Origin: a virus
Strand: one strand, 5' to 3'
Length of the DNA stretch: 64,000 bases
Virus record (IMG/VR): IMGVR_UViG_3300045988_090210
The notes under the pieces are model-generated. The model was not told where the DNA came from and made no database searches. It saw nothing but the letters and a program-made list of their open reading frames with translations. The position numbers were made by a program, and so were the translations under genes. Positions 1 through 64,000 of this stretch are shown piece by piece. Numbering within the stretch: the first letter of the stretch is position 1; every line of letters starts with the position of its first letter.

Positions 1-251
1 AGGCTTTTCTTGATGCAGCCACAGAAGAAACAGGCAATAAAGACCTGAAAGAGTTAATTCAGCCGGTGCTTGCAGATACGTTTGATAAGATTCGTCTACA
101 AGGGATTCAAACAGGCTGGTATACTCATTCTTTGAGATGTGTAGATAAGATTAAGGATTGTAAGACAGTTGATGAGGCCATTGAAATCTTAAAGGAAGAT
201 GTAAAGATGGCTCAAGAAAAACTAGGAATTAAGGAGGATGATGATAGTTAA
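1..251 (+). CDS. hypothetical protein, 5'-truncated by window edge
   Basis: Frame 3 is open from nt 3 to the stop at 249-251, upstream of the tracked Met at 66. No recognisable motif. Confidence 0.4.
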   Translation, partial: AFLDAATEETGNKDLKELIQPVLADTFDKIRLQGIQTGWYTHSLRCVDKIKDCKTVDEAIEILKEDVKMAQEKLGIKEDDDS

Positions 252-338
252 TACATAATTTTATTAATTTGCATTAATAGGTTAATAACACAGGCCCTTT
301 CTGTGTTAAAATTATAATAATTTATAGAGGTATGAAAA

Positions 339-1406
339 ATGGATATTCTAAACAAGAGTAAGAATTTTTATCGTTGTGTTGGTACGGTCTATGAATTGGG
401 CCTGAAAAAGGAAGATTGTGAGGTTAAGCTATATACGGATGGCAAGCCTACAGGTGAGAAGGTCAATGCTGAGTGCATCAAGGGCAAGTTTGGTGTTCGC
501 ACTGATGGCGGCATTGTCACCTTTATGATTTACTTTGCATCCAAGGGACTGGATGGTAAGGAATCTCGTCAGTGGAAGATGGCCACTGATATGATGGAAC
601 TAAACCCTGAAGTTAATGGCGATGGCAACGCCCCTTCTGTTGTTGTGGTTGAAGGCCGTCTTGAGAACAATATGTTTATGAGCCGTGACGGTAAGGAGGT
701 TAAGGAAGCCCCTCAGTTCCGTGTAAGCAAGGTATCCACTACTGCCTACAAGGAAGGTATGGAATATGGTATTACCGTCAATATGAGCGGTTGCATGACC
801 AAGAACGTGCCTGAGACTAAGATGGTTGATGGTGAGGCTGAGGAAACTGGCCGTGGTGTGATGACTGTGTATATGGCCAATGGTAAGGGCGAGGTATTCC
901 CTGTTACTATTATCGTGCCTGATGACCTTGTGGATGACGTTAATGACGCTGTTGAAGCTGGTTGTACCATTGACGCTACTCTGGACGTAAACACTATTAC
1001 CTTTGGTGGTGTAGCTAAGAAGCATGGTATTGGTCGTGCTGGTAAGATTGATACCTCTAACGTGTCTACCCGCACTGAGTTTGTGCTAGCTGGCATGGAT
1101 ATTGTTGAGGAGCCTGATGAGCTATATATCGAGGATGAGGACGGTAAGCAGACCCCTGTTAAGACCCTATGGATGGATAGCTCTGTGGTCAAGAAGGCCA
1201 TTAAGATGTATCAGGTTAAGAAGGATGAGTTTGCCAAAAATGGTGGTAACAAGACCACTAAGAGCAATTCCACCCCCAATTTAAAGGATAAGAAGGCCGA
1301 GTATAAGTCTAAGCGTGTTGGTAAGAGGGCTACCAATGAGTTTGATGAATTTGGCGATGATGAGAATCCTTGGGGTGATGATGTTGACCCAAATGATGAA
1401 TTTTAA
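339..1406 (+). CDS. putative single-stranded DNA-binding protein
   Basis: SD AGAGG lies 8 nt upstream. Has OB-like segments (VVVEGRLENNMFMSRDGKE). Long acidic C-terminal tail ends ...DDENPWGDDVDPNDEF. Sits next to a recombinase-like ATPase. Confidence 0.5.
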   Translation: MDILNKSKNFYRCVGTVYELGLKKEDCEVKLYTDGKPTGEKVNAECIKGKFGVRTDGGIVTFMIYFASKGLDGKESRQWKMATDMMELNPEVNGDGNAPSVVVVEGRLENNMFMSRDGKEVKEAPQFRVSKVSTTAYKEGMEYGITVNMSGCMTKNVPETKMVDGEAEETGRGVMTVYMANGKGEVFPVTIIVPDDLVDDVNDAVEAGCTIDATLDVNTITFGGVAKKHGIGRAGKIDTSNVSTRTEFVLAGMDIVEEPDELYIEDEDGKQTPVKTLWMDSSVVKKAIKMYQVKKDEFAKNGGNKTTKSNSTPNLKDKKAEYKSKRVGKRATNEFDEFGDDENPWGDDVDPNDEF

Positions 1407-1492
1407 TGGTACGGGGCTATGTTAAAGGTGCCCAGTGGCACGATGAAAATGGTTGAAACGAAGAAAAAATCACTAAGGCAATAAAGGAAAAG

Positions 1493-2032
1493 ATGGATGA
1501 ATTACACATCCATCATTTTCCTTCACAAGTGGAGTTAAGAAATAATGGTGGTAGTAACTTAGCAAGTGTTATTAACCGTACTGGTGGTTTTTTATATTGG
1601 AAGGACAAAATGGGACTCAGTGAGTCTCCGTGTCATAGTGAAGTCGGTTGGCATGGGGAATCTATTGTGGCTGAAAAATTGACTGAACTTGGTTTTAAGT
1701 TCCAAAAAGAGAGCGTAACTTGTCGTTTTGATTTTACTGTAGGCGATTTTGTACGGGTAGATTCTAAATATGCACACATTTATCACAGCAAGAACGGCGA
1801 TTTTTATAGTTTTAATCTTAAAGGTAATTGGCGAGATTGTGATATTTTTATTGGCGTTTGCGAGGACGAAGAACAAAATCGCAAGTTTTACGTTATTCCT
1901 CATGTCGTTGTGTTTAATCAAACTCAAATTTCCCTTGGGATTGAAAACACAAAATGGTCACGATTTGAAAACCGTTTTGATTTAATTGAAAAATATGATA
2001 AATTTTATAAAAAGATAAAAGAGGAGGAATAA
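1493..2032 (+). CDS. hypothetical protein; possible PD-(D/E)xK-type nuclease
   Basis: AT-rich ORF between the ssb-like and sak4-like genes. Segment GWHGESIVAEKL...FDF...RVDSKY resembles a D...(D/E)xK core. Weak, judged by eye only. Confidence 0.3.
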   Translation: MDELHIHHFPSQVELRNNGGSNLASVINRTGGFLYWKDKMGLSESPCHSEVGWHGESIVAEKLTELGFKFQKESVTCRFDFTVGDFVRVDSKYAHIYHSKNGDFYSFNLKGNWRDCDIFIGVCEDEEQNRKFYVIPHVVVFNQTQISLGIENTKWSRFENRFDLIEKYDKFYKKIKEEE

Positions 2033-2038
2033 AATAAA

Positions 2039-3130
2039 ATGGCACTTGATATTACAAATCTTGAGGAAACTACAATTACCACTGGCCTTGAGGGCAAGAT
2101 TCTGGCTTGGTATGGCACGAACAATGTTGGAAAAAGCCATGTGGCCTCCAAGCTATTTCCCGGTAAGACGCTATGGTTAGCCACAGAAAAGGGCTATAAC
2201 GCCATTTCTGGTATGCGTAAAGTAGATGTTGAGTCTTGGAATGATTTTCGACAGGTTGTGTCTCAGCTTACTGTTAAGAACGAAAAGAAGCGTGAGAAGG
2301 TACGAGCTATGTACCAATGCGTTGTAGTGGATGTTGCTGACCGCCTGCCTAATTTGGCTACTGCTTATATTATCTCCACCTATAACACTCAGAACGCTGA
2401 AAAGTCTGATTTCACCCCCATTACCGAGTTGTCTGGTGTTCCTTATGGTGGTGGTTATGCCATGCTAAACAAGGAGATGGATAGCCAAATCAATAAGCTG
2501 GCACTATCTGGTTACTGTGTTGTTCTAATCTTCCATGATGAAATCCGTAAGGTTAAGGATGGTCGAGAGGAATATGAGTACATTGTACCTAAAAACACTT
2601 TTAACAAGGCTGGCAACGCCCTAAAGGATATTCCTGACTTTATGATTTATCTTGAGTCTCAGGGCGTTGACGAGGATGGTAAGGCACTGCTGTCTATTGG
2701 CCATTGTGTACAGCATAAAGAGTATTTTGCTCGTAGCCGGTTTACTGAGTGCCCTGAGACAATCAGCCCCTTTACTGCTGACAACCTAAAGGAAACTGTA
2801 CGCATTGCGTGTGAGCGTGAGGCTGAAAAGCAAGGTGTATCCACTATCACCTATGCAGAGGAAGAGGCTCAGCGTGAAAAGGAAAAGACTGAAAAGAAAA
2901 AGTCTGCGTCTGAATTGATTGATGAGGTTAAACCCATCTATGGTGCTTTGCGCAAGGCCAAGCTAACCGCAGCAGTTAATAAGATTGTAGGCGATTTTCT
3001 TGGTTATGATGAGAACGATAAGCCCAATAAGATTAGTGAGGCTGATGATTCTCAAGTCGAGGCACTACAATACATTTATGATAAGTTGGTAGACTTGGCA
3101 GAAGAAAAGGATATTAGCTGGGAAGAATAA
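2039..3130 (+). CDS. RecA-like AAA ATPase (AAA_24 / Sak4-like recombination protein)
   Basis: Walker A YGTNNVGKS, Walker B-like VVVDVADRL. Layout is typical of phage AAA_24 proteins. Confidence 0.6.
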   Translation: MALDITNLEETTITTGLEGKILAWYGTNNVGKSHVASKLFPGKTLWLATEKGYNAISGMRKVDVESWNDFRQVVSQLTVKNEKKREKVRAMYQCVVVDVADRLPNLATAYIISTYNTQNAEKSDFTPITELSGVPYGGGYAMLNKEMDSQINKLALSGYCVVLIFHDEIRKVKDGREEYEYIVPKNTFNKAGNALKDIPDFMIYLESQGVDEDGKALLSIGHCVQHKEYFARSRFTECPETISPFTADNLKETVRIACEREAEKQGVSTITYAEEEAQREKEKTEKKKSASELIDEVKPIYGALRKAKLTAAVNKIVGDFLGYDENDKPNKISEADDSQVEALQYIYDKLVDLAEEKDISWEE

Positions 3131-3138
3131 ACCAAACC

Positions 3139-3170
3139 AAAGACGGCTGGCCAACGCTGGCCGTCTTTTT
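3139..3170 (+). terminator. rho-independent terminator
   Basis: AAAGACGGC / GCCGTCTTT 9-bp stem with a 12-nt loop, followed by a T-run, directly after the stop at 3130. Confidence 0.7.
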
Positions 3171-3184
3171 CAATAGGAGAGTAT

Positions 3185-3562
3185 ATGGCCACCTCTAAAC
3201 TAACAGAACAAGAACAGAAAGACCGCCGTAAAGTTACAGATTTAATTCAATCTATGTGGGGCGAAGATGCCAACTGGAAGTTGCTCACCGCTCAACTCAA
3301 GAACATTATGAAAGAATATGATCTGACACATAAAGATGTGTATTATATTCTTAAATATTGTAAGGATTATGAGCAAGTAATGATTGATGGCGATTATGGA
3401 TTGTATCAGTTATTCCCAAAATATATTGATGCCACGCAAATGTTCAGAGATAAATTGGTTGAAGCCAAAGAGAGAGCAGATGAAATAGGTACAATTCTAC
3501 CTATTAAGGTCAAAAAATATCGGCCTCAAAGAAAGATTAAAGATGACTTGACTTTTGATTGA
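3185..3562 (+). CDS. hypothetical protein
   Basis: SD GGAGAG upstream, compact spacing, no motif recognised. Confidence 0.5.
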   Translation: MATSKLTEQEQKDRRKVTDLIQSMWGEDANWKLLTAQLKNIMKEYDLTHKDVYYILKYCKDYEQVMIDGDYGLYQLFPKYIDATQMFRDKLVEAKERADEIGTILPIKVKKYRPQRKIKDDLTFD

Positions 3563-3601
3563 GATGGTGGTATGATTAAGATAAAGGAGGGATAATAATG
3601 T

Positions 3602-5128
3602 ATGTTATACAATTCTAACATGGCCTCACTCTTACTTGGTTGTCTAATGAACAATACCCAACTTCTATTCAATCCATCTTATCCTTTAGCCAAGACCGAC
3701 TTTGACCCTGAGCCTGTACATCGTATCATTTTTATCGCCACTTGTAAGTTGGCTGAAGCTGGGGCTGGTAGCGTTAGTGAGGTCGAGATTGATAATTATG
3801 TCAAGAACTACCCAGCCCAATACGAAACCCTAAACAATAGCAATTTTCTTGACTTTGTGCCCACTGTAAAAGAGCTATGTTCACCTGAGAGCTTTGAGCT
3901 ATATTATACCACCTTGCGTAAGTTCAGCTTATTGCGTGAGCTTAAAGAGGATGGGTATAACATTGCTGATTACTATGATGAAATGCTCGATGAGACAGAG
4001 CAGATGGCCAAGTTAAACAAGTGGACTATTGGCGAGATTCTTACTGACATTGAGTTTAAGTCGGCAAAGCTGAGAACTAAGTATGATGTTAAGTATGTGC
4101 GGAATGAAATCAAAGCTGGTGAGAATGTAGCTGAACGGCTTGAGGCGTTTAAGGAACAGCCGTCATTTGGTGCTTTGTTCCAAAGTGGTTATCTAAGTAC
4201 AATCTGGAATGGATGGTGTAGAGGGCATTTAGGGTTAAGAGGCGGTGGATCTGGCACGGGTAAAAGTCGCCTTGGTGTAGCTGATTTGGCCAAAGTCGGG
4301 GCAAAAGAACTATGGTCAGATGAGGTCGGGGACTTTATTGTTAATGATAATTACCAATCGCCTACTCTATTCATCGCCACAGAGCAAGACATTGAGACAG
4401 AGGTTGAACCAATGTTCTGGTCTGCTGTGAGTGGGGTTGAGTATAGGTCTATTAAGAATGGCCTATGTACGCCTGATGAAGAAGCCCGTGTTATTAAAGC
4501 TGGTGAGATTATCGCCCAATCCAATCTTCACATTACGTCTATGCCCAACTTTAACACAAAAGCCCTCAAACGTAAAATAAAAGAGATGGTTGAATGTGAG
4601 GGTATTGGGTATTGTGTATTTGACTATATGGAGCAACAGGGCGATATTAGCCAAGAGTATCGTGAGGTTGTAGGTAATGCTGGTAGACAAGACCAAGTGC
4701 TGCTGTATCTGGCCACTGAGTTAAAGACAATGGCTGAAGATATGAATGTGGGTATCTTAACAAGCCAACAACTAAATGATACATGGAAAGCCCTTAGCTT
4801 TGTCGATGAAACAGCTTTGGCTGGTGGTAAATCGACTAAGAACAAAATTGATTTTGGCTCTATTATCATTCCAACATCTTATCTACGTAAAGACATGAAG
4901 CAGATTGAGCCTTATCTAAAGCGTAATGGAGTAGGTAATAACCGTCAACCAATGCCTAATATCTGTGAATTTATCATCAAGTCACGCTATGGTATTTATG
5001 GCGATAAACGCCTAAAGCTATGGTCATACTTTGACCGTGGCACATTCCAACGCCACGATTATTTTGTCACAGACGATGAAAATAATGTATTGGCCGACAT
5101 TAGACCAACCGAATTGGAGGATTTTTAA
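3602..5128 (+). CDS. replicative DNA helicase, DnaB-like
   Basis: DnaB-type N-domain (LLLGCLMNNTQLL...). Walker A GGGSGTGKSRL. RecA-like C-domain. Ends ...RPTELEDF. Confidence 0.8.
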   Translation: MLYNSNMASLLLGCLMNNTQLLFNPSYPLAKTDFDPEPVHRIIFIATCKLAEAGAGSVSEVEIDNYVKNYPAQYETLNNSNFLDFVPTVKELCSPESFELYYTTLRKFSLLRELKEDGYNIADYYDEMLDETEQMAKLNKWTIGEILTDIEFKSAKLRTKYDVKYVRNEIKAGENVAERLEAFKEQPSFGALFQSGYLSTIWNGWCRGHLGLRGGGSGTGKSRLGVADLAKVGAKELWSDEVGDFIVNDNYQSPTLFIATEQDIETEVEPMFWSAVSGVEYRSIKNGLCTPDEEARVIKAGEIIAQSNLHITSMPNFNTKALKRKIKEMVECEGIGYCVFDYMEQQGDISQEYREVVGNAGRQDQVLLYLATELKTMAEDMNVGILTSQQLNDTWKALSFVDETALAGGKSTKNKIDFGSIIIPTSYLRKDMKQIEPYLKRNGVGNNRQPMPNICEFIIKSRYGIYGDKRLKLWSYFDRGTFQRHDYFVTDDENNVLADIRPTELEDF

Positions 5129-5379
5129 TGAATGAAAAAAGAAAACATGATCTAACTTATTTATATGCTGCACTTGGGGCAGTTGCCTTTTTTGTAGCTG
5201 GGGTTCCTGCCCTTGACGCTATCGGTGGATGGGTAAGTAACGTGTTTGGTCTGAAGTCGGTTAAATTGAATTACGAAGCATCTAAGTACGCCACTGAAGA
5301 ACCTGAAGAGACGCATACTCAAGTTATTGGATTCCAAACAAACAATGAGTGTGAAGATGGGTGCTGTGAAGATGAGTGA
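5128..5379 (+). CDS. hypothetical membrane protein
   Basis: SD GGAGGA upstream. One hydrophobic helix (LYAALGAVAFFVAGVPALDAIGGWV). Cys/acidic C-terminus. Confidence 0.5.
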   Translation: MNEKRKHDLTYLYAALGAVAFFVAGVPALDAIGGWVSNVFGLKSVKLNYEASKYATEEPEETHTQVIGFQTNNECEDGCCEDE

Positions 5380-5575
5380 AAGAATTAAGTATCTAAAAGA
5401 AAGCCCTTGCTATCAGTGTGGTGTGGCGCAGCAATGTTTAGCTAAGATTACCAGATGTCCAAGGCTGCAAGAAATCAGTGATTATGTAATGCCAAGGGCA
5501 GATTATGATTACCATGATTGTATGCTATACAAGGTGTTGATGATGGAGGCGGAAAATGGGAAGCGGCACAGCTAA
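5372..5575 (+). CDS. hypothetical Cys-rich protein
   Basis: ATG at 5372 overlaps the upstream stop (ATGAGTGA). CYQCG...C...C pattern. Confidence 0.45.
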   Translation: MSERIKYLKESPCYQCGVAQQCLAKITRCPRLQEISDYVMPRADYDYHDCMLYKVLMMEAENGKRHS

Positions 5576-6944
5576 ACCTTATGTTAAGTTCTCATCTAAT
5601 GCCTCTGTTGCGGTAGCTGGGTCATCTCATCTTGTGAGATTTCAGCAGTACGGGATTTTGTTAGATTGTGGGCTTTCTCAAGGCCATGATATAGCCACAG
5701 ACTACCAAAACAATAAAGATTTCCTCAAATCTGTTCGTGTGAAAGAAATCCAGTGGGTTATCCTCTCCCATCCCCATGCCGATCATAGCGCCCTTATTCC
5801 AGCTTTATTCGCTAAAGGTTCCCAAGCCCATGTTTTTGTGCCATTAGGGTCTAAGCCAATTTTGAGACTGCTATGGGAAGATAGCCTAAAAATCCATCAA
5901 TCTGACTGTATCAAGCTAAACAATAAGCATGGTAAAGGGTACAGCCCATTTTATACTGCTGATGATATTGAAACGGCATTGGATAGATGTATTGAGGTTG
6001 ATTATCATCAAAAGACCAACCTAACAAAAAACATTTGGTTTGAATACTATCCTGCTGGCCACATCTTATACTCCGCTCAAGTATATTTGTCTATGACACA
6101 AGGATATAAAGAATATAGAGTAGGGTTTAGTGGCGATGTAGGTGGTCAAATTGAGCGCCCCTATACAATCCCTTATGAGCCATTGCCCTTTGTAGATATG
6201 CTTATCCATGAGTGTACTTATTGTCAACCTACCAGACCAAATAGTGTGAAAGATAGGCCCAAGGACATTGAGAAGATTGAGGCTGTGGTTAGAGATAGCC
6301 ATAGAATCCTGTTCCCTTGTTTTTCTCTACAACGGACTCAAGAGCTGTTGACAGCGTTATATGAAATGTGGGAAGAGGGGTTGTTACCTGATATTCCTGT
6401 TTATCTTGATAGTCCATTGGCCATTAAGATTAGCAATATTTGGCCTGAGACTGAACAATGGCTAAGAGTAATGAAGTGGCCAAGACTCAAATTTATCAGT
6501 GAGACAACGGATAGTAAGGCGTTGCAGATGTCTAATGAGCATTGTATTATCATCGCTGCGTCAGGGTTTTTGTCCGGGGGGAGGATTTTAAGTCACCTAA
6601 CAACGGCTTTACCTAATCCTAATAATACTCTTATGTTCATTGGTTACAGTGGTGAGAACAACCTTGCGTTTAAGATTAAATCTGGTGAGCCATTTGTAGA
6701 GGTTAATGGTGTAGTGCTTGAGAACAAGGCTAAGATTGTTGAGTTAAGATCTTGGTCAAGCCATGCAAGCTATGAAGAACTAATGGATTACTTGACTACT
6801 CTACGGTATAATAAGGTATGTCTCGTGCATGGTGATATGGATGGTAAAGTGTCCTTTGCTAAGACACTTAAAGAAAAGTTGGTAGAGCAAGGCAAATCCA
6901 GCCGTGTTGTAGCTGTAAATCAAGACTCAAAACTATATATTTAA
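5556..6944 (+). CDS. metallo-beta-lactamase fold nuclease, beta-CASP family
   Basis: HxHxDH motif (SHPHADHSALIP). Later His/Asp motifs (AGHILYS, HECTY, SSHASYEEL, LVHGD) fit the beta-CASP layout. Confidence 0.75.
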   Translation: MGSGTAKPYVKFSSNASVAVAGSSHLVRFQQYGILLDCGLSQGHDIATDYQNNKDFLKSVRVKEIQWVILSHPHADHSALIPALFAKGSQAHVFVPLGSKPILRLLWEDSLKIHQSDCIKLNNKHGKGYSPFYTADDIETALDRCIEVDYHQKTNLTKNIWFEYYPAGHILYSAQVYLSMTQGYKEYRVGFSGDVGGQIERPYTIPYEPLPFVDMLIHECTYCQPTRPNSVKDRPKDIEKIEAVVRDSHRILFPCFSLQRTQELLTALYEMWEEGLLPDIPVYLDSPLAIKISNIWPETEQWLRVMKWPRLKFISETTDSKALQMSNEHCIIIAASGFLSGGRILSHLTTALPNPNNTLMFIGYSGENNLAFKIKSGEPFVEVNGVVLENKAKIVELRSWSSHASYEELMDYLTTLRYNKVCLVHGDMDGKVSFAKTLKEKLVEQGKSSRVVAVNQDSKLYI

Positions 6945-6947
6945 TCC

Positions 6948-6976
6948 TTGACAAGCCGCCTCCTTTGTGATATAAT
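6948..6976 (+). promoter_or_regulatory. sigma-A/sigma-70 type promoter
   Basis: TTGACA (6948-6953), 17-nt spacer, extended -10 TGaTATAAT (6968-6976). Confidence 0.65.
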
Positions 6977-7004
6977 TCAAGTATCTTAGAAAAGGAGGCG
7001 GCTT
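6953..7004 (+). promoter_or_regulatory. 14-bp inverted repeat enclosing the -10 box and masking the SD of the next gene
   Basis: AAGCCGCCTCCTTT (6953-6966) is the perfect complement of AAAGGAGGCGGCTT (6991-7004). The right arm contains the SD for the ATG at 7008. Confidence 0.6.
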
Positions 7005-7007
7005 ATT

Positions 7008-7271
7008 ATGGTAAAATTCTATCTTGGTCAAATGGTTAAGTATGTGGGGAGAGAGGGTTTTTGGAGTCCACCTGTGGGCACTGTTGGTACAGTAATTAAA
7101 ATCAACCATTGGGATACTAATTTTCTTGTAGATTTCCCAAAAGAATCTATCGTTTCTATTGATCAGCTTCCTGATAATAGTTATTTCTGGTTTAGTGAAG
7201 ACGAGCTTGAACCGGCCAATAGCCAAGATATGATTAAAAAAGTCAAAGTCCGCTGTATTAAACGGAATTAA
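7008..7271 (+). CDS. hypothetical protein (VGTVGTV domain)
   Basis: Strong SD. Shares the ...P.VGTVG(T/I)V...PK(E/D)... segment with the C-terminus of ORF 11189-11620. Confidence 0.55.
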   Translation: MVKFYLGQMVKYVGREGFWSPPVGTVGTVIKINHWDTNFLVDFPKESIVSIDQLPDNSYFWFSEDELEPANSQDMIKKVKVRCIKRN

Positions 7272-7285
7272 GGGTGGACGAGAGT

Positions 7286-7537
7286 ATGATGTTTAACATA
7301 AATAGTCTGTTTGATACAACAGATTATCTTGTAGAGATTTATGAGGGCAACGCTCTTGTCCAGCGTCAACGAATGTCTATGCCAGAACAGATGGCGCAAG
7401 GCCAGTTTATGCAGTTGTGTCAGCAACTTAAAGAGACAGGTCGACCAATGAAGGTTAAGATGATTAGGTATCAAGAGATTGAAGGGCGCAATACACCCAT
7501 TGAGTGCTCAATAGAATATCAGACATGGAGGGATTGA
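7286..7537 (+). CDS. hypothetical protein
   Basis: ORF 7274-7537 on the track. The ATG at 7286 has better SD spacing. Start uncertain. Confidence 0.5.
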   Translation: MMFNINSLFDTTDYLVEIYEGNALVQRQRMSMPEQMAQGQFMQLCQQLKETGRPMKVKMIRYQEIEGRNTPIECSIEYQTWRD

Positions 7538-7538
7538 T

Positions 7539-7733
7539 ATGGGCGAGATTATTGCTTTTTTGGTGTATGTACTATTAGGTATTTGTTTAGCTAACACTGT
7601 AATTGGCAATAGCGGTCATAAGATGGATGAGTTTGAAGAGCTTGTTGCAATCGTTATGTTGGCTACATTTTGGCCTGTTGCTTTAGTTGCTTTGATGGTT
7701 ATTACCTTAGATAACTGGTTGAATGAGAGATAA
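7539..7733 (+). CDS. small membrane protein
   Basis: SD GGAGGG. Two hydrophobic helices. Confidence 0.5.
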   Translation: MGEIIAFLVYVLLGICLANTVIGNSGHKMDEFEELVAIVMLATFWPVALVALMVITLDNWLNER

Positions 7734-7749
7734 GTAAAGGAGAAAGAAA

Positions 7750-7923
7750 ATGTTTGAGGTTGTATTAACTGGATTGTTATTGGTTCTAGCCTTTGTTAAT
7801 CTGTGGACGGCTAAGACCGCTTATAAAGACAAGCGATATAGCTCTGCTTGTGTAGGTTGTTTTGTGAGTGGGATTTGTTTCTCCGGGGTTGTGTTTGATG
7901 TGTTACATTTGATTGGAGGGTAA
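7750..7923 (+). CDS. small membrane protein (57 aa, below the ORF-track cutoff)
   Basis: SD AAAGGAG lies 8 nt upstream of the ATG at 7750. Product is MFEVVLTGLLLVLAFVNLW...HLIGG*. Fills the gap between neighbouring genes. Confidence 0.4.
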   Translation: MFEVVLTGLLLVLAFVNLWTAKTAYKDKRYSSACVGCFVSGICFSGVVFDVLHLIGG

Positions 7924-7924
7924 T

Positions 7925-8200
7925 ATGGTATACGCAGATTACGCCTCTACTTGTCCTGTAGTTAAGTATCCTCAACAGCTATATCGTAATGTGTTGGGCG
8001 AAGGCTATTTCTTTAACCCCAACGCTAATTATGCTTACAAGGAAAAGCGCCTACTATCTGAAGCAGAAAACAGAGTAAAAAAGGCTATCGGGGCTAAAGA
8101 AGGCAAGGTTGTTTTTGGTGGAACAAGTAGTCAGTTGATTGAGAATTTGATGGCGGCTGTTATTTGTGAACAAATTATAAACAATAAAGAACCTACTTGA
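7925..8200 (+). CDS. cysteine desulfurase (NifS/IscS-like, class V aminotransferase), N-terminal fragment
   Basis: VYADYASTCP... and VVFGGTSSQLIENL match the IscS N-terminus (IYLDYSATTP, IVFTSGATESDNL). The ORF stops after ...NNKEPT. Confidence 0.7.
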   Translation: MVYADYASTCPVVKYPQQLYRNVLGEGYFFNPNANYAYKEKRLLSEAENRVKKAIGAKEGKVVFGGTSSQLIENLMAAVICEQIINNKEPT

Positions 8201-8225
8201 CTTTCGATTAAAATTATGGTATAAT
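8197..8225 (+). promoter_or_regulatory. sigma-A type promoter for the HNH endonuclease gene
   Basis: TTGACT (8197-8202), 17-nt spacer, TGgTATAAT (8217-8225). The -35 overlaps the stop codon of the desulfurase N-fragment. Confidence 0.65.
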
Positions 8226-8329
8226 ACAATAAAAGAGGTTAATAAGTAATGGCCATTGCTTATTATTTAAGGAAGGTGCTTATCTCACCTTCCTACTCTT
8301 AATATTATTCTTAGATAAGGAGAATGTAT

Positions 8330-8890
8330 ATGGAAGAGATTTGGAAAGATGTTGTTGAATATGAAGGGTTGTATCAAGTCAGTAATTTAGGAAGAGTTAA
8401 AAGCCTACAAAGAATAGATTCTAATAATCACATTGTAAAAGAGAAAATTAAAAAGTTAAGCACAGACAAAGATGGTTATAAATGTGTATTTCTATCTAAA
8501 GGAAATAAAAATATACAATATAAAGTTCACCGTCTTGTTGCTTTTGCGTTTATCCCTAATCCGGACAATCTCCCTCAGGTAGGGCACAAGGATGAGAGCA
8601 GAGATAATAATATAGTCACAAATTTAGAATGGACTAATTCTAAAGAAAATAATAATATGCCTTTAAGGATTGCAAGAAGCATACAATCTCATAAAGGCCA
8701 AAATAAATACGGAGACAACCCAAGAGCTATTAAAGTTGAATGCGATAATATTGTTTTTGATTGTATTAAACGTTGTGCTGAATACTACAAAGTAAACGAT
8801 AGAACAATGCAACAATGGTTATCAGGAATAAATCCAATGCCACAGTTTTTTCAAGAGAAAGGATTAAAGTATGCTTTGTATAGGGAGTAA
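8330..8890 (+). CDS. HNH homing endonuclease (I-HmuI-like, NUMOD4-type N-terminus)
   Basis: YEGLYQVSNLGRVKS, HRLVAFAF, VGHKDESRDNNIVTNLEWTNSKENN. SD AAGGAG. The 3' end overlaps the downstream desulfurase fragment by 20 nt. Confidence 0.8.
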   Translation: MEEIWKDVVEYEGLYQVSNLGRVKSLQRIDSNNHIVKEKIKKLSTDKDGYKCVFLSKGNKNIQYKVHRLVAFAFIPNPDNLPQVGHKDESRDNNIVTNLEWTNSKENNNMPLRIARSIQSHKGQNKYGDNPRAIKVECDNIVFDCIKRCAEYYKVNDRTMQQWLSGINPMPQFFQEKGLKYALYRE

Positions 8891-9704
8891 TTACGAACAT
8901 GATGCCATAGACCGATGGCTTGATATTCGTGTTTCAAATCTTGAAGAGCTTGAAAAGGCCCTTCAAGATAATCTTAATGATACCAAGTTTGTATTCTGGT
9001 TGGGTGTTTTAAACATTACAGGCGAAATTTTTCCTGTAAAAGATATTGGCCACCTATGCCATAAATATAACGCCTTCTATATTTGTGACGCAACGGCCCT
9101 TTTGGGTCATGCTGCTATCGAACCTAATATCGATGATTGGTGCGATTTTTTAGTTCTTGATGGTCACAAAGCCGGGACTGAACTTGGTATTGGTTGTTGT
9201 TGGGTATCAGATAGGTTAGACAAATGGCTCAATGGGTTCAAGTTACATGGCACACCTAATCTCGCTGGTGCATTAGCTATGACTCAAGCTGTTGAGGATG
9301 CTTGCGACAGCCGTAAGCTCAGCCAAAATAGCGCTCATTATGGGGAGCTGTTAGACTATTTGATTGATGGTTTGATTAAAAAGGATATTGATTTTCAACT
9401 TGTTCCCGAATATGAAGAAAATGAACCTCCCAATAAGTTCGTTTTAGCAATCAACGCCATTCGTCTGCCCGGAATTAATGCCGATTCCCTCCAACAGTAT
9501 CTTGCATCTCAACAAATTTATGTATCTATTGGCGGCTCTGCTTGCGCTGAGAAACATGATTATCGAGTGCTAAATGCTTATGGGCTGAATAATGATGAGG
9601 CCAGTGAGGTTATTAGAGTTAGTTTTGGTGAGGATAGTAGTATTGAGGATGTTAAGGCATTGGTTGAAGGAATTAAGGAATTTCAAGATACTTATGTAAA
9701 GTGA
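8871..9704 (+). CDS. cysteine desulfurase (NifS/IscS-like), C-terminal fragment
   Basis: LCIGSNYEHDAI (compare [11 protein letters not shown]). PLP-Lys motif LDGHKAG. Catalytic-Cys loop SIGGSACAEKH (compare SSGSACTS). Has its own ATG with AAAGGA 7 nt upstream. Confidence 0.75.
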   Translation: MLCIGSNYEHDAIDRWLDIRVSNLEELEKALQDNLNDTKFVFWLGVLNITGEIFPVKDIGHLCHKYNAFYICDATALLGHAAIEPNIDDWCDFLVLDGHKAGTELGIGCCWVSDRLDKWLNGFKLHGTPNLAGALAMTQAVEDACDSRKLSQNSAHYGELLDYLIDGLIKKDIDFQLVPEYEENEPPNKFVLAINAIRLPGINADSLQQYLASQQIYVSIGGSACAEKHDYRVLNAYGLNNDEASEVIRVSFGEDSSIEDVKALVEGIKEFQDTYVK

Positions 9705-9714
9705 GGTAAGAATA

Positions 9715-10806
9715 GTGGCCAAAGTGGACGTTAAAAAATTAAAGAAAATGCTCACTTTAAGCCACTATGACACCATCCTTCGTGAGCTTGGCATCCCTAT
9801 CTTTAGCAAGAGCAATACAGAATGGCGTTGTTGGACAGGAGATAAGAACAAAGACCCATATCAAGGTAGCCCAGCCCTTGTCTTTTATACCGATACCAAG
9901 ATATTTTTCGGCATGACTATGGGGCGTTCATATGATTGCATCTCTCTTGTCCAAACACGTCTAAATCTGCTTGGCCAAACTTGCTCATTCCTTGATGCTT
10001 GCAACTGGATTCTTGAGAAAACTAGTATTGACCCAACCAAGATAACCAAGCCCTTTACAAACAACCATGTTTATGATTGGTCTGAACTTGAACGGTTTGT
10101 TAGAGTAAGAAAGTATGGTAATCAATTACCAGAATACAATCGCAACATCATTGACACTTTACCCCCATTATACCCACAAGCATGGATAGATGAGGGTATA
10201 AGCGAAGAAACAATGGCCAAATATCAGATACGATATTATGAGCGTTGTAACCAAACTGTGATACCATGCTTTGATGATGAGGCAAGGTTGATTGGGGTTA
10301 GAGTTAGAAACTGGGACAAGGATAGGGTTGAACAGGCCAAGTATATGCCGTTGATTACATTAGACGGCCAATGTTATAAGTTCAATACCAATCAAGTGTT
10401 TTATGGAATTAACTATAATAAGCCTATGATTGAACAAACTGGTGAAGTTTGGTTGGGTGAATCAGAAAAGTTCACGATGAAACTCGATACATGGTTCGGC
10501 CCTAAGTCCTGTGCTCTTGCTATGTATGGTCATCAACTTGGTATGCAACGTAGAAACCAATTAATCAAAATGGGCGTTAAACGAGTGGTGTACTGTCCTG
10601 ACATGGACTTTATTGGGCAAGACGATGCTTTTTTTGAGGAGTGGTGTAAGTCTGTAAGACGGCTATGCGATATGTTCAAAGGATATTGTCAGGTTGATAT
10701 AGTATGGGATGACAGCGGTGAGTTGTTAGGGCCAAAGGAAAACGCAACAGACAGAGACAAAGAAACATGGGATAAATTGTGGGAGAGCAGAGAGAGGTAT
10801 TTATGA
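9715..10806 (+). CDS. DNA primase, DnaG-like TOPRIM
   Basis: GTG start after GAGGTAAG. TOPRIM-like WLGESEKF...YCPDMDF. The N-terminal region aligns by eye to the DnaG zinc-binding domain but lacks most ligands. Confidence 0.6.
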   Translation: MAKVDVKKLKKMLTLSHYDTILRELGIPIFSKSNTEWRCWTGDKNKDPYQGSPALVFYTDTKIFFGMTMGRSYDCISLVQTRLNLLGQTCSFLDACNWILEKTSIDPTKITKPFTNNHVYDWSELERFVRVRKYGNQLPEYNRNIIDTLPPLYPQAWIDEGISEETMAKYQIRYYERCNQTVIPCFDDEARLIGVRVRNWDKDRVEQAKYMPLITLDGQCYKFNTNQVFYGINYNKPMIEQTGEVWLGESEKFTMKLDTWFGPKSCALAMYGHQLGMQRRNQLIKMGVKRVVYCPDMDFIGQDDAFFEEWCKSVRRLCDMFKGYCQVDIVWDDSGELLGPKENATDRDKETWDKLWESRERYL

Positions 10807-11108
10807 AAATGTTTTTATTAGGCTTTTTGGCATGTTATATTATTGCTTCTTTGTTAATTTATAATGACAATGACGAATGGCTTGATAGATTTATCACCCC
10901 ATTCTGTGCGGTTGGTATTGTTGTTTTAATTATCCCTTCTTTTATTTGGCGATTTGTGCGACTTTGTTTTGTGCCAGTAAGACCGGATGTTATGGATTAC
11001 TTAAAAGATGCTTATATTAAACGTCTATTTGGTAATATTTATTTTTGCCATGATGAAAAAGCTAAGAATTGGTTTAATAAAATTTTTTTGTTTAGATATA
11101 AAAATTAA
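10803..11108 (+). CDS. hypothetical membrane protein
   Basis: The ATG at 10803 overlaps the primase stop (ATGA). Two hydrophobic helices. Confidence 0.5.
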   Translation: MKMFLLGFLACYIIASLLIYNDNDEWLDRFITPFCAVGIVVLIIPSFIWRFVRLCFVPVRPDVMDYLKDAYIKRLFGNIYFCHDEKAKNWFNKIFLFRYKN

Positions 11109-11117
11109 AAATAGCCC

Positions 11118-11146
11118 TTGACAAAAGCCTTTTGGTGTGGTATTAT
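11118..11146 (+). promoter_or_regulatory. sigma-A type promoter
   Basis: TTGACA (11118-11123), 17-nt spacer, TGgTATTAT (11138-11146). An imperfect inverted repeat, AAAGCCTT (11124-11131) / AAGGCTTT (11158-11165), flanks the -10. Confidence 0.6.
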
Positions 11147-11188
11147 CATTACATCACAAGGCTTTGCCTATTATGAGGAGGTTTGTAT

Positions 11189-11620
11189 ATGTACGAACAA
11201 TATACTGATAAGCAGATTGTTGAAATGCTAAAGCCAAAGTTGGCAAAGTTAGGTTGGGGCAAGGACGTTGATAATATTTATTATTATTTTCCAGAGACTT
11301 GCAAAATGATTGCTACTATCTACCGTTCAGCCTACATTCGTGGCCAGCTTGGTCGGAGTTTTATTATTGGTGAATCTAAGCGGACTGAACATTGGGTTCC
11401 TGCGACCAGAGACAATGTTAAGGTTGATCGTCAGGTTAAAATGATTGATGAAGAAAGTCATAGAAGCAATCCTTGGTTTTTTCCTGATGTTGGAACGGTG
11501 GGTATTGTAACTGAACTTAGTTATAATAAGTGTAAAATTCAATGGCCAAAAGACATTACTATCAAACCTAGTAGATGGTGGTGCAATTACGAACGCCTTG
11601 AGGTGCTACTATGCGAGTAA
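11189..11620 (+). CDS. hypothetical protein (C-terminal VGTVGIV domain)
   Basis: SD GAGGAGG upstream of the ATG at 11189. The C-terminus is paralogous to ORF 7008-7271. Confidence 0.5.
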   Translation: MYEQYTDKQIVEMLKPKLAKLGWGKDVDNIYYYFPETCKMIATIYRSAYIRGQLGRSFIIGESKRTEHWVPATRDNVKVDRQVKMIDEESHRSNPWFFPDVGTVGIVTELSYNKCKIQWPKDITIKPSRWWCNYERLEVLLCE

Positions 11621-13251
11621 AACCACTACTATCTAAAATCAACCCCTCTACGTTTATTGAGGATTATCTACAAGCTCACGGTATCGAGCAAACTAACTTA
11701 TACCTAAATCCAGAAGAAGGATGTTTAGACAATCCTCGATTTTATCCTAACATGGACAAAGGAACTGAATTGCTGAAGCAAGCAGTTGATGATGACTGGT
11801 CTATCGGCCTATTGGTTGATGTTGATTGTGACGGTATGTGTTCTGCGACCATTGTTCGTCAGTTCCTTAACACTCAATATAACATTGACCCTGTTATCTA
11901 TATTCGCAAGGGCAAGGCCCATGGCCTAAGAAAGTCGGCCTCAGATGATATTGTGCCGAAGATTATTGAGGATGGCTGCCAACTGCTGATTATGCCAGAT
12001 GCCGGGTCGAATGACGTTGATGAATGTCAAGAGTTGTTAATGCACAGATGTCATACCTTGGTTTTAGACCATCACAAGATTGAGGTTGGCAATCCTTGGG
12101 CTGTTGTCATTAATCATCATTTGGGCGAAGGGCTGAACACGGCTCTATCTGGTACTGGTGTAACGGCTAAGTTTATTGAGTATTACTGTCAGAAATATGG
12201 CTTGTTTATCCCCTATGTAGATGATCTTGTGGCCATGTCTATTATCTCTGATAGCTGTGACCTAACGGCCTTAGAGAACAGATATTATGTCCATAACGGC
12301 CTACACAACGTCCAAAACCCCCTAATTCAAGCCATGTTGCCTTCAGCAGTCAAGCATTACGGCCTAACGCCCACTGGCTATAGTTGGGCTATGATTCCAC
12401 TAATCAATGCTGTATGCCGCAAGGAAGAGACAGATGAAAAGCATGAATTGTTTGACGCTTTTAGTGGACATGGTGATATTGAGTCTACCTTAAAAATGTG
12501 CCGTTCAGCACATCGCCTACAGACAGAGACAGTAAAACAAGCTGTAGAGGAAGTTGAGCCTACTCTTGACCTTGACCATAAGGTGATTATTGGGTTCTGT
12601 GACAGCGGGTTAGCTAATCAAATCGGCCTGATTGCTAATAAGTTTCAAGGCAAGTACAACAAGCCCACTATTCTACTACGCCAAGCAAGCTCTACAACAT
12701 GGTCTGGCAGTCTAAGAAGCCCTGTAGATTTGACTGATGTGGTTAATGAGTCTGGTTTGGCTAAGGCTATGGGTCACAATCAAGCTGCTGGCGTGTTGGT
12801 TCGTAAGTCTAATCTTAACCGCCTGATTGCTTATCTTGATGAGGCTGATTTTCCGCTTGAGCCTGAGATTGATGTGGCTGGGTATATTGCTCCTGAGCAA
12901 ATCAATAACAAGCTCTGTAAGGCTTGCGAGGATAATGCAGAGCTGTGGGGGCAGGGGGTTAGAGAACCCACCTTCTACATCAACACCGAGATTGACGAGA
13001 CTAACGTACAGGTCTTTGAAAAGCGCACTACAACAGTAAAAATTACAGTAAATGGCGTTGATTTTCTGTTGTTTATGGCTACCCCTGAGCAAGTAGACAA
13101 GTTGACACAAAAGGGCAAAAAAAACCTATCTTTGATTGTAACTTTATCTACAAATGAATGGAATGGCGTGGTCAAGCCTCAAGGCAAGATTAAGCAGTTT
13201 GAGGTTGATAGATTTGAAGATAAGGATGAAAGTTGGGAGGATGATTTTTGA
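11611..13251 (+). CDS. RecJ-like DHH-family ssDNA exonuclease
   Basis: DHH motifs: LLVDVDCDGMCS, IMPDAGSND, LVLDHHK. Ends ...ESWEDDF. Confidence 0.8.
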   Translation: MRVKPLLSKINPSTFIEDYLQAHGIEQTNLYLNPEEGCLDNPRFYPNMDKGTELLKQAVDDDWSIGLLVDVDCDGMCSATIVRQFLNTQYNIDPVIYIRKGKAHGLRKSASDDIVPKIIEDGCQLLIMPDAGSNDVDECQELLMHRCHTLVLDHHKIEVGNPWAVVINHHLGEGLNTALSGTGVTAKFIEYYCQKYGLFIPYVDDLVAMSIISDSCDLTALENRYYVHNGLHNVQNPLIQAMLPSAVKHYGLTPTGYSWAMIPLINAVCRKEETDEKHELFDAFSGHGDIESTLKMCRSAHRLQTETVKQAVEEVEPTLDLDHKVIIGFCDSGLANQIGLIANKFQGKYNKPTILLRQASSTTWSGSLRSPVDLTDVVNESGLAKAMGHNQAAGVLVRKSNLNRLIAYLDEADFPLEPEIDVAGYIAPEQINNKLCKACEDNAELWGQGVREPTFYINTEIDETNVQVFEKRTTTVKITVNGVDFLLFMATPEQVDKLTQKGKKNLSLIVTLSTNEWNGVVKPQGKIKQFEVDRFEDKDESWEDDF

Positions 13252-13643
13252 TGAAGTATGAATTTCATGTAGGCGATTACGTTGAGACTAAAAACGATGC
13301 CAGAGGATACGTTGGCGATGTAGATGAAATAATATGGCAATGTACCCAAAGTTCAAATGATTATATGTATGCCGCTGGGTATACTTATCACATCCCTGTA
13401 GAAGAGCTTAATGGTTGCTTCAACCGTATCGGCCAGTATGATTTCACTAAGAAGGATGAGGGTAAGATTGAGCCTTTGTGTGAAGAATATATCAAATTTT
13501 TCCCCATCTATAAAACAACTACTACTGGGAATGATTTGGAATGGTGTGGTATTGACATTGGTGTTGTGGGCAAGAAAATCAACGAGCTTGTCGAGGCCGT
13601 AAATCGTTTGGAGGAGAAAGCTAATGAAATGGCACAAAGTTGA
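13251..13643 (+). CDS. hypothetical protein
   Basis: The ATG at 13251 overlaps the recJ-like stop. SD GGGAGG. Confidence 0.5.
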   Translation: MKYEFHVGDYVETKNDARGYVGDVDEIIWQCTQSSNDYMYAAGYTYHIPVEELNGCFNRIGQYDFTKKDEGKIEPLCEEYIKFFPIYKTTTTGNDLEWCGIDIGVVGKKINELVEAVNRLEEKANEMAQS

Positions 13644-13706
13644 GGATTATACGGTCGGGTTTAACTACTGATTAGTTCATTAATAAAATAAAAGGAGAAA
13701 TAAATA

Positions 13707-14024
13707 ATGATTTTTAGACTTCCTACCTTACAGGATACCGAATTCTTGATGAATTCTAATGATTACAAAGATAGATTTGTAGCAGAGTATTGGCAGACTG
13801 AAATTCGCTATGCAAAGTTACATGAAATGACAGTGAAATATCAGGCTAACAAGCTTGATTTTACTCCTAATTGTCCTTTAGATGTACTTCTAAAGCAGAA
13901 AGTTGCCATGGGACAGTATCTTAATATGCTGGAAATTCGTGCTGAGATTGAGGGTATTAACCTACTAATGGATAATTATTTTACTGTACAAACAAATGCT
14001 ACAGCTAAATATAAGGAGGATTAA
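13707..14024 (+). CDS. hypothetical protein
   Basis: SD AAAGGAG. No motif assigned. Confidence 0.5.
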   Translation: MIFRLPTLQDTEFLMNSNDYKDRFVAEYWQTEIRYAKLHEMTVKYQANKLDFTPNCPLDVLLKQKVAMGQYLNMLEIRAEIEGINLLMDNYFTVQTNATAKYKED

Positions 14025-14092
14025 AAATAACAACTCTAATAGAACTCATTGAATGAAATAATGAATAGAGTCAAAAAAGGGCATAAAAATTA

Positions 14093-14121
14093 TTGACAAC
14101 CATAATTAAATATGTTACAAT
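14093..14121 (+). promoter_or_regulatory. sigma-A type promoter for the methyltransferase gene
   Basis: TTGACA (14093-14098), 17-nt spacer, TGtTACAAT (14113-14121). Confidence 0.6.
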
Positions 14122-14153
14122 TAAACCGTGGAGAAATCTACGGTTTAATTTTT
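14121..14153 (+). terminator. hairpin plus T-run overlapping the promoter's start region
   Basis: TTAAACCGT (14121-14129) / ACGGTTTAA (14140-14148) followed by TTTTT (14149-14153). The expected start site near 14128 falls inside the 5' arm. Confidence 0.55.
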
Positions 14154-14165
14154 AGGAGGGGTTGG

Positions 14166-14900
14166 ATGTACCAGCTTTATAATGGTGACTGTCTTGAAGT
14201 CATGAAGAATATTCCAGATAAATCAGTTGATATGATTTTATGCGATTTGCCTTATGGAATCACAGCCAGAAACAAATGGGATACGGTTCTTCCTTTAGAT
14301 ACTTTGTGGGAGCAATATAATAGAATCATTAAAGAACACGGAATGATTATGTTATTTGCTGACGGCTTGTTTATGGCTGATTTAATGAACAGCAATAAGA
14401 AAATGTGGCGTTATAACCTAATTTGGCACAAAACCACTCCGACAGGATTTCTTAATGCTAATCGTATGCCATTAAAAGCACATGAAAATATATGTTGTTT
14501 TTATAAAAAATTACCAGTATACAATCCTCAAAAAACTACTGGACATCAAAGAAAAACAAGCACCGCAAATCAAAAACGAAACTGTGTTAAAACATTAAAT
14601 TATAATGAACATAATTTAACTACTTATGATAGTACAGAACGATTTCCTACAAGCGTATTAACGTTTTCAACTGATAAACAAAAATGCGCTTTACACCCTA
14701 CGCAAAAACCAGTAGCCTTGCTTGAATGGTTAATTAAAACCTATACCAATGAAGGTGAAATTGTATTGGACAACTGTATGGGTTCAGGTAGTACAGGTGT
14801 TGCTTGTTTAAATACAAATAGGAATTTTATCGGTATTGAGTTAGACGAAGGGTATTTTAAGATTGCAGAGAAAAGGTTGAGAGAAATTGAGTTACTTTAA
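14166..14900 (+). CDS. DNA methyltransferase, beta-class (N6-adenine or N4-cytosine)
   Basis: Motif IV DLPYG precedes motif I DNCMGSGSTG (order IV then I). MYQLYNGDCLEVM N-terminus with SD AGGAGGGG. The tracked start at 14112 was rejected. Confidence 0.8.
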   Translation: MYQLYNGDCLEVMKNIPDKSVDMILCDLPYGITARNKWDTVLPLDTLWEQYNRIIKEHGMIMLFADGLFMADLMNSNKKMWRYNLIWHKTTPTGFLNANRMPLKAHENICCFYKKLPVYNPQKTTGHQRKTSTANQKRNCVKTLNYNEHNLTTYDSTERFPTSVLTFSTDKQKCALHPTQKPVALLEWLIKTYTNEGEIVLDNCMGSGSTGVACLNTNRNFIGIELDEGYFKIAEKRLREIELL

Positions 14901-17900
14901 CAATCATAATCATACAGATATGAGTAATGCTTTACTTGGTTTTCCAGATGTTATTTGTAAAATTCCTGATTTAATTCAAAGAGCATATGATTTAGGTCTT
15001 AAGGGCATTTCAATTTCTGAACATGAAGGAATATCTAGTCATATTAAAGCTCTTGATTATTATGAAAAAATGGAAAAGACACGCCCATTTACGTTAGCTT
15101 TAGCGAATGAGATTTATTTGCTTACTGAGGAAGAAGATAACCTTAATCGCCAAATCCCTAATACCGTCCCTTACTATCACTTTATCTTAACCGCTCTTGA
15201 TACTGAAGGCCACCATCAACTACGCCTACTCTCAACTCGTGCTTGGTTAAGGGGGTGGAGACAGGGTAAGATGTTCCGTAGGCCGACTTATTACTCTGAC
15301 CTTGAAGAAATTATTAAGCCTAATCAAGGCCATGTTATTGCCAGTACAGCTTGTTTAGGGTCGAGGATTGATAAGCTACTACTACAAGAATACAATGATG
15401 GGCGTGGTATGGATACAGCGTTTGGCGAAGCCATGAGTTTACAAAACATCTTTGGCCAGGGCAATTTTTACCTTGAAGTTCAGCCCGCTAAAGACGCTAA
15501 TTCTGACCAAAGCCATGTTAATACCTTAATGTGGGAACTTCATAAAAAAACTGGTGTACCCATCATCCCAACTACTGACTCGCATTATCTCCGCAAAGAG
15601 GACGCTTTTATCCATAAGGTTTATTTACAGTCACAAGAGGGCGATAGAGAGGTTGATGATTTCTATGCCACGGCTTATCTTATGGATGAGGCCGAATTAA
15701 GAGAGCATCTGTTGATTGATTTTAATGATGCTCAAATTGACCAGATGTTTGAATGGAGTTGTGAGTTGGGTGAAAGAATCAAGGGGTACAATATCCAGCA
15801 CAATCCAATTATCCCGCAACTTCCGCTTGACAAGATACCAGACTTTACTATTAGTCATGTATTCAGTGATTATTATGATAAGTACCCAAACTTTGGTTGG
15901 TACTCTAATCGCCCTGAAATACACGAGCAATATTTCTTTAGTCAGATTGAACAGGGACTTCAAGATAAAATTGTAAACAAAGGCAAGCCCATTGAACAAT
16001 ATATCGCTCGACTGGATGAAGAATGGAAAGAGCTAAAGATTATCAGTGAACAGCTTGATACGTCTATGGCCAGCTATTATTCAACTATGTCAGAGATTGT
16101 TGAGCTTATTTGGCAAGCTGGTAGTTTGGCTATGCCAGCGAGAGGTAGTGCAGCGGGGTTCTTAACGTGTTATCTGCTTGAGGTTACACAGATTGACCCT
16201 GTGCCGTTGGGTGATTATATGCCAAGTTGGAGACATTTGAATCATCAACGGGGCGTTGAGTTGCCCGACATCGACAATGACTCAGAAGCCTCAAAGAAAA
16301 AGGCCATAGTTGACAAGATGAAGGAATATTTTGGTGAAGATAAGGTTATCAACGTAGGCACATTCTCTAAAATTTCCTCTAAAACAGCCATTGAACGGGC
16401 TTGTAAGGGTCTTGATATACCAAATGATAAGGCGGCTTATTTTAAGTCTTTAATCCCTGTCAACCGTGGTAAGGTCAGCAAGCTAAAAGATGCTGTGTAT
16501 GGCAACAAAGACAAAGGTATCAACCCAGCACCCGGCCTCAAGTCCGAACTAAGCCAATACCCCCATTTGCTTGAGTCCGCATTAGCTCTTGAAGGGTTAA
16601 TTACTAACCGTGGCACTCATGCGGCGGGTGTATTGGTATGTAACACCCCTTATACAGACTATATAGCCGCTATGCGTTCAGCGGATGGAACGTTAATCAG
16701 TTGCTATGACCTATGGGATGATGAGGTTGCTGGATGTATTAAGTTCGACATGCTCACGGTCGAAGCCGCAGATAAGATTCACCGTACAATGGATTATCTG
16801 CTTGAAAACGGCAAGATTAAGGACGAAGGGTCACTAAAAGAGACTTATTACAAATGGGTACATCCTGATGTATTAGACTATAAAACACCTGATATGTGGG
16901 ATATTCTACCCACCATTTATTCCGTATTTCAGTTTGACACCCCAATCAGCACCAAAGCCCTGTCTGCTACCCATCCTCATAGTGTAATGGATTTGTCAGC
17001 CGCAAACAGCTTACTTCGTCTTATGCCAGACAATGCGGATGAAACACCTATTGACAGATATATCCGCTATAAACAGTCAAAAGATGCTTGGTTGAAAGAT
17101 ACAACTGATTTTGGTTTGAACAAAGATGAACAAGCTATTCTATGGAAATATCTTGCAGACGCTTATGGTATGGCTGACAGCCAAGAAAAGGTGATGCGGT
17201 TGAGTATGGATGAACATACCGCTGGTTACACTCTTAAAGAGGCCAATAAACTCCGTAAATCTATTGCTAAGAAAGATGAAAAATTACAGGCCGAAGCCAA
17301 ACAATTGTTCTTTGATTGTTGTGAATGCCAAGGTACAAGAGAAATCTTTGCTGATTATATCTGGAATGTAGTGTTTGCAGCCAGTATGGGCTACTCTTTC
17401 AGCCAATTACACTCTTATAGTTACTCTATCATCGCTCTACAAGAGCTTAATCTTAACTATTACTATCCTCGTGTTTATTGGAACTGTGCTTGTCTATCTG
17501 TAGAAGCATCTAGTACAGACGAAGAAAATACAGGCTCAACAGACTATGGTGAAATGGCTAAGGCTATCTACAAGATGAAAAAGTATGGAGTTGGGGTTCA
17601 TGCGCCCTCTATCAACGACTCTAACATCGACTTTACCCCTCGTGAAAAAGACAGTGCTATCTTGTTTGGACTTGGCGGTATAGCTGGTATTAACATTGAT
17701 ATTTCTCGCCAAATCCTCTCCAATCGTCCTTACACATCCTTTACTGACTTCTACAACAAAAATGCCTACAAAGGCTCACTTGTTACCAAATCTAAATTCA
17801 TCCAACTAATCAAGGCTGGGTGTTTTGATGAGTTTGAGCCTGATAGACGTATTGTGATGAGACAATATTTTGTCTTATCCACACCCAATGTCACATCTCT

Positions 17901-18798
17901 TGCTATGAATAATATAGGCCAAATCAAGGCTGCAAGAGTGCCCATCCCCAAGTCTATCATTGGCCCATATAACTTTAGAAAGTATGTATGTAGCAGACAG
18001 TTCAAGTTCGGCCCCCACCCCAAATTCAAGAGCAAGACCCTGTACTGGCTTGATGATATGGCACAGCGTTATTTTAACGCACGTTGTAAGAACAGCTTAG
18101 CCGAAGGCGTAGATTATTGGTTTGATAGTGATGCTGAAAATTGGGTTGTTGTCGATAAAAGCCTTGAAAAGTTACTTGCTCCGTCTATTGAAACGCTAAA
18201 AACCTATATCAATACACCTGAGTTCTTGGATAAGTTCAACAAGGCCAGAGCTAAACAAAGCATGATTGAGAGTGTAGATGGGTTGGATGTAAATAGGTGG
18301 TCTTTCCAGTCTTGTGCATTTTACAGCCAAGAGCATGAGCTTGCTAACGTTGACTTAACCAAATACAGTATTTCCCATTTTTCTGACTTACCTGAAGAAC
18401 CTCAGTTTGTTGAGCGTTCTTTTGGTAAGCGGTCTTGGAAACAATTTGAGCTGTCTGCTATCTGTGGGACGGTTATAGGACGAACGGATAGCCACCATCT
18501 TGTTACTATCTTAACGCCTGATAATGAGGTTGTTAATGTTAAAATGAATGATGGGGCTTTTGCCCATTACAAAGCCCAACTAAGCACAATCAATCCAGAC
18601 GGTACTAAAACAGTCATTGAAAAATCTTGGCTTGAGCGTGGCAATTTATTGATTTGTTGCGGATACCGTAGAGGAACAGATGAATTTGTAACGAAAAAAT
18701 ATAAAGCCAGCATTTTCCCATCCCAGCTTATGAAAATAACTAGTATTAATGGCTCAGACATTGAAATCCAAACTGAACGATATTCTGAAGGAAATTAA
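14887..18798 (+). CDS. dnaE: DNA polymerase III alpha subunit-like (DnaE-type, PHP domain)
   Basis: PHP N-terminus NNHNHTDMSN...SISEHEG. Polymerase core (PDIDNDS, RGTHAAGV). 1303 aa. TTG start overlaps the methyltransferase 3' end. Confidence 0.85.
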   Translation: MSYFNNHNHTDMSNALLGFPDVICKIPDLIQRAYDLGLKGISISEHEGISSHIKALDYYEKMEKTRPFTLALANEIYLLTEEEDNLNRQIPNTVPYYHFILTALDTEGHHQLRLLSTRAWLRGWRQGKMFRRPTYYSDLEEIIKPNQGHVIASTACLGSRIDKLLLQEYNDGRGMDTAFGEAMSLQNIFGQGNFYLEVQPAKDANSDQSHVNTLMWELHKKTGVPIIPTTDSHYLRKEDAFIHKVYLQSQEGDREVDDFYATAYLMDEAELREHLLIDFNDAQIDQMFEWSCELGERIKGYNIQHNPIIPQLPLDKIPDFTISHVFSDYYDKYPNFGWYSNRPEIHEQYFFSQIEQGLQDKIVNKGKPIEQYIARLDEEWKELKIISEQLDTSMASYYSTMSEIVELIWQAGSLAMPARGSAAGFLTCYLLEVTQIDPVPLGDYMPSWRHLNHQRGVELPDIDNDSEASKKKAIVDKMKEYFGEDKVINVGTFSKISSKTAIERACKGLDIPNDKAAYFKSLIPVNRGKVSKLKDAVYGNKDKGINPAPGLKSELSQYPHLLESALALEGLITNRGTHAAGVLVCNTPYTDYIAAMRSADGTLISCYDLWDDEVAGCIKFDMLTVEAADKIHRTMDYLLENGKIKDEGSLKETYYKWVHPDVLDYKTPDMWDILPTIYSVFQFDTPISTKALSATHPHSVMDLSAANSLLRLMPDNADETPIDRYIRYKQSKDAWLKDTTDFGLNKDEQAILWKYLADAYGMADSQEKVMRLSMDEHTAGYTLKEANKLRKSIAKKDEKLQAEAKQLFFDCCECQGTREIFADYIWNVVFAASMGYSFSQLHSYSYSIIALQELNLNYYYPRVYWNCACLSVEASSTDEENTGSTDYGEMAKAIYKMKKYGVGVHAPSINDSNIDFTPREKDSAILFGLGGIAGINIDISRQILSNRPYTSFTDFYNKNAYKGSLVTKSKFIQLIKAGCFDEFEPDRRIVMRQYFVLSTPNVTSLAMNNIGQIKAARVPIPKSIIGPYNFRKYVCSRQFKFGPHPKFKSKTLYWLDDMAQRYFNARCKNSLAEGVDYWFDSDAENWVVVDKSLEKLLAPSIETLKTYINTPEFLDKFNKARAKQSMIESVDGLDVNRWSFQSCAFYSQEHELANVDLTKYSISHFSDLPEEPQFVERSFGKRSWKQFELSAICGTVIGRTDSHHLVTILTPDNEVVNVKMNDGAFAHYKAQLSTINPDGTKTVIEKSWLERGNLLICCGYRRGTDEFVTKKYKASIFPSQLMKITSINGSDIEIQTERYSEGN

Positions 18799-18806
18799 AT
18801 AATCCC

Positions 18807-18836
18807 TTGACAAACCTCCTTGTGGCATGGTATACT
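18807..18836 (+). promoter_or_regulatory. sigma-A type promoter
   Basis: TTGACA (18807-18812), 18-nt spacer, TGgTATACT (18828-18836). Confidence 0.6.
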
Positions 18837-18860
18837 TAAACCATCAAACAAGGAGGTTTG
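18811..18860 (+). promoter_or_regulatory. 13-bp inverted repeat enclosing the -10 box and masking the SD
   Basis: CAAACCTCCTTGT (18811-18823) is the perfect complement of ACAAGGAGGTTTG (18848-18860). ATGG/CCAT pair inside. Followed by TTTTA then the ATG at 18865. Confidence 0.6.
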
Positions 18861-18864
18861 TTTT

Positions 18865-19050
18865 ATGAAAGTTGATGATGTTCTCCGCTATGGTACAATT
18901 CTTACAGATGATGAACTTTTCGACCGTTGCGATGATATGGCGGCAGAAATTCGTATTAGATTGTTTAGTTATGAAAGCGCTATCTATTATATTAAGATGA
19001 TTAACGGCGAAGTTGAAGAATTTAAGAAAGTAGGCACCGATGAGTATTAA
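18865..19050 (+). CDS. hypothetical protein
   Basis: ATG at 18865 lies 8 nt after SD AAGGAGG. The tracked start at 18820 lies inside the promoter. Confidence 0.5.
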   Translation: MKVDDVLRYGTILTDDELFDRCDDMAAEIRIRLFSYESAIYYIKMINGEVEEFKKVGTDEY

Positions 19051-21253
19051 AATCAAACTAAAGCCAATCAAGCGAATTTTCTTTAATCCGTCTAATGGCT
19101 ATAAAGTCCTAAGTTGTGAACCTATTGGTAGTTACCCTAACCTAATGCTCAACTCGTACAATAACTTTACTTTGGCCGGGACTAACCTTGGCATGGTTGA
19201 TGTGGGCGATGAATATGAACTTGAAATCAGAGAAAACCAAAAGGCCAAATACCCAGCAAGCTATGTTTTGGTTGGGTTTGCTGATATTGATGTTAGTGCC
19301 GGGGGCATTAAAATCACGCCTGAGCAAGAGCTAAAAATCTTGCGCCACATCTGTGACGGTAACCAACCCCAGTATGTCCATGAAGCATATCCTGATTTTA
19401 TTCAGATGGTGCTTGATGGGCGAGAAGAAGAAATCGACCATAAGAAGATTTACAATGTTGGCCCTGTGCGGTTTGAAGAATATGTGAATAAAATCAAGGG
19501 TTATTTCGCCACTATCCGATTCTTACCTATTGCTTCTGATTGGGGTATTGAAAATGATAATGATGTCAAGAAGTTGATTGATGTTTTCGCTACACCAGCA
19601 GAACTAAACCAAGCCCTTGAAAGTAGCCCCTATCATATTTTCTTTGATTTGCTTAATTATTCCTTTGACAAGTCTGATAGATATGTCTTAGACAAACGGC
19701 CTGATTTGATTGATTCTAAGGAGCGTTGTGAGTTTGCTTGTTTAGCTATTCTGCAAGAGAACGAAGATGAGGGCGACACAAGAATCTATACAGATTTGCT
19801 TGAGGAATTGGCCGAAGAAAAAGTACCTGAGTGTGTTAAATATGTAAGAGATGCTGTGCGTAATAGTGAAAGAATCTATTATGATGCAGAACAAGAGTAT
19901 TCCAGTAATAAAGCCACTTACGAGGCCGAAGTCAACATTGCTGAGAATATCCTTGATCGCCTCGCCTTAGAGAAAAAGCAAGACTGCAACTTAGGTATGA
20001 ATGTTGATGACTTCACAAGCGTTGATGGGTTTGAGTGTACAAATGAACAGAAGCAAATCCTTACCTTAGCCAATGAACACATGGTTGCTATGTTGAGGGG
20101 TTATGGCGGTTCTGGTAAGAGTACGGTAATGAAGGCACTGGTGTTGATGCTTGAGGCCAACCATAAAGATTATACCCAACTCGCTCCAACGGGTAAAGCA
20201 GCCAAACGCCTAAGAGAAACAACAGGCCGACCCGCAAGCACCATTCACATGGTATTGGCTCAAGATGGTCATATCGACTCTGATTTTGTCATTGTTGATG
20301 AGTGTAGTATGGTTGGTGTTGATTTGTTGTCTAAGCTGTTTGATATATGCGAGTCTAATACACGATTTATCTTTGTGTGTGATGAAGCACAGTTGGCCTC
20401 TATCTCTTGTGGTAATGTTGTACAAGACATCATTGACTCAGGTGTTGTGCCTACGGCCACACTAACCAAGATTTTCCGGTATGGTTCATCCGGTCTTGCA
20501 ACTGTGGCCACTGATACTCGTGAAGGCAAGGTTGGCCCAAGACAAAACAGCAATTATCCTGATTACCAGTTTATCTCTATTGGTGACAGCCCTATGGTGC
20601 AAATCCTTGATGCCTATAATTCTCTGCTTGACAAATACACTAAAGATGATATAATGATACTGTCCCCATTCAACAAAGGCTTGGTTGGTACAGTGGCAAT
20701 TAATAAAGCCATTCAGTCTAGATACAACCCAAACCCTGATACTAACGCTAAACGCAAGACAAGTGGTGGTGAGGAAATCATGTTCAAGGTGGGCGATAAG
20801 GTAATTAATACCCATAACGAATACCACTGCCCTTGCTTTAGAATTGATGAAGATGGGTCTTTGGTGGAGAGTATGAGCGACATCATGGTTATGAATGGTG
20901 ATATGGGCTATATTCGGTATATTAAAGAGACCGATACAGGCATTGTTATGGCTGTTGAGTTCGATACTGGTATGGCAAGGATTTATGGGCCTTATATGAA
21001 CAACTTACTGCTTGGGTATGCTATTAGTATTCATAAGAGTCAAGGTAGTGAGGCTAAGGCCGTGATTGTGATTACAAGCCCTATGCACAAGCGTATGTTA
21101 AGCAGCAATTTGTTGTATGTAGCCGATAGCCGTGCAAAAGAGCAGTTGGTTGAGATTGGCGATGTTGAGACAATCAAGGAAGGGCTTAAACGGCATGAAC
21201 AAAAAGAAAGAGAGACTTGGCTCTGTGAGCTATTAAAGGAGGAAAATAAATGA
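19040..21253 (+). CDS. RecD-like SF1 DNA helicase
   Basis: Walker A GYGGSGKST, Walker B VIVDECSMV, motif VI SIHKSQGSEAKAV. Confidence 0.85.
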   Translation: MSIKIKLKPIKRIFFNPSNGYKVLSCEPIGSYPNLMLNSYNNFTLAGTNLGMVDVGDEYELEIRENQKAKYPASYVLVGFADIDVSAGGIKITPEQELKILRHICDGNQPQYVHEAYPDFIQMVLDGREEEIDHKKIYNVGPVRFEEYVNKIKGYFATIRFLPIASDWGIENDNDVKKLIDVFATPAELNQALESSPYHIFFDLLNYSFDKSDRYVLDKRPDLIDSKERCEFACLAILQENEDEGDTRIYTDLLEELAEEKVPECVKYVRDAVRNSERIYYDAEQEYSSNKATYEAEVNIAENILDRLALEKKQDCNLGMNVDDFTSVDGFECTNEQKQILTLANEHMVAMLRGYGGSGKSTVMKALVLMLEANHKDYTQLAPTGKAAKRLRETTGRPASTIHMVLAQDGHIDSDFVIVDECSMVGVDLLSKLFDICESNTRFIFVCDEAQLASISCGNVVQDIIDSGVVPTATLTKIFRYGSSGLATVATDTREGKVGPRQNSNYPDYQFISIGDSPMVQILDAYNSLLDKYTKDDIMILSPFNKGLVGTVAINKAIQSRYNPNPDTNAKRKTSGGEEIMFKVGDKVINTHNEYHCPCFRIDEDGSLVESMSDIMVMNGDMGYIRYIKETDTGIVMAVEFDTGMARIYGPYMNNLLLGYAISIHKSQGSEAKAVIVITSPMHKRMLSSNLLYVADSRAKEQLVEIGDVETIKEGLKRHEQKERETWLCELLKEENK

Positions 21254-21510
21254 AAACGTATATGATTCGAGAGACTGTACAGCATTTCCACTCCATCGAG
21301 GTCGATGATGAAGTAGACATTTGTAATGTTATCGGAAAGGCAAAAACCCTACTACATCAGGCCACTGGGTTTGAGGCCATTGAAGAAGTGCTTAATGACT
21401 ACCAAAACAAATATGGCTTTGATTATACAGTTAAGCCCAACTATTGTGGCACTTGTTCAGAGGGACTTGAGATTGTCGGATGTAATGATGATAGCCCTGA
21501 ACTTGATTAA
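21250..21510 (+). CDS. hypothetical protein
   Basis: ATGA overlap with the helicase stop. No motif. Confidence 0.5.
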   Translation: MKTYMIRETVQHFHSIEVDDEVDICNVIGKAKTLLHQATGFEAIEEVLNDYQNKYGFDYTVKPNYCGTCSEGLEIVGCNDDSPELD

Positions 21511-21540
21511 AGTTCATAGAATGTTTACATTTATTTAATA

Positions 21541-21566
21541 TTGATGTAACATTTTTATGATATAAT
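21541..21566 (+). promoter_or_regulatory. possible extended -10 promoter upstream of the nrd cluster
   Basis: TGaTATAAT at 21558-21566. No good -35 at 17 nt. Confidence 0.35.
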
Positions 21567-21597
21567 TATCGTCTTAACTCAAAGAAAGGAGGATAAT

Positions 21598-21801
21598 ATG
21601 GTCACATTTTACTCAACTCATTGCCCCAAGTGTAACATTCTTGAAAAGAAACTTAAAGCAAGCAACATCGACTATACAGAAAATAATGACGTTAATATTA
21701 TGTTATCTAAGGGATTACGAACAGCGCCAGCACTTGAGGTTGATGGGGAAATTTATACATTTACTCAAGCAATTGAATGGTTAAAAAATCAGGAGGGGTA
21801 A
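21598..21801 (+). CDS. nrdH: glutaredoxin-like protein NrdH
   Basis: 67 aa. N-terminal beta-strand followed by CPKC redox motif (VTFYSTHCPKCNILEKKL). Immediately upstream of nrdD. Confidence 0.7.
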   Translation: MVTFYSTHCPKCNILEKKLKASNIDYTENNDVNIMLSKGLRTAPALEVDGEIYTFTQAIEWLKNQEG

Positions 21802-21804
21802 AGT

Positions 21805-22326
21805 TTGGATATTACACTTAAACTAAGTAAAGACTTTGAACGTTGTCTTGAGGATTTAAAGAAAAAGTACGGAGAAGATTTTGAATACATCAACGGCCTA
21901 CACCCAAATCAGCTTGATTTCTCCGAGTTTCTTGATAAGTTCGTTGCCGAAGATACCATGGCTGACGCAACTATTGACCCCAATGCCAACGCTCGCCACA
22001 AGGACATTCGTTCCTTTATGACTGAAAAAGGCAAGTCTGAAGATAAGTTGTTTGGTCTAAATAAAATTTTTACCGAAATCAAAAAACAATGGGGTCTAAG
22101 AACAGCAAAACAATGGCTTGAACAGGAGTTTAGTAAGGGCTTTTATCTAAACGATAGTGCAACAGCCAGTTATTTCCCATATTGTTGGGCAAATGATTTT
22201 ACTCGCCTCGCCACTGAAGGTTTGTTCTTTATCAATGAATACAATAACCAACCCCCTAAGCACCTTACTACTTATCTTGATGATGTTATTGAATTTGTGT
22301 CGTTTCTATCTAATCGGCAGTCGGGT
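21805..22326 (+). CDS. nrdD: anaerobic ribonucleoside-triphosphate reductase NrdD, exon 1
   Basis: TTG start after AGGAGGGG. The reading frame continues into exon 2 when 22326 is joined to 23461 (...SNRQSG|AVGMPN...). Confidence 0.85.
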
Positions 22327-23460
22327 GAACATTACTGCGCCCATTTGCTTCTTTTCTGCTAATCAGCGGGGTTACAATTATGTAGCTAACGGTGAAGGCT
22401 AAGTCTTAATGATATGCTAATACCGTGGGAATGTTTTATAAGGTAGTTTAATGAAAAAAGACATTTATGTAATAAAAAACAGAGTAAATAACATGGTTTA
22501 TGTGGGGCAAGCAATAAATTCTGCCGAAAGATTTATCGCTCATTGTAAGCCAAGTTCTGCAAAACAAGACAAATCCATTATTGATAAAGCCATTCAAAAA
22601 TACGGTGCCAATAATTTTTGGTTTGAAGTAATCGAACATCAGATTGAAGATTATAACGAACGAGAAAAATATTGGATAAAAAAACTGAATTCTTTAACAC
22701 CAAATGGATATAACATACAGGCAGGAGGCGAAAATCCGCCTGTATATCATGGGGTTGACCATTCGCTGTCCACATTTGATAACATAGAGACGGTTAATCT
22801 TATCAAGGACGATTTGAGGAATACTTGTTTGAGTTTGTCTGAAATAGCTAACAAGTATAATTCAAGTAAGAGAACAATAATGAGGATAAATCAAGGGTTA
22901 CATTATGAATCTATTGATGATGTTTACCCTATTAGAAAAGAACCCTTGCAAAATGGCAAGCTATCAAATGGACAAATAGAAGAAATCATAGAGATTCTAA
23001 AATACACATACAGGCAATATAATGATATTGCTCGTCAGTATGAGGTATCTCCGTCAACTATAAAACAGATAAATTCTGGTGTTGTCCATTTTGACTCCAA
23101 AGAATCTTATCCCATTAGAAAATACAAAAATAGTGGCAAACCAAACTGTACTTATGCCCAAGTTACAGAAATTATCGATTTGCTAACTACTACAGATATG
23201 TCTTGCAACCAAATTCATAAATGTTATAATGTCGATTTACAGACCATATATATGATAAAAAATGGTACTGCAAAAAGATATAAACGAGAAGGATATAAAT
23301 ATCCTCTCAGAAAAAACAACCCTATAAAATAAGCCTGTATCGACTATCCCAGTGAATGGGAGTACATTTGCTATTGATACGCAAATGGAAAGAGAAGCAC
23401 TACAAATTTAATTTTGTAGCAAAATATAGTCAGTCCTTATAGAAATATAAGATGTCTACG
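22327..23460 (+). mobile_element. group I intron in nrdD
   Basis: Exon GGGU| pairs with GCCC (22339-22342), giving a U.G wobble. TACTGC (22333-22338) is complementary to exon-2 GCAGTA. Terminal G at 23460. CGACTATC (23341-48) and ATATAGTC (23424-31) are P7-like strands. Confidence 0.8.
22451..23332 (+). CDS. GIY-YIG homing endonuclease (I-TevI-like), intron-encoded
   Basis: DIYVI...VYVGQ...R...EREKYWIKKLN...PNGYN. Three C-terminal HTH-like repeats end in YP(I/L)RK. Confidence 0.85.
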   Translation: MKKDIYVIKNRVNNMVYVGQAINSAERFIAHCKPSSAKQDKSIIDKAIQKYGANNFWFEVIEHQIEDYNEREKYWIKKLNSLTPNGYNIQAGGENPPVYHGVDHSLSTFDNIETVNLIKDDLRNTCLSLSEIANKYNSSKRTIMRINQGLHYESIDDVYPIRKEPLQNGKLSNGQIEEIIEILKYTYRQYNDIARQYEVSPSTIKQINSGVVHFDSKESYPIRKYKNSGKPNCTYAQVTEIIDLLTTTDMSCNQIHKCYNVDLQTIYMIKNGTAKRYKREGYKYPLRKNNPIK

Positions 23461-24861
23461 GCAGTAGGTATGCCCAATGTTCTAATTTGGGCTTATTATT
23501 TCTGGAAGCACGATATTGAGAATGGGTACTATTTGAAAGACCCTGACACTTATCTACGTCAGTGTTTCCAAAAACTAATTTATCGTCTAAACCAGCCCTT
23601 CCTACGCATTGACCAAGCTAGCTTTACAAACGTAAGCATTTTTGACCGGCCTTATCTTGAAAGCCTGTTTGGCGGCATGGAGTTTCCTGATGGCACTTTC
23701 GCCATTGACCAGATTGAGGAAATGCTTGAATGTCAAAAGGTGTTTATGGAGGTTGTGAGTGACATTCGTGAAGAACAGATGTTCACTTATCCTGTGTTAA
23801 CCTATTCTCTACTATATAAAGACGGTAAGTTCGTAGATGAGGACTTTGCTCGGTGGTGTAGCAATCACAATATTAAGTGGTCTGATAGTAATTTCTTCGT
23901 AAGTGACAATGTGGGCGTTTTGTCCAACTGTTGTCGTTTGCTCAGTGATACTAATAAGCTGGATGCTTTTATCAACTCTATTGGTGGCACAGCCCTATCT
24001 GTCGGTTCTTGCCGTGTAAGCACTATCAATCTTGTTCGTATTGCTTATGAGAGCAAGATGAATAAGAAGAAGTATTTAGACATTCTGCGAGACAGGGTGT
24101 TGCTGGACTGCAAGGCACTAACCTCTATGCGTCATATCCTAAAGCGCAACATCGAAAAGGGCCTACTACCCAACTATCAAGATGGTGCTGTTGAGCTTGA
24201 CAAGCAATTCTGTACCATTGGTGGTATTGGTATGTATGAGGTTATGGATTTGTTTAGCCTTATCAATACAGATGAGTTTGGTAACAAGTCTTATAGTGAT
24301 GAAGCTGTTGAGTTCGCCACTCAAATCCTTGACACCATGAACGATGTTAAAGACCATTTTGAGTGCGATTTTACCTTTAACATTGAGATGATTCCCGCTG
24401 AGAATTGTGCTGGTGTTATTTGCACTGCTGACAATCTACTATACGAGCAAAACAAGTATTTCATCTACTCTAACCAGTGGATCCCCCTTATGGAAAAGTG
24501 TACTATTCAAGAAAAGTGCCGTTTAGGTCATCTGTTTGATGCTAAATGTGGCGGTGGTTGTATTGCTCATATTGATATTGAGAACCGGTTCCCCAACGAA
24601 GAAGCCGCTTGGGATATGCTGAATTATGTGGCCAAACAGGGCGTAATTTACTTTGCTTTTACCACTAAGATTAACGTTTGTGAGGATAAACACGCTTTTA
24701 TTGGTACTAAAGAGTGCCCCCAGTGTGGCAAGCCTGTGGCCGACCAATATGCTCGTGTGGTAGGGTTCTATACCCCTGTTTCTGGTTATCAGCGCATCCG
24801 CAAGAGCGAGTTCAACCAGCGCAAATGGTATGATGTTCTAAACAAGGATGGGATTATGTAA
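23461..24861 (+). CDS. nrdD: anaerobic ribonucleoside-triphosphate reductase NrdD, exon 2
   Basis: C-terminal Zn site (CEDKH...CPQCG) and glycyl-radical motif ARVVGFYTPV. Typical class III core. Confidence 0.85.
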   Translation, partial: AVGMPNVLIWAYYFWKHDIENGYYLKDPDTYLRQCFQKLIYRLNQPFLRIDQASFTNVSIFDRPYLESLFGGMEFPDGTFAIDQIEEMLECQKVFMEVVSDIREEQMFTYPVLTYSLLYKDGKFVDEDFARWCSNHNIKWSDSNFFVSDNVGVLSNCCRLLSDTNKLDAFINSIGGTALSVGSCRVSTINLVRIAYESKMNKKKYLDILRDRVLLDCKALTSMRHILKRNIEKGLLPNYQDGAVELDKQFCTIGGIGMYEVMDLFSLINTDEFGNKSYSDEAVEFATQILDTMNDVKDHFECDFTFNIEMIPAENCAGVICTADNLLYEQNKYFIYSNQWIPLMEKCTIQEKCRLGHLFDAKCGGGCIAHIDIENRFPNEEAAWDMLNYVAKQGVIYFAFTTKINVCEDKHAFIGTKECPQCGKPVADQYARVVGFYTPVSGYQRIRKSEFNQRKWYDVLNKDGIM

Positions 24862-25355
24862 TGGCAGATACCATAGCACTAAGAGATGTGGTAGTTGAAG
24901 ATTTTTGTAATTATAAACTCCCCTCAATGTTCCTTATCTCATCTTACTGCGATTGGAAATGTTGCCATGAGGCCAATATTGATGAGTCCGTGTGTCAAAA
25001 TCACGGACTTGTCTCTGGCCCCATTAAACAAATTTCCTATGGAAGCCTGTATCAAGCATATATTAACAACGATATAACCAAAGCAATCGTTATTGGTGGT
25101 CTTGAACCCATACTTCAAATTAACGAAGTAGTTGGTCTTATACATTATTTTAGAAAAAAATCATGCCAAGACACGTTTGTAATCTATACTGGGTATTATC
25201 CCTCTGAGATACCTAAACCCCTTTCTGAGCTTAAAAAACTACACAATATTACTATCAAATATGGGCGTTATGACCCCAACCTCAAGGCCAGATATGATGA
25301 TGTGCTTGGAGTTATGTTGGTAAGTGAAAATCAATATGGGGAGGTTTTAAGTTGA
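24861..25355 (+). CDS. nrdG: NrdG-like radical-SAM activase (non-canonical Cys motif)
   Basis: Overlaps the nrdD stop by 1 nt. GGLEP matches the GGEP SAM motif. The cluster region is YCDWKCCHE (CX3CC), not CX3CX2C. Confidence 0.55.
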   Translation: MADTIALRDVVVEDFCNYKLPSMFLISSYCDWKCCHEANIDESVCQNHGLVSGPIKQISYGSLYQAYINNDITKAIVIGGLEPILQINEVVGLIHYFRKKSCQDTFVIYTGYYPSEIPKPLSELKKLHNITIKYGRYDPNLKARYDDVLGVMLVSENQYGEVLS

Positions 25356-25543
25356 CTAAAATTAAACTAACTGATGACATTGAACTCCGGCAAGAAATTA
25401 TCAAAAAGTTAAAAGAAAACCATGGTTTTTGCCCATGTGCCCTGACTAAAACACAGGACACTGTATGTATGTGCAAAGACTTCCGTGAAAATGTCCAATC
25501 TGGCCCGTGTCACTGTGGGCTATATGTAAAGGAGACAACATAA
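25352..25543 (+). CDS. ferredoxin:thioredoxin reductase catalytic-subunit-like protein
   Basis: 63 aa with CPC-x10-CMC-x10-CHCGLY spacing, as in FTR catalytic subunits (CPC...CPC...CHC). TTG start after GGGGAGG. Confidence 0.65.
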   Translation: MTKIKLTDDIELRQEIIKKLKENHGFCPCALTKTQDTVCMCKDFRENVQSGPCHCGLYVKETT

Positions 25544-25758
25544 TGATTAGTGAGATTACAGATATTGGCGTTTATCTTGGCCAATTCGGCAATGAGACCC
25601 GACTATGTGAACTACCCCCTGAGTCCGACATTATCCCTCAAAAGGGCGACTTTATCTTTTATGATAGTGAGCCTTACAAGGTAATGTATTGTATGGTTGA
25701 TGTAGACAATGGCGAATATTCTATCTTTGTTCGCAGAGCGATTGAGGAGGATTTTTGA
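25543..25758 (+). CDS. hypothetical protein ending in acidic tail ...AIEEDF
   Basis: The ATG at 25543 follows SD AAGGAG. The tracked upstream start lies inside the FTR-like gene. Confidence 0.45.
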   Translation: MISEITDIGVYLGQFGNETRLCELPPESDIIPQKGDFIFYDSEPYKVMYCMVDVDNGEYSIFVRRAIEEDF

Positions 25759-25955
25759 TGGTTGAACTTAGAAAATGGCCAACAGACACAGATTGGGCTT
25801 GGTGTAAAGAATGTTGCCTTAATACAGTAGGCAAGACCTCTACAACCCTACCAACAGAAGAATGGAAACGTAAGCTAATTGCAGCTGAACACAGCCCCCT
25901 AAGAGAGCTATGGTTTGGTATCAAAATGACCATTCCTTATTGGGTTTCCGTGCAT
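25755..25955 (+). CDS. thyX: ThyX-like (flavin-dependent thymidylate synthase family) protein, exon 1
   Basis: AAEHSPLRELWFGIKMTIPYWVSVH aligns by eye with ThyX [26 protein letters not shown]. Frame is restored by joining 25955 to 26977. Confidence 0.65.
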
Positions 25956-26091
25956 TAACATAAAAGTGCCCTTACACAGTAATGTGTATTGAAAACTCCG
26001 TTAACTTGTAATTGCAAGGTGTGAAGTTGACTTTATAAGGTCGGTAAGGAAATGTACCGTTTGCAACTTTGCTAACAGGGGAAATCTAAGG

Positions 26092-26120
26092 TTGACACTA
26101 TGACAATCCTGTGCTATAAT
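26092..26120 (+). promoter_or_regulatory. sigma-A type promoter inside the thyX intron
   Basis: TTGACA (26092-97), 17-nt spacer, TGcTATAAT (26112-20). About 27 nt upstream of the intron ORF. Confidence 0.6.
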
Positions 26121-26146
26121 TAGAATGTCCAGAAGATATAAAGGAG

Positions 26147-26851
26147 GTGAAAATTTTGAAAAAAATAGATATTATTGGCAATGTTTACTCTTCCAATCAT
26201 TATGGAGACTTCATTGTAGAAAAAGAATTGTACCCACAAGGAACAAATGTTTATTATCAAATCCGTTTCTTAAGTACAGGAACAACAACTAAAGCTGAAA
26301 AGCATAATATAAAGAAAGGCTCAGTAGCAGATTGTTACGCTAAAACAATTTATGGCGTTGCTTGTCGTGGGCGTGCATCTTCTAAATACCCTGTGTTAAA
26401 CAAAGTGGCTTTCAAACGTTGGTTGGCCATGTTGTCTCGTTGCTATAATAAAAACGATATTGGGTATAAGTCTTATGGTGCCAAGGGGTGTGTTGTTTCT
26501 GAAGATTGGCTTTGCTTTGAAAATTATGTGCGAGACATAATTAACATTAAAGGCTTCAACAAAGAAGAATATCTAAAGGGTATTATCCAGTTGGACAAGG
26601 ATGTTAAGATTCCTGATAACAAAGAATATTCTGTTGACAAATGTATTTTTCTAAATGCTTCAGCCAACAAGAAAAATCAACCTTCAAAGCAAAGATATTT
26701 TTATGCAATTTCGCCACAAGGCCAGCAATTTATATACAACAACGCCAATTTGTGTGCACAAGAACACGACTTAACCGCAAGAACCATCTTAAAATGCTTA
26801 AAAGGTCAATTCAAGCAACACAAAGGCTGGACATTCAAACTTGTAGTCTAA
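26147..26851 (+). CDS. intron-encoded endonuclease-like protein
   Basis: SD AAAGGAGG. YKSYGAKGCVVSEDWLCFENY segment. C-terminal module YFYAISPQGQQFIY...KGWTF resembles homing-endonuclease DNA-binding repeats. No catalytic motif firmly identified. Confidence 0.55.
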   Translation: MKILKKIDIIGNVYSSNHYGDFIVEKELYPQGTNVYYQIRFLSTGTTTKAEKHNIKKGSVADCYAKTIYGVACRGRASSKYPVLNKVAFKRWLAMLSRCYNKNDIGYKSYGAKGCVVSEDWLCFENYVRDIINIKGFNKEEYLKGIIQLDKDVKIPDNKEYSVDKCIFLNASANKKNQPSKQRYFYAISPQGQQFIYNNANLCAQEHDLTARTILKCLKGQFKQHKGWTFKLVV

Positions 26852-26976
26852 CGACTATCTCGAAAGAGAGTAGGGCGATTATGAAACGAATTGCTCGAAA
26901 AGCGGAGAACCCATATATATGGGTTGTGATATAGTCTACTCCCCTAATAAATATCGGGAAACCGAGGGTATAAAGG

Positions 26977-27315
26977 TTTGTTCGTCATCACATTGGATGC
27001 AATCATTATGTTCAGTCCCAACGCAATGACCGACAAAACAAGTATGACCGCAACAAGGCCTCACAAGACGAACTGGTAAGCCATATTATGTCCATCAACG
27101 CACAAGAGCTTGTGTTTATGGCTCATAAGCGTCTATGCAACCAAGCCTCTCCTGAGACTCGTGCTGTAATGCGAGAAATCGTAGATAAAGTTACTGAAAA
27201 ATGCCCTGAATTTAAGGGTTTTCTTGTCCCATTGTGCGAGTATAGAGGTGGGGTCTGCACAGAGTTTTACCCCTGCGGATATAATAAAACAATCAAGGAG
27301 AAAAACGATGCTTGA
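26977..27315 (+). CDS. thyX: ThyX-like protein, exon 2
   Basis: Begins FVRHHIGCNHYVQSQR (ThyX motif RHRxxxxxxxSxR, variant). NAQELVFMAHKRLCNQASPETR resembles [21 protein letters not shown]. Confidence 0.65.
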   Translation, partial: FVRHHIGCNHYVQSQRNDRQNKYDRNKASQDELVSHIMSINAQELVFMAHKRLCNQASPETRAVMREIVDKVTEKCPEFKGFLVPLCEYRGGVCTEFYPCGYNKTIKEKNDA

Positions 27316-27787
27316 ACTAAAGATTAAACGTTTATCTGAAACAGCGACAATCCCTACTAAAGCCCACCCTACTGATGCTTGTTTTGACCTATATGCGGAT
27401 ATTGGTTACATTACCGCGAGATATGTAGACGGTCTAAGGAAAGTCCCCGACTCTATCATCATTCGTCCCCATGAAACCGTTAAGATTCACACGGGTATTG
27501 CTACTAACATTCCTCATGGTTATTGGGGCGCTATTTTTGCCCGTTCTGGGCTTGCTACTAAACAGGGGCTAAGACCAGCACAGGGAGTGCCTGTCATTGA
27601 TGAACCTTATACAGGTGAGTGGTTAATCCCCTTACATAATGATACCGATGAAGACAAAATTGTACATCACGGAGATAGAATTGCACAGTTTATGTTACTA
27701 CCTTGGTATGAAACTGCAATTACCGAAATTGATGAACTTGAAGCCACAGACAGAGGCGCTGGAGGCTTCGGCAGTAGTGGTGTCTAA
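27308..27787 (+). CDS. dut: dUTPase (trimeric)
   Basis: Motifs DACFDLYA, ARSGLA, GVPVIDEPYTGEW, RIAQ, DRGAGGFGSSG. The ATG at 27308 overlaps the thyX-like stop. Confidence 0.9.
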   Translation: MLELKIKRLSETATIPTKAHPTDACFDLYADIGYITARYVDGLRKVPDSIIIRPHETVKIHTGIATNIPHGYWGAIFARSGLATKQGLRPAQGVPVIDEPYTGEWLIPLHNDTDEDKIVHHGDRIAQFMLLPWYETAITEIDELEATDRGAGGFGSSGV

Positions 27788-27789
27788 CC

Positions 27790-28146
27790 ATGATTATTGC
27801 AGTCGATTTCGACAAAACATTATCCCTTGGCGCACAGTATCCTTACATCGGTGAACCCAACACAGAACTAATCTCAATCCTCAATCAACTACAAGCCCTT
27901 AAACATACCATCATCCTGTGGACTTGTAGAGAGGGTAAAGAGCTAAATGAGGCCGTAGAATGGCTAAAATCTAAAGGTCTAACGCCTGATTATGTAAACT
28001 CTAACGTTCCTTGGTTGGGCTTTGATAGTCGTAAGATTGTGGCCGATTATTACATTGATGATTGTGCTGTTCATGTCCGCAATACAATCAAGCTAAAAGC
28101 CATTTTATATGACGGCAAGTTAAGACGTAATGATTGCCAAGGCTAA
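27790..28146 (+). CDS. HAD-superfamily phosphatase-like protein (possible nucleotidase)
   Basis: N-terminal DxD motif IIAVDFDKTL. Short alpha/beta layout. Last gene of the plus-strand arm. Confidence 0.55.
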   Translation: MIIAVDFDKTLSLGAQYPYIGEPNTELISILNQLQALKHTIILWTCREGKELNEAVEWLKSKGLTPDYVNSNVPWLGFDSRKIVADYYIDDCAVHVRNTIKLKAILYDGKLRRNDCQG

Positions 28147-28163
28147 CTAAACATCGAAAAAAA

Positions 28164-28203
28164 TAGGGAACTTAGACAGAGTAAAATCCATCTAAGTTCC
28201 CTA
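28164..28203 (-). terminator. terminator at the convergence point of both arms
   Basis: TAGGGAACTTAGA (28164-76) / TCTAAGTTCCCTA (28191-203), a 13-bp stem. On the minus strand it is followed by T7 (plus A-run 28157-63). Confidence 0.7.
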
Positions 28204-28228
28204 TAGTTATATATTAGATAGTTATATA

Positions 28229-28759
28229 TTAGCCACCAGCGGCCTCAAGTGTAATCTCAACAGTCTGGTCGCTATTGTTCACAACAGTCTGAGTCTTGGT
28301 AGTATACCCAGTCTTGCTTACGGTCAGAGTATAGCTATCACCAAGGCCAGAGAGTAGGAAAGTATTGGTTGTGCCAGTGATAGGAGCAATCTCAGCACTA
28401 TCAACGTCAGTTACTTTAATAGTAGCATCAGCAGGGGTGGCATTGATAGTTAGTAGAAAACCGTCTTGTAGGCTTACAACGCCCTTATTCAGCTTAAAGA
28501 AACGGCCATCAAGACCAACGCCACAGTTACCCTTAGCAATAACAGCTTCACCAACACCATTACCTTCACTATTATGTAGGGTTACAACCTTACTGTCCCC
28601 AACTTTAACAACAGTAAACAAGTCACCGTCCCAAAGCTGGCCACAAGTAGACACAGCATCTTCAATATTCACACTGTCAGCAGTTGCATCACAAATAACG
28701 CCATTGATTACTTTCAAAGTAATGCCATCAAGTTTAATACCACCACAAAATTTAGCCAT
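28229..28759 (-). CDS. hypothetical protein with C-terminal Ig/CarboxypepD_reg-like domain
   Basis: SD AAAGGAAG. C-terminal ATIKVTD...YTLTVSKTGYTTKTQTVV pattern. Last gene of the late arm, after the lysis genes. Confidence 0.5.
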   Translation of the reverse strand: MAKFCGGIKLDGITLKVINGVICDATADSVNIEDAVSTCGQLWDGDLFTVVKVGDSKVVTLHNSEGNGVGEAVIAKGNCGVGLDGRFFKLNKGVVSLQDGFLLTINATPADATIKVTDVDSAEIAPITGTTNTFLLSGLGDSYTLTVSKTGYTTKTQTVVNNSDQTVEITLEAAGG

Positions 28760-28779
28760 ATATCATCTTCCTTTTTATT

Positions 28780-29012
28780 GTTAAATTTTATTAACCCAAG
28801 CTAAAGCTTCATTAACAACACCTAAAACCTTACCATTGTCCACTTCAGTAAACGTAGGTAAAATAGCATCTATATAACTCTTGATCACAGCTTCATTAGC
28901 ATCACTGGGGTACCAGTTAATTTTAACTTACCCACCATAGTACCACCAAATTTAAGAATAGCACTAGCCTGAATAGCACCTGTCTTGCCATCTACATTAT
29001 AAATATAAAAAT
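28780..29012 (-). pseudogene. start-less, frame-shifted remnant of a tail-fibre gene
   Basis: Frame A reads ...YNVDGKTGAIQASAILKFGGTMVGKLKLTGTP then shifts. Another frame reads SDANEAVIKSYIDAILPTFTEVDNGKVLGVVNEALAWVNKI*. No start codon or SD. Confidence 0.4.
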
Positions 29013-29021
29013 TAGATTATA

Positions 29022-29390
29022 TTAACCCTCTAAAATATCCTTTAATTTTGTATAAGCGTCTTTAACATATTTAGTAGTCGCCACTACAAACGCCGTAATA
29101 ATTACAATGCTATCCAATACTTGCATAGTTTCTTCTGCAATATCAATTCCTACGTAAACCATGTAAATAGGTAGTGTACTTATAACAATAGAAAGCAAAC
29201 CAATGCCAACGCCAAGGACAATAAATTTAATCAGGCTTTGCCCAACCAACTTCCAATCAAAATCATATCCTTCAATCTTAACACTGCGCCAAGCACCAAG
29301 ACAAATATTAGACAAATATGCGCCTAAAAACAATACAACACCAATACCAACTTTTTCAAGATTATCTATAATAATAGTCATAATATTCAT
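29022..29390 (-). CDS. holin
   Basis: Multiple TM helices and a charged C-terminus, directly downstream of the endolysin. ATG at 29390 follows GAGGTG. Confidence 0.6.
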   Translation of the reverse strand: MNIMTIIIDNLEKVGIGVVLFLGAYLSNICLGAWRSVKIEGYDFDWKLVGQSLIKFIVLGVGIGLLSIVISTLPIYMVYVGIDIAEETMQVLDSIVIITAFVVATTKYVKDAYTKLKDILEG

Positions 29391-29400
29391 TTTATGCACC

Positions 29401-31029
29401 TCATTTTAATAGATTTAATCTATACAATACAACTGCAAGTTGCCTACGAGTAACAGCACCGGTTGGATTAGTACCATCAAAGATACCCATATCACAAGCC
29501 TTATCCCATGCTAGTTCAAGTTCACCTTGAGCATCGGTCTTATCATTAGGCGTTTCAACAATATCATCGCTGGCATTATAAGGTAATATACCCGTGTTCA
29601 CATACTTTATCACGTCTTCTCTAAAATCATCCATTGACTTACCATGTTTAGGCCACCAATGCCCCACATCAGCATGAGCACTAGCAATTCCCTTAATATG
29701 TCCTTCTGCGTGTGAAAGCACAGTATTATTATCTATAGTTTTTTGCCCCAATTTATTTAATATATAAGCGCATGTAAACACTGCCTTACGATAAACATTT
29801 TCAAAATAAGCTTGGTTTTCTTTTACATTATAAAGTAAATAAGACCCTTTACGCTTCTGCAAGGCATGGAGAGTACCAAGACCAACAATACCATCAGCCG
29901 TCAACCCTAGTTTCTTTTGAAATGCTAAAACAGCATTTTTTGTACCAGATCCAAAAATACCATCGATACCATTAGGATTATGCCCCCAAGCTTGTAACTC
30001 CTGTTGAAGCAACTTTACAGCATAAATAGTATTATTAGAACTACCTTGGCTCAAATTCTTCCAGTTTACGTCAAGCAATCGAGTATTTAGAGGTTCACAT
30101 ACTTCACATCCAACATGAGTACTATTTCCCGTACCACCACAATGCCATGTTCGGATACCAATTGGCATCATTTGATAAATACCAGTATCGTCAATAATAA
30201 ATTCTGTTTCAGCCGCTGCACTTGTGCTATTCCAAGTTTTAATAAAAGCAGATGCTTTAGCGCCCGGCGTGCCTGTACTATGTTGCATATATCCAGTCTT
30301 AATCTTTTTCTCTTGTTTTTTATATCTAGGGTTATTTGTTAAAAAGGCTGGTTGAATAGTAAATCCTGTGTCTGTGGTAATAGTAGTCTCCTCCTGTTTT
30401 GGATCGGTCGTAGGCTGAGTAGTGATTTCATTACCTTTTTTTAAATATACTAAAATTAAATTCTGTGACTTGGAAATACCTTGCATCGTAGTCCCATCGC
30501 TATAAAAATTAACCTTACCTCCACCGTCACCCATGATAAATTCCGTCACGCCTTTGGCAAACATATAGTCTCTTAATTTTTCAGGCGTTTTAGCATCGGA
30601 TGTTCCATCTTTACTTGCATACAATACCAAATTCTTACCTTTAATACCAATCCCCGTTCGGCCTCTCACCCCACCAACATCTTTATTATAAATAACAAGA
30701 TTATTAGGATAAGCAGACCCATTCGCAATTAATGTGCAGCAAGTATAATAATTATCATATCCATCAGCTTCAGTGGGAATTCTACATTGACCAAAATCAT
30801 CAGGAGTGTTCCATCTAAAACCTCTACATACATATGGCGCAGACACTAAAACAACACCATCTTTTTTTAATGGACAAGTGGCTTTCCAAGACGTATTATA
30901 AAAATTGCCTGTTACAGCATAATCACAACCAGTTTGCTTTACAATTTGTGATAAAGATAGCTTTTTAGAGTTGATATAAACTTCAATCTTTTTAATTTTA
31001 TTAAAAGGAATATAAGAAATTCTTTCCAT
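29401..31029 (-). CDS. multidomain endolysin (NAGPA-like, Amidase_2, PG_binding_1 and SLH-like domains)
   Basis: Amidase_2 ...TWHCGGTGNSTHVGCEVCEP. PG-binding GIDGIFGSGTKNAVLAFQKKLGLTADGIVG. SLH-like C-terminus GIFDGTNPTGAVTRRQLAVVLYRL. N-terminal ...FIMGDGGGK. Confidence 0.85.
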   Translation of the reverse strand: MERISYIPFNKIKKIEVYINSKKLSLSQIVKQTGCDYAVTGNFYNTSWKATCPLKKDGVVLVSAPYVCRGFRWNTPDDFGQCRIPTEADGYDNYYTCCTLIANGSAYPNNLVIYNKDVGGVRGRTGIGIKGKNLVLYASKDGTSDAKTPEKLRDYMFAKGVTEFIMGDGGGKVNFYSDGTTMQGISKSQNLILVYLKKGNEITTQPTTDPKQEETTITTDTGFTIQPAFLTNNPRYKKQEKKIKTGYMQHSTGTPGAKASAFIKTWNSTSAAAETEFIIDDTGIYQMMPIGIRTWHCGGTGNSTHVGCEVCEPLNTRLLDVNWKNLSQGSSNNTIYAVKLLQQELQAWGHNPNGIDGIFGSGTKNAVLAFQKKLGLTADGIVGLGTLHALQKRKGSYLLYNVKENQAYFENVYRKAVFTCAYILNKLGQKTIDNNTVLSHAEGHIKGIASAHADVGHWWPKHGKSMDDFREDVIKYVNTGILPYNASDDIVETPNDKTDAQGELELAWDKACDMGIFDGTNPTGAVTRRQLAVVLYRLNLLK

Positions 31030-31049
31030 TCTTTCCCTCTTTTCATTTT

Positions 31050-31082
31050 TATAAAAATATAGGGGCGCTTAGGCCCCTATAT
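31050..31082 (-). terminator. rho-independent terminator (minus strand)
   Basis: ATATAGGGGC (31057-66) / GCCCCTATAT (31073-82). T-run on the minus strand (plus A-run 31053-57). Confidence 0.6.
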
Positions 31083-31084
31083 CT

Positions 31085-31405
31085 TTACCCAATATGAACA
31101 GCTTTAACAGCATAACCATCCTGATTATAATGAATTTCATATTTGTTACCAGATACATATTGAGTCTGAACAGTATTTGCAAACTCAATCTTACGGCTCA
31201 TATCTAAAGAACGTTGAACAGGATTGTTTTTCCCCTCGGAGGCCACAAAGCCTTCTTTCATCTCTTGTTCAGTCCAGCCACCTTCTTTACCTTCAACTAG
31301 ACGAACATTGGATCCAGCGGCTTTTAATTCAGCATTAATTTGTTCATAGGTTTTTCCATCTTCCATGCCTTTACGAATAATATCTTCAATCTTATTATTT
31401 TTCAT
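31085..31405 (-). CDS. hypothetical protein
   Basis: SD GGAGG. Contains GGWTEQEMKEGF, also present near the tape-measure C-terminus. Confidence 0.5.
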   Translation of the reverse strand: MKNNKIEDIIRKGMEDGKTYEQINAELKAAGSNVRLVEGKEGGWTEQEMKEGFVASEGKNNPVQRSLDMSRKIEFANTVQTQYVSGNKYEIHYNQDGYAVKAVHIG

Positions 31406-31420
31406 AATGTTTTACCTCCA

Positions 31421-31579
31421 TTAGTTTTTTGTATCTTTTGCAGCCAACATTGCCACAAGCTCTTGATATTCCTCTGTAGTTAGTCTATCTGCCGCCAGAT
31501 AAACATCCATCTTCTCTTGGAGACCATTTGTGCGCCCTTTTTGAATAAGCAGTTTACAAAGATTAAATACAGATGCCAT
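31421..31579 (-). CDS. small protein, XkdX-like (52 aa, below the track cutoff)
   Basis: SD AAAGGAG lies 7 nt before the ATG at 31579. ...RLTTEEYQELV resembles XkdX-family small proteins that follow tail-fibre genes. Confidence 0.4.
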   Translation of the reverse strand: MASVFNLCKLLIQKGRTNGLQEKMDVYLAADRLTTEEYQELVAMLAAKDTKN

Positions 31580-31609
31580 GATTAAACTCCTTTCACATTA
31601 AAGCTATTT

Positions 31610-31900
31610 TTATGCATTCAATTCCAGCATACAGATCCGCTCTTCATGCTCTGCCATCAAATCAAGAGCAACATCTTCTGCTGTAGGCTCAGGCTCGGGT
31701 TCTGGTTCGGGTTCTGGAACAACGCCAGCTGTCATACTTGTGACGGTGTTTCCATCCAACTCAATCAAGACAAAGGGGAATGTCGCAGGAATCGGCATAG
31801 TTTCAGGAATGACAGCCCAGCCTTCCGGTACGGTCTGAAAACTACCTGTTTGGTTTCTATGCGCTCCGTTTTCAAGCGCAGTAATCTCAATAATTTTCAT
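31610..31900 (-). CDS. hypothetical protein with (EP)5 linker
   Basis: SD AGGAGG. VPEPEPEPEPEPT is encoded by a short GGTTC/GGCTC-type repeat at about 31684-31718. Confidence 0.5.
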   Translation of the reverse strand: MKIIEITALENGAHRNQTGSFQTVPEGWAVIPETMPIPATFPFVLIELDGNTVTSMTAGVVPEPEPEPEPEPTAEDVALDLMAEHEERICMLELNA

Positions 31901-31912
31901 GTACGCACCTCC

Positions 31913-32959
31913 TTAACCGAAAACAATATATCGATACGTAACATTTGAAGCGTTGCCCTGGGACTGCGGCCCATACGCTGCATTGTCCGTATCATTTGTG
32001 TACCAAGAAATAGATTTGCCATCGAATGTGCAGTACACCATATATCCGATTGTATGTGTGCCGGTTCCTACATAAGAAACGGTGTTACCATCGTTGATTA
32101 GGAACATTCCGGCATTTCCTCCGGCTGTGATATATACAATCTTTGGGATGCAGTTAAACGTCAGGCTGTTCGGATTTGCCTCACCATAAGCACCAGTACC
32201 CACATAACTTCCAATTTCTACACTACTTGCCACAGGTAATTTCTCAAAAGGCACCCCAATATATTCATACTCATACCCACCAGAAGAACCGCTATCTGGA
32301 TATGCGTTTCTGTTGTTGGATTGCAAGTATTCCCAATCCGTGTATCCTTGGGTACCTACAGAAGAAACAACAGTAACGTTACCGGAGCTGAAATACAAGC
32401 TATACCTAGACGTATCTCTACCATACGCTGGAGTTGTAGCAAATTTATATACGGTAGAAGGATCTGTATATAGATTTGTTACATATTTTCCCGCCAGTGT
32501 TCCATCAACAGTGGTACCTCTGTTTGAATAGCTGACATCAACTGTTTGTGGATTAACAAGGCTAATTGTTCCGGTAGATTGATCAACAGAAATAGAATCT
32601 GAATAATTGATTGGTCTAGTAGCAGACGTAGACCCAGGATTGTAAATAATATATACCTGTTTTGTGCTTGGTGATTCAGTTGTGGTATACACCGTGGTCG
32701 GCTGTCTTCTCCGCCACCAATACTGTGCATACTTTCCAAGGAATGCAAATACATCATCTGGGACTGCACTTGCACTTAACTGATATTTAGCCAAAGTATC
32801 ACTAGTTAACGTCTGTTCACTTGTAAAAACACCATCAACTTGTGTACCGATTGTTTTTGGGTATAAAGTGTCATAATCTGTACCGTTAAATTCTTTCATA
32901 ACGATATTCTTTTCAACTGCCAAAAAATTCCACTCCTTTACTCTATAATTTGAAACCAA
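31913..32959 (-). CDS. tail fibre / receptor-binding protein candidate
   Basis: Beta-rich, Ser/Thr/Gly/Tyr-rich, distal position in the tail module. Start uncertain (TTG after AAGGAG, or ATG at 32899). Confidence 0.5.
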   Translation of the reverse strand: MVSNYRVKEWNFLAVEKNIVMKEFNGTDYDTLYPKTIGTQVDGVFTSEQTLTSDTLAKYQLSASAVPDDVFAFLGKYAQYWWRRRQPTTVYTTTESPSTKQVYIIYNPGSTSATRPINYSDSISVDQSTGTISLVNPQTVDVSYSNRGTTVDGTLAGKYVTNLYTDPSTVYKFATTPAYGRDTSRYSLYFSSGNVTVVSSVGTQGYTDWEYLQSNNRNAYPDSGSSGGYEYEYIGVPFEKLPVASSVEIGSYVGTGAYGEANPNSLTFNCIPKIVYITAGGNAGMFLINDGNTVSYVGTGTHTIGYMVYCTFDGKSISWYTNDTDNAAYGPQSQGNASNVTYRYIVFG

Positions 32960-33213
32960 ACCTCACCAACATTTTGAGAAGGTTGTGCTGTTTGGCAAGG
33001 AATTTTATCAGTTTTAAAATTTGGATCGTTTAATCCTTCAACTTGCGTAATAAAATTTGTTAAATCATTAAGATTTGTTGCTGTTAAAGACTTTAATGCA
33101 AGTTGAGTTTTTTTAAGCAAAGCAACAGCTTCTGCATAATTACCAGCCTGATATAAAGTTTGAAATTGTGTCCATTTATCTTTATCTTCTAAATGAATAT
33201 CTTGATATTTCAT
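32938..33213 (-). CDS. hypothetical tail-fibre-associated protein
   Basis: Ends ...QPSQNVGEVWFQIIE. This C-terminal motif is shared with 33224-33538 and 36981-39116. Confidence 0.5.
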   Translation of the reverse strand: MKYQDIHLEDKDKWTQFQTLYQAGNYAEAVALLKKTQLALKSLTATNLNDLTNFITQVEGLNDPNFKTDKIPCQTAQPSQNVGEVWFQIIE

Positions 33214-33223
33214 ATATTACCTC

Positions 33224-33538
33224 TTATCCTGTAACTTGAAACCAAAAATCAGATTTTTCTTGGTTAACAGGTTGAGTTTCTGATACAACATAAGCAGGAG
33301 AATAACGCGCCCCAAAATATTTTTGTACAGCAATTACAGTATCATTTATTGTATTGAGATAATCAGCGGTTACAATCTTATTCTGATTGTTAGGAATTTG
33401 AGCAAGAATCTGTTGAGCAAGAGACAAATTACCAACTTGCATAGCATTTTGATATTGTTGAACTAATATTGCGTCTTGTGCTGTAATATCTTGCATTTGA
33501 GGAAAATTTTGAATCTGGTTTGGGAAAGATGTTGCCAC
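33224..33538 (-). CDS. hypothetical tail-fibre-associated protein
   Basis: Ends ...QPVNQEKSDFWFQVTG. Paralogue-like to 32938-33213. Confidence 0.5.
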   Translation of the reverse strand: MATSFPNQIQNFPQMQDITAQDAILVQQYQNAMQVGNLSLAQQILAQIPNNQNKIVTADYLNTINDTVIAVQKYFGARYSPAYVVSETQPVNQEKSDFWFQVTG

Positions 33539-33552
33539 AGATTATCACCTCC

Positions 33553-34977
33553 TTAATAAATTGGATAATACGGATAAAAACTAATCATTGATACTGACAT
33601 TGTTGAGCTAACACTACTATAATCCACAGAGTAAGACTTGACAATGTATCTGTTTTGTATTGTACTATCTTTGGGGGCATGAGATACAACGATATTTACA
33701 TCTATCCAAGGGATAGGGATAATGTCAAGTGTAAGACTATCATTTAGTCGACATTTCCAATAGATCTCAACTTTAGCCCTTTCCAACGCCAATTCATCAG
33801 ATATAATATTGTCATACTCTCCCCCGCACAGCACCTGTCTAATCACCCCAACCGACCCATTCACATAAAATGGGCTATCAGGGTTTTCATCTTTCCATGT
33901 GGCCTTAGCTTGTTGGTGACCCAAGAACAACCATGTTCCATTGGCCTGATACTGTGCAACGTAATACACATTATTTTGTAATGAAGTAATGTGCGCCCCG
34001 TTAGAATCAACCAAATCCTTAGCCCCAAACGAATTAATGGCCAGTTGTATATTACCAGATACAGCACTATTAGGAGTGAATCCTATAATGTCATATTCGT
34101 TGAGTTCTGTCAACTTGGCAATGGTCATAGTAATCACGGCCCCAGACACGCTAATTTCAGATGGGTAATACTCAGGATTGTGGGTTCGGCCATACACCTC
34201 AATGTAATTCTTTACACTGGCAAAATCGGTGCTAACGTTCTCCCCAACCAACACACTCTCCCAAATGTCATCGTCAATCATAACAGGCTCATCTTTCCCA
34301 GAGGGGATAAGCTCATAGTGAAACACGCCATCTACATCAAAGTAAATCTGATATTGGGGTAGAATGTCCCGCAAGGCCGACAGTATATCAAATACATAAC
34401 CGCCTTGGTCAATCTCTATATCGTAAGGAACAGCCTGTACCGTACCATCTTTGTTCTTGCACTCACTAACGATGTACTTACTAAACCCACCCAACTTGAG
34501 CGTTGCAATCATGGCCTCACGCACAGACTCTCCCTTCTTAATAACAGTAGGAATACCCTCAAGTTGACCATTTCTGGCCCCAGTCAGCTTAGACATCAAA
34601 TCAAGGCCAGAGAAGGACAGGGTATTATTAGTTGCATCGTATTGCCAAGTGGGTGTATCAATCAGATAAATTCCTTGATTATACCATTGAATTTCGTCCG
34701 TATAAATGTTCTTGAGGCCGATATATACTTGTATATACCTGTCTAAGAAAATGCGTCCTCCGGGCTGAATATCAAATGTTTTATTAACCGCTACAAGGCT
34801 CACATTACAACTGCGCCTCAAATCACTATCAGCGTCACACTGAATAGAGCAAGACAGCATATTACCGCTAACCTCATCTACCGTCCTATACTGAAAATCA
34901 AGCAAATTGAGCTTAATATACCGCTCTACATTGCGTTGTTTGATGATATTATAATCATTCTGAGTGATGTTTAACAT
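33553..34977 (-). CDS. tail-associated / baseplate hub-like protein (Tal-like)
   Basis: Position downstream of the Dit-like gene. The N-terminal region resembles phage minor structural/tail endopeptidase N-domains by eye. Confidence 0.4.
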   Translation of the reverse strand: MLNITQNDYNIIKQRNVERYIKLNLLDFQYRTVDEVSGNMLSCSIQCDADSDLRRSCNVSLVAVNKTFDIQPGGRIFLDRYIQVYIGLKNIYTDEIQWYNQGIYLIDTPTWQYDATNNTLSFSGLDLMSKLTGARNGQLEGIPTVIKKGESVREAMIATLKLGGFSKYIVSECKNKDGTVQAVPYDIEIDQGGYVFDILSALRDILPQYQIYFDVDGVFHYELIPSGKDEPVMIDDDIWESVLVGENVSTDFASVKNYIEVYGRTHNPEYYPSEISVSGAVITMTIAKLTELNEYDIIGFTPNSAVSGNIQLAINSFGAKDLVDSNGAHITSLQNNVYYVAQYQANGTWLFLGHQQAKATWKDENPDSPFYVNGSVGVIRQVLCGGEYDNIISDELALERAKVEIYWKCRLNDSLTLDIIPIPWIDVNIVVSHAPKDSTIQNRYIVKSYSVDYSSVSSTMSVSMISFYPYYPIY

Positions 34978-34981
34978 ACCA

Positions 34982-35890
34982 TCACCTCTTTGTAGGAATC
35001 AAGCCGTTTTCATACAGGTCGGTTTTATCGTTGGGGTCGCCGACCTCTGTCCATTCGGCGTTTACTTTAACCATACCTTGGCCATAATTGTTATCATAGC
35101 TCAAGGTGGGATTACCAGTAAAGTAAACAAGCCAATTATTGCCATTCATGTCCTTGATGATTTTGGGTTTCTTGTTCAACAAGAATTTAAGCAAAGCCTC
35201 TTTTTCTTTAGTTATATCCACTCTATTTAGTTGCCGATTATTATCAAAATCATCAGGCAACACCCAACCACCAAATGTTCCCGTCTGATAGTTAATGATA
35301 CTATTACTTACTACCACTGGGTATTGGCGATTATAAGGTTGGAATACACCCACCTGTTGATTGGATGTGTTATTGTTATATTCAATTCCCGCATGGAACT
35401 TGAACACAGTATCCACATCACATACAAACACACCCTCAAACTTGCTCAAGATAGACTCAATGATATAGCTACCCTCAACATCTTCCATAACAGGCACAAA
35501 GGCATATTCATACTCAGTATTATAGGCGTTTAAATTGTCGGTTACAATAAAACTCAAATCCTCTGGTTTTGAAACAGGAATTTGTTTAATAGTAATCCAA
35601 TCAAATGTACCTTTAACACGGCGTTTAATACGAACAGATGTAATACCAGCAGTCATTTGCTCAACATTACCAGCAGATGCGTTTCCTTCAAAATCAGCAT
35701 TCATAATAGTATTAATATCCCAATCAGTAGGGACGATACTGCTGTAATCAAAAGCTACATTTCTTGTCACATTAAAATGGTCAAAAATGCCGTTTTGCAA
35801 TCTTGTATTAGTAATGTTATTAATATTAGTAGGCGTTGGATCTACTGAGTTACTATCGCTACAAAAATTATATCCAATCAACCCAATCAA
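34982..35890 (-). CDS. distal tail protein-like (Dit-like)
   Basis: Size, position and C-terminal ...FLLNKKPKIIKDMNGNNWLVYFTG pattern are typical of siphovirus tail components. Weak. Confidence 0.4.
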   Translation of the reverse strand: MIGLIGYNFCSDSNSVDPTPTNINNITNTRLQNGIFDHFNVTRNVAFDYSSIVPTDWDINTIMNADFEGNASAGNVEQMTAGITSVRIKRRVKGTFDWITIKQIPVSKPEDLSFIVTDNLNAYNTEYEYAFVPVMEDVEGSYIIESILSKFEGVFVCDVDTVFKFHAGIEYNNNTSNQQVGVFQPYNRQYPVVVSNSIINYQTGTFGGWVLPDDFDNNRQLNRVDITKEKEALLKFLLNKKPKIIKDMNGNNWLVYFTGNPTLSYDNNYGQGMVKVNAEWTEVGDPNDKTDLYENGLIPTKR

Positions 35891-36969
35891 ACCACAACAC
35901 CTCGATTCTCAATTTTTAATTCATATAGATTGTCTACTCGCCTCAGCCAAGTAAACAGTTGTTCAGTATTCTCGGGCAGGGCGATATGCTGAGACTCAAT
36001 CGTATAAGCCCAAGTATCACCACTATGCCAAGCCCTCATCTCAAACCAACATTGTGTATCGTCAACACAATAAACAACAGTGATAATATCGCCATTGGCA
36101 TTACTAAACCTAAAAATTTCTTTGTTAGGCCGATAATGCCGACCCCACAACCGCATCGTCCAGTTGCCATTTATCTCATACCCCTTAACCCATTTCACAT
36201 AATTGCCATCAGCCCTCACATCAATTTCCTTGTTATCAATGTAAGTGGCAGGGTCAGGATTGGTCTCACCATCAATACCAATAATGTTAGATTCAATGGT
36301 AATATAACCACCCTTACAGTTGTTGGTTAAAAATAGAAAACTAAATACATTGGGTGCAATATAATTAGTTACAAAATTAATTTTACCAGTTGTAATTTGT
36401 GTGCCATTTGCAGTAACGCCAGTTGCTTCAATACTATAACTAGCCCTATCTTCCAAACCACTGAACAAATATGAAATTGTTAAAGGTAAAGTAGAGTCGG
36501 TGTTATACATTGTCCCTGATGTACTAATCAAAACGCCAGACGCACTATATAGATTAAACACATAGGCGTTTAGAGTCTCGCCTTGCTCCTGATTATAAGT
36601 CACATTAAAAGCAAAGCTACTATTAGTTACTACATTACCAGTCGGCATATTGCTGATAACAAACGTGGGTTGACTATAACAATAAAATTGAATAGGAGTA
36701 GATGGGCTTGATTCATTACCTTGAGCATCTTTTGTAGTTAATGTGGCTTGATAATACGTACCATTTGTTAGCGTATTGGCAGGTAAAATATGTTCAAATT
36801 TAAATGTAGATTGAGTTTGTGAATACACAGTTGCTAATGTTGTGTTATTTTTTATTGTCAATGTATTTGCAACTACCTGAGAACCACCAACAACATTAAA
36901 TGTGAATGTTTGTACTTGTGTAGCGTCAAACGCTGGAACATTATATAAAATAGGCGTAGTTAAACCCAT
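35887..36969 (-). CDS. structural protein with FN3/Ig-like repeats
   Basis: Beta-rich repeats (TLTIKNNTT..., ATLTTKDAQGNESSPSTPIQF). ATGA-type overlap with the next gene. Confidence 0.45.
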   Translation of the reverse strand: MGLTTPILYNVPAFDATQVQTFTFNVVGGSQVVANTLTIKNNTTLATVYSQTQSTFKFEHILPANTLTNGTYYQATLTTKDAQGNESSPSTPIQFYCYSQPTFVISNMPTGNVVTNSSFAFNVTYNQEQGETLNAYVFNLYSASGVLISTSGTMYNTDSTLPLTISYLFSGLEDRASYSIEATGVTANGTQITTGKINFVTNYIAPNVFSFLFLTNNCKGGYITIESNIIGIDGETNPDPATYIDNKEIDVRADGNYVKWVKGYEINGNWTMRLWGRHYRPNKEIFRFSNANGDIITVVYCVDDTQCWFEMRAWHSGDTWAYTIESQHIALPENTEQLFTWLRRVDNLYELKIENRGVVV

Positions 36970-36980
36970 TTAATCACCCC

Positions 36981-39116
36981 CTATATTTCTTGATACCAAA
37001 AGTCGCCCGTATTCATATCAGTAGGTTGACTTGCTGATGTTACTATTTTTATACCAGCACTTATTATTACATCGCCCGTTTGACCGTTTACAGATTTTAC
37101 AGGTGCTTCAGATGCAGTAATATATCCAGATCCATTGATAAGTTGATTATTATTAGTGGGAACCGCAATATTTACTTCTTTGTTGATTATTGGTTGAGCA
37201 GTCCCATTGACTTTAATAGTATCAATTTTACCACCATTAGCTTCAACATAAGCTGGAATACCACCTGCTGTGGCTACATTACCATTAGGGTCATATGTGG
37301 CTTTAAGCATATCACCAGCCCCAGCCGCACTCAACGCATCACTAACAGCTTTCTCACTCGGTACTTTGCTTGTACTTGTTCCAAGAGTTGTAGTAACATC
37401 GGACGTAGATACTGCGCCCACATCAGACGCACCCAACGACACCGCCCCAGTCTGACCATTGACAGAAGTAACAGGATATGGAGGTGGGTTAGATGCTGAA
37501 TATTGCTTAACATTATCAACATTGCTTAGACCAATATCTGATTTAACAAGAGTAACTGCACCTGTTTTTGTGTTTACAGATGTAACAGGTGCTTGAGCAG
37601 ATGTGATAAATCCACTATCATTATCTAACTCACTCGTCTTAGATGGAATAGATGTAGTATCAGGCAACGCTCCTACATCACTGGCTTTAGTAGGTACAGT
37701 AATATTGATTGTTTTATCAGTTGAGGCATTAGCTGTAAAAGTGCCAACAGAAACGCCATTGCGTTGGACATCTAATGTTGCATCATTAACAATAGGAATA
37801 ATTGTAGTATCAGATAGAGCACCAACATCAGCCGCAGTAAGCACCACTACCCCGGTTTTGCCATTCACGCTTGTAACAGGCGCAGATTCTAACTTCTTAT
37901 CAAGTTGTGTTTGTATATTACTTGTTATACCATTAAGATAACTAAGCTCAGTAGAGGTAACTAGACTAACAGCAACTTTACCAGACGCATTAGAAATTAA
38001 TGCTCTATTAGCAGTTAAATTGCTGTCGGTAATGGTACTTGCGCCACCAGCAATAACATCTTGTTTAGAACCAAGCGCTGTGGTTAATGTTGACACATTG
38101 CCTTTTAATGTAGTAATATCAGCCTGAGCCATGCCCATATCAGAATCAAGTATGGCTATATTATCTTCATTGGTATTAATTTGAGTTTTAGCGGCATCAG
38201 TAAAATCATTGTGAGTACGTACATATGTAGACCCATCACCAACATCATCTTGTGTCAACACAACTGCGCCAGTTTTAGTATTAACTGACGTAACTGGTGC
38301 TGACTGCAATGCCGTGTCGGCCTTATCTAAACTCCCCTGTACGTCAGAAGCGAGGTCAGTTTTAGGTATACCGGTAGTAGGTTTAGTATACTTGGCATTA
38401 ACCTGAGATTCAGTAGCATAGTTACTATCATTCTCAAGTTGGCTCACTTTGGTAGGTATAGTAGGTTTATTAGACAAGCTCTCATAGTCTCCGTCAAACG
38501 AACTTGTACCCGCACCAATATTTGTACGAGCTTGAGCTTTTTGCGCATCTGTTAAAGATTGAGAAGTGGTCTTGACTGCGTTTGTTACAACTGTGCCAGT
38601 CGAACCATCCACGCTCTTTACTGGCACGTCATTTGCTGTGATAAAACCACTATTATTGATTAGCTGGCTGGTTTCAGTAGGAATGTCTGTGGTCTTAGCA
38701 TACCCATCCAATACACTGCTATCAATAAAGCCAGAATCGTTGTCAAGCTGGCTGGTTTTTGTAGGAATAGTAGTTGTATTAGGTAATGCCCCAACATCAC
38801 TTGCAGTTAAAACAACAGCGCCAGTCTTGCCGTTGACACTGGATACACCTGTCTCAGGGTCTTGACCACCAGCACCCGGAACGATAATAAAAGCTGCAGA
38901 CATATTACCAAATGGGATGAATACTTGATATACTGTACCCACAGTTGGTGTTCCACCATAATATTTTACTGTATTATCTTTTCCGTTAATAGTAAGTACA
39001 CAAGTTGAGGTGGCAATAGTTTTACAAATACCCGTATATATTTTTGTAGTGTTGTCTTCAACAACTTGTTTTACCATAATTTCAATAGCATCAAGTATCT
39101 CATTAGCAAAACTCAA
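36981..39116 (-). CDS. tail fibre/spike protein with seven V(T/K)SVNGKTGAV...DVGA repeats
   Basis: N-terminal small beta-barrel (gpV-like: TVGTVYQVFIPFGNMSAAFIIVPG). Repeated motif throughout. Ends ...TGDFWYQEI. Confidence 0.65.
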   Translation of the reverse strand: MSFANEILDAIEIMVKQVVEDNTTKIYTGICKTIATSTCVLTINGKDNTVKYYGGTPTVGTVYQVFIPFGNMSAAFIIVPGAGGQDPETGVSSVNGKTGAVVLTASDVGALPNTTTIPTKTSQLDNDSGFIDSSVLDGYAKTTDIPTETSQLINNSGFITANDVPVKSVDGSTGTVVTNAVKTTSQSLTDAQKAQARTNIGAGTSSFDGDYESLSNKPTIPTKVSQLENDSNYATESQVNAKYTKPTTGIPKTDLASDVQGSLDKADTALQSAPVTSVNTKTGAVVLTQDDVGDGSTYVRTHNDFTDAAKTQINTNEDNIAILDSDMGMAQADITTLKGNVSTLTTALGSKQDVIAGGASTITDSNLTANRALISNASGKVAVSLVTSTELSYLNGITSNIQTQLDKKLESAPVTSVNGKTGVVVLTAADVGALSDTTIIPIVNDATLDVQRNGVSVGTFTANASTDKTINITVPTKASDVGALPDTTSIPSKTSELDNDSGFITSAQAPVTSVNTKTGAVTLVKSDIGLSNVDNVKQYSASNPPPYPVTSVNGQTGAVSLGASDVGAVSTSDVTTTLGTSTSKVPSEKAVSDALSAAGAGDMLKATYDPNGNVATAGGIPAYVEANGGKIDTIKVNGTAQPIINKEVNIAVPTNNNQLINGSGYITASEAPVKSVNGQTGDVIISAGIKIVTSASQPTDMNTGDFWYQEI
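37053..38846 (-). repeat. dispersed coding repeats within the fibre gene
   Basis: Seven copies of the V(T/K/S)SVNG(K/Q)TG(A/V)V..(S/A)DVGA peptide, several followed by IP(T/S)KTS(Q/E)LDNDSGFI. Confidence 0.6.
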
Positions 39117-39145
39117 TTATCACCCCTCCTTTTTATTACATGAAT

Positions 39146-39175
39146 AAAAAATAGAGGGCGTAAACTACGCCCTCT
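39146..39175 (-). terminator. rho-independent terminator after the tape-measure gene
   Basis: AGAGGGCG (39153-60) / CGCCCTCT (39168-75). T-run on the minus strand (plus A-run 39146-51). One stem arm overlaps the last codons. Confidence 0.6.
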
Positions 39176-42100
39176 TATAAGCTCGTTGATAGGCCATTTG
39201 TTTAAGACCTGTAATCAACGTTTGTGCATCTCTTGCATTGGGCAGTGTAAGATTATCAATATTAAAAATATTACTCATATTACTTGTTATGGCGTTTGGA
39301 TTAATTTTACCCCAACCCCACAGATTTCTGGTTACATCAGCAGGGATAACACCGTCACCTTGGTCAAGCACCCTTAACTCAGGCCCTTGTTCACCTACTA
39401 AACTTAATCCACCAACAGCGTTTAATGTGCCACCCGCATATTTTTTGCCTTTTAAAGCTTTTATTGCAGTGGTTTTAGCTGTACTAGAACTACTATGGAA
39501 CCCTTCTCTCATTTCCGCTTCTGTCCAACCACTACCACCAGTAGTTTTTGAGAAGTCAAAATAATAACCTTTACCACTTTGGGGTGCTGCAGATGTATCA
39601 GTCTTCTTGGTACTCTTACTACCGTTCAAAGAAGCCATAATACTATTATATTTGTCCGCAAAAGTCTGAGCGTTCATTAATCGCTGTTCCCAATTCTTTT
39701 GCTCCAAATCAATACCCAATACTTGCTCAGCAATTAGCCGGTTTTGTTCTTCCGTATATTGATCTACAACACCAGACCATTCATCTTTATATTGATTCCA
39801 TTGTTCAATTTGCGCATCAATACTGGCTGTAGCTTGGTCTTTGAGTTTATTTAAATTCTCTATCTCTTTACGGAGAGCTTCATCACGCTCATAAGCATCA
39901 AGTTCAGCCTGAGCCGCAGATATGGCCTCAACGTCTTGCATATACTGGAATTGGCCATTAGAGAATACATAAAGCCCCTTGTCCTTGGCTTGAGCCAGAT
40001 TGTTGAGCAATTGTTCATATTGGATCTGCCGTTCAAGTTCGTCATTAGTGTCTTGTAGAGCTTGAATTTGGTCTTCATAGAATTTCTCTATTTCAGATTT
40101 TTGTGTTTCAAGTTCATCTATTTCTTCTCTAATCTTTTGAACAACATAACTTGCCGCTATCTCATAATTGGATTTTTGAGCCTCGGCCGCTTTTTTAGCT
40201 TCTTCTTCTTGTTTAGATGCTAATTCTTCAGCCAACTTAGCACGACCACTGTAAATCTTTTCTTCATAACTATACATGTTCTGATTAATCTGATTTACAT
40301 TAAGGCCATACTCCTTCATATGAGCCGTAGCGTTTGTTTTATATTGCTCCACAAGTTTCTCAAGTTGATTATAATAATCTTCTTGAGTAATTTTGCCCAT
40401 AGCAAGCAAATGGTCTAAATCTTTTTGTAAAGATTGGAAATTTTTAAGAGCTAAATCCGTAACAGACTTACTCCCAGAAGATGAAGATTTAGCTCCACCA
40501 GAACCAGAAGAACCAGATACTATACCAACATCTCGTACATCATAGCCTTCAACAGAAGAAACATTTAATGCACGCCCAAGATCTCGCAACGCAGTTTGCG
40601 CCGCAATGCTAATTGAAGCAGCTTGGTTTAATTTTTCACGATTTGCTTGAGTTGGATTTATTGAATATTCAGTTAAAATTAATCTAGCTGTTGCTTGATA
40701 CCCTTTTGCGACAAGTTGTAATTGTTGTAAAGTTTTTTGTGCTTTGTCTTTAGCATCTAAATAAATCCGACCATTGGCACTTATAAAACCACTTACAGAA
40801 TTAATAGCCTCGTTTTGCGCCAAATAATAACTATCACCAACTTGGGTGATATTGGCTGCCAGTTCTGGATATTTAGATTTAATTGCATCTACTTGCGCCG
40901 CATTAAGTTCAATTGAATTACCAAACTTTTCAGTATGTTGAGCAGCATCTTCATAAGCAGTTGCAAGACTATCAAGAGCATCACGAGCACTTGTAGACTC
41001 ATCACCCACGAGTTGGTGAGCTTGGGCTAATGTACCAAGTTTACTTGTAACTTCATCATATAGTTTTAAATCTTCATCTGTTAAACTATGATTAGTTTTA
41101 AGCTTTTCAGTTAATTCATTAGCCTGCTTAATAAGTTCTTGTTCATAGGCTTCACCAGTTTTATAAACTTCACCTTGAACTGTTTCAAATTGTACACCAA
41201 GAGCTTCTAATTCTTGCCTAGTTTTCTTAGAAGCATTCGGAATATAATTATCAAGATACTTTACAAGCTCTTCATAGGTTTCAAAACTCTGGCCTTGTAA
41301 CCCACTATCAAATCTACCAGCATATTCCCCAGTAATACCAGAAACTTGAATTCTTTCACCAGTGACATATCCGCCTTTTAAGGATTGTTTGGCTTTCTTT
41401 TCAGATAACGTTTCAAGTTTATCTATCTGAGCTTGTAGCTCGTCATTCTCTTTCTCAAGAGCTTCTTTTTCATCTAAAATCTCTTGAGTGCGCTCATTCC
41501 AAGGCAAGTCACTGATTTCTTTAAGCCGCTCTTTATTAGTTTTAAGCTTGCCATTAGTATCGCTAATTTTTGTTTCAAGCTCTTCAAAAGATTTTCTACT
41601 ATCTTCGGTAGCTTTCCATAAAGCGCCACCAACAACTAAAACACTAGCAATGCCAAGAATAATAGGCAAGGTAATACTACCAGCCGCACCAACACCCGTA
41701 ATAACTCCTGCTAGATTTTTAAATTGTTCAATACCAACCTTAAAAATGCCAAGTGCCTTAGTTAAAGATGTTGCGCCCCAGCCCAAACTAGTAAGTAGCA
41801 CAATCTGTGTAACAATCTGACCAAGATCAGTGTTTGCTATCTGCAACAGGCCGTTAGCCAAGTCAAGAACGGCTTTGGCTAAATCGCTGCTGATAACATT
41901 ATTAGCAAAATCTTGAAATGTGGATTGAACTTGAGATAACTTAGCCTGAATAGACTCCATATATGCAGAGTTTTCACGCATCGCAGAGCCTTGAGAATCA
42001 AGGGCTTTGTTGGTTGCGTCAACTGCATGGCCGAAGTTGTTCATTAAGGCCAAGAAATTGTTTAACTGTGTTGTACCCGCTATTGTAGTGGCAATATACT

Positions 42101-42665
42101 TTTGACTGTTATTGTCAAGAGTATCCCACTTTTCAGCCAAACCAGCAAGCAAATCATAGCCACTTTTAAGTTGGCCGTTTTCATACATCTCAACACCAAG
42201 TTGTTCAAAGATTGTTGTTATTTTCTTGCCGTTAGATGAAGCATCATCTAGAACTTGAGCAAGGTTGGCCATAATAGCATTAAGGCCACGAGAAGCCTTG
42301 CTTGCGTTCTTGGTTTGCTCTGTGATTGCGGTCATGAGGCCGATAGTTTGTTCAAAACTGTTGTTCATACCAGCGGATGAAGAAGCAACTACCTTGAGGC
42401 CGGTCGCCAAATCGCCAGTGCCTACGGCAAAGTTGTTTGCTACTTCATTCAACGCATCAGCAATGTGCATAGCATTGCCTTCTACATCGCCAGTTGTTTT
42501 ATTAAACGCTATTAACTGAGAAATTAAAAATTGTGCGGCATCGCCAGTAGAAATAGATTCATCTGCTACGTTTTGGAATATAGAGCTGACCTGTGCCAAT
42601 TGAGCAGCGTCTTTGTCATTAAATCCATTTTTACGGTATTCAGTCGCCGCACTAACCATCTCTGA
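39165..42665 (-). CDS. tail tape-measure protein, exon 2
   Basis: Begins SEMVSAATEYRKNGF... (typical TMP N-region). TM/Gly-rich segment, long coiled coils. No SD before the internal ATG at 42659. Confidence 0.8.
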   Translation of the reverse strand, partial: SEMVSAATEYRKNGFNDKDAAQLAQVSSIFQNVADESISTGDAAQFLISQLIAFNKTTGDVEGNAMHIADALNEVANNFAVGTGDLATGLKVVASSSAGMNNSFEQTIGLMTAITEQTKNASKASRGLNAIMANLAQVLDDASSNGKKITTIFEQLGVEMYENGQLKSGYDLLAGLAEKWDTLDNNSQKYIATTIAGTTQLNNFLALMNNFGHAVDATNKALDSQGSAMRENSAYMESIQAKLSQVQSTFQDFANNVISSDLAKAVLDLANGLLQIANTDLGQIVTQIVLLTSLGWGATSLTKALGIFKVGIEQFKNLAGVITGVGAAGSITLPIILGIASVLVVGGALWKATEDSRKSFEELETKISDTNGKLKTNKERLKEISDLPWNERTQEILDEKEALEKENDELQAQIDKLETLSEKKAKQSLKGGYVTGERIQVSGITGEYAGRFDSGLQGQSFETYEELVKYLDNYIPNASKKTRQELEALGVQFETVQGEVYKTGEAYEQELIKQANELTEKLKTNHSLTDEDLKLYDEVTSKLGTLAQAHQLVGDESTSARDALDSLATAYEDAAQHTEKFGNSIELNAAQVDAIKSKYPELAANITQVGDSYYLAQNEAINSVSGFISANGRIYLDAKDKAQKTLQQLQLVAKGYQATARLILTEYSINPTQANREKLNQAASISIAAQTALRDLGRALNVSSVEGYDVRDVGIVSGSSGSGGAKSSSSGSKSVTDLALKNFQSLQKDLDHLLAMGKITQEDYYNQLEKLVEQYKTNATAHMKEYGLNVNQINQNMYSYEEKIYSGRAKLAEELASKQEEEAKKAAEAQKSNYEIAASYVVQKIREEIDELETQKSEIEKFYEDQIQALQDTNDELERQIQYEQLLNNLAQAKDKGLYVFSNGQFQYMQDVEAISAAQAELDAYERDEALRKEIENLNKLKDQATASIDAQIEQWNQYKDEWSGVVDQYTEEQNRLIAEQVLGIDLEQKNWEQRLMNAQTFADKYNSIMASLNGSKSTKKTDTSAAPQSGKGYYFDFSKTTGGSGWTEAEMREGFHSSSSTAKTTAIKALKGKKYAGGTLNAVGGLSLVGEQGPELRVLDQGDGVIPADVTRNLWGWGKINPNAITSNMSNIFNIDNLTLPNARDAQTLITGLKQMAYQRAYKRA

Positions 42666-42675
42666 CGGTTAATTA

Positions 42676-42924
42676 TTAACGCTTAATCTTTTCTTCAAAT
42701 TCGATTGTGCCATTTTTAGATTCTTTACGTTCTTTAACAAAATTACGATAAGCATTGTCATATTCATCTTGCCGTTTAAATTGATTTCTGGTGCTTTGAC
42801 TACTTCCAGTTGACAGCACAAAAAACACAATTGTAAATAACCAAAACCCTAACGCCAATCCAATATTATTAGCCTGAAACCCCATAATAAAACACAATAC
42901 AAACCAAATAATAGCAACAATCAT
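42676..42924 (-). CDS. intron-borne small membrane protein (82 aa)
   Basis: SD GAAAGGAG. Two hydrophobic helices (IVAIIWFVLCFIMGF, LALGFWLFTIVFFVL) then a charged tail. No endonuclease motif. Confidence 0.6.
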   Translation of the reverse strand: MIVAIIWFVLCFIMGFQANNIGLALGFWLFTIVFFVLSTGSSQSTRNQFKRQDEYDNAYRNFVKERKESKNGTIEFEEKIKR

Positions 42925-42952
42925 ATTATATACTCCTTTCTAATGTGAATAC

Positions 42953-42981
42953 ATAATATCATATAAAAGATTAAATGTCAA
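42953..42981 (-). promoter_or_regulatory. sigma-A type promoter inside the tape-measure intron
   Basis: Minus strand: TTGACA (42981-76), 17-nt spacer, TGaTATTAT (42961-53). Confidence 0.6.
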
Positions 42982-43286
42982 TAATTTTTCCAAAGTTTTT
43001 CAGACTTTGCCTGAGTAATTCTTCACCCTATAATTGGAGGGCCGCTCTGTATACTCGATTGACACACCGCTCATCACGGCTTCGTGCCCAATCTGCCCTT
43101 TTTAACAGTACTTAGGGCTTTCGCCCATATACCATCCTTATCGTTTTAATGATTTCTCACATTCACACTTAGGCTTATCTCATCCTTATGTTGTAGTGAT
43201 AAGGCTCTTGAGGCTTTCAAGGGTTTAGGAGCTATTCTCGGTGCTGGTTTACCATCCCATCACCCCGGCTCAGACCGATTTGGTTT

Positions 43287-43616
43287 ACCGGTTCGCCCTA
43301 CTGCCAGACCCATCTTTGATAACTTAGATACATAATCATCAAGGGAACTGCCAGATAAGTCAGATACTTTCTTAAATTCAGTTATGGAATTATCAAGCTC
43401 TAATACTTGACTTGCAAGCGAACTTATAATATCTATGGTTTTAGAGAATACCTCATTTGCTGAGTTAAAGTTAAGCTCTAAATCCTGAATATCTTTGCTT
43501 GCTTGCTTAACACTACTTGTGTCAAGGTCAATCTTGGCACCTTTTATTTTATTTAGTTGTTCTTGAATTTGTTTTGTTTGTAGATTAACGTCTACAAGTA
43601 TTGAGTAGTTCGCCAT
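43287..43616 (-). CDS. tail tape-measure protein, exon 1
   Basis: SD AAGGAG. 110 codons ending ...LSKMGLAVGRTG. Unspliced read-through adds KPNRSEPG*. Confidence 0.7.
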
Positions 43617-43629
43617 TCACTCACTCCTT

Positions 43630-44154
43630 TTATAGTGAATTTGGCTTGCCAATATGCTTGACTTTGATTTGGCTGTAAGCAATCAATATTGCATCACTTT
43701 GGTCGTCATTATTAAACTTACTACTATCAGACTTCCACACCAAATTAAGCCCAAACAAATCATTGGCTTTTTCTATTGATTTTCTTTTCATTTCGGCTCG
43801 TTTAGTACCATTTCTCGTTCCATCAAACAAGCCCATATGACTGCGCCACTGGCTTGGAATTAAAAACTCAATGGGTATATTAAACGAGGCCGCAACACCA
43901 TAAAAAAATCCTTGCACAGCGCCTAACTGCACAAGGATTTTAGGATTCTGCGCCTTTAAGGGCACATCTTCCATATATATCTTATCAGGATGATATTTGT
44001 TCAATATCTCTATTAGCTTAGGGGCTTGATTAACAGTGCGTTCACGCCAATCTTGTCCTTCAGACTTAATCACACCATAAGCTACTAGTTCTTTTCCATC
44101 AAAGATACTCCAACCCGTGCTCTTAGTGGACGCATCAATTCCGCAAACCACCAT
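43630..44154 (-). CDS. ruvC: RuvC-like Holliday junction resolvase
   Basis: VVCGIDASTKSTGW (Asp), IYMEDVP (Glu), NDDQSDAILIAY (Asp) in RuvC order. Confidence 0.7.
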   Translation of the reverse strand: MVVCGIDASTKSTGWSIFDGKELVAYGVIKSEGQDWRERTVNQAPKLIEILNKYHPDKIYMEDVPLKAQNPKILVQLGAVQGFFYGVAASFNIPIEFLIPSQWRSHMGLFDGTRNGTKRAEMKRKSIEKANDLFGLNLVWKSDSSKFNNDDQSDAILIAYSQIKVKHIGKPNSL

Positions 44155-44164
44155 AAACTGTCTC

Positions 44165-44701
44165 CTAATCTTTTACAAAGAAAATGGCCAAGTTATGTCG
44201 GGTAAAATTTAACCCTTGTCTTCTCATGCCCTCTTCAAATAATTTTCTCATTCTATTTGGCCCAAGCCATTTAATAAGTGTATTCCATACATTGCGCTTT
44301 TTTGTCCATGCTTGACCTTTGAATCGTTTACTATTTTTAGCGTACCCCTCTTGATAGATAGCACCAGCTAATCCTTCATAGATAATATCGGCCAAATATT
44401 CTTGTATTGGTTGACCATCTACAATAGAAGCATGATGATTACCAAAAGCCATCATCTTATCAGGGTCATAAGCCATTTCACCTGTTGCCATATCACCCGT
44501 AATATGTGTATTGGTATCCCACGCTTTTTTAAACTGGCCAGTTCTATCATATTCAATTGGTTCATATCCATCATAAACAATTTGCTGAACTAACTTTTCG
44601 TTTTCAGCTAAAATTTGTTTGACAACATAATCAACAGCCCCTTTTAATGCTGGCATAAGCATGGTTTTAACTTGAGCATCGTTCCTCGCATTACTTACCA
44701 T
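44165..44701 (-). CDS. hypothetical virion/assembly protein
   Basis: YEPIEYDRTGQFKKAW resembles the Y.P..Y.RTG motif of phage neck/tail-completion proteins. Weak. Confidence 0.4.
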   Translation of the reverse strand: MVSNARNDAQVKTMLMPALKGAVDYVVKQILAENEKLVQQIVYDGYEPIEYDRTGQFKKAWDTNTHITGDMATGEMAYDPDKMMAFGNHHASIVDGQPIQEYLADIIYEGLAGAIYQEGYAKNSKRFKGQAWTKKRNVWNTLIKWLGPNRMRKLFEEGMRRQGLNFTRHNLAIFFVKD

Positions 44702-45110
44702 AATTTTTCATTACGGCCTTAAAAGTATCGGTCTTAACAACTTTAGAGGCATCTTTCAGCAGTTTATAGCCAGCACGAGTTAAAGATTCTGTATAGTCAA
44801 GTGCTTTGTAAACCTCATCAATATTGATAACATTATCTCTTACGCAATCCATTAGCCCACTCATAACAAACATCTCATGGCCAACTTCCTCAAGTTTCTC
44901 TTTGCCAATATCAGTAGTGTGCATCAGTACAAGCATATCAATATTAGTTTGTCTTGCAGACCAACTATCATCTTCTTTACTCGCCATCTCAACCGCATTA
45001 ACAATCTGCTGAATCTGAGCATAAGTTAGATATTGCCGGATATCAATATCGTAAATATTACTATGAATTACCTTTTCTTTTAATTCTACCATTCCATTCA
45101 TTCCTTTCAT
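44691..45110 (-). CDS. hypothetical protein
   Basis: Helical. Position upstream of the tape measure is compatible with a chaperone role. No slippery site seen. Confidence 0.4.
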   Translation of the reverse strand: MKGMNGMVELKEKVIHSNIYDIDIRQYLTYAQIQQIVNAVEMASKEDDSWSARQTNIDMLVLMHTTDIGKEKLEEVGHEMFVMSGLMDCVRDNVINIDEVYKALDYTESLTRAGYKLLKDASKVVKTDTFKAVMKNYGK

Positions 45111-45114
45111 TCAA

Positions 45115-45516
45115 TTAAAATTTCACATATTGCGAAACGTATAACACTCCCATACCCAAAACAACCACAATCCAAGGGAAATTATGCTTTAAGTAAGCCC
45201 GAATATCAAACTTGCCAGCCTCTTCCAAAGTTGTTACCTTAGACTCAACAGTGCTTAACTTATCAGCCGTAGCCTTATTAGCCCTTTCAAAGTCTGCTTT
45301 CATTTCTTTCATTTCCCTTGCTTGTTCATCCATTTTATCATTTAATTTAACCATAGACATTTGTACATCTTGCATAGTCTGAGTCAAAATCTCGTTACTC
45401 TTGACACTGCGCTGAATTAAATCTTGAAGAAATGGTCGTGTGCTTTCAAGTTTAGTAAGCCTGTGGTCATGATCATCTAATTTTGCGTAAATTTTACTGG
45501 TTTCGCCCTCTGCCAT
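45115..45516 (-). CDS. hypothetical coiled-coil protein with C-terminal TM helix
   Basis: Heptad-like central region. C-terminal FPWIVVVLGMGVLYVSQYV. Confidence 0.45.
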   Translation of the reverse strand: MAEGETSKIYAKLDDHDHRLTKLESTRPFLQDLIQRSVKSNEILTQTMQDVQMSMVKLNDKMDEQAREMKEMKADFERANKATADKLSTVESKVTTLEEAGKFDIRAYLKHNFPWIVVVLGMGVLYVSQYVKF

Positions 45517-45526
45517 TATCGCTCCC

Positions 45527-45823
45527 TCACTCTCTTAATTTATATTCGCCGGACTTCATTTTCCTAACACGGACATAAAGAGGTGTGTGGTCAAATGGAT
45601 TTTTTACCTTAATAGTTATGTCATTATAATCAATATATAGCCAGCCCTTGCGTTCGTCCCTTACTCTACAATACCCTGTTGGGGTATTTGCTTGTTGCTT
45701 AACCTTACAATCGTTAGGCATATTGGGAGATGGTTTAAATCCCCTAATTTTATCACAATAATACATATAGGGGCATACAGATTGGGTTACTCTACATTGA
45801 TTCCCACTTACATATTCACACAT
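45527..45823 (-). CDS. hypothetical Cys-rich protein
   Basis: Six Cys in the first 45 residues. No motif assigned. Confidence 0.45.
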   Translation of the reverse strand: MCEYVSGNQCRVTQSVCPYMYYCDKIRGFKPSPNMPNDCKVKQQANTPTGYCRVRDERKGWLYIDYNDITIKVKNPFDHTPLYVRVRKMKSGEYKLRE

Positions 45824-45835
45824 TTCTTACTCCTT

Positions 45836-45874
45836 AAAAAAATTGGGGGGGAAGGTTATTCACCAACCCTCCCA
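45836..45874 (-). terminator. rho-independent terminator after the major tail gene
   Basis: G/C-rich imperfect hairpin 45844-45874, followed on the minus strand by T7 (plus A-run 45836-42). Confidence 0.6.
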
Positions 45875-45888
45875 AAAGAAAGATTAAA

Positions 45889-46956
45889 TTAAGCAGTAAC
45901 GGTTACGGTGGCATAAGCAGGGGGCACGTTAGGAGCATTCTTTAGAGAAACCTCAATAACAGCCACACCATTAACACCGCCAGCACTAACAACGCCTGTT
46001 TCAGCCGCCACCTGAACACCAGTGGCAGTAGCAGCAGGGCTAGTTTCAACAGTAAAGGTAAAGTTGCTGTTGTCCTTACGCTGAGAAGCCATACCCTTAC
46101 CAAACACAGCACGGACAATTAGAGCCTCAGTATCGTTTTGATTCATATCAAGTTCAGCATTTTCAATAGCCAAAGCGATAACGTCATCTTGCCACTTAGC
46201 ACCATAAATCTCTTCAGTCATAGTGCCATAATAGGGGTCATCCTCACAAGTAGCGCCATCAAGCACAGCCAGAGCCATACCAGTTAGGTTAATAGTAGCA
46301 GCAGAAGTAGCAGTCAAAGACAAATTTTGATTACCTTCAAGCTGGAACTGAGGAATATCAACAATCAGACGGCCATAACGAGTAGCATCAGACTGAGTAC
46401 CAACCTTGCCACTATACAGGTCAGTCATAACAACGACATGCAAAGTAGCAGGAACGTACTGAGATTTGATAGTAATACTCTTGGCATTCTCATTCTGATA
46501 GAAATACTTAACACAATAAACCTGACCAGCAGTAGCGCCAGCAATGGTCATAGTAGTGCCAGTAATAGTACCAATCTGCCAATCACTATCAGTAGGCTTC
46601 TTATACCAACCAATCATAGTGCCATCAAAAGCTACAGGGGTTTCAGTGACGGTAACAGCCCCAGCAGTAGCAGTTAGTTCCTCTTCTTTAACAGAAAGGC
46701 CACCAGATTCAATATTAACACCCAGAGACAGTGCCATATAGTTTAGGTCAAACATTGCATCAGTCAAAGTAGCAGTCAGAGTAGAATCGTGGAAATAGCG
46801 ACCAAGCAAACCATTACCCTGACCACCACGAATATCCTCAGCAGTAATAGCAAAATCGAAGGTGCTTTCAGTCAGAGTTTTGGCAACACCAACAAGGTCA
46901 TTGCCCTTAAATAGCAGAGCAGTGCCTACACCAGCCAGAAAATGATTCTGTGCCAT
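45889..46956 (-). CDS. major tail protein with C-terminal Ig-like domain
   Basis: Strong SD, terminator downstream. C-terminal Big-like segment (FTFTVETSPAATATG...ATVTVTA). Position between head-completion genes and the tape measure. Confidence 0.55.
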   Translation of the reverse strand: MAQNHFLAGVGTALLFKGNDLVGVAKTLTESTFDFAITAEDIRGGQGNGLLGRYFHDSTLTATLTDAMFDLNYMALSLGVNIESGGLSVKEEELTATAGAVTVTETPVAFDGTMIGWYKKPTDSDWQIGTITGTTMTIAGATAGQVYCVKYFYQNENAKSITIKSQYVPATLHVVVMTDLYSGKVGTQSDATRYGRLIVDIPQFQLEGNQNLSLTATSAATINLTGMALAVLDGATCEDDPYYGTMTEEIYGAKWQDDVIALAIENAELDMNQNDTEALIVRAVFGKGMASQRKDNSNFTFTVETSPAATATGVQVAAETGVVSAGGVNGVAVIEVSLKNAPNVPPAYATVTVTA

Positions 46957-46969
46957 TATAACATCCTCC

Positions 46970-47803
46970 TTATTTATTTATAAATTTATCATATACTTGA
47001 GACAAATTGTCTCCATAATCTGTCCCTGAAGTTGTTTTTATAGCGTTTGCATTACTACCCATAGATTGAGCATATTTGTCTGCGTCAGCCATATAACCAT
47101 CGTATTTACCTTTCTTTTTCTTGAAAATCCAATGGTCAATTTCATTCCCTTTGCCAGCATATAGCAAAATAGGCCGAGTTGTCTCAAACTCAACCTCACC
47201 ATAAACTTCCTCAAACAACAGACTGTGACTTCTATAAGTCATATTCATTTGTTCTTGTTTACTTATCCCACAATGCGCTGTAATAATCGCCATACGCCTC
47301 TCAATAGTGGGCGGTTCAACACCAGCGTTTTTTACAGCGTCAACCTCAGTCATCATCTTCTTAATCTCAGGATTGATATACTCATCATCATAATGTATTA
47401 AGTTCTGATACATAATGATTTTACGAATGTTATCAAAATCTTTCGACCCTATTGAAAAGTCATCATTTATCTTCAAATATGGCCTTGAATTATCATCAAA
47501 CCCCACATAAGGATTTTCAACGTGTAAGCAATATTTGAGAATATTGACAAATTTACTTATGTTAATTTCGTCTTGAAACAAAACATTATAAATAAAGGCC
47601 AAATAAGACATCTGGATAATCTCAACTGAATCTGAGGTGTTTTTATCAATATCTATTACAGACATACTTGATAAAAAAATTTCACTGTCTTTCACAGTGA
47701 TAGGATAAATAAGCAGTGTTTTATCTTTTATTTTATATTCAACAGGTAGGTCAAAGTAAAAATATGCTTTGCGATATAGGTCTAAATTAAGATTCGCACC
47801 CAT
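46970..47803 (-). CDS. hypothetical structural/assembly protein
   Basis: ATG at 47803 (M9 of the tracked ORF) is preceded by AGGTGAGGAG. Confidence 0.45.
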   Translation of the reverse strand: MGANLNLDLYRKAYFYFDLPVEYKIKDKTLLIYPITVKDSEIFLSSMSVIDIDKNTSDSVEIIQMSYLAFIYNVLFQDEINISKFVNILKYCLHVENPYVGFDDNSRPYLKINDDFSIGSKDFDNIRKIIMYQNLIHYDDEYINPEIKKMMTEVDAVKNAGVEPPTIERRMAIITAHCGISKQEQMNMTYRSHSLLFEEVYGEVEFETTRPILLYAGKGNEIDHWIFKKKKGKYDGYMADADKYAQSMGSNANAIKTTSGTDYGDNLSQVYDKFINK

Positions 47804-48359
47804 ACTCCTCACCTGTATCTCCAACATTAACAGCTAAGAAAAGCTGAATGCCAGTGAATGTTTTAGAATTGCCAATGGTGGCACGGCCTAACGCATATCT
47901 TGACATATCATCAAGAAACGTTAATTTACCAACGCCACCAACCTCTGCACCATTTAGCACAGCCATCGCCTTATTAATAAACAAATCGCCTCTGCTAACA
48001 GGGATTCCATTATATTCTACAAGGCTCATTTGACCTCCATACAAGAAGTCAAACGCATATACTACTGTGCTGCTATATAGTTCTTTGGCATGAATATAAT
48101 AGTCATAGATTTTAAGTACACACTTGCTCTCACAAATAGCGTCCTCTACAAGCGGTGTAAAGAACACACCAAATTTCTCTTGTGGCCCATTTCGCCAAAT
48201 TAACTCTAACTTTTGGTCAAAAGTCAAATTAGGTTTGTATAGTGCATCATAACTATTATATTTTAGCAATTTCCACAAATCTTCAGCCGCATCTTGACGG
48301 GCAAGATAAACAAGTATATTATATGGAATATAAGGCAAAGCCGATAATGAATTATACAT
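47787..48359 (-). CDS. hypothetical structural protein
   Basis: SD GGAGG. In the head-tail joining region. Confidence 0.45.
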   Translation of the reverse strand: MYNSLSALPYIPYNILVYLARQDAAEDLWKLLKYNSYDALYKPNLTFDQKLELIWRNGPQEKFGVFFTPLVEDAICESKCVLKIYDYYIHAKELYSSTVVYAFDFLYGGQMSLVEYNGIPVSRGDLFINKAMAVLNGAEVGGVGKLTFLDDMSRYALGRATIGNSKTFTGIQLFLAVNVGDTGEEYGCES

Positions 48360-48370
48360 AACTTACCTCC

Positions 48371-49669
48371 TTATCCCATCATACTTACAGCTTGAATATC
48401 AAACTTGGCCGTTTTGCTAATATTATATGTTTTATCAACAATAGTGACGCTCATTGTTAAGGGCATGGCGCTCCGCTTATTACAAGTCAACTGCCAGCCA
48501 GACGTTGTTTTCTCAACAGTTAAATATTCACTGTCTGCATTTATTCTAACTGTATCGGGCTTAATTTCTACGCCACCAATGAACACCTTAACATCAAATT
48601 CAATAGTTTGATATTCTCTAATCTTATTAAAAGCCGGGTCAAGATAAATCTCAGGCTCAACAACTTGTTCGCCAACAGTAATCTTAATACTGTCTGTAAC
48701 GGCCTCATTGCCACTCAACGTGACGGTAATATCCGCACTCTGGCCGACTTCACCAATTACAGTATAATTGCCGGTGTCGGCAATCGTGACAATTTCAGGA
48801 TTACTAGTTCGCCAAATAACCGGCCTATCAACCTCTTTACCATTTAACACAACGTCAACGGTCAGAGTACCAGTAGAACCAGCACTTAATGTCATGTCGG
48901 CAGAGTTAATTTTGGCTTTATAGTTATAATCTCCATTATAAGCCACACCATTAACTAAATCATCGCCATCATGAATCTCATCCAAATACAAATCAAGATA
49001 CAATAAAGTATCGTAATCTGTAGTCAAGTTAAGATTCAGAGCGTTTTGATAACCATACAGCTTAAAAGGCCGACCGCTAAGAACATATCTTGTGTTGGTC
49101 TTGAACAACCGTAATGTATTGACATTGCCTTGTACCATAACAGTAGCATGGTTGTTTGGTGTTAAGATATATCTGGACACCTGTACCGAGGGGCTTGACA
49201 TATCATAATCAACCACGCAAGGAACACTGAACACTGAACCATTCTCAGGGTCAACAATTTTTAGAACGTTGTTGCATCTTCTTAATCCAGCATCTTGAGC
49301 AATGCCACTGAAATGGCCAAATTCATTACAAATCCACCAAGAGTTATAAAACTGATAATATAAACCTCGTGCCACAATATGGTTAATATCACGAAAATAA
49401 ATCTTAATGAAATCACCTGAATCTCTCATACCAGTGGTCACATCGCCAACAGTTGTCTTAACCCATGCGTCAACAGTCTTATATTCATCAGACCCAATTT
49501 CGGTTTGTTCTTTGATTTTTCCGCCATTCTCAGGCGTTTTAGCGGCAGTATTGTCCCAAGACTGGTTAATAAAAGACTGAGCCAAATCCCGGTAATAATC
49601 GTTTGGAGTGGCCCCGCCAATGATGCTATACTCGATAGGCATGACGATAGCCCTCCTTTTCTTTTTCAA
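48371..49669 (-). CDS. structural protein with Big_2-type Ig-like domains
   Basis: LSAGSTGTLTVDVVLNGKEVDRPVIWRTSNPEIVTIADTGNYTVIGEVGQSADITVTL is a Big_2-like repeat. Start uncertain (49669 or 49642). Confidence 0.5.
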   Translation of the reverse strand: MKKKRRAIVMPIEYSIIGGATPNDYYRDLAQSFINQSWDNTAAKTPENGGKIKEQTEIGSDEYKTVDAWVKTTVGDVTTGMRDSGDFIKIYFRDINHIVARGLYYQFYNSWWICNEFGHFSGIAQDAGLRRCNNVLKIVDPENGSVFSVPCVVDYDMSSPSVQVSRYILTPNNHATVMVQGNVNTLRLFKTNTRYVLSGRPFKLYGYQNALNLNLTTDYDTLLYLDLYLDEIHDGDDLVNGVAYNGDYNYKAKINSADMTLSAGSTGTLTVDVVLNGKEVDRPVIWRTSNPEIVTIADTGNYTVIGEVGQSADITVTLSGNEAVTDSIKITVGEQVVEPEIYLDPAFNKIREYQTIEFDVKVFIGGVEIKPDTVRINADSEYLTVEKTTSGWQLTCNKRSAMPLTMSVTIVDKTYNISKTAKFDIQAVSMMG

Positions 49670-49910
49670 TTAGCTTAATCATGTGCAAGACGACACGCCG
49701 AACGTCCTCTTGTTTGGCCTCGCCTCCCAAATGAATAAGCCCTTTGACTAAATCACAGATTTCTTCATTTCCCCGCCCAACATACTGAATATATACTCGG
49801 CTTAAATAAGACCGATAACATTGTAAAGCAAAATCATCTTTTTCACGAATAGCCGCTTCAAAAAGGGGCAAAATTTTATAAATTCCATCTACCCTTTTAT
49901 TCTGACTCAT
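49626..49910 (-). CDS. hypothetical protein
   Basis: SD GGTGAGGA. Small helical protein. Confidence 0.4.
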   Translation of the reverse strand: MSQNKRVDGIYKILPLFEAAIREKDDFALQCYRSYLSRVYIQYVGRGNEEICDLVKGLIHLGGEAKQEDVRRVVLHMIKLIEKEKEGYRHAYRV

Positions 49911-49922
49911 GTCCTCACCGCC

Positions 49923-50354
49923 TTAAAAACCGTAAGAATCAAGGTCAAGTAGTAGATACTCTTGTGTTGCCCTATCGACTTCTTCTCTTAGCTTATCAAT
50001 GACATTTTGCTTTTCCTTAAAATTCTGAGATTCGCTGTTATAAGAATACTGATTCTTAATGCCCAACTTTAGCGCAATCTGCGCCGCATTGTTGTTTTCT
50101 CTCTCCCACCAAGCAATCACCCAATAACGAGAAAGAATATAAATCTCAAGATTAGTTAAATCAACGTCAAACTCACGAGTTTCAACGTTATAAGTCAGGT
50201 CTTGCCGACATTCGGTAAATTGAGGAAGGGCGTTAAAAAGTAGGCCATCACAAAATTTCTGAAAATTATCATAGCTATTCTCAAAGAGCTTGTTCAGCTT
50301 ATAATCTTCAACAATACTGAGGGCCAATGTTTCAATCTGGTCGAAACTTGTCAA
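49923..50354 (-). CDS. hypothetical head-tail connector candidate
   Basis: Position after the capsid gene. No motif. Confidence 0.4.
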   Translation of the reverse strand: MTSFDQIETLALSIVEDYKLNKLFENSYDNFQKFCDGLLFNALPQFTECRQDLTYNVETREFDVDLTNLEIYILSRYWVIAWWERENNNAAQIALKLGIKNQYSYNSESQNFKEKQNVIDKLREEVDRATQEYLLLDLDSYGF

Positions 50355-50367
50355 CTAACATCACCCC

Positions 50368-51021
50368 TTATTCCTCTTCTTCAGGTGTAATGCTCATTAA
50401 ATCCTTTCCACAGAGCTTGCCAATCTCGACAACGATATTGGCATCAATAGGTAGCCCGTTTAGCTTACGATTAACAACCATATCCACGATAATCTCTCTC
50501 TGCGCCATAGAAGCCTGTTTATAAATCTCACAAACATCGTTAGCGTTCTGCTGAAGCAGTTCCTTGAGCTGTTTATCACTTAGAATTTCCTCATAAACGC
50601 CACTCAAGTCATTCTTATTCACAAACTCCTTGTCTGCAATATACACCATACCACTTGCGATAGTATTGGGCATATTGGATAGGATAGCTCTGGCTTCAGA
50701 CTCAGGAATCATCTTATAGCCAAACTGCTTATCAATGTGATACATTCTATTGCCCTTGAGGGTCAGGCCACCGGGTACAAGGCTAATAAACTTAATACCA
50801 CGAGCCGCTTTTTCCTCGATATTTACAGGATTGGTAGCAGCCTGAGCTTGCATCATAACCTTGATTTGGGCCATCAAATCAGCCATCTGTTGTTCCTGTT
50901 CAGCAATCTTAGCCTTTAGAGCCTCATTCTCCTCAACAGCAGAATTAGTAACCTCATTAGTAACCTCAGCAGTCTCAACAACCTCTGCTTCTGCGGACTT
51001 GATTTTCTTAGTGTTAGCCAT
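50368..51021 (-). CDS. hypothetical protein
   Basis: SD GGAGA. Acidic, coiled N-terminus. Confidence 0.45.
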   Translation of the reverse strand: MANTKKIKSAEAEVVETAEVTNEVTNSAVEENEALKAKIAEQEQQMADLMAQIKVMMQAQAATNPVNIEEKAARGIKFISLVPGGLTLKGNRMYHIDKQFGYKMIPESEARAILSNMPNTIASGMVYIADKEFVNKNDLSGVYEEILSDKQLKELLQQNANDVCEIYKQASMAQREIIVDMVVNRKLNGLPIDANIVVEIGKLCGKDLMSITPEEEE

Positions 51022-51053
51022 TTTATTTAATCTCCATTCTTTCCATTTAATTC

Positions 51054-51081
51054 AAAAAAGGGGCCATATTTCAGGCCCCTT
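51054..51081 (-). terminator. rho-independent terminator after the major capsid gene
   Basis: AAGGGGCC (51058-65) / GGCCCCTT (51074-81). T6 on the minus strand (plus A-run 51054-59). Confidence 0.7.
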
Positions 51082-51096
51082 AATAAAAGTTAAAGA

Positions 51097-52194
51097 TTAC
51101 TCAGTAATCTTGTACTCACCAACATAAGCAGCGCCAACGAACTCAGCGGCATAGCTCTTCCGTAGAGTGAAATTCTGAGAGATGTCAGCGTTGTCATAGA
51201 ACTGATTGCTATTGGTTAGAGTGGTACTCATAGCCATAACAACAGGCTTAGCAACAGCGGCAGAAACAACATACAGGGTGTTGTCATCTAGAGCCATGCC
51301 AAAGTCGGCAGAGCCGGTAGGAGCCTGAGGTAGCTCATAGATACCGAAACCATAGAAATCCTTCACATAAGACACAACAGGGTCACGGCCATCAATAACC
51401 AGACGGCCACCCAGAGTGCTATCGGGTAGAACGTTCATTAGAGCAGCGGCAGTACCCATGATAACGGGCTTGGCCATCATGTTATAAGCCTGAACACGCT
51501 GAGCAAGCTGAACCAGCTTCTTGCCGTCAAATGCGCCAGTCTCCTTGAACTGAGTGGGATAAGTGCCAGCGGCCAGACCAGCATTCAAAGAAGCAATAAT
51601 CTCAGCGTTCATATCAAGCTCAATAGAGATGATGATAGCACGAACGGCCTCAGCAAGGTCATCCTTACCAGCCAGAACACGAGCCATATCAACATAAGTG
51701 GTAATGATATGCTCAACGGGGCTGATTTCAACGTTGCCAGCATACTTCTTCTGACGGAAGGAGGTACGTTCACCACGAGCGCCACGAGACACAGTATACA
51801 GAGTCTTGGGAGGAATCTTCAGATTTACAACGTCAGCATAACCAACAGTGCGGAAATCCACGAAGGGAGCAAAGGTGGCCTGAACGTAAGCAGGCAGAAC
51901 CACGTTAATAGTAGCATTAATCAGAGCAAAGTTGGCATAGCGCAGCATGGGGTTGGCCAGAGCCACATCCATGTTGTTCTTGTCAATCTTCTGGCCAGAG
52001 ATACGCTCAAGCTCGGCAAAATAAGCCTCACGAATCAGAGGAGCCTTCTCAGCAATGGTGCGAGACTTATCATAAGAACCCATGTTCTGACCCCACTCTT
52101 CAGCGGCCTTGTGATTATGATAGTCAGCGAAAGCAGTATAGAAAGTGGTATCGCCCTTGGCAAAAGCCACAACTTCATTAGGCATAACAGACAT
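51097..52194 (-). CDS. major capsid protein
   Basis: 365 aa between the scaffold/protease and a terminator, with strong SD. Assigned by position and composition, not by motif. Confidence 0.55.
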   Translation of the reverse strand: MSVMPNEVVAFAKGDTTFYTAFADYHNHKAAEEWGQNMGSYDKSRTIAEKAPLIREAYFAELERISGQKIDKNNMDVALANPMLRYANFALINATINVVLPAYVQATFAPFVDFRTVGYADVVNLKIPPKTLYTVSRGARGERTSFRQKKYAGNVEISPVEHIITTYVDMARVLAGKDDLAEAVRAIIISIELDMNAEIIASLNAGLAAGTYPTQFKETGAFDGKKLVQLAQRVQAYNMMAKPVIMGTAAALMNVLPDSTLGGRLVIDGRDPVVSYVKDFYGFGIYELPQAPTGSADFGMALDDNTLYVVSAAVAKPVVMAMSTTLTNSNQFYDNADISQNFTLRKSYAAEFVGAAYVGEYKITE

Positions 52195-52249
52195 ATTTAT
52201 GATCTCCTTTATTATTTTATTTTAATCAGTTTTTGGTCTACTGTTAAGA

Positions 52250-52744
52250 TTAGACTAGCTTCATTAGAACCCAAGTCTTGATAGCCTCGCCACCAATATC
52301 CATGGTACGAGCGCCAAGCATTTTAAAGTGAGCACCAGCTTCAGTGGTATTAGCAGTCATCAGACCAGAGGCTTGGACAGTAGCATAAGTGGCAGAAGAT
52401 GCGGGTTCAGCAGTAAAAGCACCAGCAGAAACCTCAATGCAGTCTCCCTTGATTAGACGCTTAACAGAGATAGGCTTGCCAGCTTCGTTAGTAAAATAAC
52501 GGGGGTCATCATAGACCTGAGCATCCACATTGTAGCCCTGAGGAGGAGTGCCAGCGATTAGGTCAGGGTTAGCGCCAACATTAACAGTAAACTCGTAAGC
52601 ACCATCGGAATTAGGGGACATAGCACCTAGAGCCAGGAAAGTTCCATTATCAATATCGGTGGCAGCGATACCGCACAGATTCAGGCTGTCAACATCCCAG
52701 TACGCACAATGAGTGCCGTTAAACACAGTATGATTCTTAGCCAT
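52250..52744 (-). CDS. hypothetical head protein (decoration candidate)
   Basis: Between the scaffold-like and capsid genes. SD AAGGAGA. Confidence 0.4.
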   Translation of the reverse strand: MAKNHTVFNGTHCAYWDVDSLNLCGIAATDIDNGTFLALGAMSPNSDGAYEFTVNVGANPDLIAGTPPQGYNVDAQVYDDPRYFTNEAGKPISVKRLIKGDCIEVSAGAFTAEPASSATYATVQASGLMTANTTEAGAHFKMLGARTMDIGGEAIKTWVLMKLV

Positions 52745-52813
52745 AATTAAATTTCTCCTTTATAACAATAATTTTTAGTTTGGTAGAGGGCAACTATTCC
52801 TCAAACCAGAGTA

Positions 52814-54550
52814 TTACTTGCTTTCAAGTTTTTCCCAAATACTGTTGGGGTCAGAATGTTTGATAATCTTGGGCATAGCAAAACTAAATACACCCTTATC
52901 ATCTTTCTTAATAGTTTTCTTTACTTCGCTAAAGCAAGTGGCCTTGACCTTGTTGCTCCAAGCATCAATATCATTTTCGCCACAAGATAGTCCCTCAGCC
53001 TTAAATTCTGCAAATTGCTCATCGTTGATATAAGTACGGACTTCCTCCATAACACTATCCACACGGCAAGCCATTTCCTTAGCAACAACAGCGGCCTTAT
53101 AAGCCCGTAGTTCCTCAAGCTCAGTATCCTTATCCATGATGATATGGTCACGTTCCTCAACGCTCTTTTCAAGCTCAGCAATCTTGGCCATCATCTCGTC
53201 CTCAGACATTTTGGTGGGTTCACCTTCATCAGGCTTCTTTTCGCCCGCCTCGCCTTCACCTTCATTTTTCTTAGGGTCAGCGAACTTGGTATACTGTTCA
53301 ACATTTTCAGGCTCAGCAAACTTCTTAATGTTGTCAGTTTCGGTGAACTCCTGTTTAACCTCTACCAGTTCATCAGAAACAGTCATACCTTCCTCAGTTA
53401 GGCTAAAGTCAAGACGGTATAGCTTTTGGTCACGGTCACTAAGAATAGCGAACCTCTGATTATCCTCTTCATAAATGCCCTGAATACAATAGTCCCAAGC
53501 ATCATGCTCATGGATAGCAGCATAAACACGTCCCCACAGGTCGCCAATGTTTATAGCGTTAAATTCAATCTCAGCCATCTTTTCCTCCTTTCCACCTTCA
53601 TTGTCATCCAAATCAAGTTTCTTATAAATCTTTTCAATTTTATTTACAACGGTAGTCTCATTCTCTTTCTTGGCATAACCAAGAGCAGAGGTAAGGCCGT
53701 CCCGGTTGTATACAAAAGTGTCACCTTTAAGTTCCATCACTGGATACTTTAGATGTTCAGAGGGAGCTTCTTCCCAACCATCTTCGACAAGCATATAGAC
53801 AGCCTTAACAAGGGTAGCCTTGTTGTTGGCCTCCATAATCTTATCTCTCATGGCCGTTTTATCCACTTCGCCCCATGCCTTATCAGACATGGCCTCTTTA
53901 GATTTATCAATCTTATAAGTCTTAGCCATACTTTCAATACGCTCCTTGGCAAACTTTTTCAAGGGGGTGAGATTATGTTCGTTCATTTTGTTAAAATAAG
54001 CATCTGCATCTTCTTGAGAGAAACGAATCATAGTTACATCGGACTCAGGGCAACTGGGTTTTACAGCCTTGCCGAGAGTGGTCACACCTACAATGTTCAG
54101 AGATAAAACCTTATCGTTCGTATCATCGCCATTTTCGGTCTCAACCCTCATCTCAACACTAACCGCCCGTTCATTATCATCTACAAACATATCATAATAT
54201 TTCTTTGCATACATCTTAGAGATAACAGCCGTTGCATAAGCCCTCAAATAACCATCATCATCTTCCACAAACTCAATTTCTTGCTCTTTGGGGAAAATAC
54301 CCATAATTTGTTCATCAGGCTCGTGCGTAGTAGCATCAGTGCCAAGCCAATTCATCTTGGCCACCATCCACTTACCTAAAACCGTGCTTGCGCATTCTCT
54401 CAATACTTTTTCAGAAATCTCAAGCCCATGACTATTTGGCCGTGTGCTTAAAAAACCAACTTTGGCGATTGCGAACTCTTTTTCATCGTAATCGTCAAAT
54501 TGAATCTGCTGAATAGTATCAACAGCAAATTTAATAAGTTTTTCCAACAT
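52814..54550 (-). CDS. putative prohead protease / scaffolding fusion protein
   Basis: Follows the portal region. Acidic coiled-coil C-terminal half. N-terminal region is protease-like by eye only. Confidence 0.4.
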   Translation of the reverse strand: MLEKLIKFAVDTIQQIQFDDYDEKEFAIAKVGFLSTRPNSHGLEISEKVLRECASTVLGKWMVAKMNWLGTDATTHEPDEQIMGIFPKEQEIEFVEDDDGYLRAYATAVISKMYAKKYYDMFVDDNERAVSVEMRVETENGDDTNDKVLSLNIVGVTTLGKAVKPSCPESDVTMIRFSQEDADAYFNKMNEHNLTPLKKFAKERIESMAKTYKIDKSKEAMSDKAWGEVDKTAMRDKIMEANNKATLVKAVYMLVEDGWEEAPSEHLKYPVMELKGDTFVYNRDGLTSALGYAKKENETTVVNKIEKIYKKLDLDDNEGGKEEKMAEIEFNAINIGDLWGRVYAAIHEHDAWDYCIQGIYEEDNQRFAILSDRDQKLYRLDFSLTEEGMTVSDELVEVKQEFTETDNIKKFAEPENVEQYTKFADPKKNEGEGEAGEKKPDEGEPTKMSEDEMMAKIAELEKSVEERDHIIMDKDTELEELRAYKAAVVAKEMACRVDSVMEEVRTYINDEQFAEFKAEGLSCGENDIDAWSNKVKATCFSEVKKTIKKDDKGVFSFAMPKIIKHSDPNSIWEKLESK

Positions 54551-54578
54551 CTCACCTCACTTCTTTATTAGGATTATA

Positions 54579-54758
54579 TCAAGACTCGACAACGCCAAGT
54601 CTTTTTAACACTTTGTTTAATTTATTAGACTTTTTAAAATAAACGGCCCCATTATCCATATAAGAAGGGGCGACACCGGCTTGATGAATAGCAAACGCCA
54701 AATCTTCATCAGCCATAAAATATTTACTTAGGTCAGATGGTGTATCTCTAATAACCAT
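54579..54758 (-). CDS. small hypothetical protein (59 aa, below the track cutoff)
   Basis: The ATG at 54758 overlaps the upstream stop by 1 nt (TAATG). Fills an otherwise empty 200-nt gap. Confidence 0.35.
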   Translation of the reverse strand: MVIRDTPSDLSKYFMADEDLAFAIHQAGVAPSYMDNGAVYFKKSNKLNKVLKRLGVVES

Positions 54759-55288
54759 TACTTATTCTCCCCAAGAATCCAAAAGTCAGGAATATCATGG
54801 TCATAGGCAGGGCTATCGCCATAAATATCGATTTTATCGCTGAGCAATATCACTTGCTCAACAACCTTATTCACGTCTTCCAGCAAATCAAGCAAATCTG
54901 CATAAACATGAATATCATTGTTATCAAAGGCGATTTTAGCACAACCCATCATCATTGCTTGAAAGTTGATATTAACTTTTTCAAGGTCTTTAATAATCTC
55001 GATTACAGAACTATAATCTTGGCCACCTTCAGGCGTTGCTGCATAGTAGACAGGGATATTGTAGCGCTCTAAACATTTCTCGCCAATCAAATCAGACAAA
55101 GTGGGGTAATAATGAGCAATACCATGATGCACCAAATTAGCAGTCTGATTATATGCGAACTTAACACCAAGAACGCTAACCAGTCTGTCTAAGTGACGAT
55201 TCATCTTAAAGCACTCGCCAATAAGTTCTGTAACAGCGTTAATTGTATTTTGTGTCACTAACATATCTTTCACCTTCTTACTGATCAT
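54758..55288 (-). CDS. hypothetical protein (four-helix-bundle, Dps/ferritin-like?)
   Basis: Helical. HHGIAHYYPTLSDLIGEKCLERYNIP faintly resembles Dps (H..F..lH....D.iAER). Low confidence. Confidence 0.35.
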   Translation of the reverse strand: MISKKVKDMLVTQNTINAVTELIGECFKMNRHLDRLVSVLGVKFAYNQTANLVHHGIAHYYPTLSDLIGEKCLERYNIPVYYAATPEGGQDYSSVIEIIKDLEKVNINFQAMMMGCAKIAFDNNDIHVYADLLDLLEDVNKVVEQVILLSDKIDIYGDSPAYDHDIPDFWILGENK

Positions 55289-56837
55289 CGTTAAGCTCTG
55301 CTGAATCAGATTTGTCTAATTTATCTTTTTCAGGCCGACCGCCCGTGTATTCACCAGCCGTTGTGTTTGTGTTCAACATAAGCTGGCTATACTTATCAAG
55401 CCACCCACTATTCTTACTGGCCATTAGGCTCTTCTCAAATACAACGGGGTTCATGCCAATCAAAGACGCATAAACAGAGCTATCAAACACAAGGCCCTTA
55501 TCGGCCAATTTCATTACATTATCAAATCTCTGTTGGCGCTCACTGCGATAAGTAGACCCATTAAACACAAACTGCCACTTAAACTTCTTGGTAAGCTGAT
55601 TACCAAAGAAATTCATAAACTTGCTAAACTGGTCATATAGAGGACGCATAGTCTGATAAGTTTCGTTCTGTCCAGCCTCAATCTCAGCATTAGACATTCT
55701 ATCAGAACTATAAATAACCCGACTTACATTACTACCAACGCCAGCAGTAGAGCTTACCTGAGTGGTATACATTGATGGGTTGCTATCATTATACTGGAAA
55801 AACTTGTTGTCACCAGTAGGCATGGCCGCAACCTTAATTGTGTTACCAAGACCTTGCTTTACTTTAGACATGAAAGCACCCAATGTCTTGGGGTCGATTG
55901 CAAACTGGTTTTTCTGTGTACCAGATTTAGCATTGTCAAACAACTGAATAGCACCAGCCAAAATACCATAAGCAGTATTTATGTCCTTATCCAACTGCAA
56001 CTGCTGAACTTCGTCATCAGTAATGGCGTTCTTTAGCAGAGGGGCGAGATAAGGTGTGGTGTTAAAGTTGCTAAGATTCATTTTGAAGCAAAAAGCACCA
56101 TCATTAGGGCTTGTCTGTGTCCACATAGCATAAGTGCCAACACGGTCTGCAAACGGATTAGTAGGACGGTAGTCTTTGAAAGACTCGTTTTCACTAAACA
56201 CACGCTTATAATATTTCTTAAAAGCAGGGTCAAAACTATCAATGTCTACACCCGGATTCAAGAAATATTGCATATTAAAATCAAACAACGGCCCAACGTC
56301 ACTCATTGCAGTCATCATGCAATAATCTTGAGGTAACATCTGCAACGCATACCGCATTTGGCCTTTATTGCCCCACTTGGTTTTGCGCCACCAGCAATAA
56401 TATACTTCATGCAACAAAACCTGTTCAACTACTTTTCTAAACTCACCCTTATAGTCAAACTTTAGCAAAAAATCATCAATTCGCCGTTTATCGTCTTTAT
56501 ATGCCTTTGTATCATAATCAGATTCATCAGCATTGACACAGATACATTGTAAGTCAAAGGCCAAAGCATTGGCATAGTTTTTGACGGTTTTAGCGAAAAT
56601 CATATCAAAAACATTCATGTATTCCATATAACTCTGAATGTTTTCTGCGTTATTGCGATAATCAGACAATGCTTGTCTAACGGCCTTAGATGTTGCTTCT
56701 CTTGCATCATTATTAAGGTCTTGCAAAATGGCATTGCTCAGCCAAGGCGACCACACATTATACATCTCACCGTAAGCTAATCCAGCCGCAAAATCAATAA
56801 CATCTTGAACTTGAGATTTAGTTAATTTTTCAGGCAT
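55278..56837 (-). CDS. portal protein
   Basis: 519 aa immediately downstream of the large terminase. SD AAAGGAG. Assigned by position and size. Confidence 0.6.
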   Translation of the reverse strand: MPEKLTKSQVQDVIDFAAGLAYGEMYNVWSPWLSNAILQDLNNDAREATSKAVRQALSDYRNNAENIQSYMEYMNVFDMIFAKTVKNYANALAFDLQCICVNADESDYDTKAYKDDKRRIDDFLLKFDYKGEFRKVVEQVLLHEVYYCWWRKTKWGNKGQMRYALQMLPQDYCMMTAMSDVGPLFDFNMQYFLNPGVDIDSFDPAFKKYYKRVFSENESFKDYRPTNPFADRVGTYAMWTQTSPNDGAFCFKMNLSNFNTTPYLAPLLKNAITDDEVQQLQLDKDINTAYGILAGAIQLFDNAKSGTQKNQFAIDPKTLGAFMSKVKQGLGNTIKVAAMPTGDNKFFQYNDSNPSMYTTQVSSTAGVGSNVSRVIYSSDRMSNAEIEAGQNETYQTMRPLYDQFSKFMNFFGNQLTKKFKWQFVFNGSTYRSERQQRFDNVMKLADKGLVFDSSVYASLIGMNPVVFEKSLMASKNSGWLDKYSQLMLNTNTTAGEYTGGRPEKDKLDKSDSAELNDDQ

Positions 56838-56860
56838 TTGTCACACTCCTTTCTTTTAGA

Positions 56861-58708
56861 TTAAAAGACAAGTTGAATATCATCTATATCCAAGTCATCT
56901 TCTTGCATAGATTGATTATATTTGTTTTCGAGTTTACTGGCAATATAGTTACCATAAGATAAACAAATAGCACGATCTTTGGTTCCCATTCGGGGTTCTT
57001 TTAACCTTACCCTTCCATCCTTAAACTCAGCGCTCAAATTAACAGCCTCTTGTATCATCAAGTCAACTTGGCCATAAGGGGCAAGCTCCTTTGCTAAATC
57101 CTCACTTGACAACTCAAAAAACCGACCATTATCCTCAAGCACTTCTTGTCTATTCTGAGTAGGTATCAAAAACTTAATATTATTACTTTCAAGTTGTTTC
57201 TTCAACTCAACCCACATAATAGCGTTGAGTTCACTTGTACCAACAACAGGAATAATACAGGGTAAGGCGTTTTTATCAACTGTGCGCCCTACCAAGTCAT
57301 CTATCTTATTGCTTGGGACAACGTGCAAATCTTTGTCATTTACAACAGTAAAACCACAAGAGTTCCACATATTACCACGTTCAGGATGTTCCCATTGCAT
57401 AGTCATACGGTTATAAAGGACTTCGCCACCGCTACGAAGGTCGGGCACATAATAATCGGCCTGATAATCCCAAAATAACTCTCTTGCTCTATCAGCAGCG
57501 CCCAAACTATCACTAGCCGGATGTCCCTCAATATAATCTACATGACGCTCAAATCGGTTGCCTTTCCAATGCAAAGACATCAGCATAATAATGGTATTAT
57601 CGTTTGCTTCACGAGATGTTGTATTAGCAAAAGCATAGTCTGTGATTACTAAACGCAACTCATTATCTTGCTTAGGAACATTGCCCAAGTCTTTCATTGT
57701 ATATATGTCTATGCTGGTAGGCGGTATAAACGCCTGTTCAAGTGTTTGGTTTTCCTTAAAATTTTGTATCTTAAAGAAAGCGTCCTCAGCTTCACCTATC
57801 ATCTCGTTCAAGTCCTCCATGCGATAATCCATATCGCTTGACATTTTTCTTGAACGGCGTAAATCGCCCCATGTTTTTAAACCATTCGCAATAGACAAGA
57901 ATATATCGCCAGCAAAAACATTATACTGCGTCTTTCTGTCATTATAATAACCTGTCACGCAATCCTTAAATGTTCGCCAAAACCACTCAAACCGATAACG
58001 GGCGGATGTAATATAAATAGATTGACATTCTTCAGTCCATCGTTTATTATTAGAATACTCAGGGTTCTCAATGATATACTTTGCTTGTCTTGGATGTGCC
58101 ATCTTTTCAAATACTGAGTCAATAATACCTTTTTTTAACAAACGGCACTCTTCATAAATCAATAGGGTCGCTCTACGGCCACGAGACCCCTCGTTAGCTG
58201 GTAGAACCTCAAGTGTAGATCCGTTTAAAGTACAAGTTATCTTATAACCATCATCACTCTTGGTGATAACCAAATATTCTTTCTCATACAAGAACAATAG
58301 ATAGGGCGATAGCTTTTTAATCAACTCATCCCTTATCTTTTTCTCTACAATAACGTTAGCTTGAGCAATGGTTGATGCAGTAATGATAACCTCAGAGTAG
58401 GGATAAAGCAACATTTTTACTATTGCAGCAAGACCGACCATAAAAGTCTTTGACAAACCACGGCTACAAATAGCAAAAAACACATCACTAACACCCATCA
58501 GATATATCATCAAAGCCTGAAACGGCTTTAATTTAATCTGCAATACTAAGTCTACAAAAATATGCCAATTTCGGCGAAATAAAGTAACCCAGTTAATGAT
58601 GTTATCTTCTTTTTCTTGAGATGTGAGTTTATGAGACGAACGTAATTGAGTGGTTATAAGGTTGTTTTCCATGAACTGTCTACGCAGTCCACCCATTCGG
58701 CTACGCAT
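56861..58708 (-). CDS. terL: terminase large subunit
   Basis: Walker A-like CSRGLSKTF, Walker B LLIYEECRL. C-terminal nuclease-like half (VITDYAF...). Start among M1/M5/M13 is uncertain. Confidence 0.8.
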   Translation of the reverse strand: MRSRMGGLRRQFMENNLITTQLRSSHKLTSQEKEDNIINWVTLFRRNWHIFVDLVLQIKLKPFQALMIYLMGVSDVFFAICSRGLSKTFMVGLAAIVKMLLYPYSEVIITASTIAQANVIVEKKIRDELIKKLSPYLLFLYEKEYLVITKSDDGYKITCTLNGSTLEVLPANEGSRGRRATLLIYEECRLLKKGIIDSVFEKMAHPRQAKYIIENPEYSNNKRWTEECQSIYITSARYRFEWFWRTFKDCVTGYYNDRKTQYNVFAGDIFLSIANGLKTWGDLRRSRKMSSDMDYRMEDLNEMIGEAEDAFFKIQNFKENQTLEQAFIPPTSIDIYTMKDLGNVPKQDNELRLVITDYAFANTTSREANDNTIIMLMSLHWKGNRFERHVDYIEGHPASDSLGAADRARELFWDYQADYYVPDLRSGGEVLYNRMTMQWEHPERGNMWNSCGFTVVNDKDLHVVPSNKIDDLVGRTVDKNALPCIIPVVGTSELNAIMWVELKKQLESNNIKFLIPTQNRQEVLEDNGRFFELSSEDLAKELAPYGQVDLMIQEAVNLSAEFKDGRVRLKEPRMGTKDRAICLSYGNYIASKLENKYNQSMQEDDLDIDDIQLVF

Positions 58709-59574
58709 TATTCTTCACCTTTTTGAATCTCAGGATAGTCACGGGTATTGGCGATTAAATTCCTCATACATCTCATAATCTCGGCCCACTTAATACCAAA
58801 ACCACTAAAATCCTTATATTTTTCTAAATCTTCACATTCACATGGTTTAGTATTTTCAACCATCCAACATATACGTTCAATATGCTTTTCAACTTCACTC
58901 TGTTTATTATCTTGAAACTTATCAAGTTTGAGCAAAGCCATATTCTTACGCAAACTTTCTTCGGCTTTAGTTATCTCGCCAATATCGCCGTTTTCATCAG
59001 CCTTACGTTTACGCAACTCAGCTTTACATAAATCTCTGTATCTTAACTCAAGGGCAGTATCCATATTGGGCAAATCTTGTGTGTACATATCAAAGAAAGC
59101 GTTTAACAGTTCATAATCCTCAACCTCAAACTTACCCCAAAGACGCTCCATCTCAGTCAAGTCCAAAGGCGGGTTATCCTCTACCTCTTTTCTTTCTACG
59201 CCAGTATCCACAAAGTCACTCAACTTCATATCACTCTGCCAAAAACCCTCTATGACAAAGCCCAATTCCTTGAGTGTATTGTGATAGGCCATAAACAAAG
59301 TAGACCCATTAGCACTTCCACTCTTGCGGCTAACAGCCATATCATAATATTCTCTAATAACAGGATAACCCATCTCAGCGCACAAACACCACAATGCCCC
59401 ACCCTCAGATTTTAGTTCTTCCTGATATTGCTTGAATCTACTGTTAAGACAAGCACGGCAAAGTGGTAGATATATGTTATGATGAGGGTTGAGGCTTTGA
59501 ATAAAGGCCGTCTTTTCTTTTGGCTTCATACAGCCTACACACCATGTTTGTGTAGTCCTATTAAACTCTGCCAT
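58708..59574 (-). CDS. putative terminase small subunit (by position)
   Basis: Directly upstream of terL with a 1-nt overlap. N-terminal CxxC...CxxC. No family recognised. Confidence 0.35.
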   Translation of the reverse strand: MAEFNRTTQTWCVGCMKPKEKTAFIQSLNPHHNIYLPLCRACLNSRFKQYQEELKSEGGALWCLCAEMGYPVIREYYDMAVSRKSGSANGSTLFMAYHNTLKELGFVIEGFWQSDMKLSDFVDTGVERKEVEDNPPLDLTEMERLWGKFEVEDYELLNAFFDMYTQDLPNMDTALELRYRDLCKAELRKRKADENGDIGEITKAEESLRKNMALLKLDKFQDNKQSEVEKHIERICWMVENTKPCECEDLEKYKDFSGFGIKWAEIMRCMRNLIANTRDYPEIQKGEE

Positions 59575-60017
59575 GTTTCCCCTTTCTCTACATAGGAAAA
59601 GCGTGGGCTAAGTTATCTGCCTCAGCCCACACATCCCATGAAGAATATCCAATAATTCCTTATATTCAGTTTTGCTGGTAGTTTGGCTTTAGACCACTTA
59701 CCAGAGATAATTAGACCATCTCCTTTCATACTTTAGTCAGATATTTACTGACAGTTGGACGCAAGGTTGTGGCCTCCTCTCATTTGAGAATTTTCCAATC
59801 GCCAATGATTAGTAGCGATTTCTGCTTTATTGTGCAGTACAAGAATTAAATGGGGTCAATTTATATACCACTCTCCCCTCGCCAAGTGGTAATCTCTGTT
59901 GGTTTTAGTTAATGTCTCACCTTTCGGCTGACAAGATATATTCAAACTCGCCCTTGCCCGTCACAAGCCCCACAAGCATCTGTAACGTAATCAAGTTAAA
60001 CAAGGACGAATATTGAA
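59575..60017 (-). other. 443-bp ORF-free region upstream of the packaging genes
   Basis: No ORF of 60 aa or more on either strand. Contains direct repeats TTAGACCA (59689-96, 59711-18), small inverted repeats, a G/C-rich patch and a hairpin at 59603-59630. Confidence 0.5.
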
Positions 60018-61217
60018 TCAAAGATAATAATTACGGCTCCAAGTCTTGCCATTATCTTCCTCGTACAAAGCCATATAACAACTTGGTCGTGCAGATGCTC
60101 TAATCTGTTTAGCATAGCTGTCTGTACCTACAATAGACCCAACACGAGTCAACTGTCTATCACCAAGTTCAGTAATACCTACAGTCTTACTTTCGGTACG
60201 ATGCAAATGACCAGCCACAATCTCATCAACATCAATGTTGTACAGATTACTAAAATAATCCATGGTGGTCCTGAGGTCTTTGTCCTCACCATGTTGGAAC
60301 ATCACATTAACGCCTTGAATGTTTTTAATAGCAACATCTTGGTAATCATCAACCGTAATCCAATCTAAGTCTTGTAGACGCAATTTGATAAACTCAACCA
60401 CAATCTTAGTTAAGTTTTCGCCTTCAAACATGGGGCGAGAGGTAAGGCTTCTTACAGTATCGTGATTACCCCCGATAATAACCACATTCACTTTTTTCTC
60501 AAGACGAATAGATAACTGATAAATCCATTCGCTTAGGAACTCAGCCAAACGAATAACCGTATCAGTCACAGGCTCACGTAGTTTGGTCAGGCTTGACTCT
60601 CTAAGAATACCCTCAACCAAGTCACCACAAATGGCCACGGTTAAATCATCAAACACAATATCATCGGCTTCAATCTTGTCAATGATAGACCAAAGCCGTG
60701 CACACATGATATCGTAGCTGTACTCGTTTACAATTTCGTTATAAATTCCTTTTACCGTAAACGTAGACCCAGCATGAAGGTCAGATATGGCAAGTAAAGC
60801 CGTTCTATGTTTATCACAAGGCTCTACATCTAACTTTGGTCGAGCACCCTTAATCGGCTCTAAACGCTCAATCGCCTTAATAATCTGTTCGTTAAACAGG
60901 TCATTTCTGGCTTCTGCACGTTGGATAGCATTATACTCAAGGTTGGCCGTTTGAATCTTAATTCTTTCAGCCTTGAGTTGTTCCAACATATCTTGCATCT
61001 CCGCTGCCTTGTCTTGATTTTCTCCTTCAATATCATTTTCAATACCTTGAACGATAGTGCTTACTACTTGATAGCAACGCCTTAAATTTTCATAAGAATA
61101 ACGCACTTGGCCAAGTAAGCTTTCAGACCACTCAGTATAATCTATTGTATTATTAGAAACAGCATTTGTAGCTCTTTTGACAAAAGCTAAATAACTTTCA
61201 TTTTCTTTTCTATTCAT
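60018..61217 (-). CDS. calcineurin-like metallophosphoesterase (SbcD/Mre11-like fold)
   Basis: Motifs ISDLHAG, CGDLVEG, GGNHD, FQHGED, AGHLHR in canonical order. Coiled N-terminal extension. Confidence 0.7.
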   Translation of the reverse strand: MNRKENESYLAFVKRATNAVSNNTIDYTEWSESLLGQVRYSYENLRRCYQVVSTIVQGIENDIEGENQDKAAEMQDMLEQLKAERIKIQTANLEYNAIQRAEARNDLFNEQIIKAIERLEPIKGARPKLDVEPCDKHRTALLAISDLHAGSTFTVKGIYNEIVNEYSYDIMCARLWSIIDKIEADDIVFDDLTVAICGDLVEGILRESSLTKLREPVTDTVIRLAEFLSEWIYQLSIRLEKKVNVVIIGGNHDTVRSLTSRPMFEGENLTKIVVEFIKLRLQDLDWITVDDYQDVAIKNIQGVNVMFQHGEDKDLRTTMDYFSNLYNIDVDEIVAGHLHRTESKTVGITELGDRQLTRVGSIVGTDSYAKQIRASARPSCYMALYEEDNGKTWSRNYYL

Positions 61218-62061
61218 TTTCGTCCTTTAAAAATCTCCATTTAAAACCACCCGCTGTTTTGCGTTTTTGAATCCCACTACAAACATGAGAAATAGAATTC
61301 TTATCTATGCCCGTTTTTCTACTTGCTTCTGTAATAGAATCATAAACAGCGACAACATTTCCTTCTAAATCTATTTGTGCTACTGGTTTCTTTATATTTC
61401 CTTTAAAAGGAATATAATCCGGATCATATTCCCACTTATACCCACCGGCGGTAATACAACCATTCCTATGACCGGCAACATCTTTAATACAAACATAATT
61501 TATCCCTGTCACACGAGAAGCTTCAGCCGCACTTTTATAAATATATAAAATATTGCCGTCTATATCTTCTTGAAATATTCTTTTACATCCACTATAACAA
61601 AAGTTTTCTTTTGTTTTACTGTCTCTTTCTTTACCAAACCACGGCCCATTCTCACCCTTCCTATTAGTGCCAAACACAGGATTATCAGGGCCAGTAATAC
61701 GAACTACACCATATATAGGATTATTTTTCCCAGAATTATATTTTGTTAAATATTCAGCATATTTTTTACGAGCCTCGGCATATTCTTCGTCATTTTGAAT
61801 AATTCTTTTTTTAGACGAACCTCCGCCCAATGTCATCATATGCCTCGCATATAACAACCCCTGAACATTCGGGTTCTCTTCTGCCAATAACTTATGAGCA
61901 TTATAATGTTCTTGAGCAGTTAAATCAACTAAATTATCTTTATCATTTGTTCCACCCATACATTTAGGCAGGATGTGATGGCGCTCATGGTACTCTCCTT
62001 TAGGTATACCAAAACGACCTCTTGTGTTAATAATCTGTTGTATAAACTCATCGTAAGTCAT
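61210..62061 (-). CDS. free-standing HNH homing endonuclease with two C-terminal DNA-binding repeats
   Basis: HNH core HERHHILPKCMGGTNDKDNLVDLTAQEHYNAH. Repeats ...DIDGNILYIYKS...TAGGYKWEY and ...DLEGNVVAVYDS...TAGGFKWRF. Confidence 0.8.
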   Translation of the reverse strand: MTYDEFIQQIINTRGRFGIPKGEYHERHHILPKCMGGTNDKDNLVDLTAQEHYNAHKLLAEENPNVQGLLYARHMMTLGGGSSKKRIIQNDEEYAEARKKYAEYLTKYNSGKNNPIYGVVRITGPDNPVFGTNRKGENGPWFGKERDSKTKENFCYSGCKRIFQEDIDGNILYIYKSAAEASRVTGINYVCIKDVAGHRNGCITAGGYKWEYDPDYIPFKGNIKKPVAQIDLEGNVVAVYDSITEASRKTGIDKNSISHVCSGIQKRKTAGGFKWRFLKDENE

Positions 62062-62209
62062 AAAATATCAATCTCCTTCAAAGATTATATTTATAAGCGG
62101 TTAGATAGTAGTTGAAGGCAACTATCAACATTCGTCAATGCTGTCCCGCTTTTTATCAACATTATTTTTGAGTCGCTATCTGCGCTTTGCTCAATAATGT
62201 CATATCCTA

Positions 62210-62938
62210 TTATCCCTTTTCTTCTTTTTCAGCATATCTCCACTTATACCCACCAGCCGTCTTTTGCTTTCTAAATGGGCTACAACAATTAGAGATATAA
62301 ATTTTATCAATTCCTGTTGCGTTACCAGCAGCAGTCATAGACTCAAACACAGCAATAGTATTGCCTTCCATATCCATTTGAACCACAGCACGTGCGTTGT
62401 TTGATTGGCCAGCCGTTCTTTCGTTGGTCTTGGCCTTATCTTCTCTTTTTTTCTCAAGCAACTTTTGAAACTCTTTTTTTGCTGACTCTCGCCTTTGCTC
62501 AATCATTTCATCAACACAAGCGCTTGCCGCCAAACTATCGGCCCTAACCTGTCTTGTATAATCACGCTCAGTTAAAGCCCCTTTTTTGAGCCTCTTACGA
62601 TATGTCTTAGTCACGCCTTGCATATTCACATCGTTGATAAAATCATCTTCAGGCGTAAATATCGGCACAATCCGACCCGGCACAAGATACGTTACTTCTT
62701 TGCCATTCGGCATCCGTTGTTTCGTATAATGGCTTTCTTCCTCTTTTATCGTAAAAGTCCCTATCCCCGGTACTCTACAACACCCGTTATAAAACACCTC
62801 ACGAATAATAACCTCTTGAAAAGCAGACCACCATTCAGCAGCGGTTTGAATAGACGTGCTATCTTTCCAGCGACAAGCCTGTTTGAAGAACTCTTTATTA
62901 GTGGTCATCATACCATGAAAATTATTCACTTGCGCCAT
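62210..62938 (-). CDS. HU/IHF-like protein fused to a homing-endonuclease-type DNA-binding module
   Basis: HU-like arm VPGIGTFTIKEE...QRMPNGKEV. C-terminal VVQMDMEGNTIAVFES...KTAGGYKWRY matches the repeats of the adjacent HNH protein. Confidence 0.6.
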   Translation of the reverse strand: MAQVNNFHGMMTTNKEFFKQACRWKDSTSIQTAAEWWSAFQEVIIREVFYNGCCRVPGIGTFTIKEEESHYTKQRMPNGKEVTYLVPGRIVPIFTPEDDFINDVNMQGVTKTYRKRLKKGALTERDYTRQVRADSLAASACVDEMIEQRRESAKKEFQKLLEKKREDKAKTNERTAGQSNNARAVVQMDMEGNTIAVFESMTAAGNATGIDKIYISNCCSPFRKQKTAGGYKWRYAEKEEKG

Positions 62939-63353
62939 CGTCTACATCCTCTTCATCAATTTCATCATTTTCGTCATAACTGACCAAACTTGTGTTCGCT
63001 GGGTTTTCTTCTCCAACGTCAAACAATGTAGCCGCCTTTTGCTTTTCGGCCCACCTGTTGCTTAATCTCAGCACCGTTTTTTGAAAGCCAGGAACATCTT
63101 TAGGTTCAGTATAGCATTTCTCTTTCGGGTTCCATCTCCGTACATCGGCACGGGGGTCAACCTGTTTCCAACTAAGGTGTCCAATGCCCGGAATGGGAAC
63201 TTCAACCTGTCCTAAAAGACCTTCTTGAACAATCTCGCCATAAATATCAAGAGTTGTCTTGACCATATCTGCCGGGAACCCTGTTCTAAGAAAAATTTGA
63301 TAAGCTACTTCTTTTTGAGTTAGCCTTGGTTTTTTTGAACTATAACCAGCCAT
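62922..63353 (-). CDS. HU/IHF-like DNA-binding protein with acidic tail
   Basis: LTQKEVAYQI..., PIPGIGHLSWKQV..RADVRRWNPKEK (HU arm, RNP-like). C-terminal DENDEIDEEDVDD. Confidence 0.65.
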   Translation of the reverse strand: MAGYSSKKPRLTQKEVAYQIFLRTGFPADMVKTTLDIYGEIVQEGLLGQVEVPIPGIGHLSWKQVDPRADVRRWNPKEKCYTEPKDVPGFQKTVLRLSNRWAEKQKAATLFDVGEENPANTSLVSYDENDEIDEEDVDDGASE

Positions 63354-63412
63354 GTTTTACTCCTTTTCCCTAATAATCAATCACTTTATAACACACTAAA
63401 ATTGCCAAACCC

Positions 63413-64000
63413 TTACATCCCAATGGTTTCAGAGGTTGTAACCGCCAAATTTTTCCGGTCTCTAGTTTTTTGGCGGTTACCCTCTGCATAACACTCATCG
63501 GAACAATAAACATCTTGATTACCACGCTTCGGCTCAAATCTGCGCCCACAGATAGGACACACCTTGCCACTAACATTATCTTTAAGATTAGCAACAATGA
63601 CATCCCCAAAACAAGCCCACAATATTTTCTTTGTACCAGTTTTTTGAACGGTATAAAGATAAGCCACAAGTGTATTCACCACATAATCAAGTTCTCCCCC
63701 TGTTTCCTCAATAATCTTGTCTCGGATGTATTGATACATAAACAAATCTTCTTGATTACTATGGTTTTCATCTTCGGCCTTAAATAGATAATTCTGGTGA
63801 GTATTATAATACTTATATCTTTCAACAATCTTACTGTTCTCTTGAATATCAAACCCAACGTCTTGTTTCATTAACATCCGATAATCAAATCGCCCAATCG
63901 TCTTACAATATCGAATGTTTTTGTCTGGAATAGATAAACTTAACCGATTCATAGTTGATTCATTTGCTTGTTCAACCTGAGATGGTAATTTGTCTTTAGC
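63413..64000 (-). CDS. hypothetical protein with C-terminal zinc ribbon; frame open to the window edge
   Basis: CPICGRRF...YCSDEC. The frame has no stop between the tracked Met (63952) and nt 64000, and no SD precedes that Met. The real start may lie outside the window. Confidence 0.45.
   Translation of the reverse strand, partial: AKDKLPSQVEQANESTMNRLSLSIPDKNIRYCKTIGRFDYRMLMKQDVGFDIQENSKIVERYKYYNTHQNYLFKAEDENHSNQEDLFMYQYIRDKIIEETGGELDYVVNTLVAYLYTVQKTGTKKILWACFGDVIVANLKDNVSGKVCPICGRRFEPKRGNQDVYCSDECYAEGNRQKTRDRKNLAVTTSETIGM

What the first reader, a model, noticed from the sequence alone, without database searches (positions are those of the whole stretch)
21598..25543. Phage-encoded ferredoxin-type reductant chain for a class III RNR (NrdH-like, NrdD, NrdG-like, FTR-like)
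Four contiguous, translationally coupled genes make up this cluster:
- a 67-aa glutaredoxin-like protein with a CPKC motif
- NrdD, with a glycyl-radical motif and a Zn site
- an NrdG-like radical-SAM protein
- a 63-aa protein with CPC-x10-CMC-x10-CHCGLY, the cysteine pattern of the ferredoxin:thioredoxin reductase catalytic subunit

Class III RNRs are classically regenerated by formate. A thiol route has been described for the Methanosarcina barkeri enzyme, in which an FTR-like ferredoxin disulfide reductase reduces an NrdH-like redoxin. This gene set suggests that the phage brings that whole route with it and draws on host ferredoxin. The cysteine desulfurase at 7.9-9.7 kb could support assembly of the Fe-S clusters.
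Basis: partly seen in the sequence, partly recalled or inferred. Interest (0 to 1): 0.7.

Follow-up and report, generated by a model that had tools for sequence, protein, structure and literature searches.

The report
Gut phage ferredoxin-linked anaerobic RNR cassette
A gut phage carries, as one tightly packed gene block, an oxygen-sensitive enzyme that makes DNA building blocks, its activator, a small thiol protein and a tiny iron-sulfur-type reductase; together they would probably let the phage power DNA-precursor synthesis from the host's ferredoxin, and the same block recurs in most of the related viral contigs examined.

Summary
Four translationally coupled + strand genes sit at 21598-25543:
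- a 67-aa CPKC redoxin;
- NrdD, split by a 1134-nt intron that carries a GIY-YIG homing endonuclease;
- a divergent NrdG;
- a 63-aa protein with the six-Cys/His signature of the ferredoxin:thioredoxin reductase catalytic subunit. Spacing is CPC-x9-CMC-x11-CHC, not x10/x10.

The interpretation survives every in-silico test I could run.
- The spliced NrdD is a Thermotoga-type enzyme (NrdDh/NrdD2; E=1e-159). It has the bottom-face Tyr-Cys, the CC-R motif and the active-site Glu of thiol-dependent enzymes. It is neither formate-type nor the Methanosarcina NrdD3 subtype.
- The 63-aa protein passes Pfam FeThRed_B. Its model best matches the two solved ferredoxin:disulfide reductases.
- 532 IMG/VR contigs encode a relative. 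In 62 of the 72 informative loci examined, redoxin, NrdD and NrdG precede it.
- All 74 linked NrdDs, from three clades, keep the thiol-type residues.
- Cellular relatives in gut Clostridia instead sit next to thioredoxin.

The genes themselves are not new. Clostridium phage c-st has carried the same set, so annotated, since 2005, and crAss001 gp5 is a relative. The pathway reading for phages was not found in the literature searched. No biochemistry exists.

The parts
21598..21801 (+). 67-aa glutaredoxin/thioredoxin-fold redoxin (C9-P-K-C12, cis-Pro P44); proposed direct reductant of NrdD
   Evidence: ORF. Pfam Glutaredoxin 19.2 bits (below cut-off) and TIGR02196 YruB-type 26 bits. PHROG 22 thioredoxin domain, E=2.8e-8. 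C9, C12 and P44 are 100% conserved in 74 relatives. Nearest PDB sequences are Grx 7c10 and MTH895 1ilo; NrdH only E=0.89. RBS AAAGGAGG 7 nt upstream.
21805..22326 (+). nrdD exon 1 (aa 1-174), TTG start; contains bottom-face Y126-C127
   Evidence: Junction fixed by intron-less homologues. Aligned to Tm Y124-C125.
22327..23460 (+). 1134-nt self-splicing-type (group I-like) intron in nrdD
   Evidence: Absent from the 99%-identical NrdD genes of L002/L003/L005, with an identical exon junction. The 5' exon ends in U and the intron ends in G. In-frame stop after exon 1. The endonuclease-less core of 252 nt folds with z about -3.4 against mononucleotide shuffles. No Rfam match.
22451..23332 (+). GIY-YIG homing endonuclease gene inside the intron (293 aa)
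   Evidence: Pfam GIY-YIG 37.5 bits. TIGR01453 'group I intron endonuclease' 87 bits against a cut-off of 56. Homologues sit inside nrdD of L039 (same site) and L066 (different site).
23461..24861 (+). nrdD exon 2 (aa 175-640): N330-C331-C332-R333, I348, E483, Zn site C581/H585/C593/C596, glycyl-radical G609
   Evidence: Pfam NRDD E=3.4e-72. T. maritima NrdD 4coi/4u3e E=1e-159 for the spliced protein. These residues are 100% conserved in 74 FTR-linked NrdDs, except H585 (66 His, 8 Cys), the residue before the CC pair (N/M/S) and I348 (I/L/V).
24861..25355 (+). NrdG-like activase (164 aa) with non-canonical cluster motif C30-x3-C34-x10-C45
   Evidence: Fer4_12 25.6 bits, TIGR02491 NrdG 20 bits (far below its cut-off), PHROG 626. 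Cys conservation 96%. The spacer varies from 2 to 10 residues among relatives. TAATG overlap with nrdD.
25352..25543 (+). 63-aa minimal ferredoxin:thioredoxin/disulfide-reductase-like protein (C27PC29-x9-C39MC41-x11-C53HC55)
   Evidence: Pfam FeThRed_B 26.2 bits against a cut-off of 22. Signature invariant. AF2 pLDDT 94.5. Foldseek: 4tpu FDR TMq 0.71 and 7pwe Grx/FDR fusion TMq 0.69. HMM search of PDB gives the same two. BFVD 'Ferredoxin thioredoxin reductase' TM 0.91. TTGA overlap with nrdG.
25543..25758 (+). 71-aa ORF translationally coupled to ftr (TAATG); probably not part of the module
   Evidence: Sequence. Found only in the four closest viral contigs. No Pfam or PHROG match for the overlapping longer ORF.

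Best explanation
The block is a self-contained, thiol-dependent class III ribonucleotide reductase module of a roughly 81-kb phage from gut-type metagenomes.

**Proposed mechanism**
1. After the nrdD intron is spliced out, NrdG (a radical-SAM activase with an expanded Cys loop) installs the glycyl radical on G609 of NrdD.
2. Each turnover oxidises an active-site cysteine pair: C127 with C331 of the CC-R motif.
3. The 67-aa CPKC redoxin re-reduces that disulfide.
4. The 63-aa protein re-reduces the redoxin. It would act as a minimal ferredoxin:disulfide reductase, with a [4Fe-4S] cluster on four of its six cysteines and a redox-active disulfide on the other two, C29 and C55 by analogy with FTR.
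5. The 63-aa protein takes its electrons from reduced host ferredoxin.

**What is shown**
- Gene content, coupling and the splice junction.
- The thiol-type NrdD residues.
- The FTR/FDR signature and predicted fold.
- Conserved linkage of the four genes.

**What is inferred**
- Cluster binding.
- The direction and partners of electron transfer.
- Use of host ferredoxin.
For: **1. NrdD subtype**
- The spliced NrdD matches T. maritima NrdD at E=1e-159.
- It keeps Y126-C127, the C331-C332-R333 motif and E483. The Glu column is Leu in P. copri NrdD, which belongs to a different NrdD group.
- NrdD2 is defined by a third Cys plus a Glu, and its reductant is a thioredoxin-type protein (PMC4493059; PMC9176816 table; PMC4390871).
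- TmNrdD was inactive with formate and needed a protein larger than 10 kDa.

**2. The 63-aa protein**
- FeThRed_B above the curated cut-off.
- Six Cys plus His invariant or nearly so in 17-19 homologues.
- Confident model whose only meaningful PDB matches are two ferredoxin:disulfide reductases. One is naturally fused to a glutaredoxin.

**3. Linkage**
- 532 IMG/VR contigs encode a relative.
- Among the best 80 loci, 72 have at least 3 kb upstream. Of these, 69 have the redoxin, 71 NrdD, 65 this NrdG type, and 62 all three in the same order.
- Flanking genes are not conserved: the RecD-like gene occurs in 11 loci and orf71 in 4.

**4. NrdD residues across linked loci**
- All 74 distinct linked NrdDs have YC, CC-R, N-x-E and the radical Gly at 100%.
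- They fall into NCCR, SCCR and MCCR groups and go down to 24% identity.

**5. A second FTR-like lineage**
- Among crAss001 gp5-type relatives, 12 of the 22 more divergent loci sit just downstream of an SCCR-type NrdD.

**6. Cellular relatives**
- In gut/rumen Clostridia MAGs without nrdD, a canonical WCGPC thioredoxin lies about 200 nt downstream in 17 of 36 loci. This fits a reductase-redoxin pair.

**7. Precedent**
- Ferredoxin to FDR to NrdH-like to M. barkeri NrdD (Wei et al. 2015, cited in PMC9176816; the paper was not readable here).
Against: - No biochemical data exist for any of these phage proteins.
- The 63-aa protein covers only positions 32-89 of the 106-position Pfam model. It has CMC where FTR has CPC. 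Its Foldseek E-values are weak (0.06-0.12) because the domain is tiny.
- No ferredoxin or flavodoxin signature occurs in the 64-kb window, so the electron source is assumed.
- Close crAss001-type relatives sit in a tRNA array with no RNR within 6 kb, so the protein can work without a linked NrdD.
- The redoxin could equally be reduced by a host thioredoxin reductase.
- In the T. maritima crystal structure the CC-R motif lies far from the active site, and its catalytic role is debated (PMC4493059).
- That Tm E495 is the diagnostic NrdD2 Glu is my own alignment-based assignment. I could not read it in the papers available.
Confidence: 0.6

Rival explanations
1. The redoxin and FTR-like pair serves activation or repair rather than turnover. 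It would keep the Zn-site or other NrdD cysteines reduced so that NrdG can install the glycyl radical, or it would feed the electron NrdG needs for SAM cleavage. Turnover electrons would come from a host system.
For: - Thioredoxin has a documented activating role for E. coli class III RNR (Padovani 2001, as cited in PMC4390871).
- ftr overlaps nrdG (TTGA) and immediately follows it in most loci.
- NrdG needs a low-potential one-electron donor (established knowledge of radical-SAM activases).
Against: - FTR-type clusters do two-electron disulfide chemistry and are not simple one-electron carriers (established knowledge of FTR).
- All linked NrdDs carry the full thiol-turnover signature.
- Cellular relatives pair with thioredoxin, not with radical-SAM genes.
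- In c-st the FTR-like gene follows nrdD, not nrdG.
Confidence: 0.15
2. The 63-aa protein is a general auxiliary metabolic gene. It would couple host ferredoxin to host thioredoxins or other disulfides, remodelling thiol redox state during infection. Its position next to nrdD would reflect a shared nucleotide-metabolism early operon rather than a dedicated chain.
For: - crAss001 gp5 and its close relatives stand alone in a tRNA array with no RNR nearby. The crAss001 authors listed it as an auxiliary metabolic gene.
- Cellular relatives pair with ordinary thioredoxin.
- A dUTPase gene lies in the same locus, usually downstream of the cassette, in 54 viral loci.
Against: - Linkage with the redoxin and a thiol-type NrdD holds in 62 of 72 loci across three NrdD clades, while other flanking genes change.
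- Linkage recurs in a second FTR-like lineage.
- FTR-like matches were found in only 41 phage records (Bacteroides, Clostridium and uncultured phages). None was from the Salmonella, Escherichia, Aeromonas or Enterococcus phages that make up most of the 514 records with an NrdD match.
Confidence: 0.15
3. The 63-aa protein is not a reductase. It would be a small Zn- or Fe-binding structural or regulatory protein that merely retains the FTR cysteine pattern. The CPKC redoxin would be reduced by a host thioredoxin reductase.
For: - It is about 40% shorter than the Pfam FTR catalytic-subunit model (63 aa against 106 positions).
- The second motif is CMC, not CPC.
- The Pfam score is only 4 bits above the cut-off.
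- PHROG 38239 is labelled 'unknown function'.
Against: - All six Cys, the catalytic-type His, and the flanking K42, F44 and R45 are invariant or nearly so.
- The fold matches bona fide FDRs over the whole chain (TMq about 0.7).
- The family has 1396 clusters at E<=1e-3 and a consistent redoxin neighbour.
Confidence: 0.08

Closest known systems
Methanosarcina barkeri class III RNR system (ferredoxin to FDR to NrdH-like to NrdD3; Wei et al. 2015, Biochemistry 54:7019, cited in PMC9176816)
   Same: The same logic: a [4Fe-4S] FTR-family ferredoxin:disulfide reductase reduces a small glutaredoxin-like redoxin, which in turn reduces a class III RNR.
   Different: - NrdD here has the Glu, so it is NrdD2/NrdDh (T. 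maritima-like), not NrdD3.
- The reductase is a 63-aa single domain, and its gene is translationally coupled to nrdG in the RNR block.
- The M. acetivorans FDR structure (4tpu) is 169-173 aa, is labelled 'Rubredoxin' in the sequence file, and has CYC instead of CHC.
- This module is phage-borne.
Thermotoga maritima NrdD / Neisseria bacilliformis NrdD (NrdD2, NrdDh subclass; PDB 4coi, 4u3e)
   Same: - Closest solved homologue (E=1e-159).
- Shares Y-C, the CC-R motif, Ile at the finger-loop tip, Glu, a Cys3His Zn site and the glycyl-radical loop.
- Protein reductant rather than formate.
   Different: - The motif is NCCR, not SCCR.
- It lacks the 13-residue insert that T. maritima NrdD has after the CC-R motif.
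- The N. bacilliformis enzyme uses thioredoxin/TrxR/NADPH. Here a ferredoxin-type reductase is encoded alongside.
Clostridium phage c-st / D-1873 cluster CST074-CST077
   Same: The same four functions in one block: glutaredoxin, NrdG, NrdD and a 63-aa protein annotated 'weakly similar to ferredoxin-thioredoxin reductase catalytic chain'. That protein is 47% identical to the one here. A dUTPase gene follows.
   Different: - Gene order is grx-nrdG-nrdD-ftr.
- Its NrdG is a different type (CX5CX2C, no tblastn match).
- Its NrdD is interrupted by a putative intein rather than an intron (PMC3653736).
- NrdD is only 42% identical.
Plant/cyanobacterial ferredoxin:thioredoxin reductase catalytic subunit (Pfam PF02943)
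   Same: Three Cys-x-Cys motifs, including CHC. The Pfam match is above the cut-off.
   Different: - Covers only the core (model positions 32-89 of 106).
- Spacing is x9/x11.
- The second motif is CMC, not CPC.
- No variable subunit was looked for or seen.
- Canonical FTR chains were not retrieved by HMM or fold search of the PDB.
Desulfotalea psychrophila glutaredoxin/FDR fusion protein (PDB 7pwe)
   Same: The FDR domain matches the model (TMq 0.69, 31% identity). It is physically fused to a glutaredoxin, the same pairing as the two separate phage genes.
   Different: It is a single 193-196-aa fusion protein from a sulfate reducer. No link to an RNR is known to me.
Bacteroides phage crAss001 gp5 'putative ferredoxin-thioredoxin reductase'
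   Same: A 65-aa relative (44% identity) that is already annotated.
   Different: - It stands alone in a tRNA array with no RNR within 6 kb.
- It was described as an auxiliary metabolic gene unrelated to replication.
- More divergent members of that lineage are NrdD-linked.

Membership tests
FTR catalytic subunit / ferredoxin:disulfide reductase family (Pfam PF02943 FeThRed_B) | Profile match above the curated gathering score | tested here: met
   26.2 bits against a cut-off of 22, E=8.6e-6, residues 13-62 on model positions 32-89 of 106. No NCBIfam match.
FTR catalytic subunit / ferredoxin:disulfide reductase family (Pfam PF02943 FeThRed_B) | Three Cys-x-Cys motifs (four cluster ligands plus a redox-active pair) with His in the last one | tested here: met
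   C27PC29, C39MC41, C53HC55. C27, P28, C39, C41, C53, H54 and C55 are invariant in 19 sequences. C29 is invariant in the 17-sequence set and missing from one sequence of the 19-sequence set. All six Cys align with those of M. acetivorans FDR 4tpu. The second motif has Met, not Pro.
FTR catalytic subunit / ferredoxin:disulfide reductase family (Pfam PF02943 FeThRed_B) | Fold of a solved FTR/FDR | tested here: met
   AF2 pLDDT 94.5. Foldseek top two: 4tpu (TMq 0.71, prob 0.99) and 7pwe (TMq 0.69, prob 0.99). All other matches have TMq of 0.34 or less. E-values are weak (0.06, 0.12).
FTR catalytic subunit / ferredoxin:disulfide reductase family (Pfam PF02943 FeThRed_B) | [4Fe-4S] cluster and ferredoxin-dependent disulfide reductase activity | not testable with these tools
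   Needs purified protein, spectroscopy and assays.
FTR catalytic subunit / ferredoxin:disulfide reductase family (Pfam PF02943 FeThRed_B) | Heterodimer with an FTR variable subunit (canonical plant/cyanobacterial FTR only) | not tested
   I did not search the window for a variable-subunit homologue. None is among the cassette genes.
Thiol-dependent class III RNR (NrdD2 of Wei et al.; NrdDh of RNRdb) | NrdD fold with a C-terminal glycyl-radical motif and Zn site | tested here: met
   Pfam NRDD E=3.4e-72. Tm NrdD E=1e-159. RVVGFY with G609. C581/H585/C593/C596.
Thiol-dependent class III RNR (NrdD2 of Wei et al.; NrdDh of RNRdb) | Third cysteine next to the thiyl cysteine: (S/M)CCR motif, unique to NrdDh | tested here: met
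   N330-C331-C332-R333 aligned to Tm S328-C329-C330-R331. CC-R is 100% conserved in 74 linked NrdDs. The preceding residue is N in 61, M in 7 and S in 6. Definition from PMC4493059.
Thiol-dependent class III RNR (NrdD2 of Wei et al.; NrdDh of RNRdb) | Active-site Glu (present in NrdD2; absent in NrdD1 and NrdD3) | tested here: met
   E483 aligns with Tm E495 in the motif F-N-I-E-x-x-P-A-E and is 100% conserved. The same column is Leu in P. copri NrdD. That this column is the diagnostic Glu is my inference; the primary paper was not readable.
Thiol-dependent class III RNR (NrdD2 of Wei et al.; NrdDh of RNRdb) | Tyr before the bottom-face Cys (completely conserved in NrdDh) | tested here: met
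   Y126-C127 aligns with Tm Y124-C125 and is 100% conserved in 74 sequences.
Thiol-dependent class III RNR (NrdD2 of Wei et al.; NrdDh of RNRdb) | Activity with a redoxin and not with formate | not testable with these tools
   Known only for relatives: N. bacilliformis with thioredoxin, and T. maritima with an extract protein larger than 10 kDa.
M. barkeri-type NrdD3 | Third Cys present but no active-site Glu | tested here: not met
   E483 is present and invariant. The definition is from PMC4493059. The protein is therefore not filed as NrdD3, although the proposed electron chain works like that system.
NrdH-redoxin (TIGR02194) | Family profile above the cut-off | tested here: not met
   16.2 bits against a cut-off of 85.75. 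PDB NrdH 1r7h only E=0.89.
NrdH-redoxin (TIGR02194) | NrdH hallmark motifs C(V/M)QC and WSGFRP (from my own knowledge of the family) | tested here: not met
   Read directly from the sequence: the active site is CPKC, and there is no WSGFRP-like motif.
Thioredoxin-fold CxxC redoxin (generic) | N-terminal CxxC plus a conserved cis-Pro | tested here: met
   C9 and C12 100%, P10 95%, P44 100% in 74 relatives. PHROG 22 thioredoxin domain.
NrdG (class III RNR activase, radical SAM) | Family profile above the cut-off | tested here: not met
   TIGR02491 20.3 bits against a cut-off of 126.1. Only Fer4_12 (25.6 against 22) and PHROG 626 match.
NrdG (class III RNR activase, radical SAM) | CX3CX2C cluster motif | tested here: not met
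   The conserved triad is C30-x3-C34-x10-C45 (96% each). The spacer varies from 2 to 10 among relatives; L042 has the canonical CX3CX2C. I read this as an expanded loop rather than a lost motif.
NrdG (class III RNR activase, radical SAM) | Encoded next to, and coupled with, nrdD | tested here: met
   TAATG overlap. Present in 65 of 72 loci.
Group I intron with homing endonuclease | Precise insertion relative to intron-less alleles; U before the 5' splice site; G at the intron's 3' end; intron-type endonuclease ORF | tested here: met
   (junction). TIGR01453 87 bits against a cut-off of 56.
Group I intron with homing endonuclease | Match to the Rfam group I intron model | tested here: not met
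   No match at the gathering score or at E<=10. The 882-nt ORF inside the intron may defeat the model. Intron class is therefore inferred, not shown.

The most novel reading that the evidence does not exclude
A 60-70-aa single-domain protein would be the smallest working ferredoxin:disulfide reductase. Together with a 67-aa redoxin, it would form a portable module that supplies the physiological electrons for NrdDh (CC-R motif) class III RNRs. Phages of gut anaerobes would then wire dNTP synthesis directly to the host's low-potential ferredoxin pool, independently of NADPH/thioredoxin reductase and of formate. That would also point to the still unidentified natural reductant of the Thermotoga-type enzymes.
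Probability: 0.5. Interest if true: 0.7.

Novelty: new variant of a known kind. Interest (0 to 1): 0.55.

Why it matters
**Why the reductant question is open**
- Class III RNRs are textbook formate-dependent enzymes.
- Thiol-dependent subtypes were recognised only in 2014-2015.
- The natural reductant of the Thermotoga-type (NrdDh) enzymes has not been identified. T. maritima NrdD needs an unidentified protein from cell extract.

**What this cassette offers**
- A candidate complete chain, encoded in cis, for that subclass.
- A very small, easily expressed reductase (63 aa) and redoxin (67 aa), so the question becomes directly testable in vitro.
- A possible role for a phage protein family that PHROGs lists as 'unknown function' and that the crAss001 paper treated as unrelated to replication.
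- If true, a new way for phages to draw on host ferredoxin to make DNA precursors in anoxic habitats such as the gut.

Tried and rejected
- **Near-identical DNA in the phage collection:** none.
- **Rfam on the whole window and on the intron at E<=10:** no group I intron or other family match. Intron class rests on boundaries, the endonuclease type and intron-less alleles.
- **Primary papers:** Wei et al. 2014 (PMC4246965) and 2015 (PMC4697749) are not held. Subtype definitions were taken from PMC4493059, PMC4390871 and PMC9176816.
- **Literature linking a phage FTR-like protein to NrdD:** none in the held library. No paper was found for the D. psychrophila Grx/FDR structure.
- **Redoxin-FTR fusions among longer relatives (110-270 aa):** none found. 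The extensions are HTH domains or have no family match.
- **Phage-encoded ferredoxin:** no CX2CX2CX3C motif in any reading frame of the window.
- **Promoter/terminator scan of 21.2-28.4 kb:** counts no higher than in shuffles. Operon limits are therefore not defined by it.
- **M. barkeri NrdD3 membership:** rejected, because the Glu is present.
- **True NrdH membership:** rejected, on profile score and motifs.
- **The 71-aa ORF coupled downstream:** rejected as a module member, since only the four closest relatives have it.
- **NrdD-linked copies in bacterial genome contigs as native chromosomal operons:** the two loci inspected look like prophage or phage DNA, with DNA polymerase, dNMP kinase, dUTPase and a serine integrase.

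Full report
**1. What is in the sequence**

Between 21598 and 25543, all on the + strand, lie a 67-aa ORF, two NrdD ORFs separated by a GIY-YIG endonuclease ORF, a 164-aa ORF and a 63-aa ORF.

Family matches:
- The two NrdD pieces match Pfam NRDD (E=2e-7 and 3e-72).
- The middle ORF matches GIY-YIG, and TIGR01453 'group I intron endonuclease' at 87 bits.
- The 164-aa ORF matches Fer4_12 at 25.6 bits.
- The 63-aa ORF matches FeThRed_B at 26.2 bits against a cut-off of 22.
- The 67-aa protein has only sub-threshold glutaredoxin/thioredoxin matches, but matches PHROG 22 (thioredoxin domain).
- The 63-aa protein matches PHROG 38239, labelled 'unknown function'.

The junctions confirm translational coupling:
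- Each start has a Shine-Dalgarno sequence.
- nrdD starts (TTG) 3 nt after the redoxin's stop codon.
- nrdD/nrdG overlap as TAATG, nrdG/ftr as TTGA, and ftr and a further 71-aa ORF as TAATG.

**2. The split NrdD**

- Exon 1 ends at 22326 (...CAG TCG GGT). The intron runs 22327-23460. Exon 2 starts at 23461 (GCA GTA GGT...).
- The spliced 640-aa protein is colinear with, and 99% identical to, the uninterrupted NrdDs of the closest viral contigs (L002, L005).
- The DNA on either side of the junction matches their continuous sequence.
- The 5' exon ends in U and the intron ends in G.
- Without the endonuclease ORF, the intron is 252 nt and folds better than shuffles (z about -3.4).
- Rfam finds nothing, so 'group I' is an inference.
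- Homologous endonuclease genes sit in nrdD of other contigs, at the same site (L039) and at a different site (L066).

**3. Which kind of NrdD**

- The spliced protein matches T. maritima NrdD (4coi, 4u3e) at E=1e-159 over its whole length.
- Next best is P. copri NrdD, at E=4e-5.
- NrdDh, the subclass of T. maritima and N. bacilliformis, is marked by an (S/M)CCR motif and a Tyr before the universally conserved bottom-face Cys. [quoted passage not shown]
- The phage enzyme has Y126-C127, N330-C331-C332-R333, Ile348 at the position of the Tm finger-loop Ile359, and E483 aligned with Tm E495.
- That Glu column is Leu in P. copri NrdD.
- T. maritima NrdD was inactive with formate and needed a protein larger than 10 kDa from extract. 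N. bacilliformis NrdD uses thioredoxin.

The phage NrdD is therefore of the thiol-dependent type. It is not the M. barkeri NrdD3 subtype.

**4. The 63-aa protein**

- Nineteen close metagenomic homologues keep the six Cys, P28, H54, K42, F44, R45 and G51. One sequence lacks C29.
- An exhaustive profile search finds 1396 clusters at E<=1e-3, mostly 60-90 aa long.
- The AlphaFold model is confident (pLDDT 94.5).
- Its only meaningful PDB matches are the M. acetivorans ferredoxin-dependent disulfide reductase (4tpu, TMq 0.71) and the D. psychrophila glutaredoxin/FDR fusion protein (7pwe, TMq 0.69).
- A profile search of PDB sequences returns the same two, with all six cysteines aligned.
- Among predicted viral structures, the best match is a 69-aa 'Ferredoxin thioredoxin reductase' of an uncultured siphovirus (TM 0.91).
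- The protein is a stripped-down core: Pfam model positions 32-89 of 106, with Met instead of Pro in the second motif.

**5. Linkage**

*Viral contigs.*
- A scan of IMG/VR finds 532 viral contigs that encode a relative.
- In the best 80, 72 have at least 3 kb upstream. Of these, 69 carry the redoxin, 71 an NrdD, 65 this NrdG type, and 62 all three, in the order redoxin-nrdD-nrdG-ftr.
- The surroundings are not conserved: the upstream RecD-like helicase recurs in 11 loci and the downstream 71-aa ORF in 4.
- The 74 distinct linked NrdDs fall into three groups (NCCR 61, MCCR 7, SCCR 6). Identity goes down to 24%. All keep Y-C, CC-R, N-x-E, PAE and the radical Gly.

*A second lineage.*
- I seeded a second scan with crAss001 gp5.
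- Its close relatives (77% identity or more) have no RNR within 6 kb.
- Of the 22 more divergent loci, 12 lie just downstream of an SCCR-type NrdD. In two of these a thioredoxin-like gene lies between.

*Bacterial genome contigs.*
- At least 589 encode a relative, mostly gut and rumen Clostridia MAGs.
- Those most like the phage protein carry the same cassette: 21 of 65 informative loci have all three partners.
- The two cassette loci I inspected have phage-like flanks.
- Of 36 loci without nrdD that I analysed, 17 have a canonical WCGPC thioredoxin about 200 nt downstream on the same strand.

The family therefore keeps a redoxin partner, and in phages that partnership is tied to thiol-type NrdD.

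**6. The other two proteins**

- The redoxin keeps C9, C12 and a cis-Pro-type P44 in all relatives.
- It resembles small Grx and MTH895-type proteins more than NrdH.
- The activase is divergent. Its conserved cysteines are C30-x3-C34-x10-C45.
- The second spacer varies from 2 to 10 residues among relatives. One relative has the canonical CX3CX2C.
- I read this as an expanded radical-SAM loop.

**7. Mechanism proposed**

Reduced host ferredoxin gives electrons to the 63-aa [4Fe-4S]/disulfide protein, then to the CPKC redoxin, then to the C127/C331 pair of NrdD, then to NTP reduction. NrdG installs the glycyl radical.

- Shown: gene content, coupling, splice junction, residue signatures, predicted fold and linkage.
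- Inferred: cluster binding, partners, direction of electron flow and the electron source. No ferredoxin motif occurs in the window.
- Rivals: a role in activation rather than turnover (thioredoxin activates E. coli NrdD); a general thiol-redox auxiliary function (crAss001 context); or a non-catalytic metal-binding protein.

**8. Comparison with what is known, and novelty**

- The pathway logic is that of the M. barkeri system (Wei et al. 2015, cited), but with an NrdD2/NrdDh enzyme, a far smaller reductase and a phage carrier.
- The genes are not new. Clostridium phage c-st has glutaredoxin, NrdG, NrdD and a 63-aa 'weakly similar to FTR' protein side by side. crAss001 gp5 is annotated as an FTR.
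- The c-st and D-1873 NrdDs were already placed in NrdDh1.
- In the held literature I found no paper that connects the phage FTR-like protein with the RNR.
- The crAss001 paper calls it unrelated to replication.
- I rate this a new variant of a known kind: plausible, widespread and directly testable, but without experimental support.

**9. Context**

- The window belongs to a roughly 81-kb phage seen in several public metagenome assemblies whose record names suggest human gut studies.
- It encodes DnaE-type polymerase, DnaB-like helicase, RecJ-like and RecD-like proteins and a DNA methylase. It has no tRNA genes.
- Downstream of the cassette lie a thyX-like gene and a dUTPase gene.
- The 'cysteine desulfurase' at 7.9-9.7 kb is a class-V aminotransferase gene split by an HNH endonuclease gene.
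- It keeps GHK and GSAC motifs (read from the sequence). Nothing links it to the RNR block.

Noticed in passing
window 25755-27315: A thyX-like (Pfam Thy1) gene is split. The N-terminal piece is 25755-25958 and the C-terminal piece 27088-27315, with an I-HmuI-like HNH endonuclease ORF (26147-26851) between them. A perfect 12/12 sigma-70 consensus with a TG extension lies at 26092-26120, just upstream of the endonuclease. The same gene is uninterrupted (178 aa) in L005, L164 and L166.
   Followed up: partly
window 7913-9704: The 'cysteine desulfurase' is a class-V aminotransferase gene in two pieces: 7913-8200, and 8871-9704 (Aminotran_5 model positions 128-371 of 371). An HNH endonuclease ORF (8324-8890) separates them. 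It is probably a third endonuclease-bearing insertion in this phage. It keeps GHK and GSAC motifs. No link to the RNR block was found.
   Followed up: partly
window 24861-25355 and NrdG genes of L002-L162: The NrdG-like activases of this family have C-x3-C-x(2-10)-C instead of a fixed CX3CX2C; here it is C30-x3-C34-x10-C45. The loop between the second and third cysteine varies in length between relatives.
   Followed up: partly
L110-L162 (bacterial genome contigs), around position 6001-6500: In gut and rumen Clostridia MAGs, a 63-66-aa FTR-like gene without nrdD is followed about 200 nt downstream by a canonical WCGPC thioredoxin in 17 of 36 loci. In 5 loci a pyruvate:ferredoxin-oxidoreductase-like ORF (by its sequence; not scanned against families) lies about 5 kb upstream. 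This may be a cellular mini ferredoxin:thioredoxin system.
   Followed up: partly
L082 (crAss001) 2271-2468; L168-L229: crAss001 gp5 (FTR-like) sits inside an array of 23 tRNA genes with no RNR nearby. More divergent members of the same lineage lie directly downstream of an SCCR-type nrdD, which suggests the linkage was lost in crAss001-like phages.
   Followed up: partly
L039 3064-3915; L066 2765-3625: Close homologues of the intron's GIY-YIG endonuclease (E=7e-83 and 1e-78) interrupt nrdD in other viral contigs. In L039 the site is the same (about aa 174-181). In L066 it is a different site (aa 226).
   Followed up: no
L001 (Clostridium phage c-st) 3485-6421: c-st nrdD is annotated as one 2937-nt CDS with an in-frame insertion of about 1 kb. 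The literature calls it a putative intein. Its NrdG (CX5CX2C) is unrelated to the one here, and the gene order differs.
   Followed up: no
BFVD entry A0A8S5RYM0 (Myoviridae sp. ctNQV2): A 232-aa phage protein named dihydrofolate reductase contains a domain matching the FTR-like model (TMq 0.69, 39% identity). This may be a fusion with another nucleotide-metabolism enzyme.
   Followed up: no
window 25543-25758: A 71-aa ORF is translationally coupled to the FTR-like gene (TAATG overlap). It has no family match and occurs only in the four closest viral contigs.
   Followed up: partly
window about 28000: GC skew changes sign and gene orientation switches from + to - near 28 kb. A strong bidirectional-looking terminator hairpin (18 pairs) lies at 28163-28204 on the - strand.
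   Followed up: no

Follow-up and report, generated by a model that had tools for sequence, protein, structure and literature searches.

Comparative evidence for a group I intron in a gut-phage tape-measure gene and for a membrane-protein gene carried behind a putative internal promoter

On the minus strand of the virus record IMGVR_UViG_3300045988_090210, reported to be a gut phage, a tape-measure gene is broken by an insert that contains a small membrane-protein gene. This raises the question of whether the two parts still give one protein and why such a gene should lie there. In the following, the window means the full 64,000-nt stretch of this record. Two ORFs were considered. ORF 43616-43260 (minus strand) ends in ...LSKMGLAVGRTGKPNRSEPG*, where the unspliced exon 1 frame meets a stop 8 codons into the insert, and ORF 42659-39165 (minus strand) begins with the residues MVSAATEY. 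The first-pass annotation, made from the letters of the window alone, had presumed these to be two parts of one tape-measure protein, the second without a Shine-Dalgarno (SD) sequence. When 621 nt (43286-42666, minus strand) were removed, a continuous tape measure was obtained, which aligned without a gap to uninterrupted homologs. The proposed joining of 43287 to 42665 was confirmed to be in frame (AVGRTG|SEMVSAATEY) and restored the reading frame. Exon 1 (43287..43616, minus strand), delimited by homolog alignment, has 110 codons and ends ...LAVGRTG; exon 2 (39165..42665, minus strand) has 1,166 codons, begins SEMVSAATEY... and is followed by a terminator-like hairpin at 39175-39153. The uninterrupted homologs read G..V.RT.SEMV.AATEFRKNGF at the junction with zero indels. 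Furthermore, the Pfam PhageMin_Tail match was extended from profile positions 20-201 with exon 2 alone to 5-201 with the spliced product, the break being positioned within this domain. We looked for an SD upstream of the exon 2 ATG (42659), which lies 3 codons past the junction (M113), and found none. All the features listed in the first-pass annotation were present at the coordinates given there, and their agreement with the homologs exceeds chance. The predicted ligated-exon junction is GGCGAACCGGT|TCAGAGATGG, and the empty site lacking the insert reads ...CGAACCGGT|TCAGAGATGG....

Intron-less alleles of the tape-measure gene, a survey of which had been proposed, were available as homologs continuous across the junction. 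A closely related pair of tape-measure genes differing only by the intron was not found, and the best intron-plus/intron-minus pair was only 70% identical. Megablast with the region gave zero matches among GenBank phages. Relatives were recognised at the protein level only, namely Enterocloster phages with about 40% identity, and these are uninterrupted at the intron site. The intron and its cargo are absent from the closest cultured relatives and from many metagenomic relatives. Gene callers cut these tape-measure genes into at least three ORFs, and the annotation of this phage group is therefore systematically wrong.

The insert (42666..43286, minus strand; 621 nt) was divided into a putative ribozyme core (nt 1-296), a promoter and cargo (nt 306-611) and then the 3' splice site. 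The guide for P1 and P10 (43265..43291, minus strand) was assigned by sequence pairing and covariation. In P1, CCGGU at the end of exon 1 (43291-43287) is complementary to the guide GCCGG (43269-43265, intron nt 18-22), with U.G at the 5' splice site. In P10, UCUGA (43274-43270), directly 5' of the P1 guide, is complementary to UCAGA of exon 2 (42665-42661), and the terminal G (omega-G) at 42666 (minus strand) marks the 3' splice site. Both pairings and the terminal G had been pointed out in the window, and the homologs agreed with this. Across 18 sequences, P1 was 99% paired and two pairs covaried, the second pair of the helix occurring as CG, UA or GC, and G ended every family member. The splice-site pair of P1 was U.G in 15 sequences, C.A in one (L026), C-G in one (L038) and G-C in one (L027). 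Compensated variants of P10 were UCAGA/UCUGA (L013), UCAGG/UCUGA (L027) and UUUGA/UCAGA (L022), and the L026 lineage had no obvious P10.

The first 330 nt or so of the insert, expected to be ORF-free and structured, indeed contained no sense-strand ORF of at least 40 aa; the tetraloop hairpin GGGCGAAAGCCC and the repeat AUAAGGAUG...CCUAAGU were found there, and the helices covaried. Folding by hand, which had been suggested as a check, gave a full core in which all the helices from P3 to P9 follow one another in canonical order, P3 and P7 forming the pseudoknot. All positions of this hand-built fold refer to the minus strand. The P2 hairpin (43240..43264) has a conserved 9-nt loop, GAUGGUAAA; 7/7 of its pairs changed on both sides and 99% of the cells were paired. 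The 5' strands of P3 (43232-43229) and P4 (43223-43221) and the helix P5 (43214-43211 with 43098-43095) took the same positions in the Rfam alignment of the homolog L008. In the P5a-d extension (43204-43107) there are two GAAA tetraloops, as well as a tetraloop receptor of 11 nt formed by UAUGG (43129-43125) and CCUAAG (43116-43111). The extension is followed by the 3' strand of P4 (43089-43087), P6/P6a (43086-43063) and the 5' strand of P7 (43058-43052) with a bulged C at 43057. The 3' half of the catalytic core (42991..43089) also holds the 3' strand of P3 (43047-43044), which forms the pseudoknot with P7, as well as P8 (43042-43025), J8/7 (GAAGAAU), the 3' strand of P7 (43017-43012) and P9 (43009-42991). 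Within P7, G43056 paired to C43013 is a candidate guanosine site by sequence fit, with no binding data, and the pair closing it covaried (U-A, C-G or G-C). P7 occurred as GAGUA/UACUC, GACUA/UAGUC and GAAUA/UAUUC. L008 has ACAGACUAA...GAAGAAAUAGUCGG, and we take this P7 (CAGACUA...UAGUCGG) to resemble that of Tetrahymena.

Covariation was tested on the hand-built P1-P10 structure, comprising 76 pairs in 16 helices, with 18 sequences and with controls in which the partners were slid. The fraction of paired cells was 89.3% vs 31-43% with slid partners, and 38/76 pairs changed on both sides vs 7-15 in the controls. The covariation score was 0.387 vs 0.04-0.09 in the controls, and 0/500 shuffles matched the observed value. 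P4 was the weakest helix, with 59% of the cells paired across the family; the window lineage has three G-C pairs followed by U.U mismatches. The non-coding 300 nt of the intron were conserved more than the synonymous sites of the neighbouring ORF. A structure from RNAalifold only was replaced by the hand-built fold, as P3, P5a and the pseudoknot were absent from it and P5 was mispaired.

A covariance-model search had also been proposed, and its outcome was divided. The window copy gave no Rfam group I match, whether the whole window, 42400-43500 or the core alone was searched, and RF00028 was not matched even at E<=10. On the other hand, two homologs gave full-model matches to RF00028, L008 with 31.8 bits (E 2.6e-6) and L022 with 33.2 bits (E 6.3e-7), both below the gathering score of 50 bits, and the window copy aligned end to end with L008/L022 in nhmmer (E 1e-95). 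The RF00028 miss is a failure of the sequence-model threshold and not a missing structural feature. Since the window copy itself had no Rfam group I match, the case was built from homologs and covariation. An Rfam search on the nrdD insert gave no match. An intein, ribosomal bypass and read-through were rejected, as the exon frame meets its stop after 8 codons and 621 nt are far too long for bypass. Taken together, the comparative evidence, without an experiment, supports the identification of the insert as a group I intron; its self-splicing activity is inferred.

The cargo gene (42676..42924, minus strand) encodes an 82-aa protein and closes with a stop codon 10 nt short of the 3' splice site. 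Its SD, GAAAGGAG (42933..42940, minus strand), is conserved in all lineages. This was the sole sense-strand ORF of at least 40 aa lying fully inside the insert with an SD, and its product has two N-terminal TM helices (approximately residues 1-19 and 20-41), followed by a charged tail at the C-terminus with QDEYDN. A TM-protein ORF was kept in every lineage, and the two-helix ORF described by the first-pass annotation is under purifying selection (dN/dS 0.05-0.18, dS up to 1.0). Every intron lineage contained one to three cargo ORFs of 58-116 aa after a promoter and a ribosome-binding site, ending 0-35 nt before the splice site. In these proteins, the TM helices (1-3) start from residue 1, and the charged tail closes with a shared acidic-aromatic-Gly motif, e.g. 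[DE][EK]YDNxWG. They fall into 123 protein clusters, all unnamed, and all the contexts examined read tape-measure exon 1, gap, cargo, exon 2.

The absence of an endonuclease motif from the cargo, noted earlier by eye, held in the searches. No nuclease match for the 82-aa ORF was found in Pfam, PHROG, NCBIfam or PADLOC, 0 of 22 cargo variants matched a nuclease family, and the structure model was all-helical (pLDDT 70, pTM 0.29). A named family for the cargo was not found in Pfam, PHROGs, PADLOC or NCBIfam, which gave only sporadic weak hydrophobic matches. Comparison with known exclusion, defence, anti-defence and holin families gave no similarity. Transposase or TnpB features were also absent from the cargo, though it sits in the 3' end of the intron, which is the IStron position.

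The putative internal promoter (42953..42981, minus strand) is of the sigma-70 type, with TTGACA, a 17-nt spacer, TATTAT and the TG of an extended -10; its activity is inferred. This promoter and the SD had been read from the window beforehand, and both were found to be conserved in every lineage as TTGACA-17(16)-TAnnnT with TG, followed by the SD and ATG. Scoring 11/12 plus TG, it was the best sigma-70-type match in 38-47 kb; on the structural arm, the sense strand has no other site that reaches 11/12 together with TG. The plus-strand replication arm has eight TG-extended consensus promoters. As this promoter class otherwise marks the replication arm, the cargo gives the impression of an early gene placed within a late one. 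Transcription of the cargo early by the host RNA polymerase, independently of the late tail operon, is inferred because the promoter class precedes replication genes. No terminator-like site was found between the cargo ORF and exon 2, so that transcripts from the promoter must run into exon 2. Moreover, with 10 nt between the cargo stop and the 3' splice site, translation of the precursor could compete with splicing. We also compared the predicted accessibility of the SD in precursor and promoter-derived transcripts, following the T4 model of RBS sequestration. It differed in both directions over 14 lineages, and sequestration of the T4 type is unsupported because no consistent direction was seen.

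The insert belongs to a family of which more than 30 diverged phage contigs have a copy at precisely the same codon boundary, and no member encodes an endonuclease. Judging from sequence, this family is site-specific and occurs in human-gut phages. The comparison of intron and exon identity relative to the window was globally indecisive on mobility; the decisive pairs were loci sharing an intron subtype. Intron cores were 97-99% identical in such loci vs exons of 61-70%. In the pair L009 and L063, with cores 99% identical and exons 61-70%, the identity steps occurred at the intron boundaries. Cargo was swapped or lost between near-identical intron cores. These identity patterns indicate that the intron has moved horizontally and that cargo cassettes have been exchanged. 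Other introns in the same tape-measure genes contained nuclease ORFs, TnpB-type ORFs or none, and L060 has an IStron-like insert bearing TnpB at a different tape-measure site. In L006 and L027 an endonuclease-bearing intron is a neighbour of the family intron, and the window has a free-standing HNH gene (26147-26851). A scan of 185,579 species genomes with the intron core gave a single match, which lies on a contig of 81 kb from a gut MAG, and this is neither a demonstrated integrated prophage nor a reliable host. Host and lifestyle were inferred only from the gene content and the absence of prophage copies.

These findings can be arranged into the following scheme. Early in infection, the cargo would be transcribed by the host RNA polymerase apart from the late tail operon. 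Late in infection, transcription of the structural operon would pass through the intron, and the ribozyme would fold and use P1 (CCGGU/GCCGG, with U.G), P10 (UCUGA/UCAGA) and the terminal G. Joining of ...AVGRTG to SEMVSAATEY... would then give one tape-measure protein of 1,276 aa. The stretch from P9 to the 3' splice site, approximately 325 nt, is presumed to be a separate transcription unit that replaces a homing-endonuclease gene. It would consist of a near-consensus host-type promoter, an SD and the 82-aa protein, whose charged tail behind the two TM helices is predicted to be cytoplasmic. The comparison demonstrated the anatomy, the continuity of the exons, covariation, a conserved promoter and ORF, purifying selection and horizontal transfer. 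Splicing, promoter use and timing are inferred, and we consider it likely that the locus is a spliced tape-measure gene with an early, promoter-driven membrane-protein cargo in a mobile intron. The arrangement of promoter and membrane-protein cargo without an endonuclease is supported as general to the family, on sequence grounds and with promoter activity inferred.

The same locus could be read in other ways. If the insert were a non-splicing remnant, two tape-measure polypeptides would be made, one of 118 aa and one from M113 of exon 2, and the promoter with its ORF would be an ordinary moron. Split phage genes are known, and the stop 8 codons into the insert, the ATG 3 codons after the junction and the lack of an Rfam call for the window copy are all compatible with this. 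However, no SD precedes that ATG, and the break falls inside the PhageMin_Tail domain, which is continuous in all uninterrupted homologs. In addition, the non-coding 300 nt are conserved beyond synonymous sites and every helix is compensated, including P1 and P10 with the exons, which is not expected without selection for splicing. A remnant is thus very improbable in our judgment. The promoter might instead make mainly an early truncated tape measure from M113, the small ORF serving as a translationally coupled leader. The cargo stop lies only 16 nt upstream of the exon 2 ATG, cargo ORFs end close to the splice site in all lineages, and no terminator separates cargo and exon 2. Nevertheless, M113 is invariant in intronless homologs too, so that it is not evidence of a start codon, and exon 2 has no SD. 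The cargo has a shared motif and is under strong purifying selection at the protein level, three-ORF arrays are hard to explain as leaders, and we find this reading scarcely tenable.

Under the preferred reading of a spliced gene with an intron-borne cargo, the function of the cargo can only be guessed. We tentatively presume, with no direct support, that it is anchored in the membrane and acts in competition or exclusion, for example by blocking the DNA entry of superinfecting phages, in which case the phage that carries the intron would benefit from keeping it. In size and topology, the 82-aa cargo is like T4 Imm, which is made early, has about 83 aa and two TM helices and prevents DNA entry. 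The searches detected no similarity of the cargo sequence to Imm or to any exclusion family, and hence the resemblance is only a lead. Control of lysis, by a holin, an antiholin or a timing factor, would have the same anatomy. Small size, TM helices and a highly charged C-terminal tail are classical hallmarks of holins, and the cargo, with 1-3 TM helices, fits these, whereas its location, promoter class and family match do not fit. The endolysin of the window (29401-31029), 12 kb from the cargo, already has a multi-TM ORF of 125 aa next to it, where a holin usually lies, and this conventional pair makes a lysis role for the cargo less likely. The cargo promoter is also of the class of the replication (early) arm and not of the late-gene class, and a copy number of 1-3 with swapping of cassettes would be more natural for an arms-race gene than for a timing device. 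We regard lysis control as improbable, and an antiholin role is not excluded. The cargo might also aid infection by its own phage or counter host defence, through a membrane-anchored tail sequestering a host factor, anti-defence activity or help to the tape measure or DNA channel. This would agree with the early-type promoter (expression being inferred), with the strict linkage to the tape measure in every context examined and with the conserved C-terminal acidic-aromatic-Gly motif, which suggests a single conserved partner. Against it, no similarity to a known anti-defence or defence family was found, and the closest cultured and many metagenomic relatives have no intron and cargo, so that the cargo is not essential for infection. 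This role appears unlikely.

A wider view of the exclusion hypothesis is put forward as a speculation that we think somewhat doubtful. These may be the first recognised "moron-carrying" group I introns, in which an endonuclease-less ribozyme moves from one diverged phage to another by reverse splicing or with a borrowed neighbouring or free-standing endonuclease. It would persist by delivering modular, fast-evolving early membrane-protein cassettes for phage competition, e.g. superinfection exclusion at DNA entry, the ribozyme being a safe-harbour vehicle inside an essential late gene. Measured against a moron, the unit has a promoter and an ORF, both conserved, and many relatives do without it; no terminator-like site follows the ORF before exon 2, and promoter activity is only inferred. 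Accessory genes could in this way settle within essential genes, with a ribozyme as their neutral landing pad. The analysis also uncovered an unannotated family, with about 120 clusters, of small phage membrane proteins that share a tail motif and whose role in phage-phage or phage-host conflict is testable.

The first-pass annotation had called the arrangement unusual, and this judgment stands: no precedent for promoter-driven membrane-protein cargo in such an intron was found in the searchable literature, and neighbouring tape-measure introns carry nuclease or TnpB-type ORFs or none. Introns of T4 are comparable in layout. In the nrdD (sunY) intron with I-TevII and in the td and nrdB introns, the ORF lies 3' of the catalytic core with its own promoter inside the intron, and the distant 3' splice site is found through P9.0 and P10. 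The ORFs encode homing endonucleases, are transcribed from phage late/middle promoters and have an RBS sequestered in the precursor. The gut-phage cargo likewise lies between P9 and the 3' splice site with its own promoter. Unlike the T4 ORFs, it encodes a membrane protein behind a host sigma-70-type consensus promoter, and no consistent RBS sequestration was found.

Proteins encoded in bacterial and phage introns have been understood as mobility enzymes, namely homing endonucleases, maturases and IStron transposases (PMC3984707). In this widespread family of human-gut phages, the mobility enzyme appears to be swapped for a conserved promoter and selected, often-exchanged membrane-protein genes. 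IStrons such as CdISt1 of Clostridioides difficile carry an IS605-family transposase or TnpB (PMC3984707). Like these elements of Clostridia, the gut-phage intron is a group I intron with a cassette other than a homing endonuclease embedded in its 3' end, whereas the IStron cargo is a mobility function and the gut-phage cargo has no nuclease or transposase features. Phage morons are independent promoter-ORF units added between genes (PMC3594210). The gut-phage unit resembles them as an apparently autonomous promoter with a small accessory ORF within a late operon. Classical morons lie between genes and are usually terminated, whereas this unit lies inside a gene, lacks a terminator and would be rendered harmless by the ribozyme.

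Group I introns in tape-measure genes were described in prophages of the Bacillus cereus group as TMP-IVS1/2/3 (Tourasse and Kolsto 2008, PMC2504315), and the TMP gene of Lactobacillus phage JCL1032 was listed as containing an intron too (PMC2504315). The B. cereus-group introns belong to the subclasses IA1 and IA2 and are ORF-less or contain endonuclease remnants or GIY-YIG/HNH genes (PMC2504315). Most have no complete endonuclease gene yet are common to different phages, which was called "a puzzling question" (PMC2504315). The family described here is similar in that group I introns occupy several recurrent positions inside phage tape-measure genes and in that an endonuclease-less intron has apparently crossed between diverged ones. 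It differs in having no P7.1/P7.2, a large P5 extension and a putative promoter with intact, selected membrane-protein genes. An endonuclease-less intron that crosses between tape-measure genes of 61-70% identity thus offers a concrete system for the puzzle of how such introns spread.

On the minus strand, the ORFs at 43616-43260 (ending ...LSKMGLAVGRTGKPNRSEPG before the stop) and 42659-39165 (beginning MVSAATEY) had been read in the first-pass annotation as two parts of one tape-measure gene, and comparison with homologs bore this out. The match to the Pfam family PhageMin_Tail began at profile position 20 with exon 2 alone (E 1.4e-18) and covered positions 5-201 once 43287 was joined to 42665 (E 4.8e-21). 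No Shine-Dalgarno (SD) sequence was seen ahead of the downstream ORF when the minus strand was read over 42500-43700. With the joined N-terminus as the query, 186 relatives were retrieved; a survey of intron-less alleles had been proposed, and the uninterrupted relatives covering the junction were continuous and gap-free there (G..V.RT.SEMV.AATEFRKNGF), VGRTGSEM occurring exactly in the homologs P0005 and P0028. Because the exon reading frame meets a stop 8 codons into the insert, an intein or read-through was ruled out. Tape-measure genes of related phages are broken at further recurrent positions, namely 3694-4082 in L001 and 3749-3972 in L002 (L numbers denote homologous loci from other phage contigs) and near residues 307-316 in L004, L022, L050-L057, L066, and L079; the match of the cultured Enterocloster phage CB457P1 (H6) likewise ends at residue 311. 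Gene callers break these genes up into 220-600-aa pieces, and this accounts for the numerous short hits named "tape measure" in the search for relatives.

The insert (43286-42666, 621 nt) has no sense-strand ORF in its first ~330 nt, and its cargo ORF ends with a stop codon 10 nt ahead of the G at 42666, as verified on the coordinates; every sequence feature originally listed was present. The same insert with the same ORF was found in the two closest metagenomic relatives. Furthermore, about 33 of 80 viral contigs retrieved with a tape-measure alignment carried an insert of 568-1,066 nt exactly between codons 110 and 111, in genes only 37-95% identical to that of the window. The insert ends were conserved, with AAACCAAAUCGGUCUGAGCCGG at the 5′ end and ...G ahead of UCAGA at the 3′ boundary. 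An nhmmer profile of the insert's 5′ part hit each locus once, without exception at this position, and found no further copy in the window.

Manual folding of P3-P9 had been suggested, and all core helices could be placed. Using an alignment of the homologous inserts, we located P1, P2, P3, P4, P5 with the extension P5a-d, P6/P6a, P7, P8, and P9, with P3 crossing P7 in the pseudoknot characteristic of group I. Covariation, counted on 18 sequences, was far above that of controls in which the 3′ partners were slid by 1-3 columns: standard pairs filled 89.3% of the cells (31-43% in the controls), both sides had changed in 38 of 76 pairs (7-15), double-change cells numbered 182 (10-22), and the covariation score was 0.387 (0.04-0.09). 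None of 500 shuffles matched the observed values. The 5′ splice site was U.G in 15 of the 18 sequences and the isosteric C.A in one lineage, the terminal G was found in every family member, and P10 showed compensated variants (UCAGA/UCUGA in L013 and UCAGG/UCUGA in L027). P7 contained a bulged nucleotide beside a G-C pair and covaried as GAGUA/UACUC, GACUA/UAGUC, and GAAUA/UAUUC. The P7/J8-7 region of L008 reads ACAGACUAA...GAAGAAAUAGUCGG, which closely resembles the Tetrahymena R and S elements. An 11-nt GAAA-tetraloop receptor of textbook form (UAUGG/CCUAAG) was present with several GAAA loops. The two bases before the terminal G appeared by eye to covary with J7/9 (CC or CU with GG; UA with UA in L008 and L022), which is only weak evidence for a putative P9.0 pairing. 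P7.1/P7.2, the defining elements of subgroup IA, were missing from the family. As for individual 5′ splice sites, exon ...CGGGG pairs with CCCCG in L027 and L082, giving G-C in place of U.G, and ...CUGGC pairs with ACCAG in L026, L029, L030, and L066, giving C.A; P10 is not obvious in the latter group.

The search with a group I covariance model, also suggested initially, succeeded in part. Rfam RF00028 did not match the window copy at all, whereas in a scan of the inserts alone L008 (31.8 bits, E 2.6e-6) and L022 (33.2 bits, E 6.3e-7) matched the full model, both under its gathering score of 50. These alignments put P3-P9 as in the hand-built fold, with ~100 nt inserted in the P5 loop. In the same scan, canonical group I introns scored 87 bits in L006 and L027; hence, these tape-measure genes do host introns recognisable by Rfam. 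The insert was filed as a group I intron, as first proposed, on structural and comparative grounds: the covarying P1-P10 fold with its P3/P7 pseudoknot supports the assignment, the RF00028 threshold is unmet, and splicing is inferred, not demonstrated.

The internal promoter described previously was also recovered. TTGACA-17-TATTAT with an extended -10 TG (minus strand; 11 of 12 positions plus TG) was the top sigma-70-type match within 38-47 kb and is followed by an SD (GAAAGGAG) and the 82-aa cargo ORF (42924-42676). Every lineage has, after P9, TTGACA, 17 nt (16 in one lineage), TAnnnT, nearly always the TG, then an SD and ATG, and this order is retained although the sequence around it cannot be aligned from one lineage to another. 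One sub-lineage has its -35 element overlapping P9 (3′ strand).

The window comprises a plus-strand replication arm (0-28 kb; Sak4-like, DnaB, primase, RecJ, 1,303-aa polymerase, ExoV/Dda-like helicase, NrdD, and dUTPase genes) and a minus-strand structural arm (28-64 kb), and no integrase was found among its large ORFs. A census of strong promoters gave eight TG-extended near-consensus sigma-70-type sites on the plus strand of the replication arm between 3.5 and 26 kb (3548, 6948, 8197, 11118, 14093, 18807, 20628, and 26092), several just upstream of ORFs (e.g. 3548 before 3602, 14093 before 14112, and 26092 before 26147). In the structural arm, the intron promoter alone attained 11 of 12 positions with TG on the sense strand. 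The eight spaced promoters suggest that unmodified host RNA polymerase may transcribe the early genes, and from the census we infer that it would transcribe the cargo along with them. In the same arm, nrdD (anaerobic ribonucleotide reductase; 21805-24861, plus strand) is split into ORFs at 21805-22362 and 23452-24861, which match positions 14-104 and 103-562 of the Pfam NRDD profile. The ~1.09-kb gap contains a 293-aa GIY-YIG endonuclease ORF (22451-23332, plus strand) and gave no Rfam group I match even at E<=1; the arrangement has the appearance either of a classical intron with an endonuclease gene or of a gene split by a free-standing endonuclease.

Cargo ORFs of the different lineages encode 58-116 aa, with 1-3 hydrophobic helices from residue 1 and a strongly charged tail; two or three lie in tandem in some introns (L009 and L010; 1,058-1,066 nt). 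The aligned tails share a C-terminal motif (QDKYDNEWGYI, INEWGLDDDW, EENFGTIDYW, EQEYGIIDFF, and VEEYGLDDQWG), which in the window reads QDEYDNAY before a longer tail. The seven available 82-aa alleles gave a dN/dS of 0.05-0.18 with dS up to 1.0, which identifies the ORF as a genuine protein-coding gene; the synonymous sites of this gene are far less conserved than the adjoining ribozyme. The annotation had described a membrane protein without an endonuclease motif, and indeed searches of Pfam, PHROG, PADLOC, and NCBIfam gave no family match, nuclease families included, beyond sporadic weak hydrophobic hits. Of 1.84 billion representatives, only 6 were related to the 82-aa protein at the 50% cluster level, and a profile of all variants reached 123 clusters of 51-85-aa proteins named nothing beyond "hypothetical". 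An AlphaFold model of modest confidence (pLDDT 70, pTM 0.29) was all-helical, with helix 2-17, a turn, and helix 21-81. By the positive-inside rule, the charged tail is inferred to be cytoplasmic.

In every context examined, the cargo lay between exons 1 and 2, on contigs of 75-100 kb from human-gut metagenomes, in the order tail tube, three small genes, RuvC-like gene, exon 1, ~360-nt gap, cargo, and exon 2. The RuvC-like Holliday-junction resolvase gene (43630-44154, minus strand) keeps this place in the tail module, directly ahead of the tape-measure gene, in each of the related contigs that were examined; this is an odd location for a recombination enzyme, and its neighbour is an intron-rich gene. 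Downstream of the tape-measure gene, a 711-aa ORF (36981-39116, minus strand) with many copies of a ~20-aa repeat (…PVTSVNGKTGAVVLTASDVGAL…) matched no Pfam family; a repetitive tail fibre or a distal tail protein is its probable product. Among cultured phages, those of Enterocloster bolteae (~100 kb) come closest, with ~40% identity in the tape-measure protein. When 185,579 species genomes were scanned for the intron core, a single one had it, in a MAG, on an 81-kb contig that resembles a binned phage.

The function of the cargo is open. We tentatively place early competition or exclusion first. Anti-defence or infection support is a weaker candidate, and lysis control is rather improbable. 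The structural arm has an endolysin gene (29401-31029) followed by a 125-aa ORF with multiple transmembrane segments (29022-29399), the usual holin arrangement.

Other inserts in these tape-measure genes, near residues 78, 138, 185, and 307-316, were ORF-less or carried soluble ORFs of 222-388 aa; membrane-protein cargo is thus peculiar to the codon-110/111 family. In L060, a ~2.2-kb insert (~5023-7230) at residue ~311 contains a 377-aa TnpB gene (HTH_OrfB_IS605, OrfB_IS605, and Cas12f1-like TNB domains), and on this basis it is IStron-like, within a phage structural gene. The insert ORF of L059 has a weak I-TevI-like DNA-binding domain, and several others share LPFDF...IEVDG.QH with weak DUF559-like matches. 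In L006 (2274-3976), L027 (694-2390), and L082 (2278-3976), the membrane-protein intron has a companion: across a micro-exon of ~25-27 nt (SEMVESAA...) lies another group I intron, the one recognised by RF00028 (87 bits), with a 265-268-aa ORF of only weak DUF2726 similarity. In L095, exon 1 is broken behind ...ELDSALTE by an ORF-less insert of ~370 nt (~3700-4076, minus strand). This insert shows canonical UUCAACGACUA...AAGAUAUAGUCU elements, and its P5b-like segment resembles the counterpart in the membrane-protein intron (nhmmer E 9.6e-13); at codon 110 the gene carries the family intron as well, whose 85-aa cargo ends in MEEYGPIDD.

In a rough neighbour-joining tree built on exon 2, genes with the intron fell into two or more clades, interspersed with nested intronless lineages. 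Cores were 99% identical between L009 and L063 (exons 61-70%), 97% between L010 and L062 (61-69%), and 97% between L009 and L055 (61-65%), and in 30-nt windows identity jumped from ~55-65% to ~100% at the intron boundaries. This step indicates that the intron moved and that it, not a gene block, is the mobile unit. Cargo differed between near-identical cores: ORF1 was only 37-60% identical in L010/L062 and L011/L054, and ORF3 was missing from L063 despite its near-identical core. Judged from these comparisons, cargo cassettes are swapped independently of the core. The mechanism of mobility is unknown. Reverse splicing would yield exact boundaries; alternatively, an endonuclease acting in trans could cut empty sites, and candidate sources would be the endonuclease-bearing intron ~25-27 nt downstream in L006, L027, and L082 or free-standing enzymes such as the I-HmuI-like HNH endonuclease (234 aa, NUMOD domain; 26147-26851, plus strand), whose gene directly follows a perfect TTGACA-17-TATAAT promoter with TG (26092). 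Pairing of ORF-less introns with free-standing endonucleases has been termed "collaborative homing" (PMC3984707).

The annotation had considered membrane-protein cargo in an intron unusual, and no precedent for a phage or bacterial intron with a membrane-protein or moron-type gene was found in the searchable full-text literature; most subscription journals were not covered, and this absence is no proof. A review of functions associated with bacterial group I introns names endonucleases, IStron transposases, and a riboswitch-coupled intron (PMC3984707). In B. cereus-group prophages, group I introns likewise lie within tape-measure genes, at three sites; most have no complete endonuclease, and how they spread between different phages was called puzzling (PMC2504315). 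Group I introns in tape-measure genes are accordingly established, and the new element here is the cargo and its implications.
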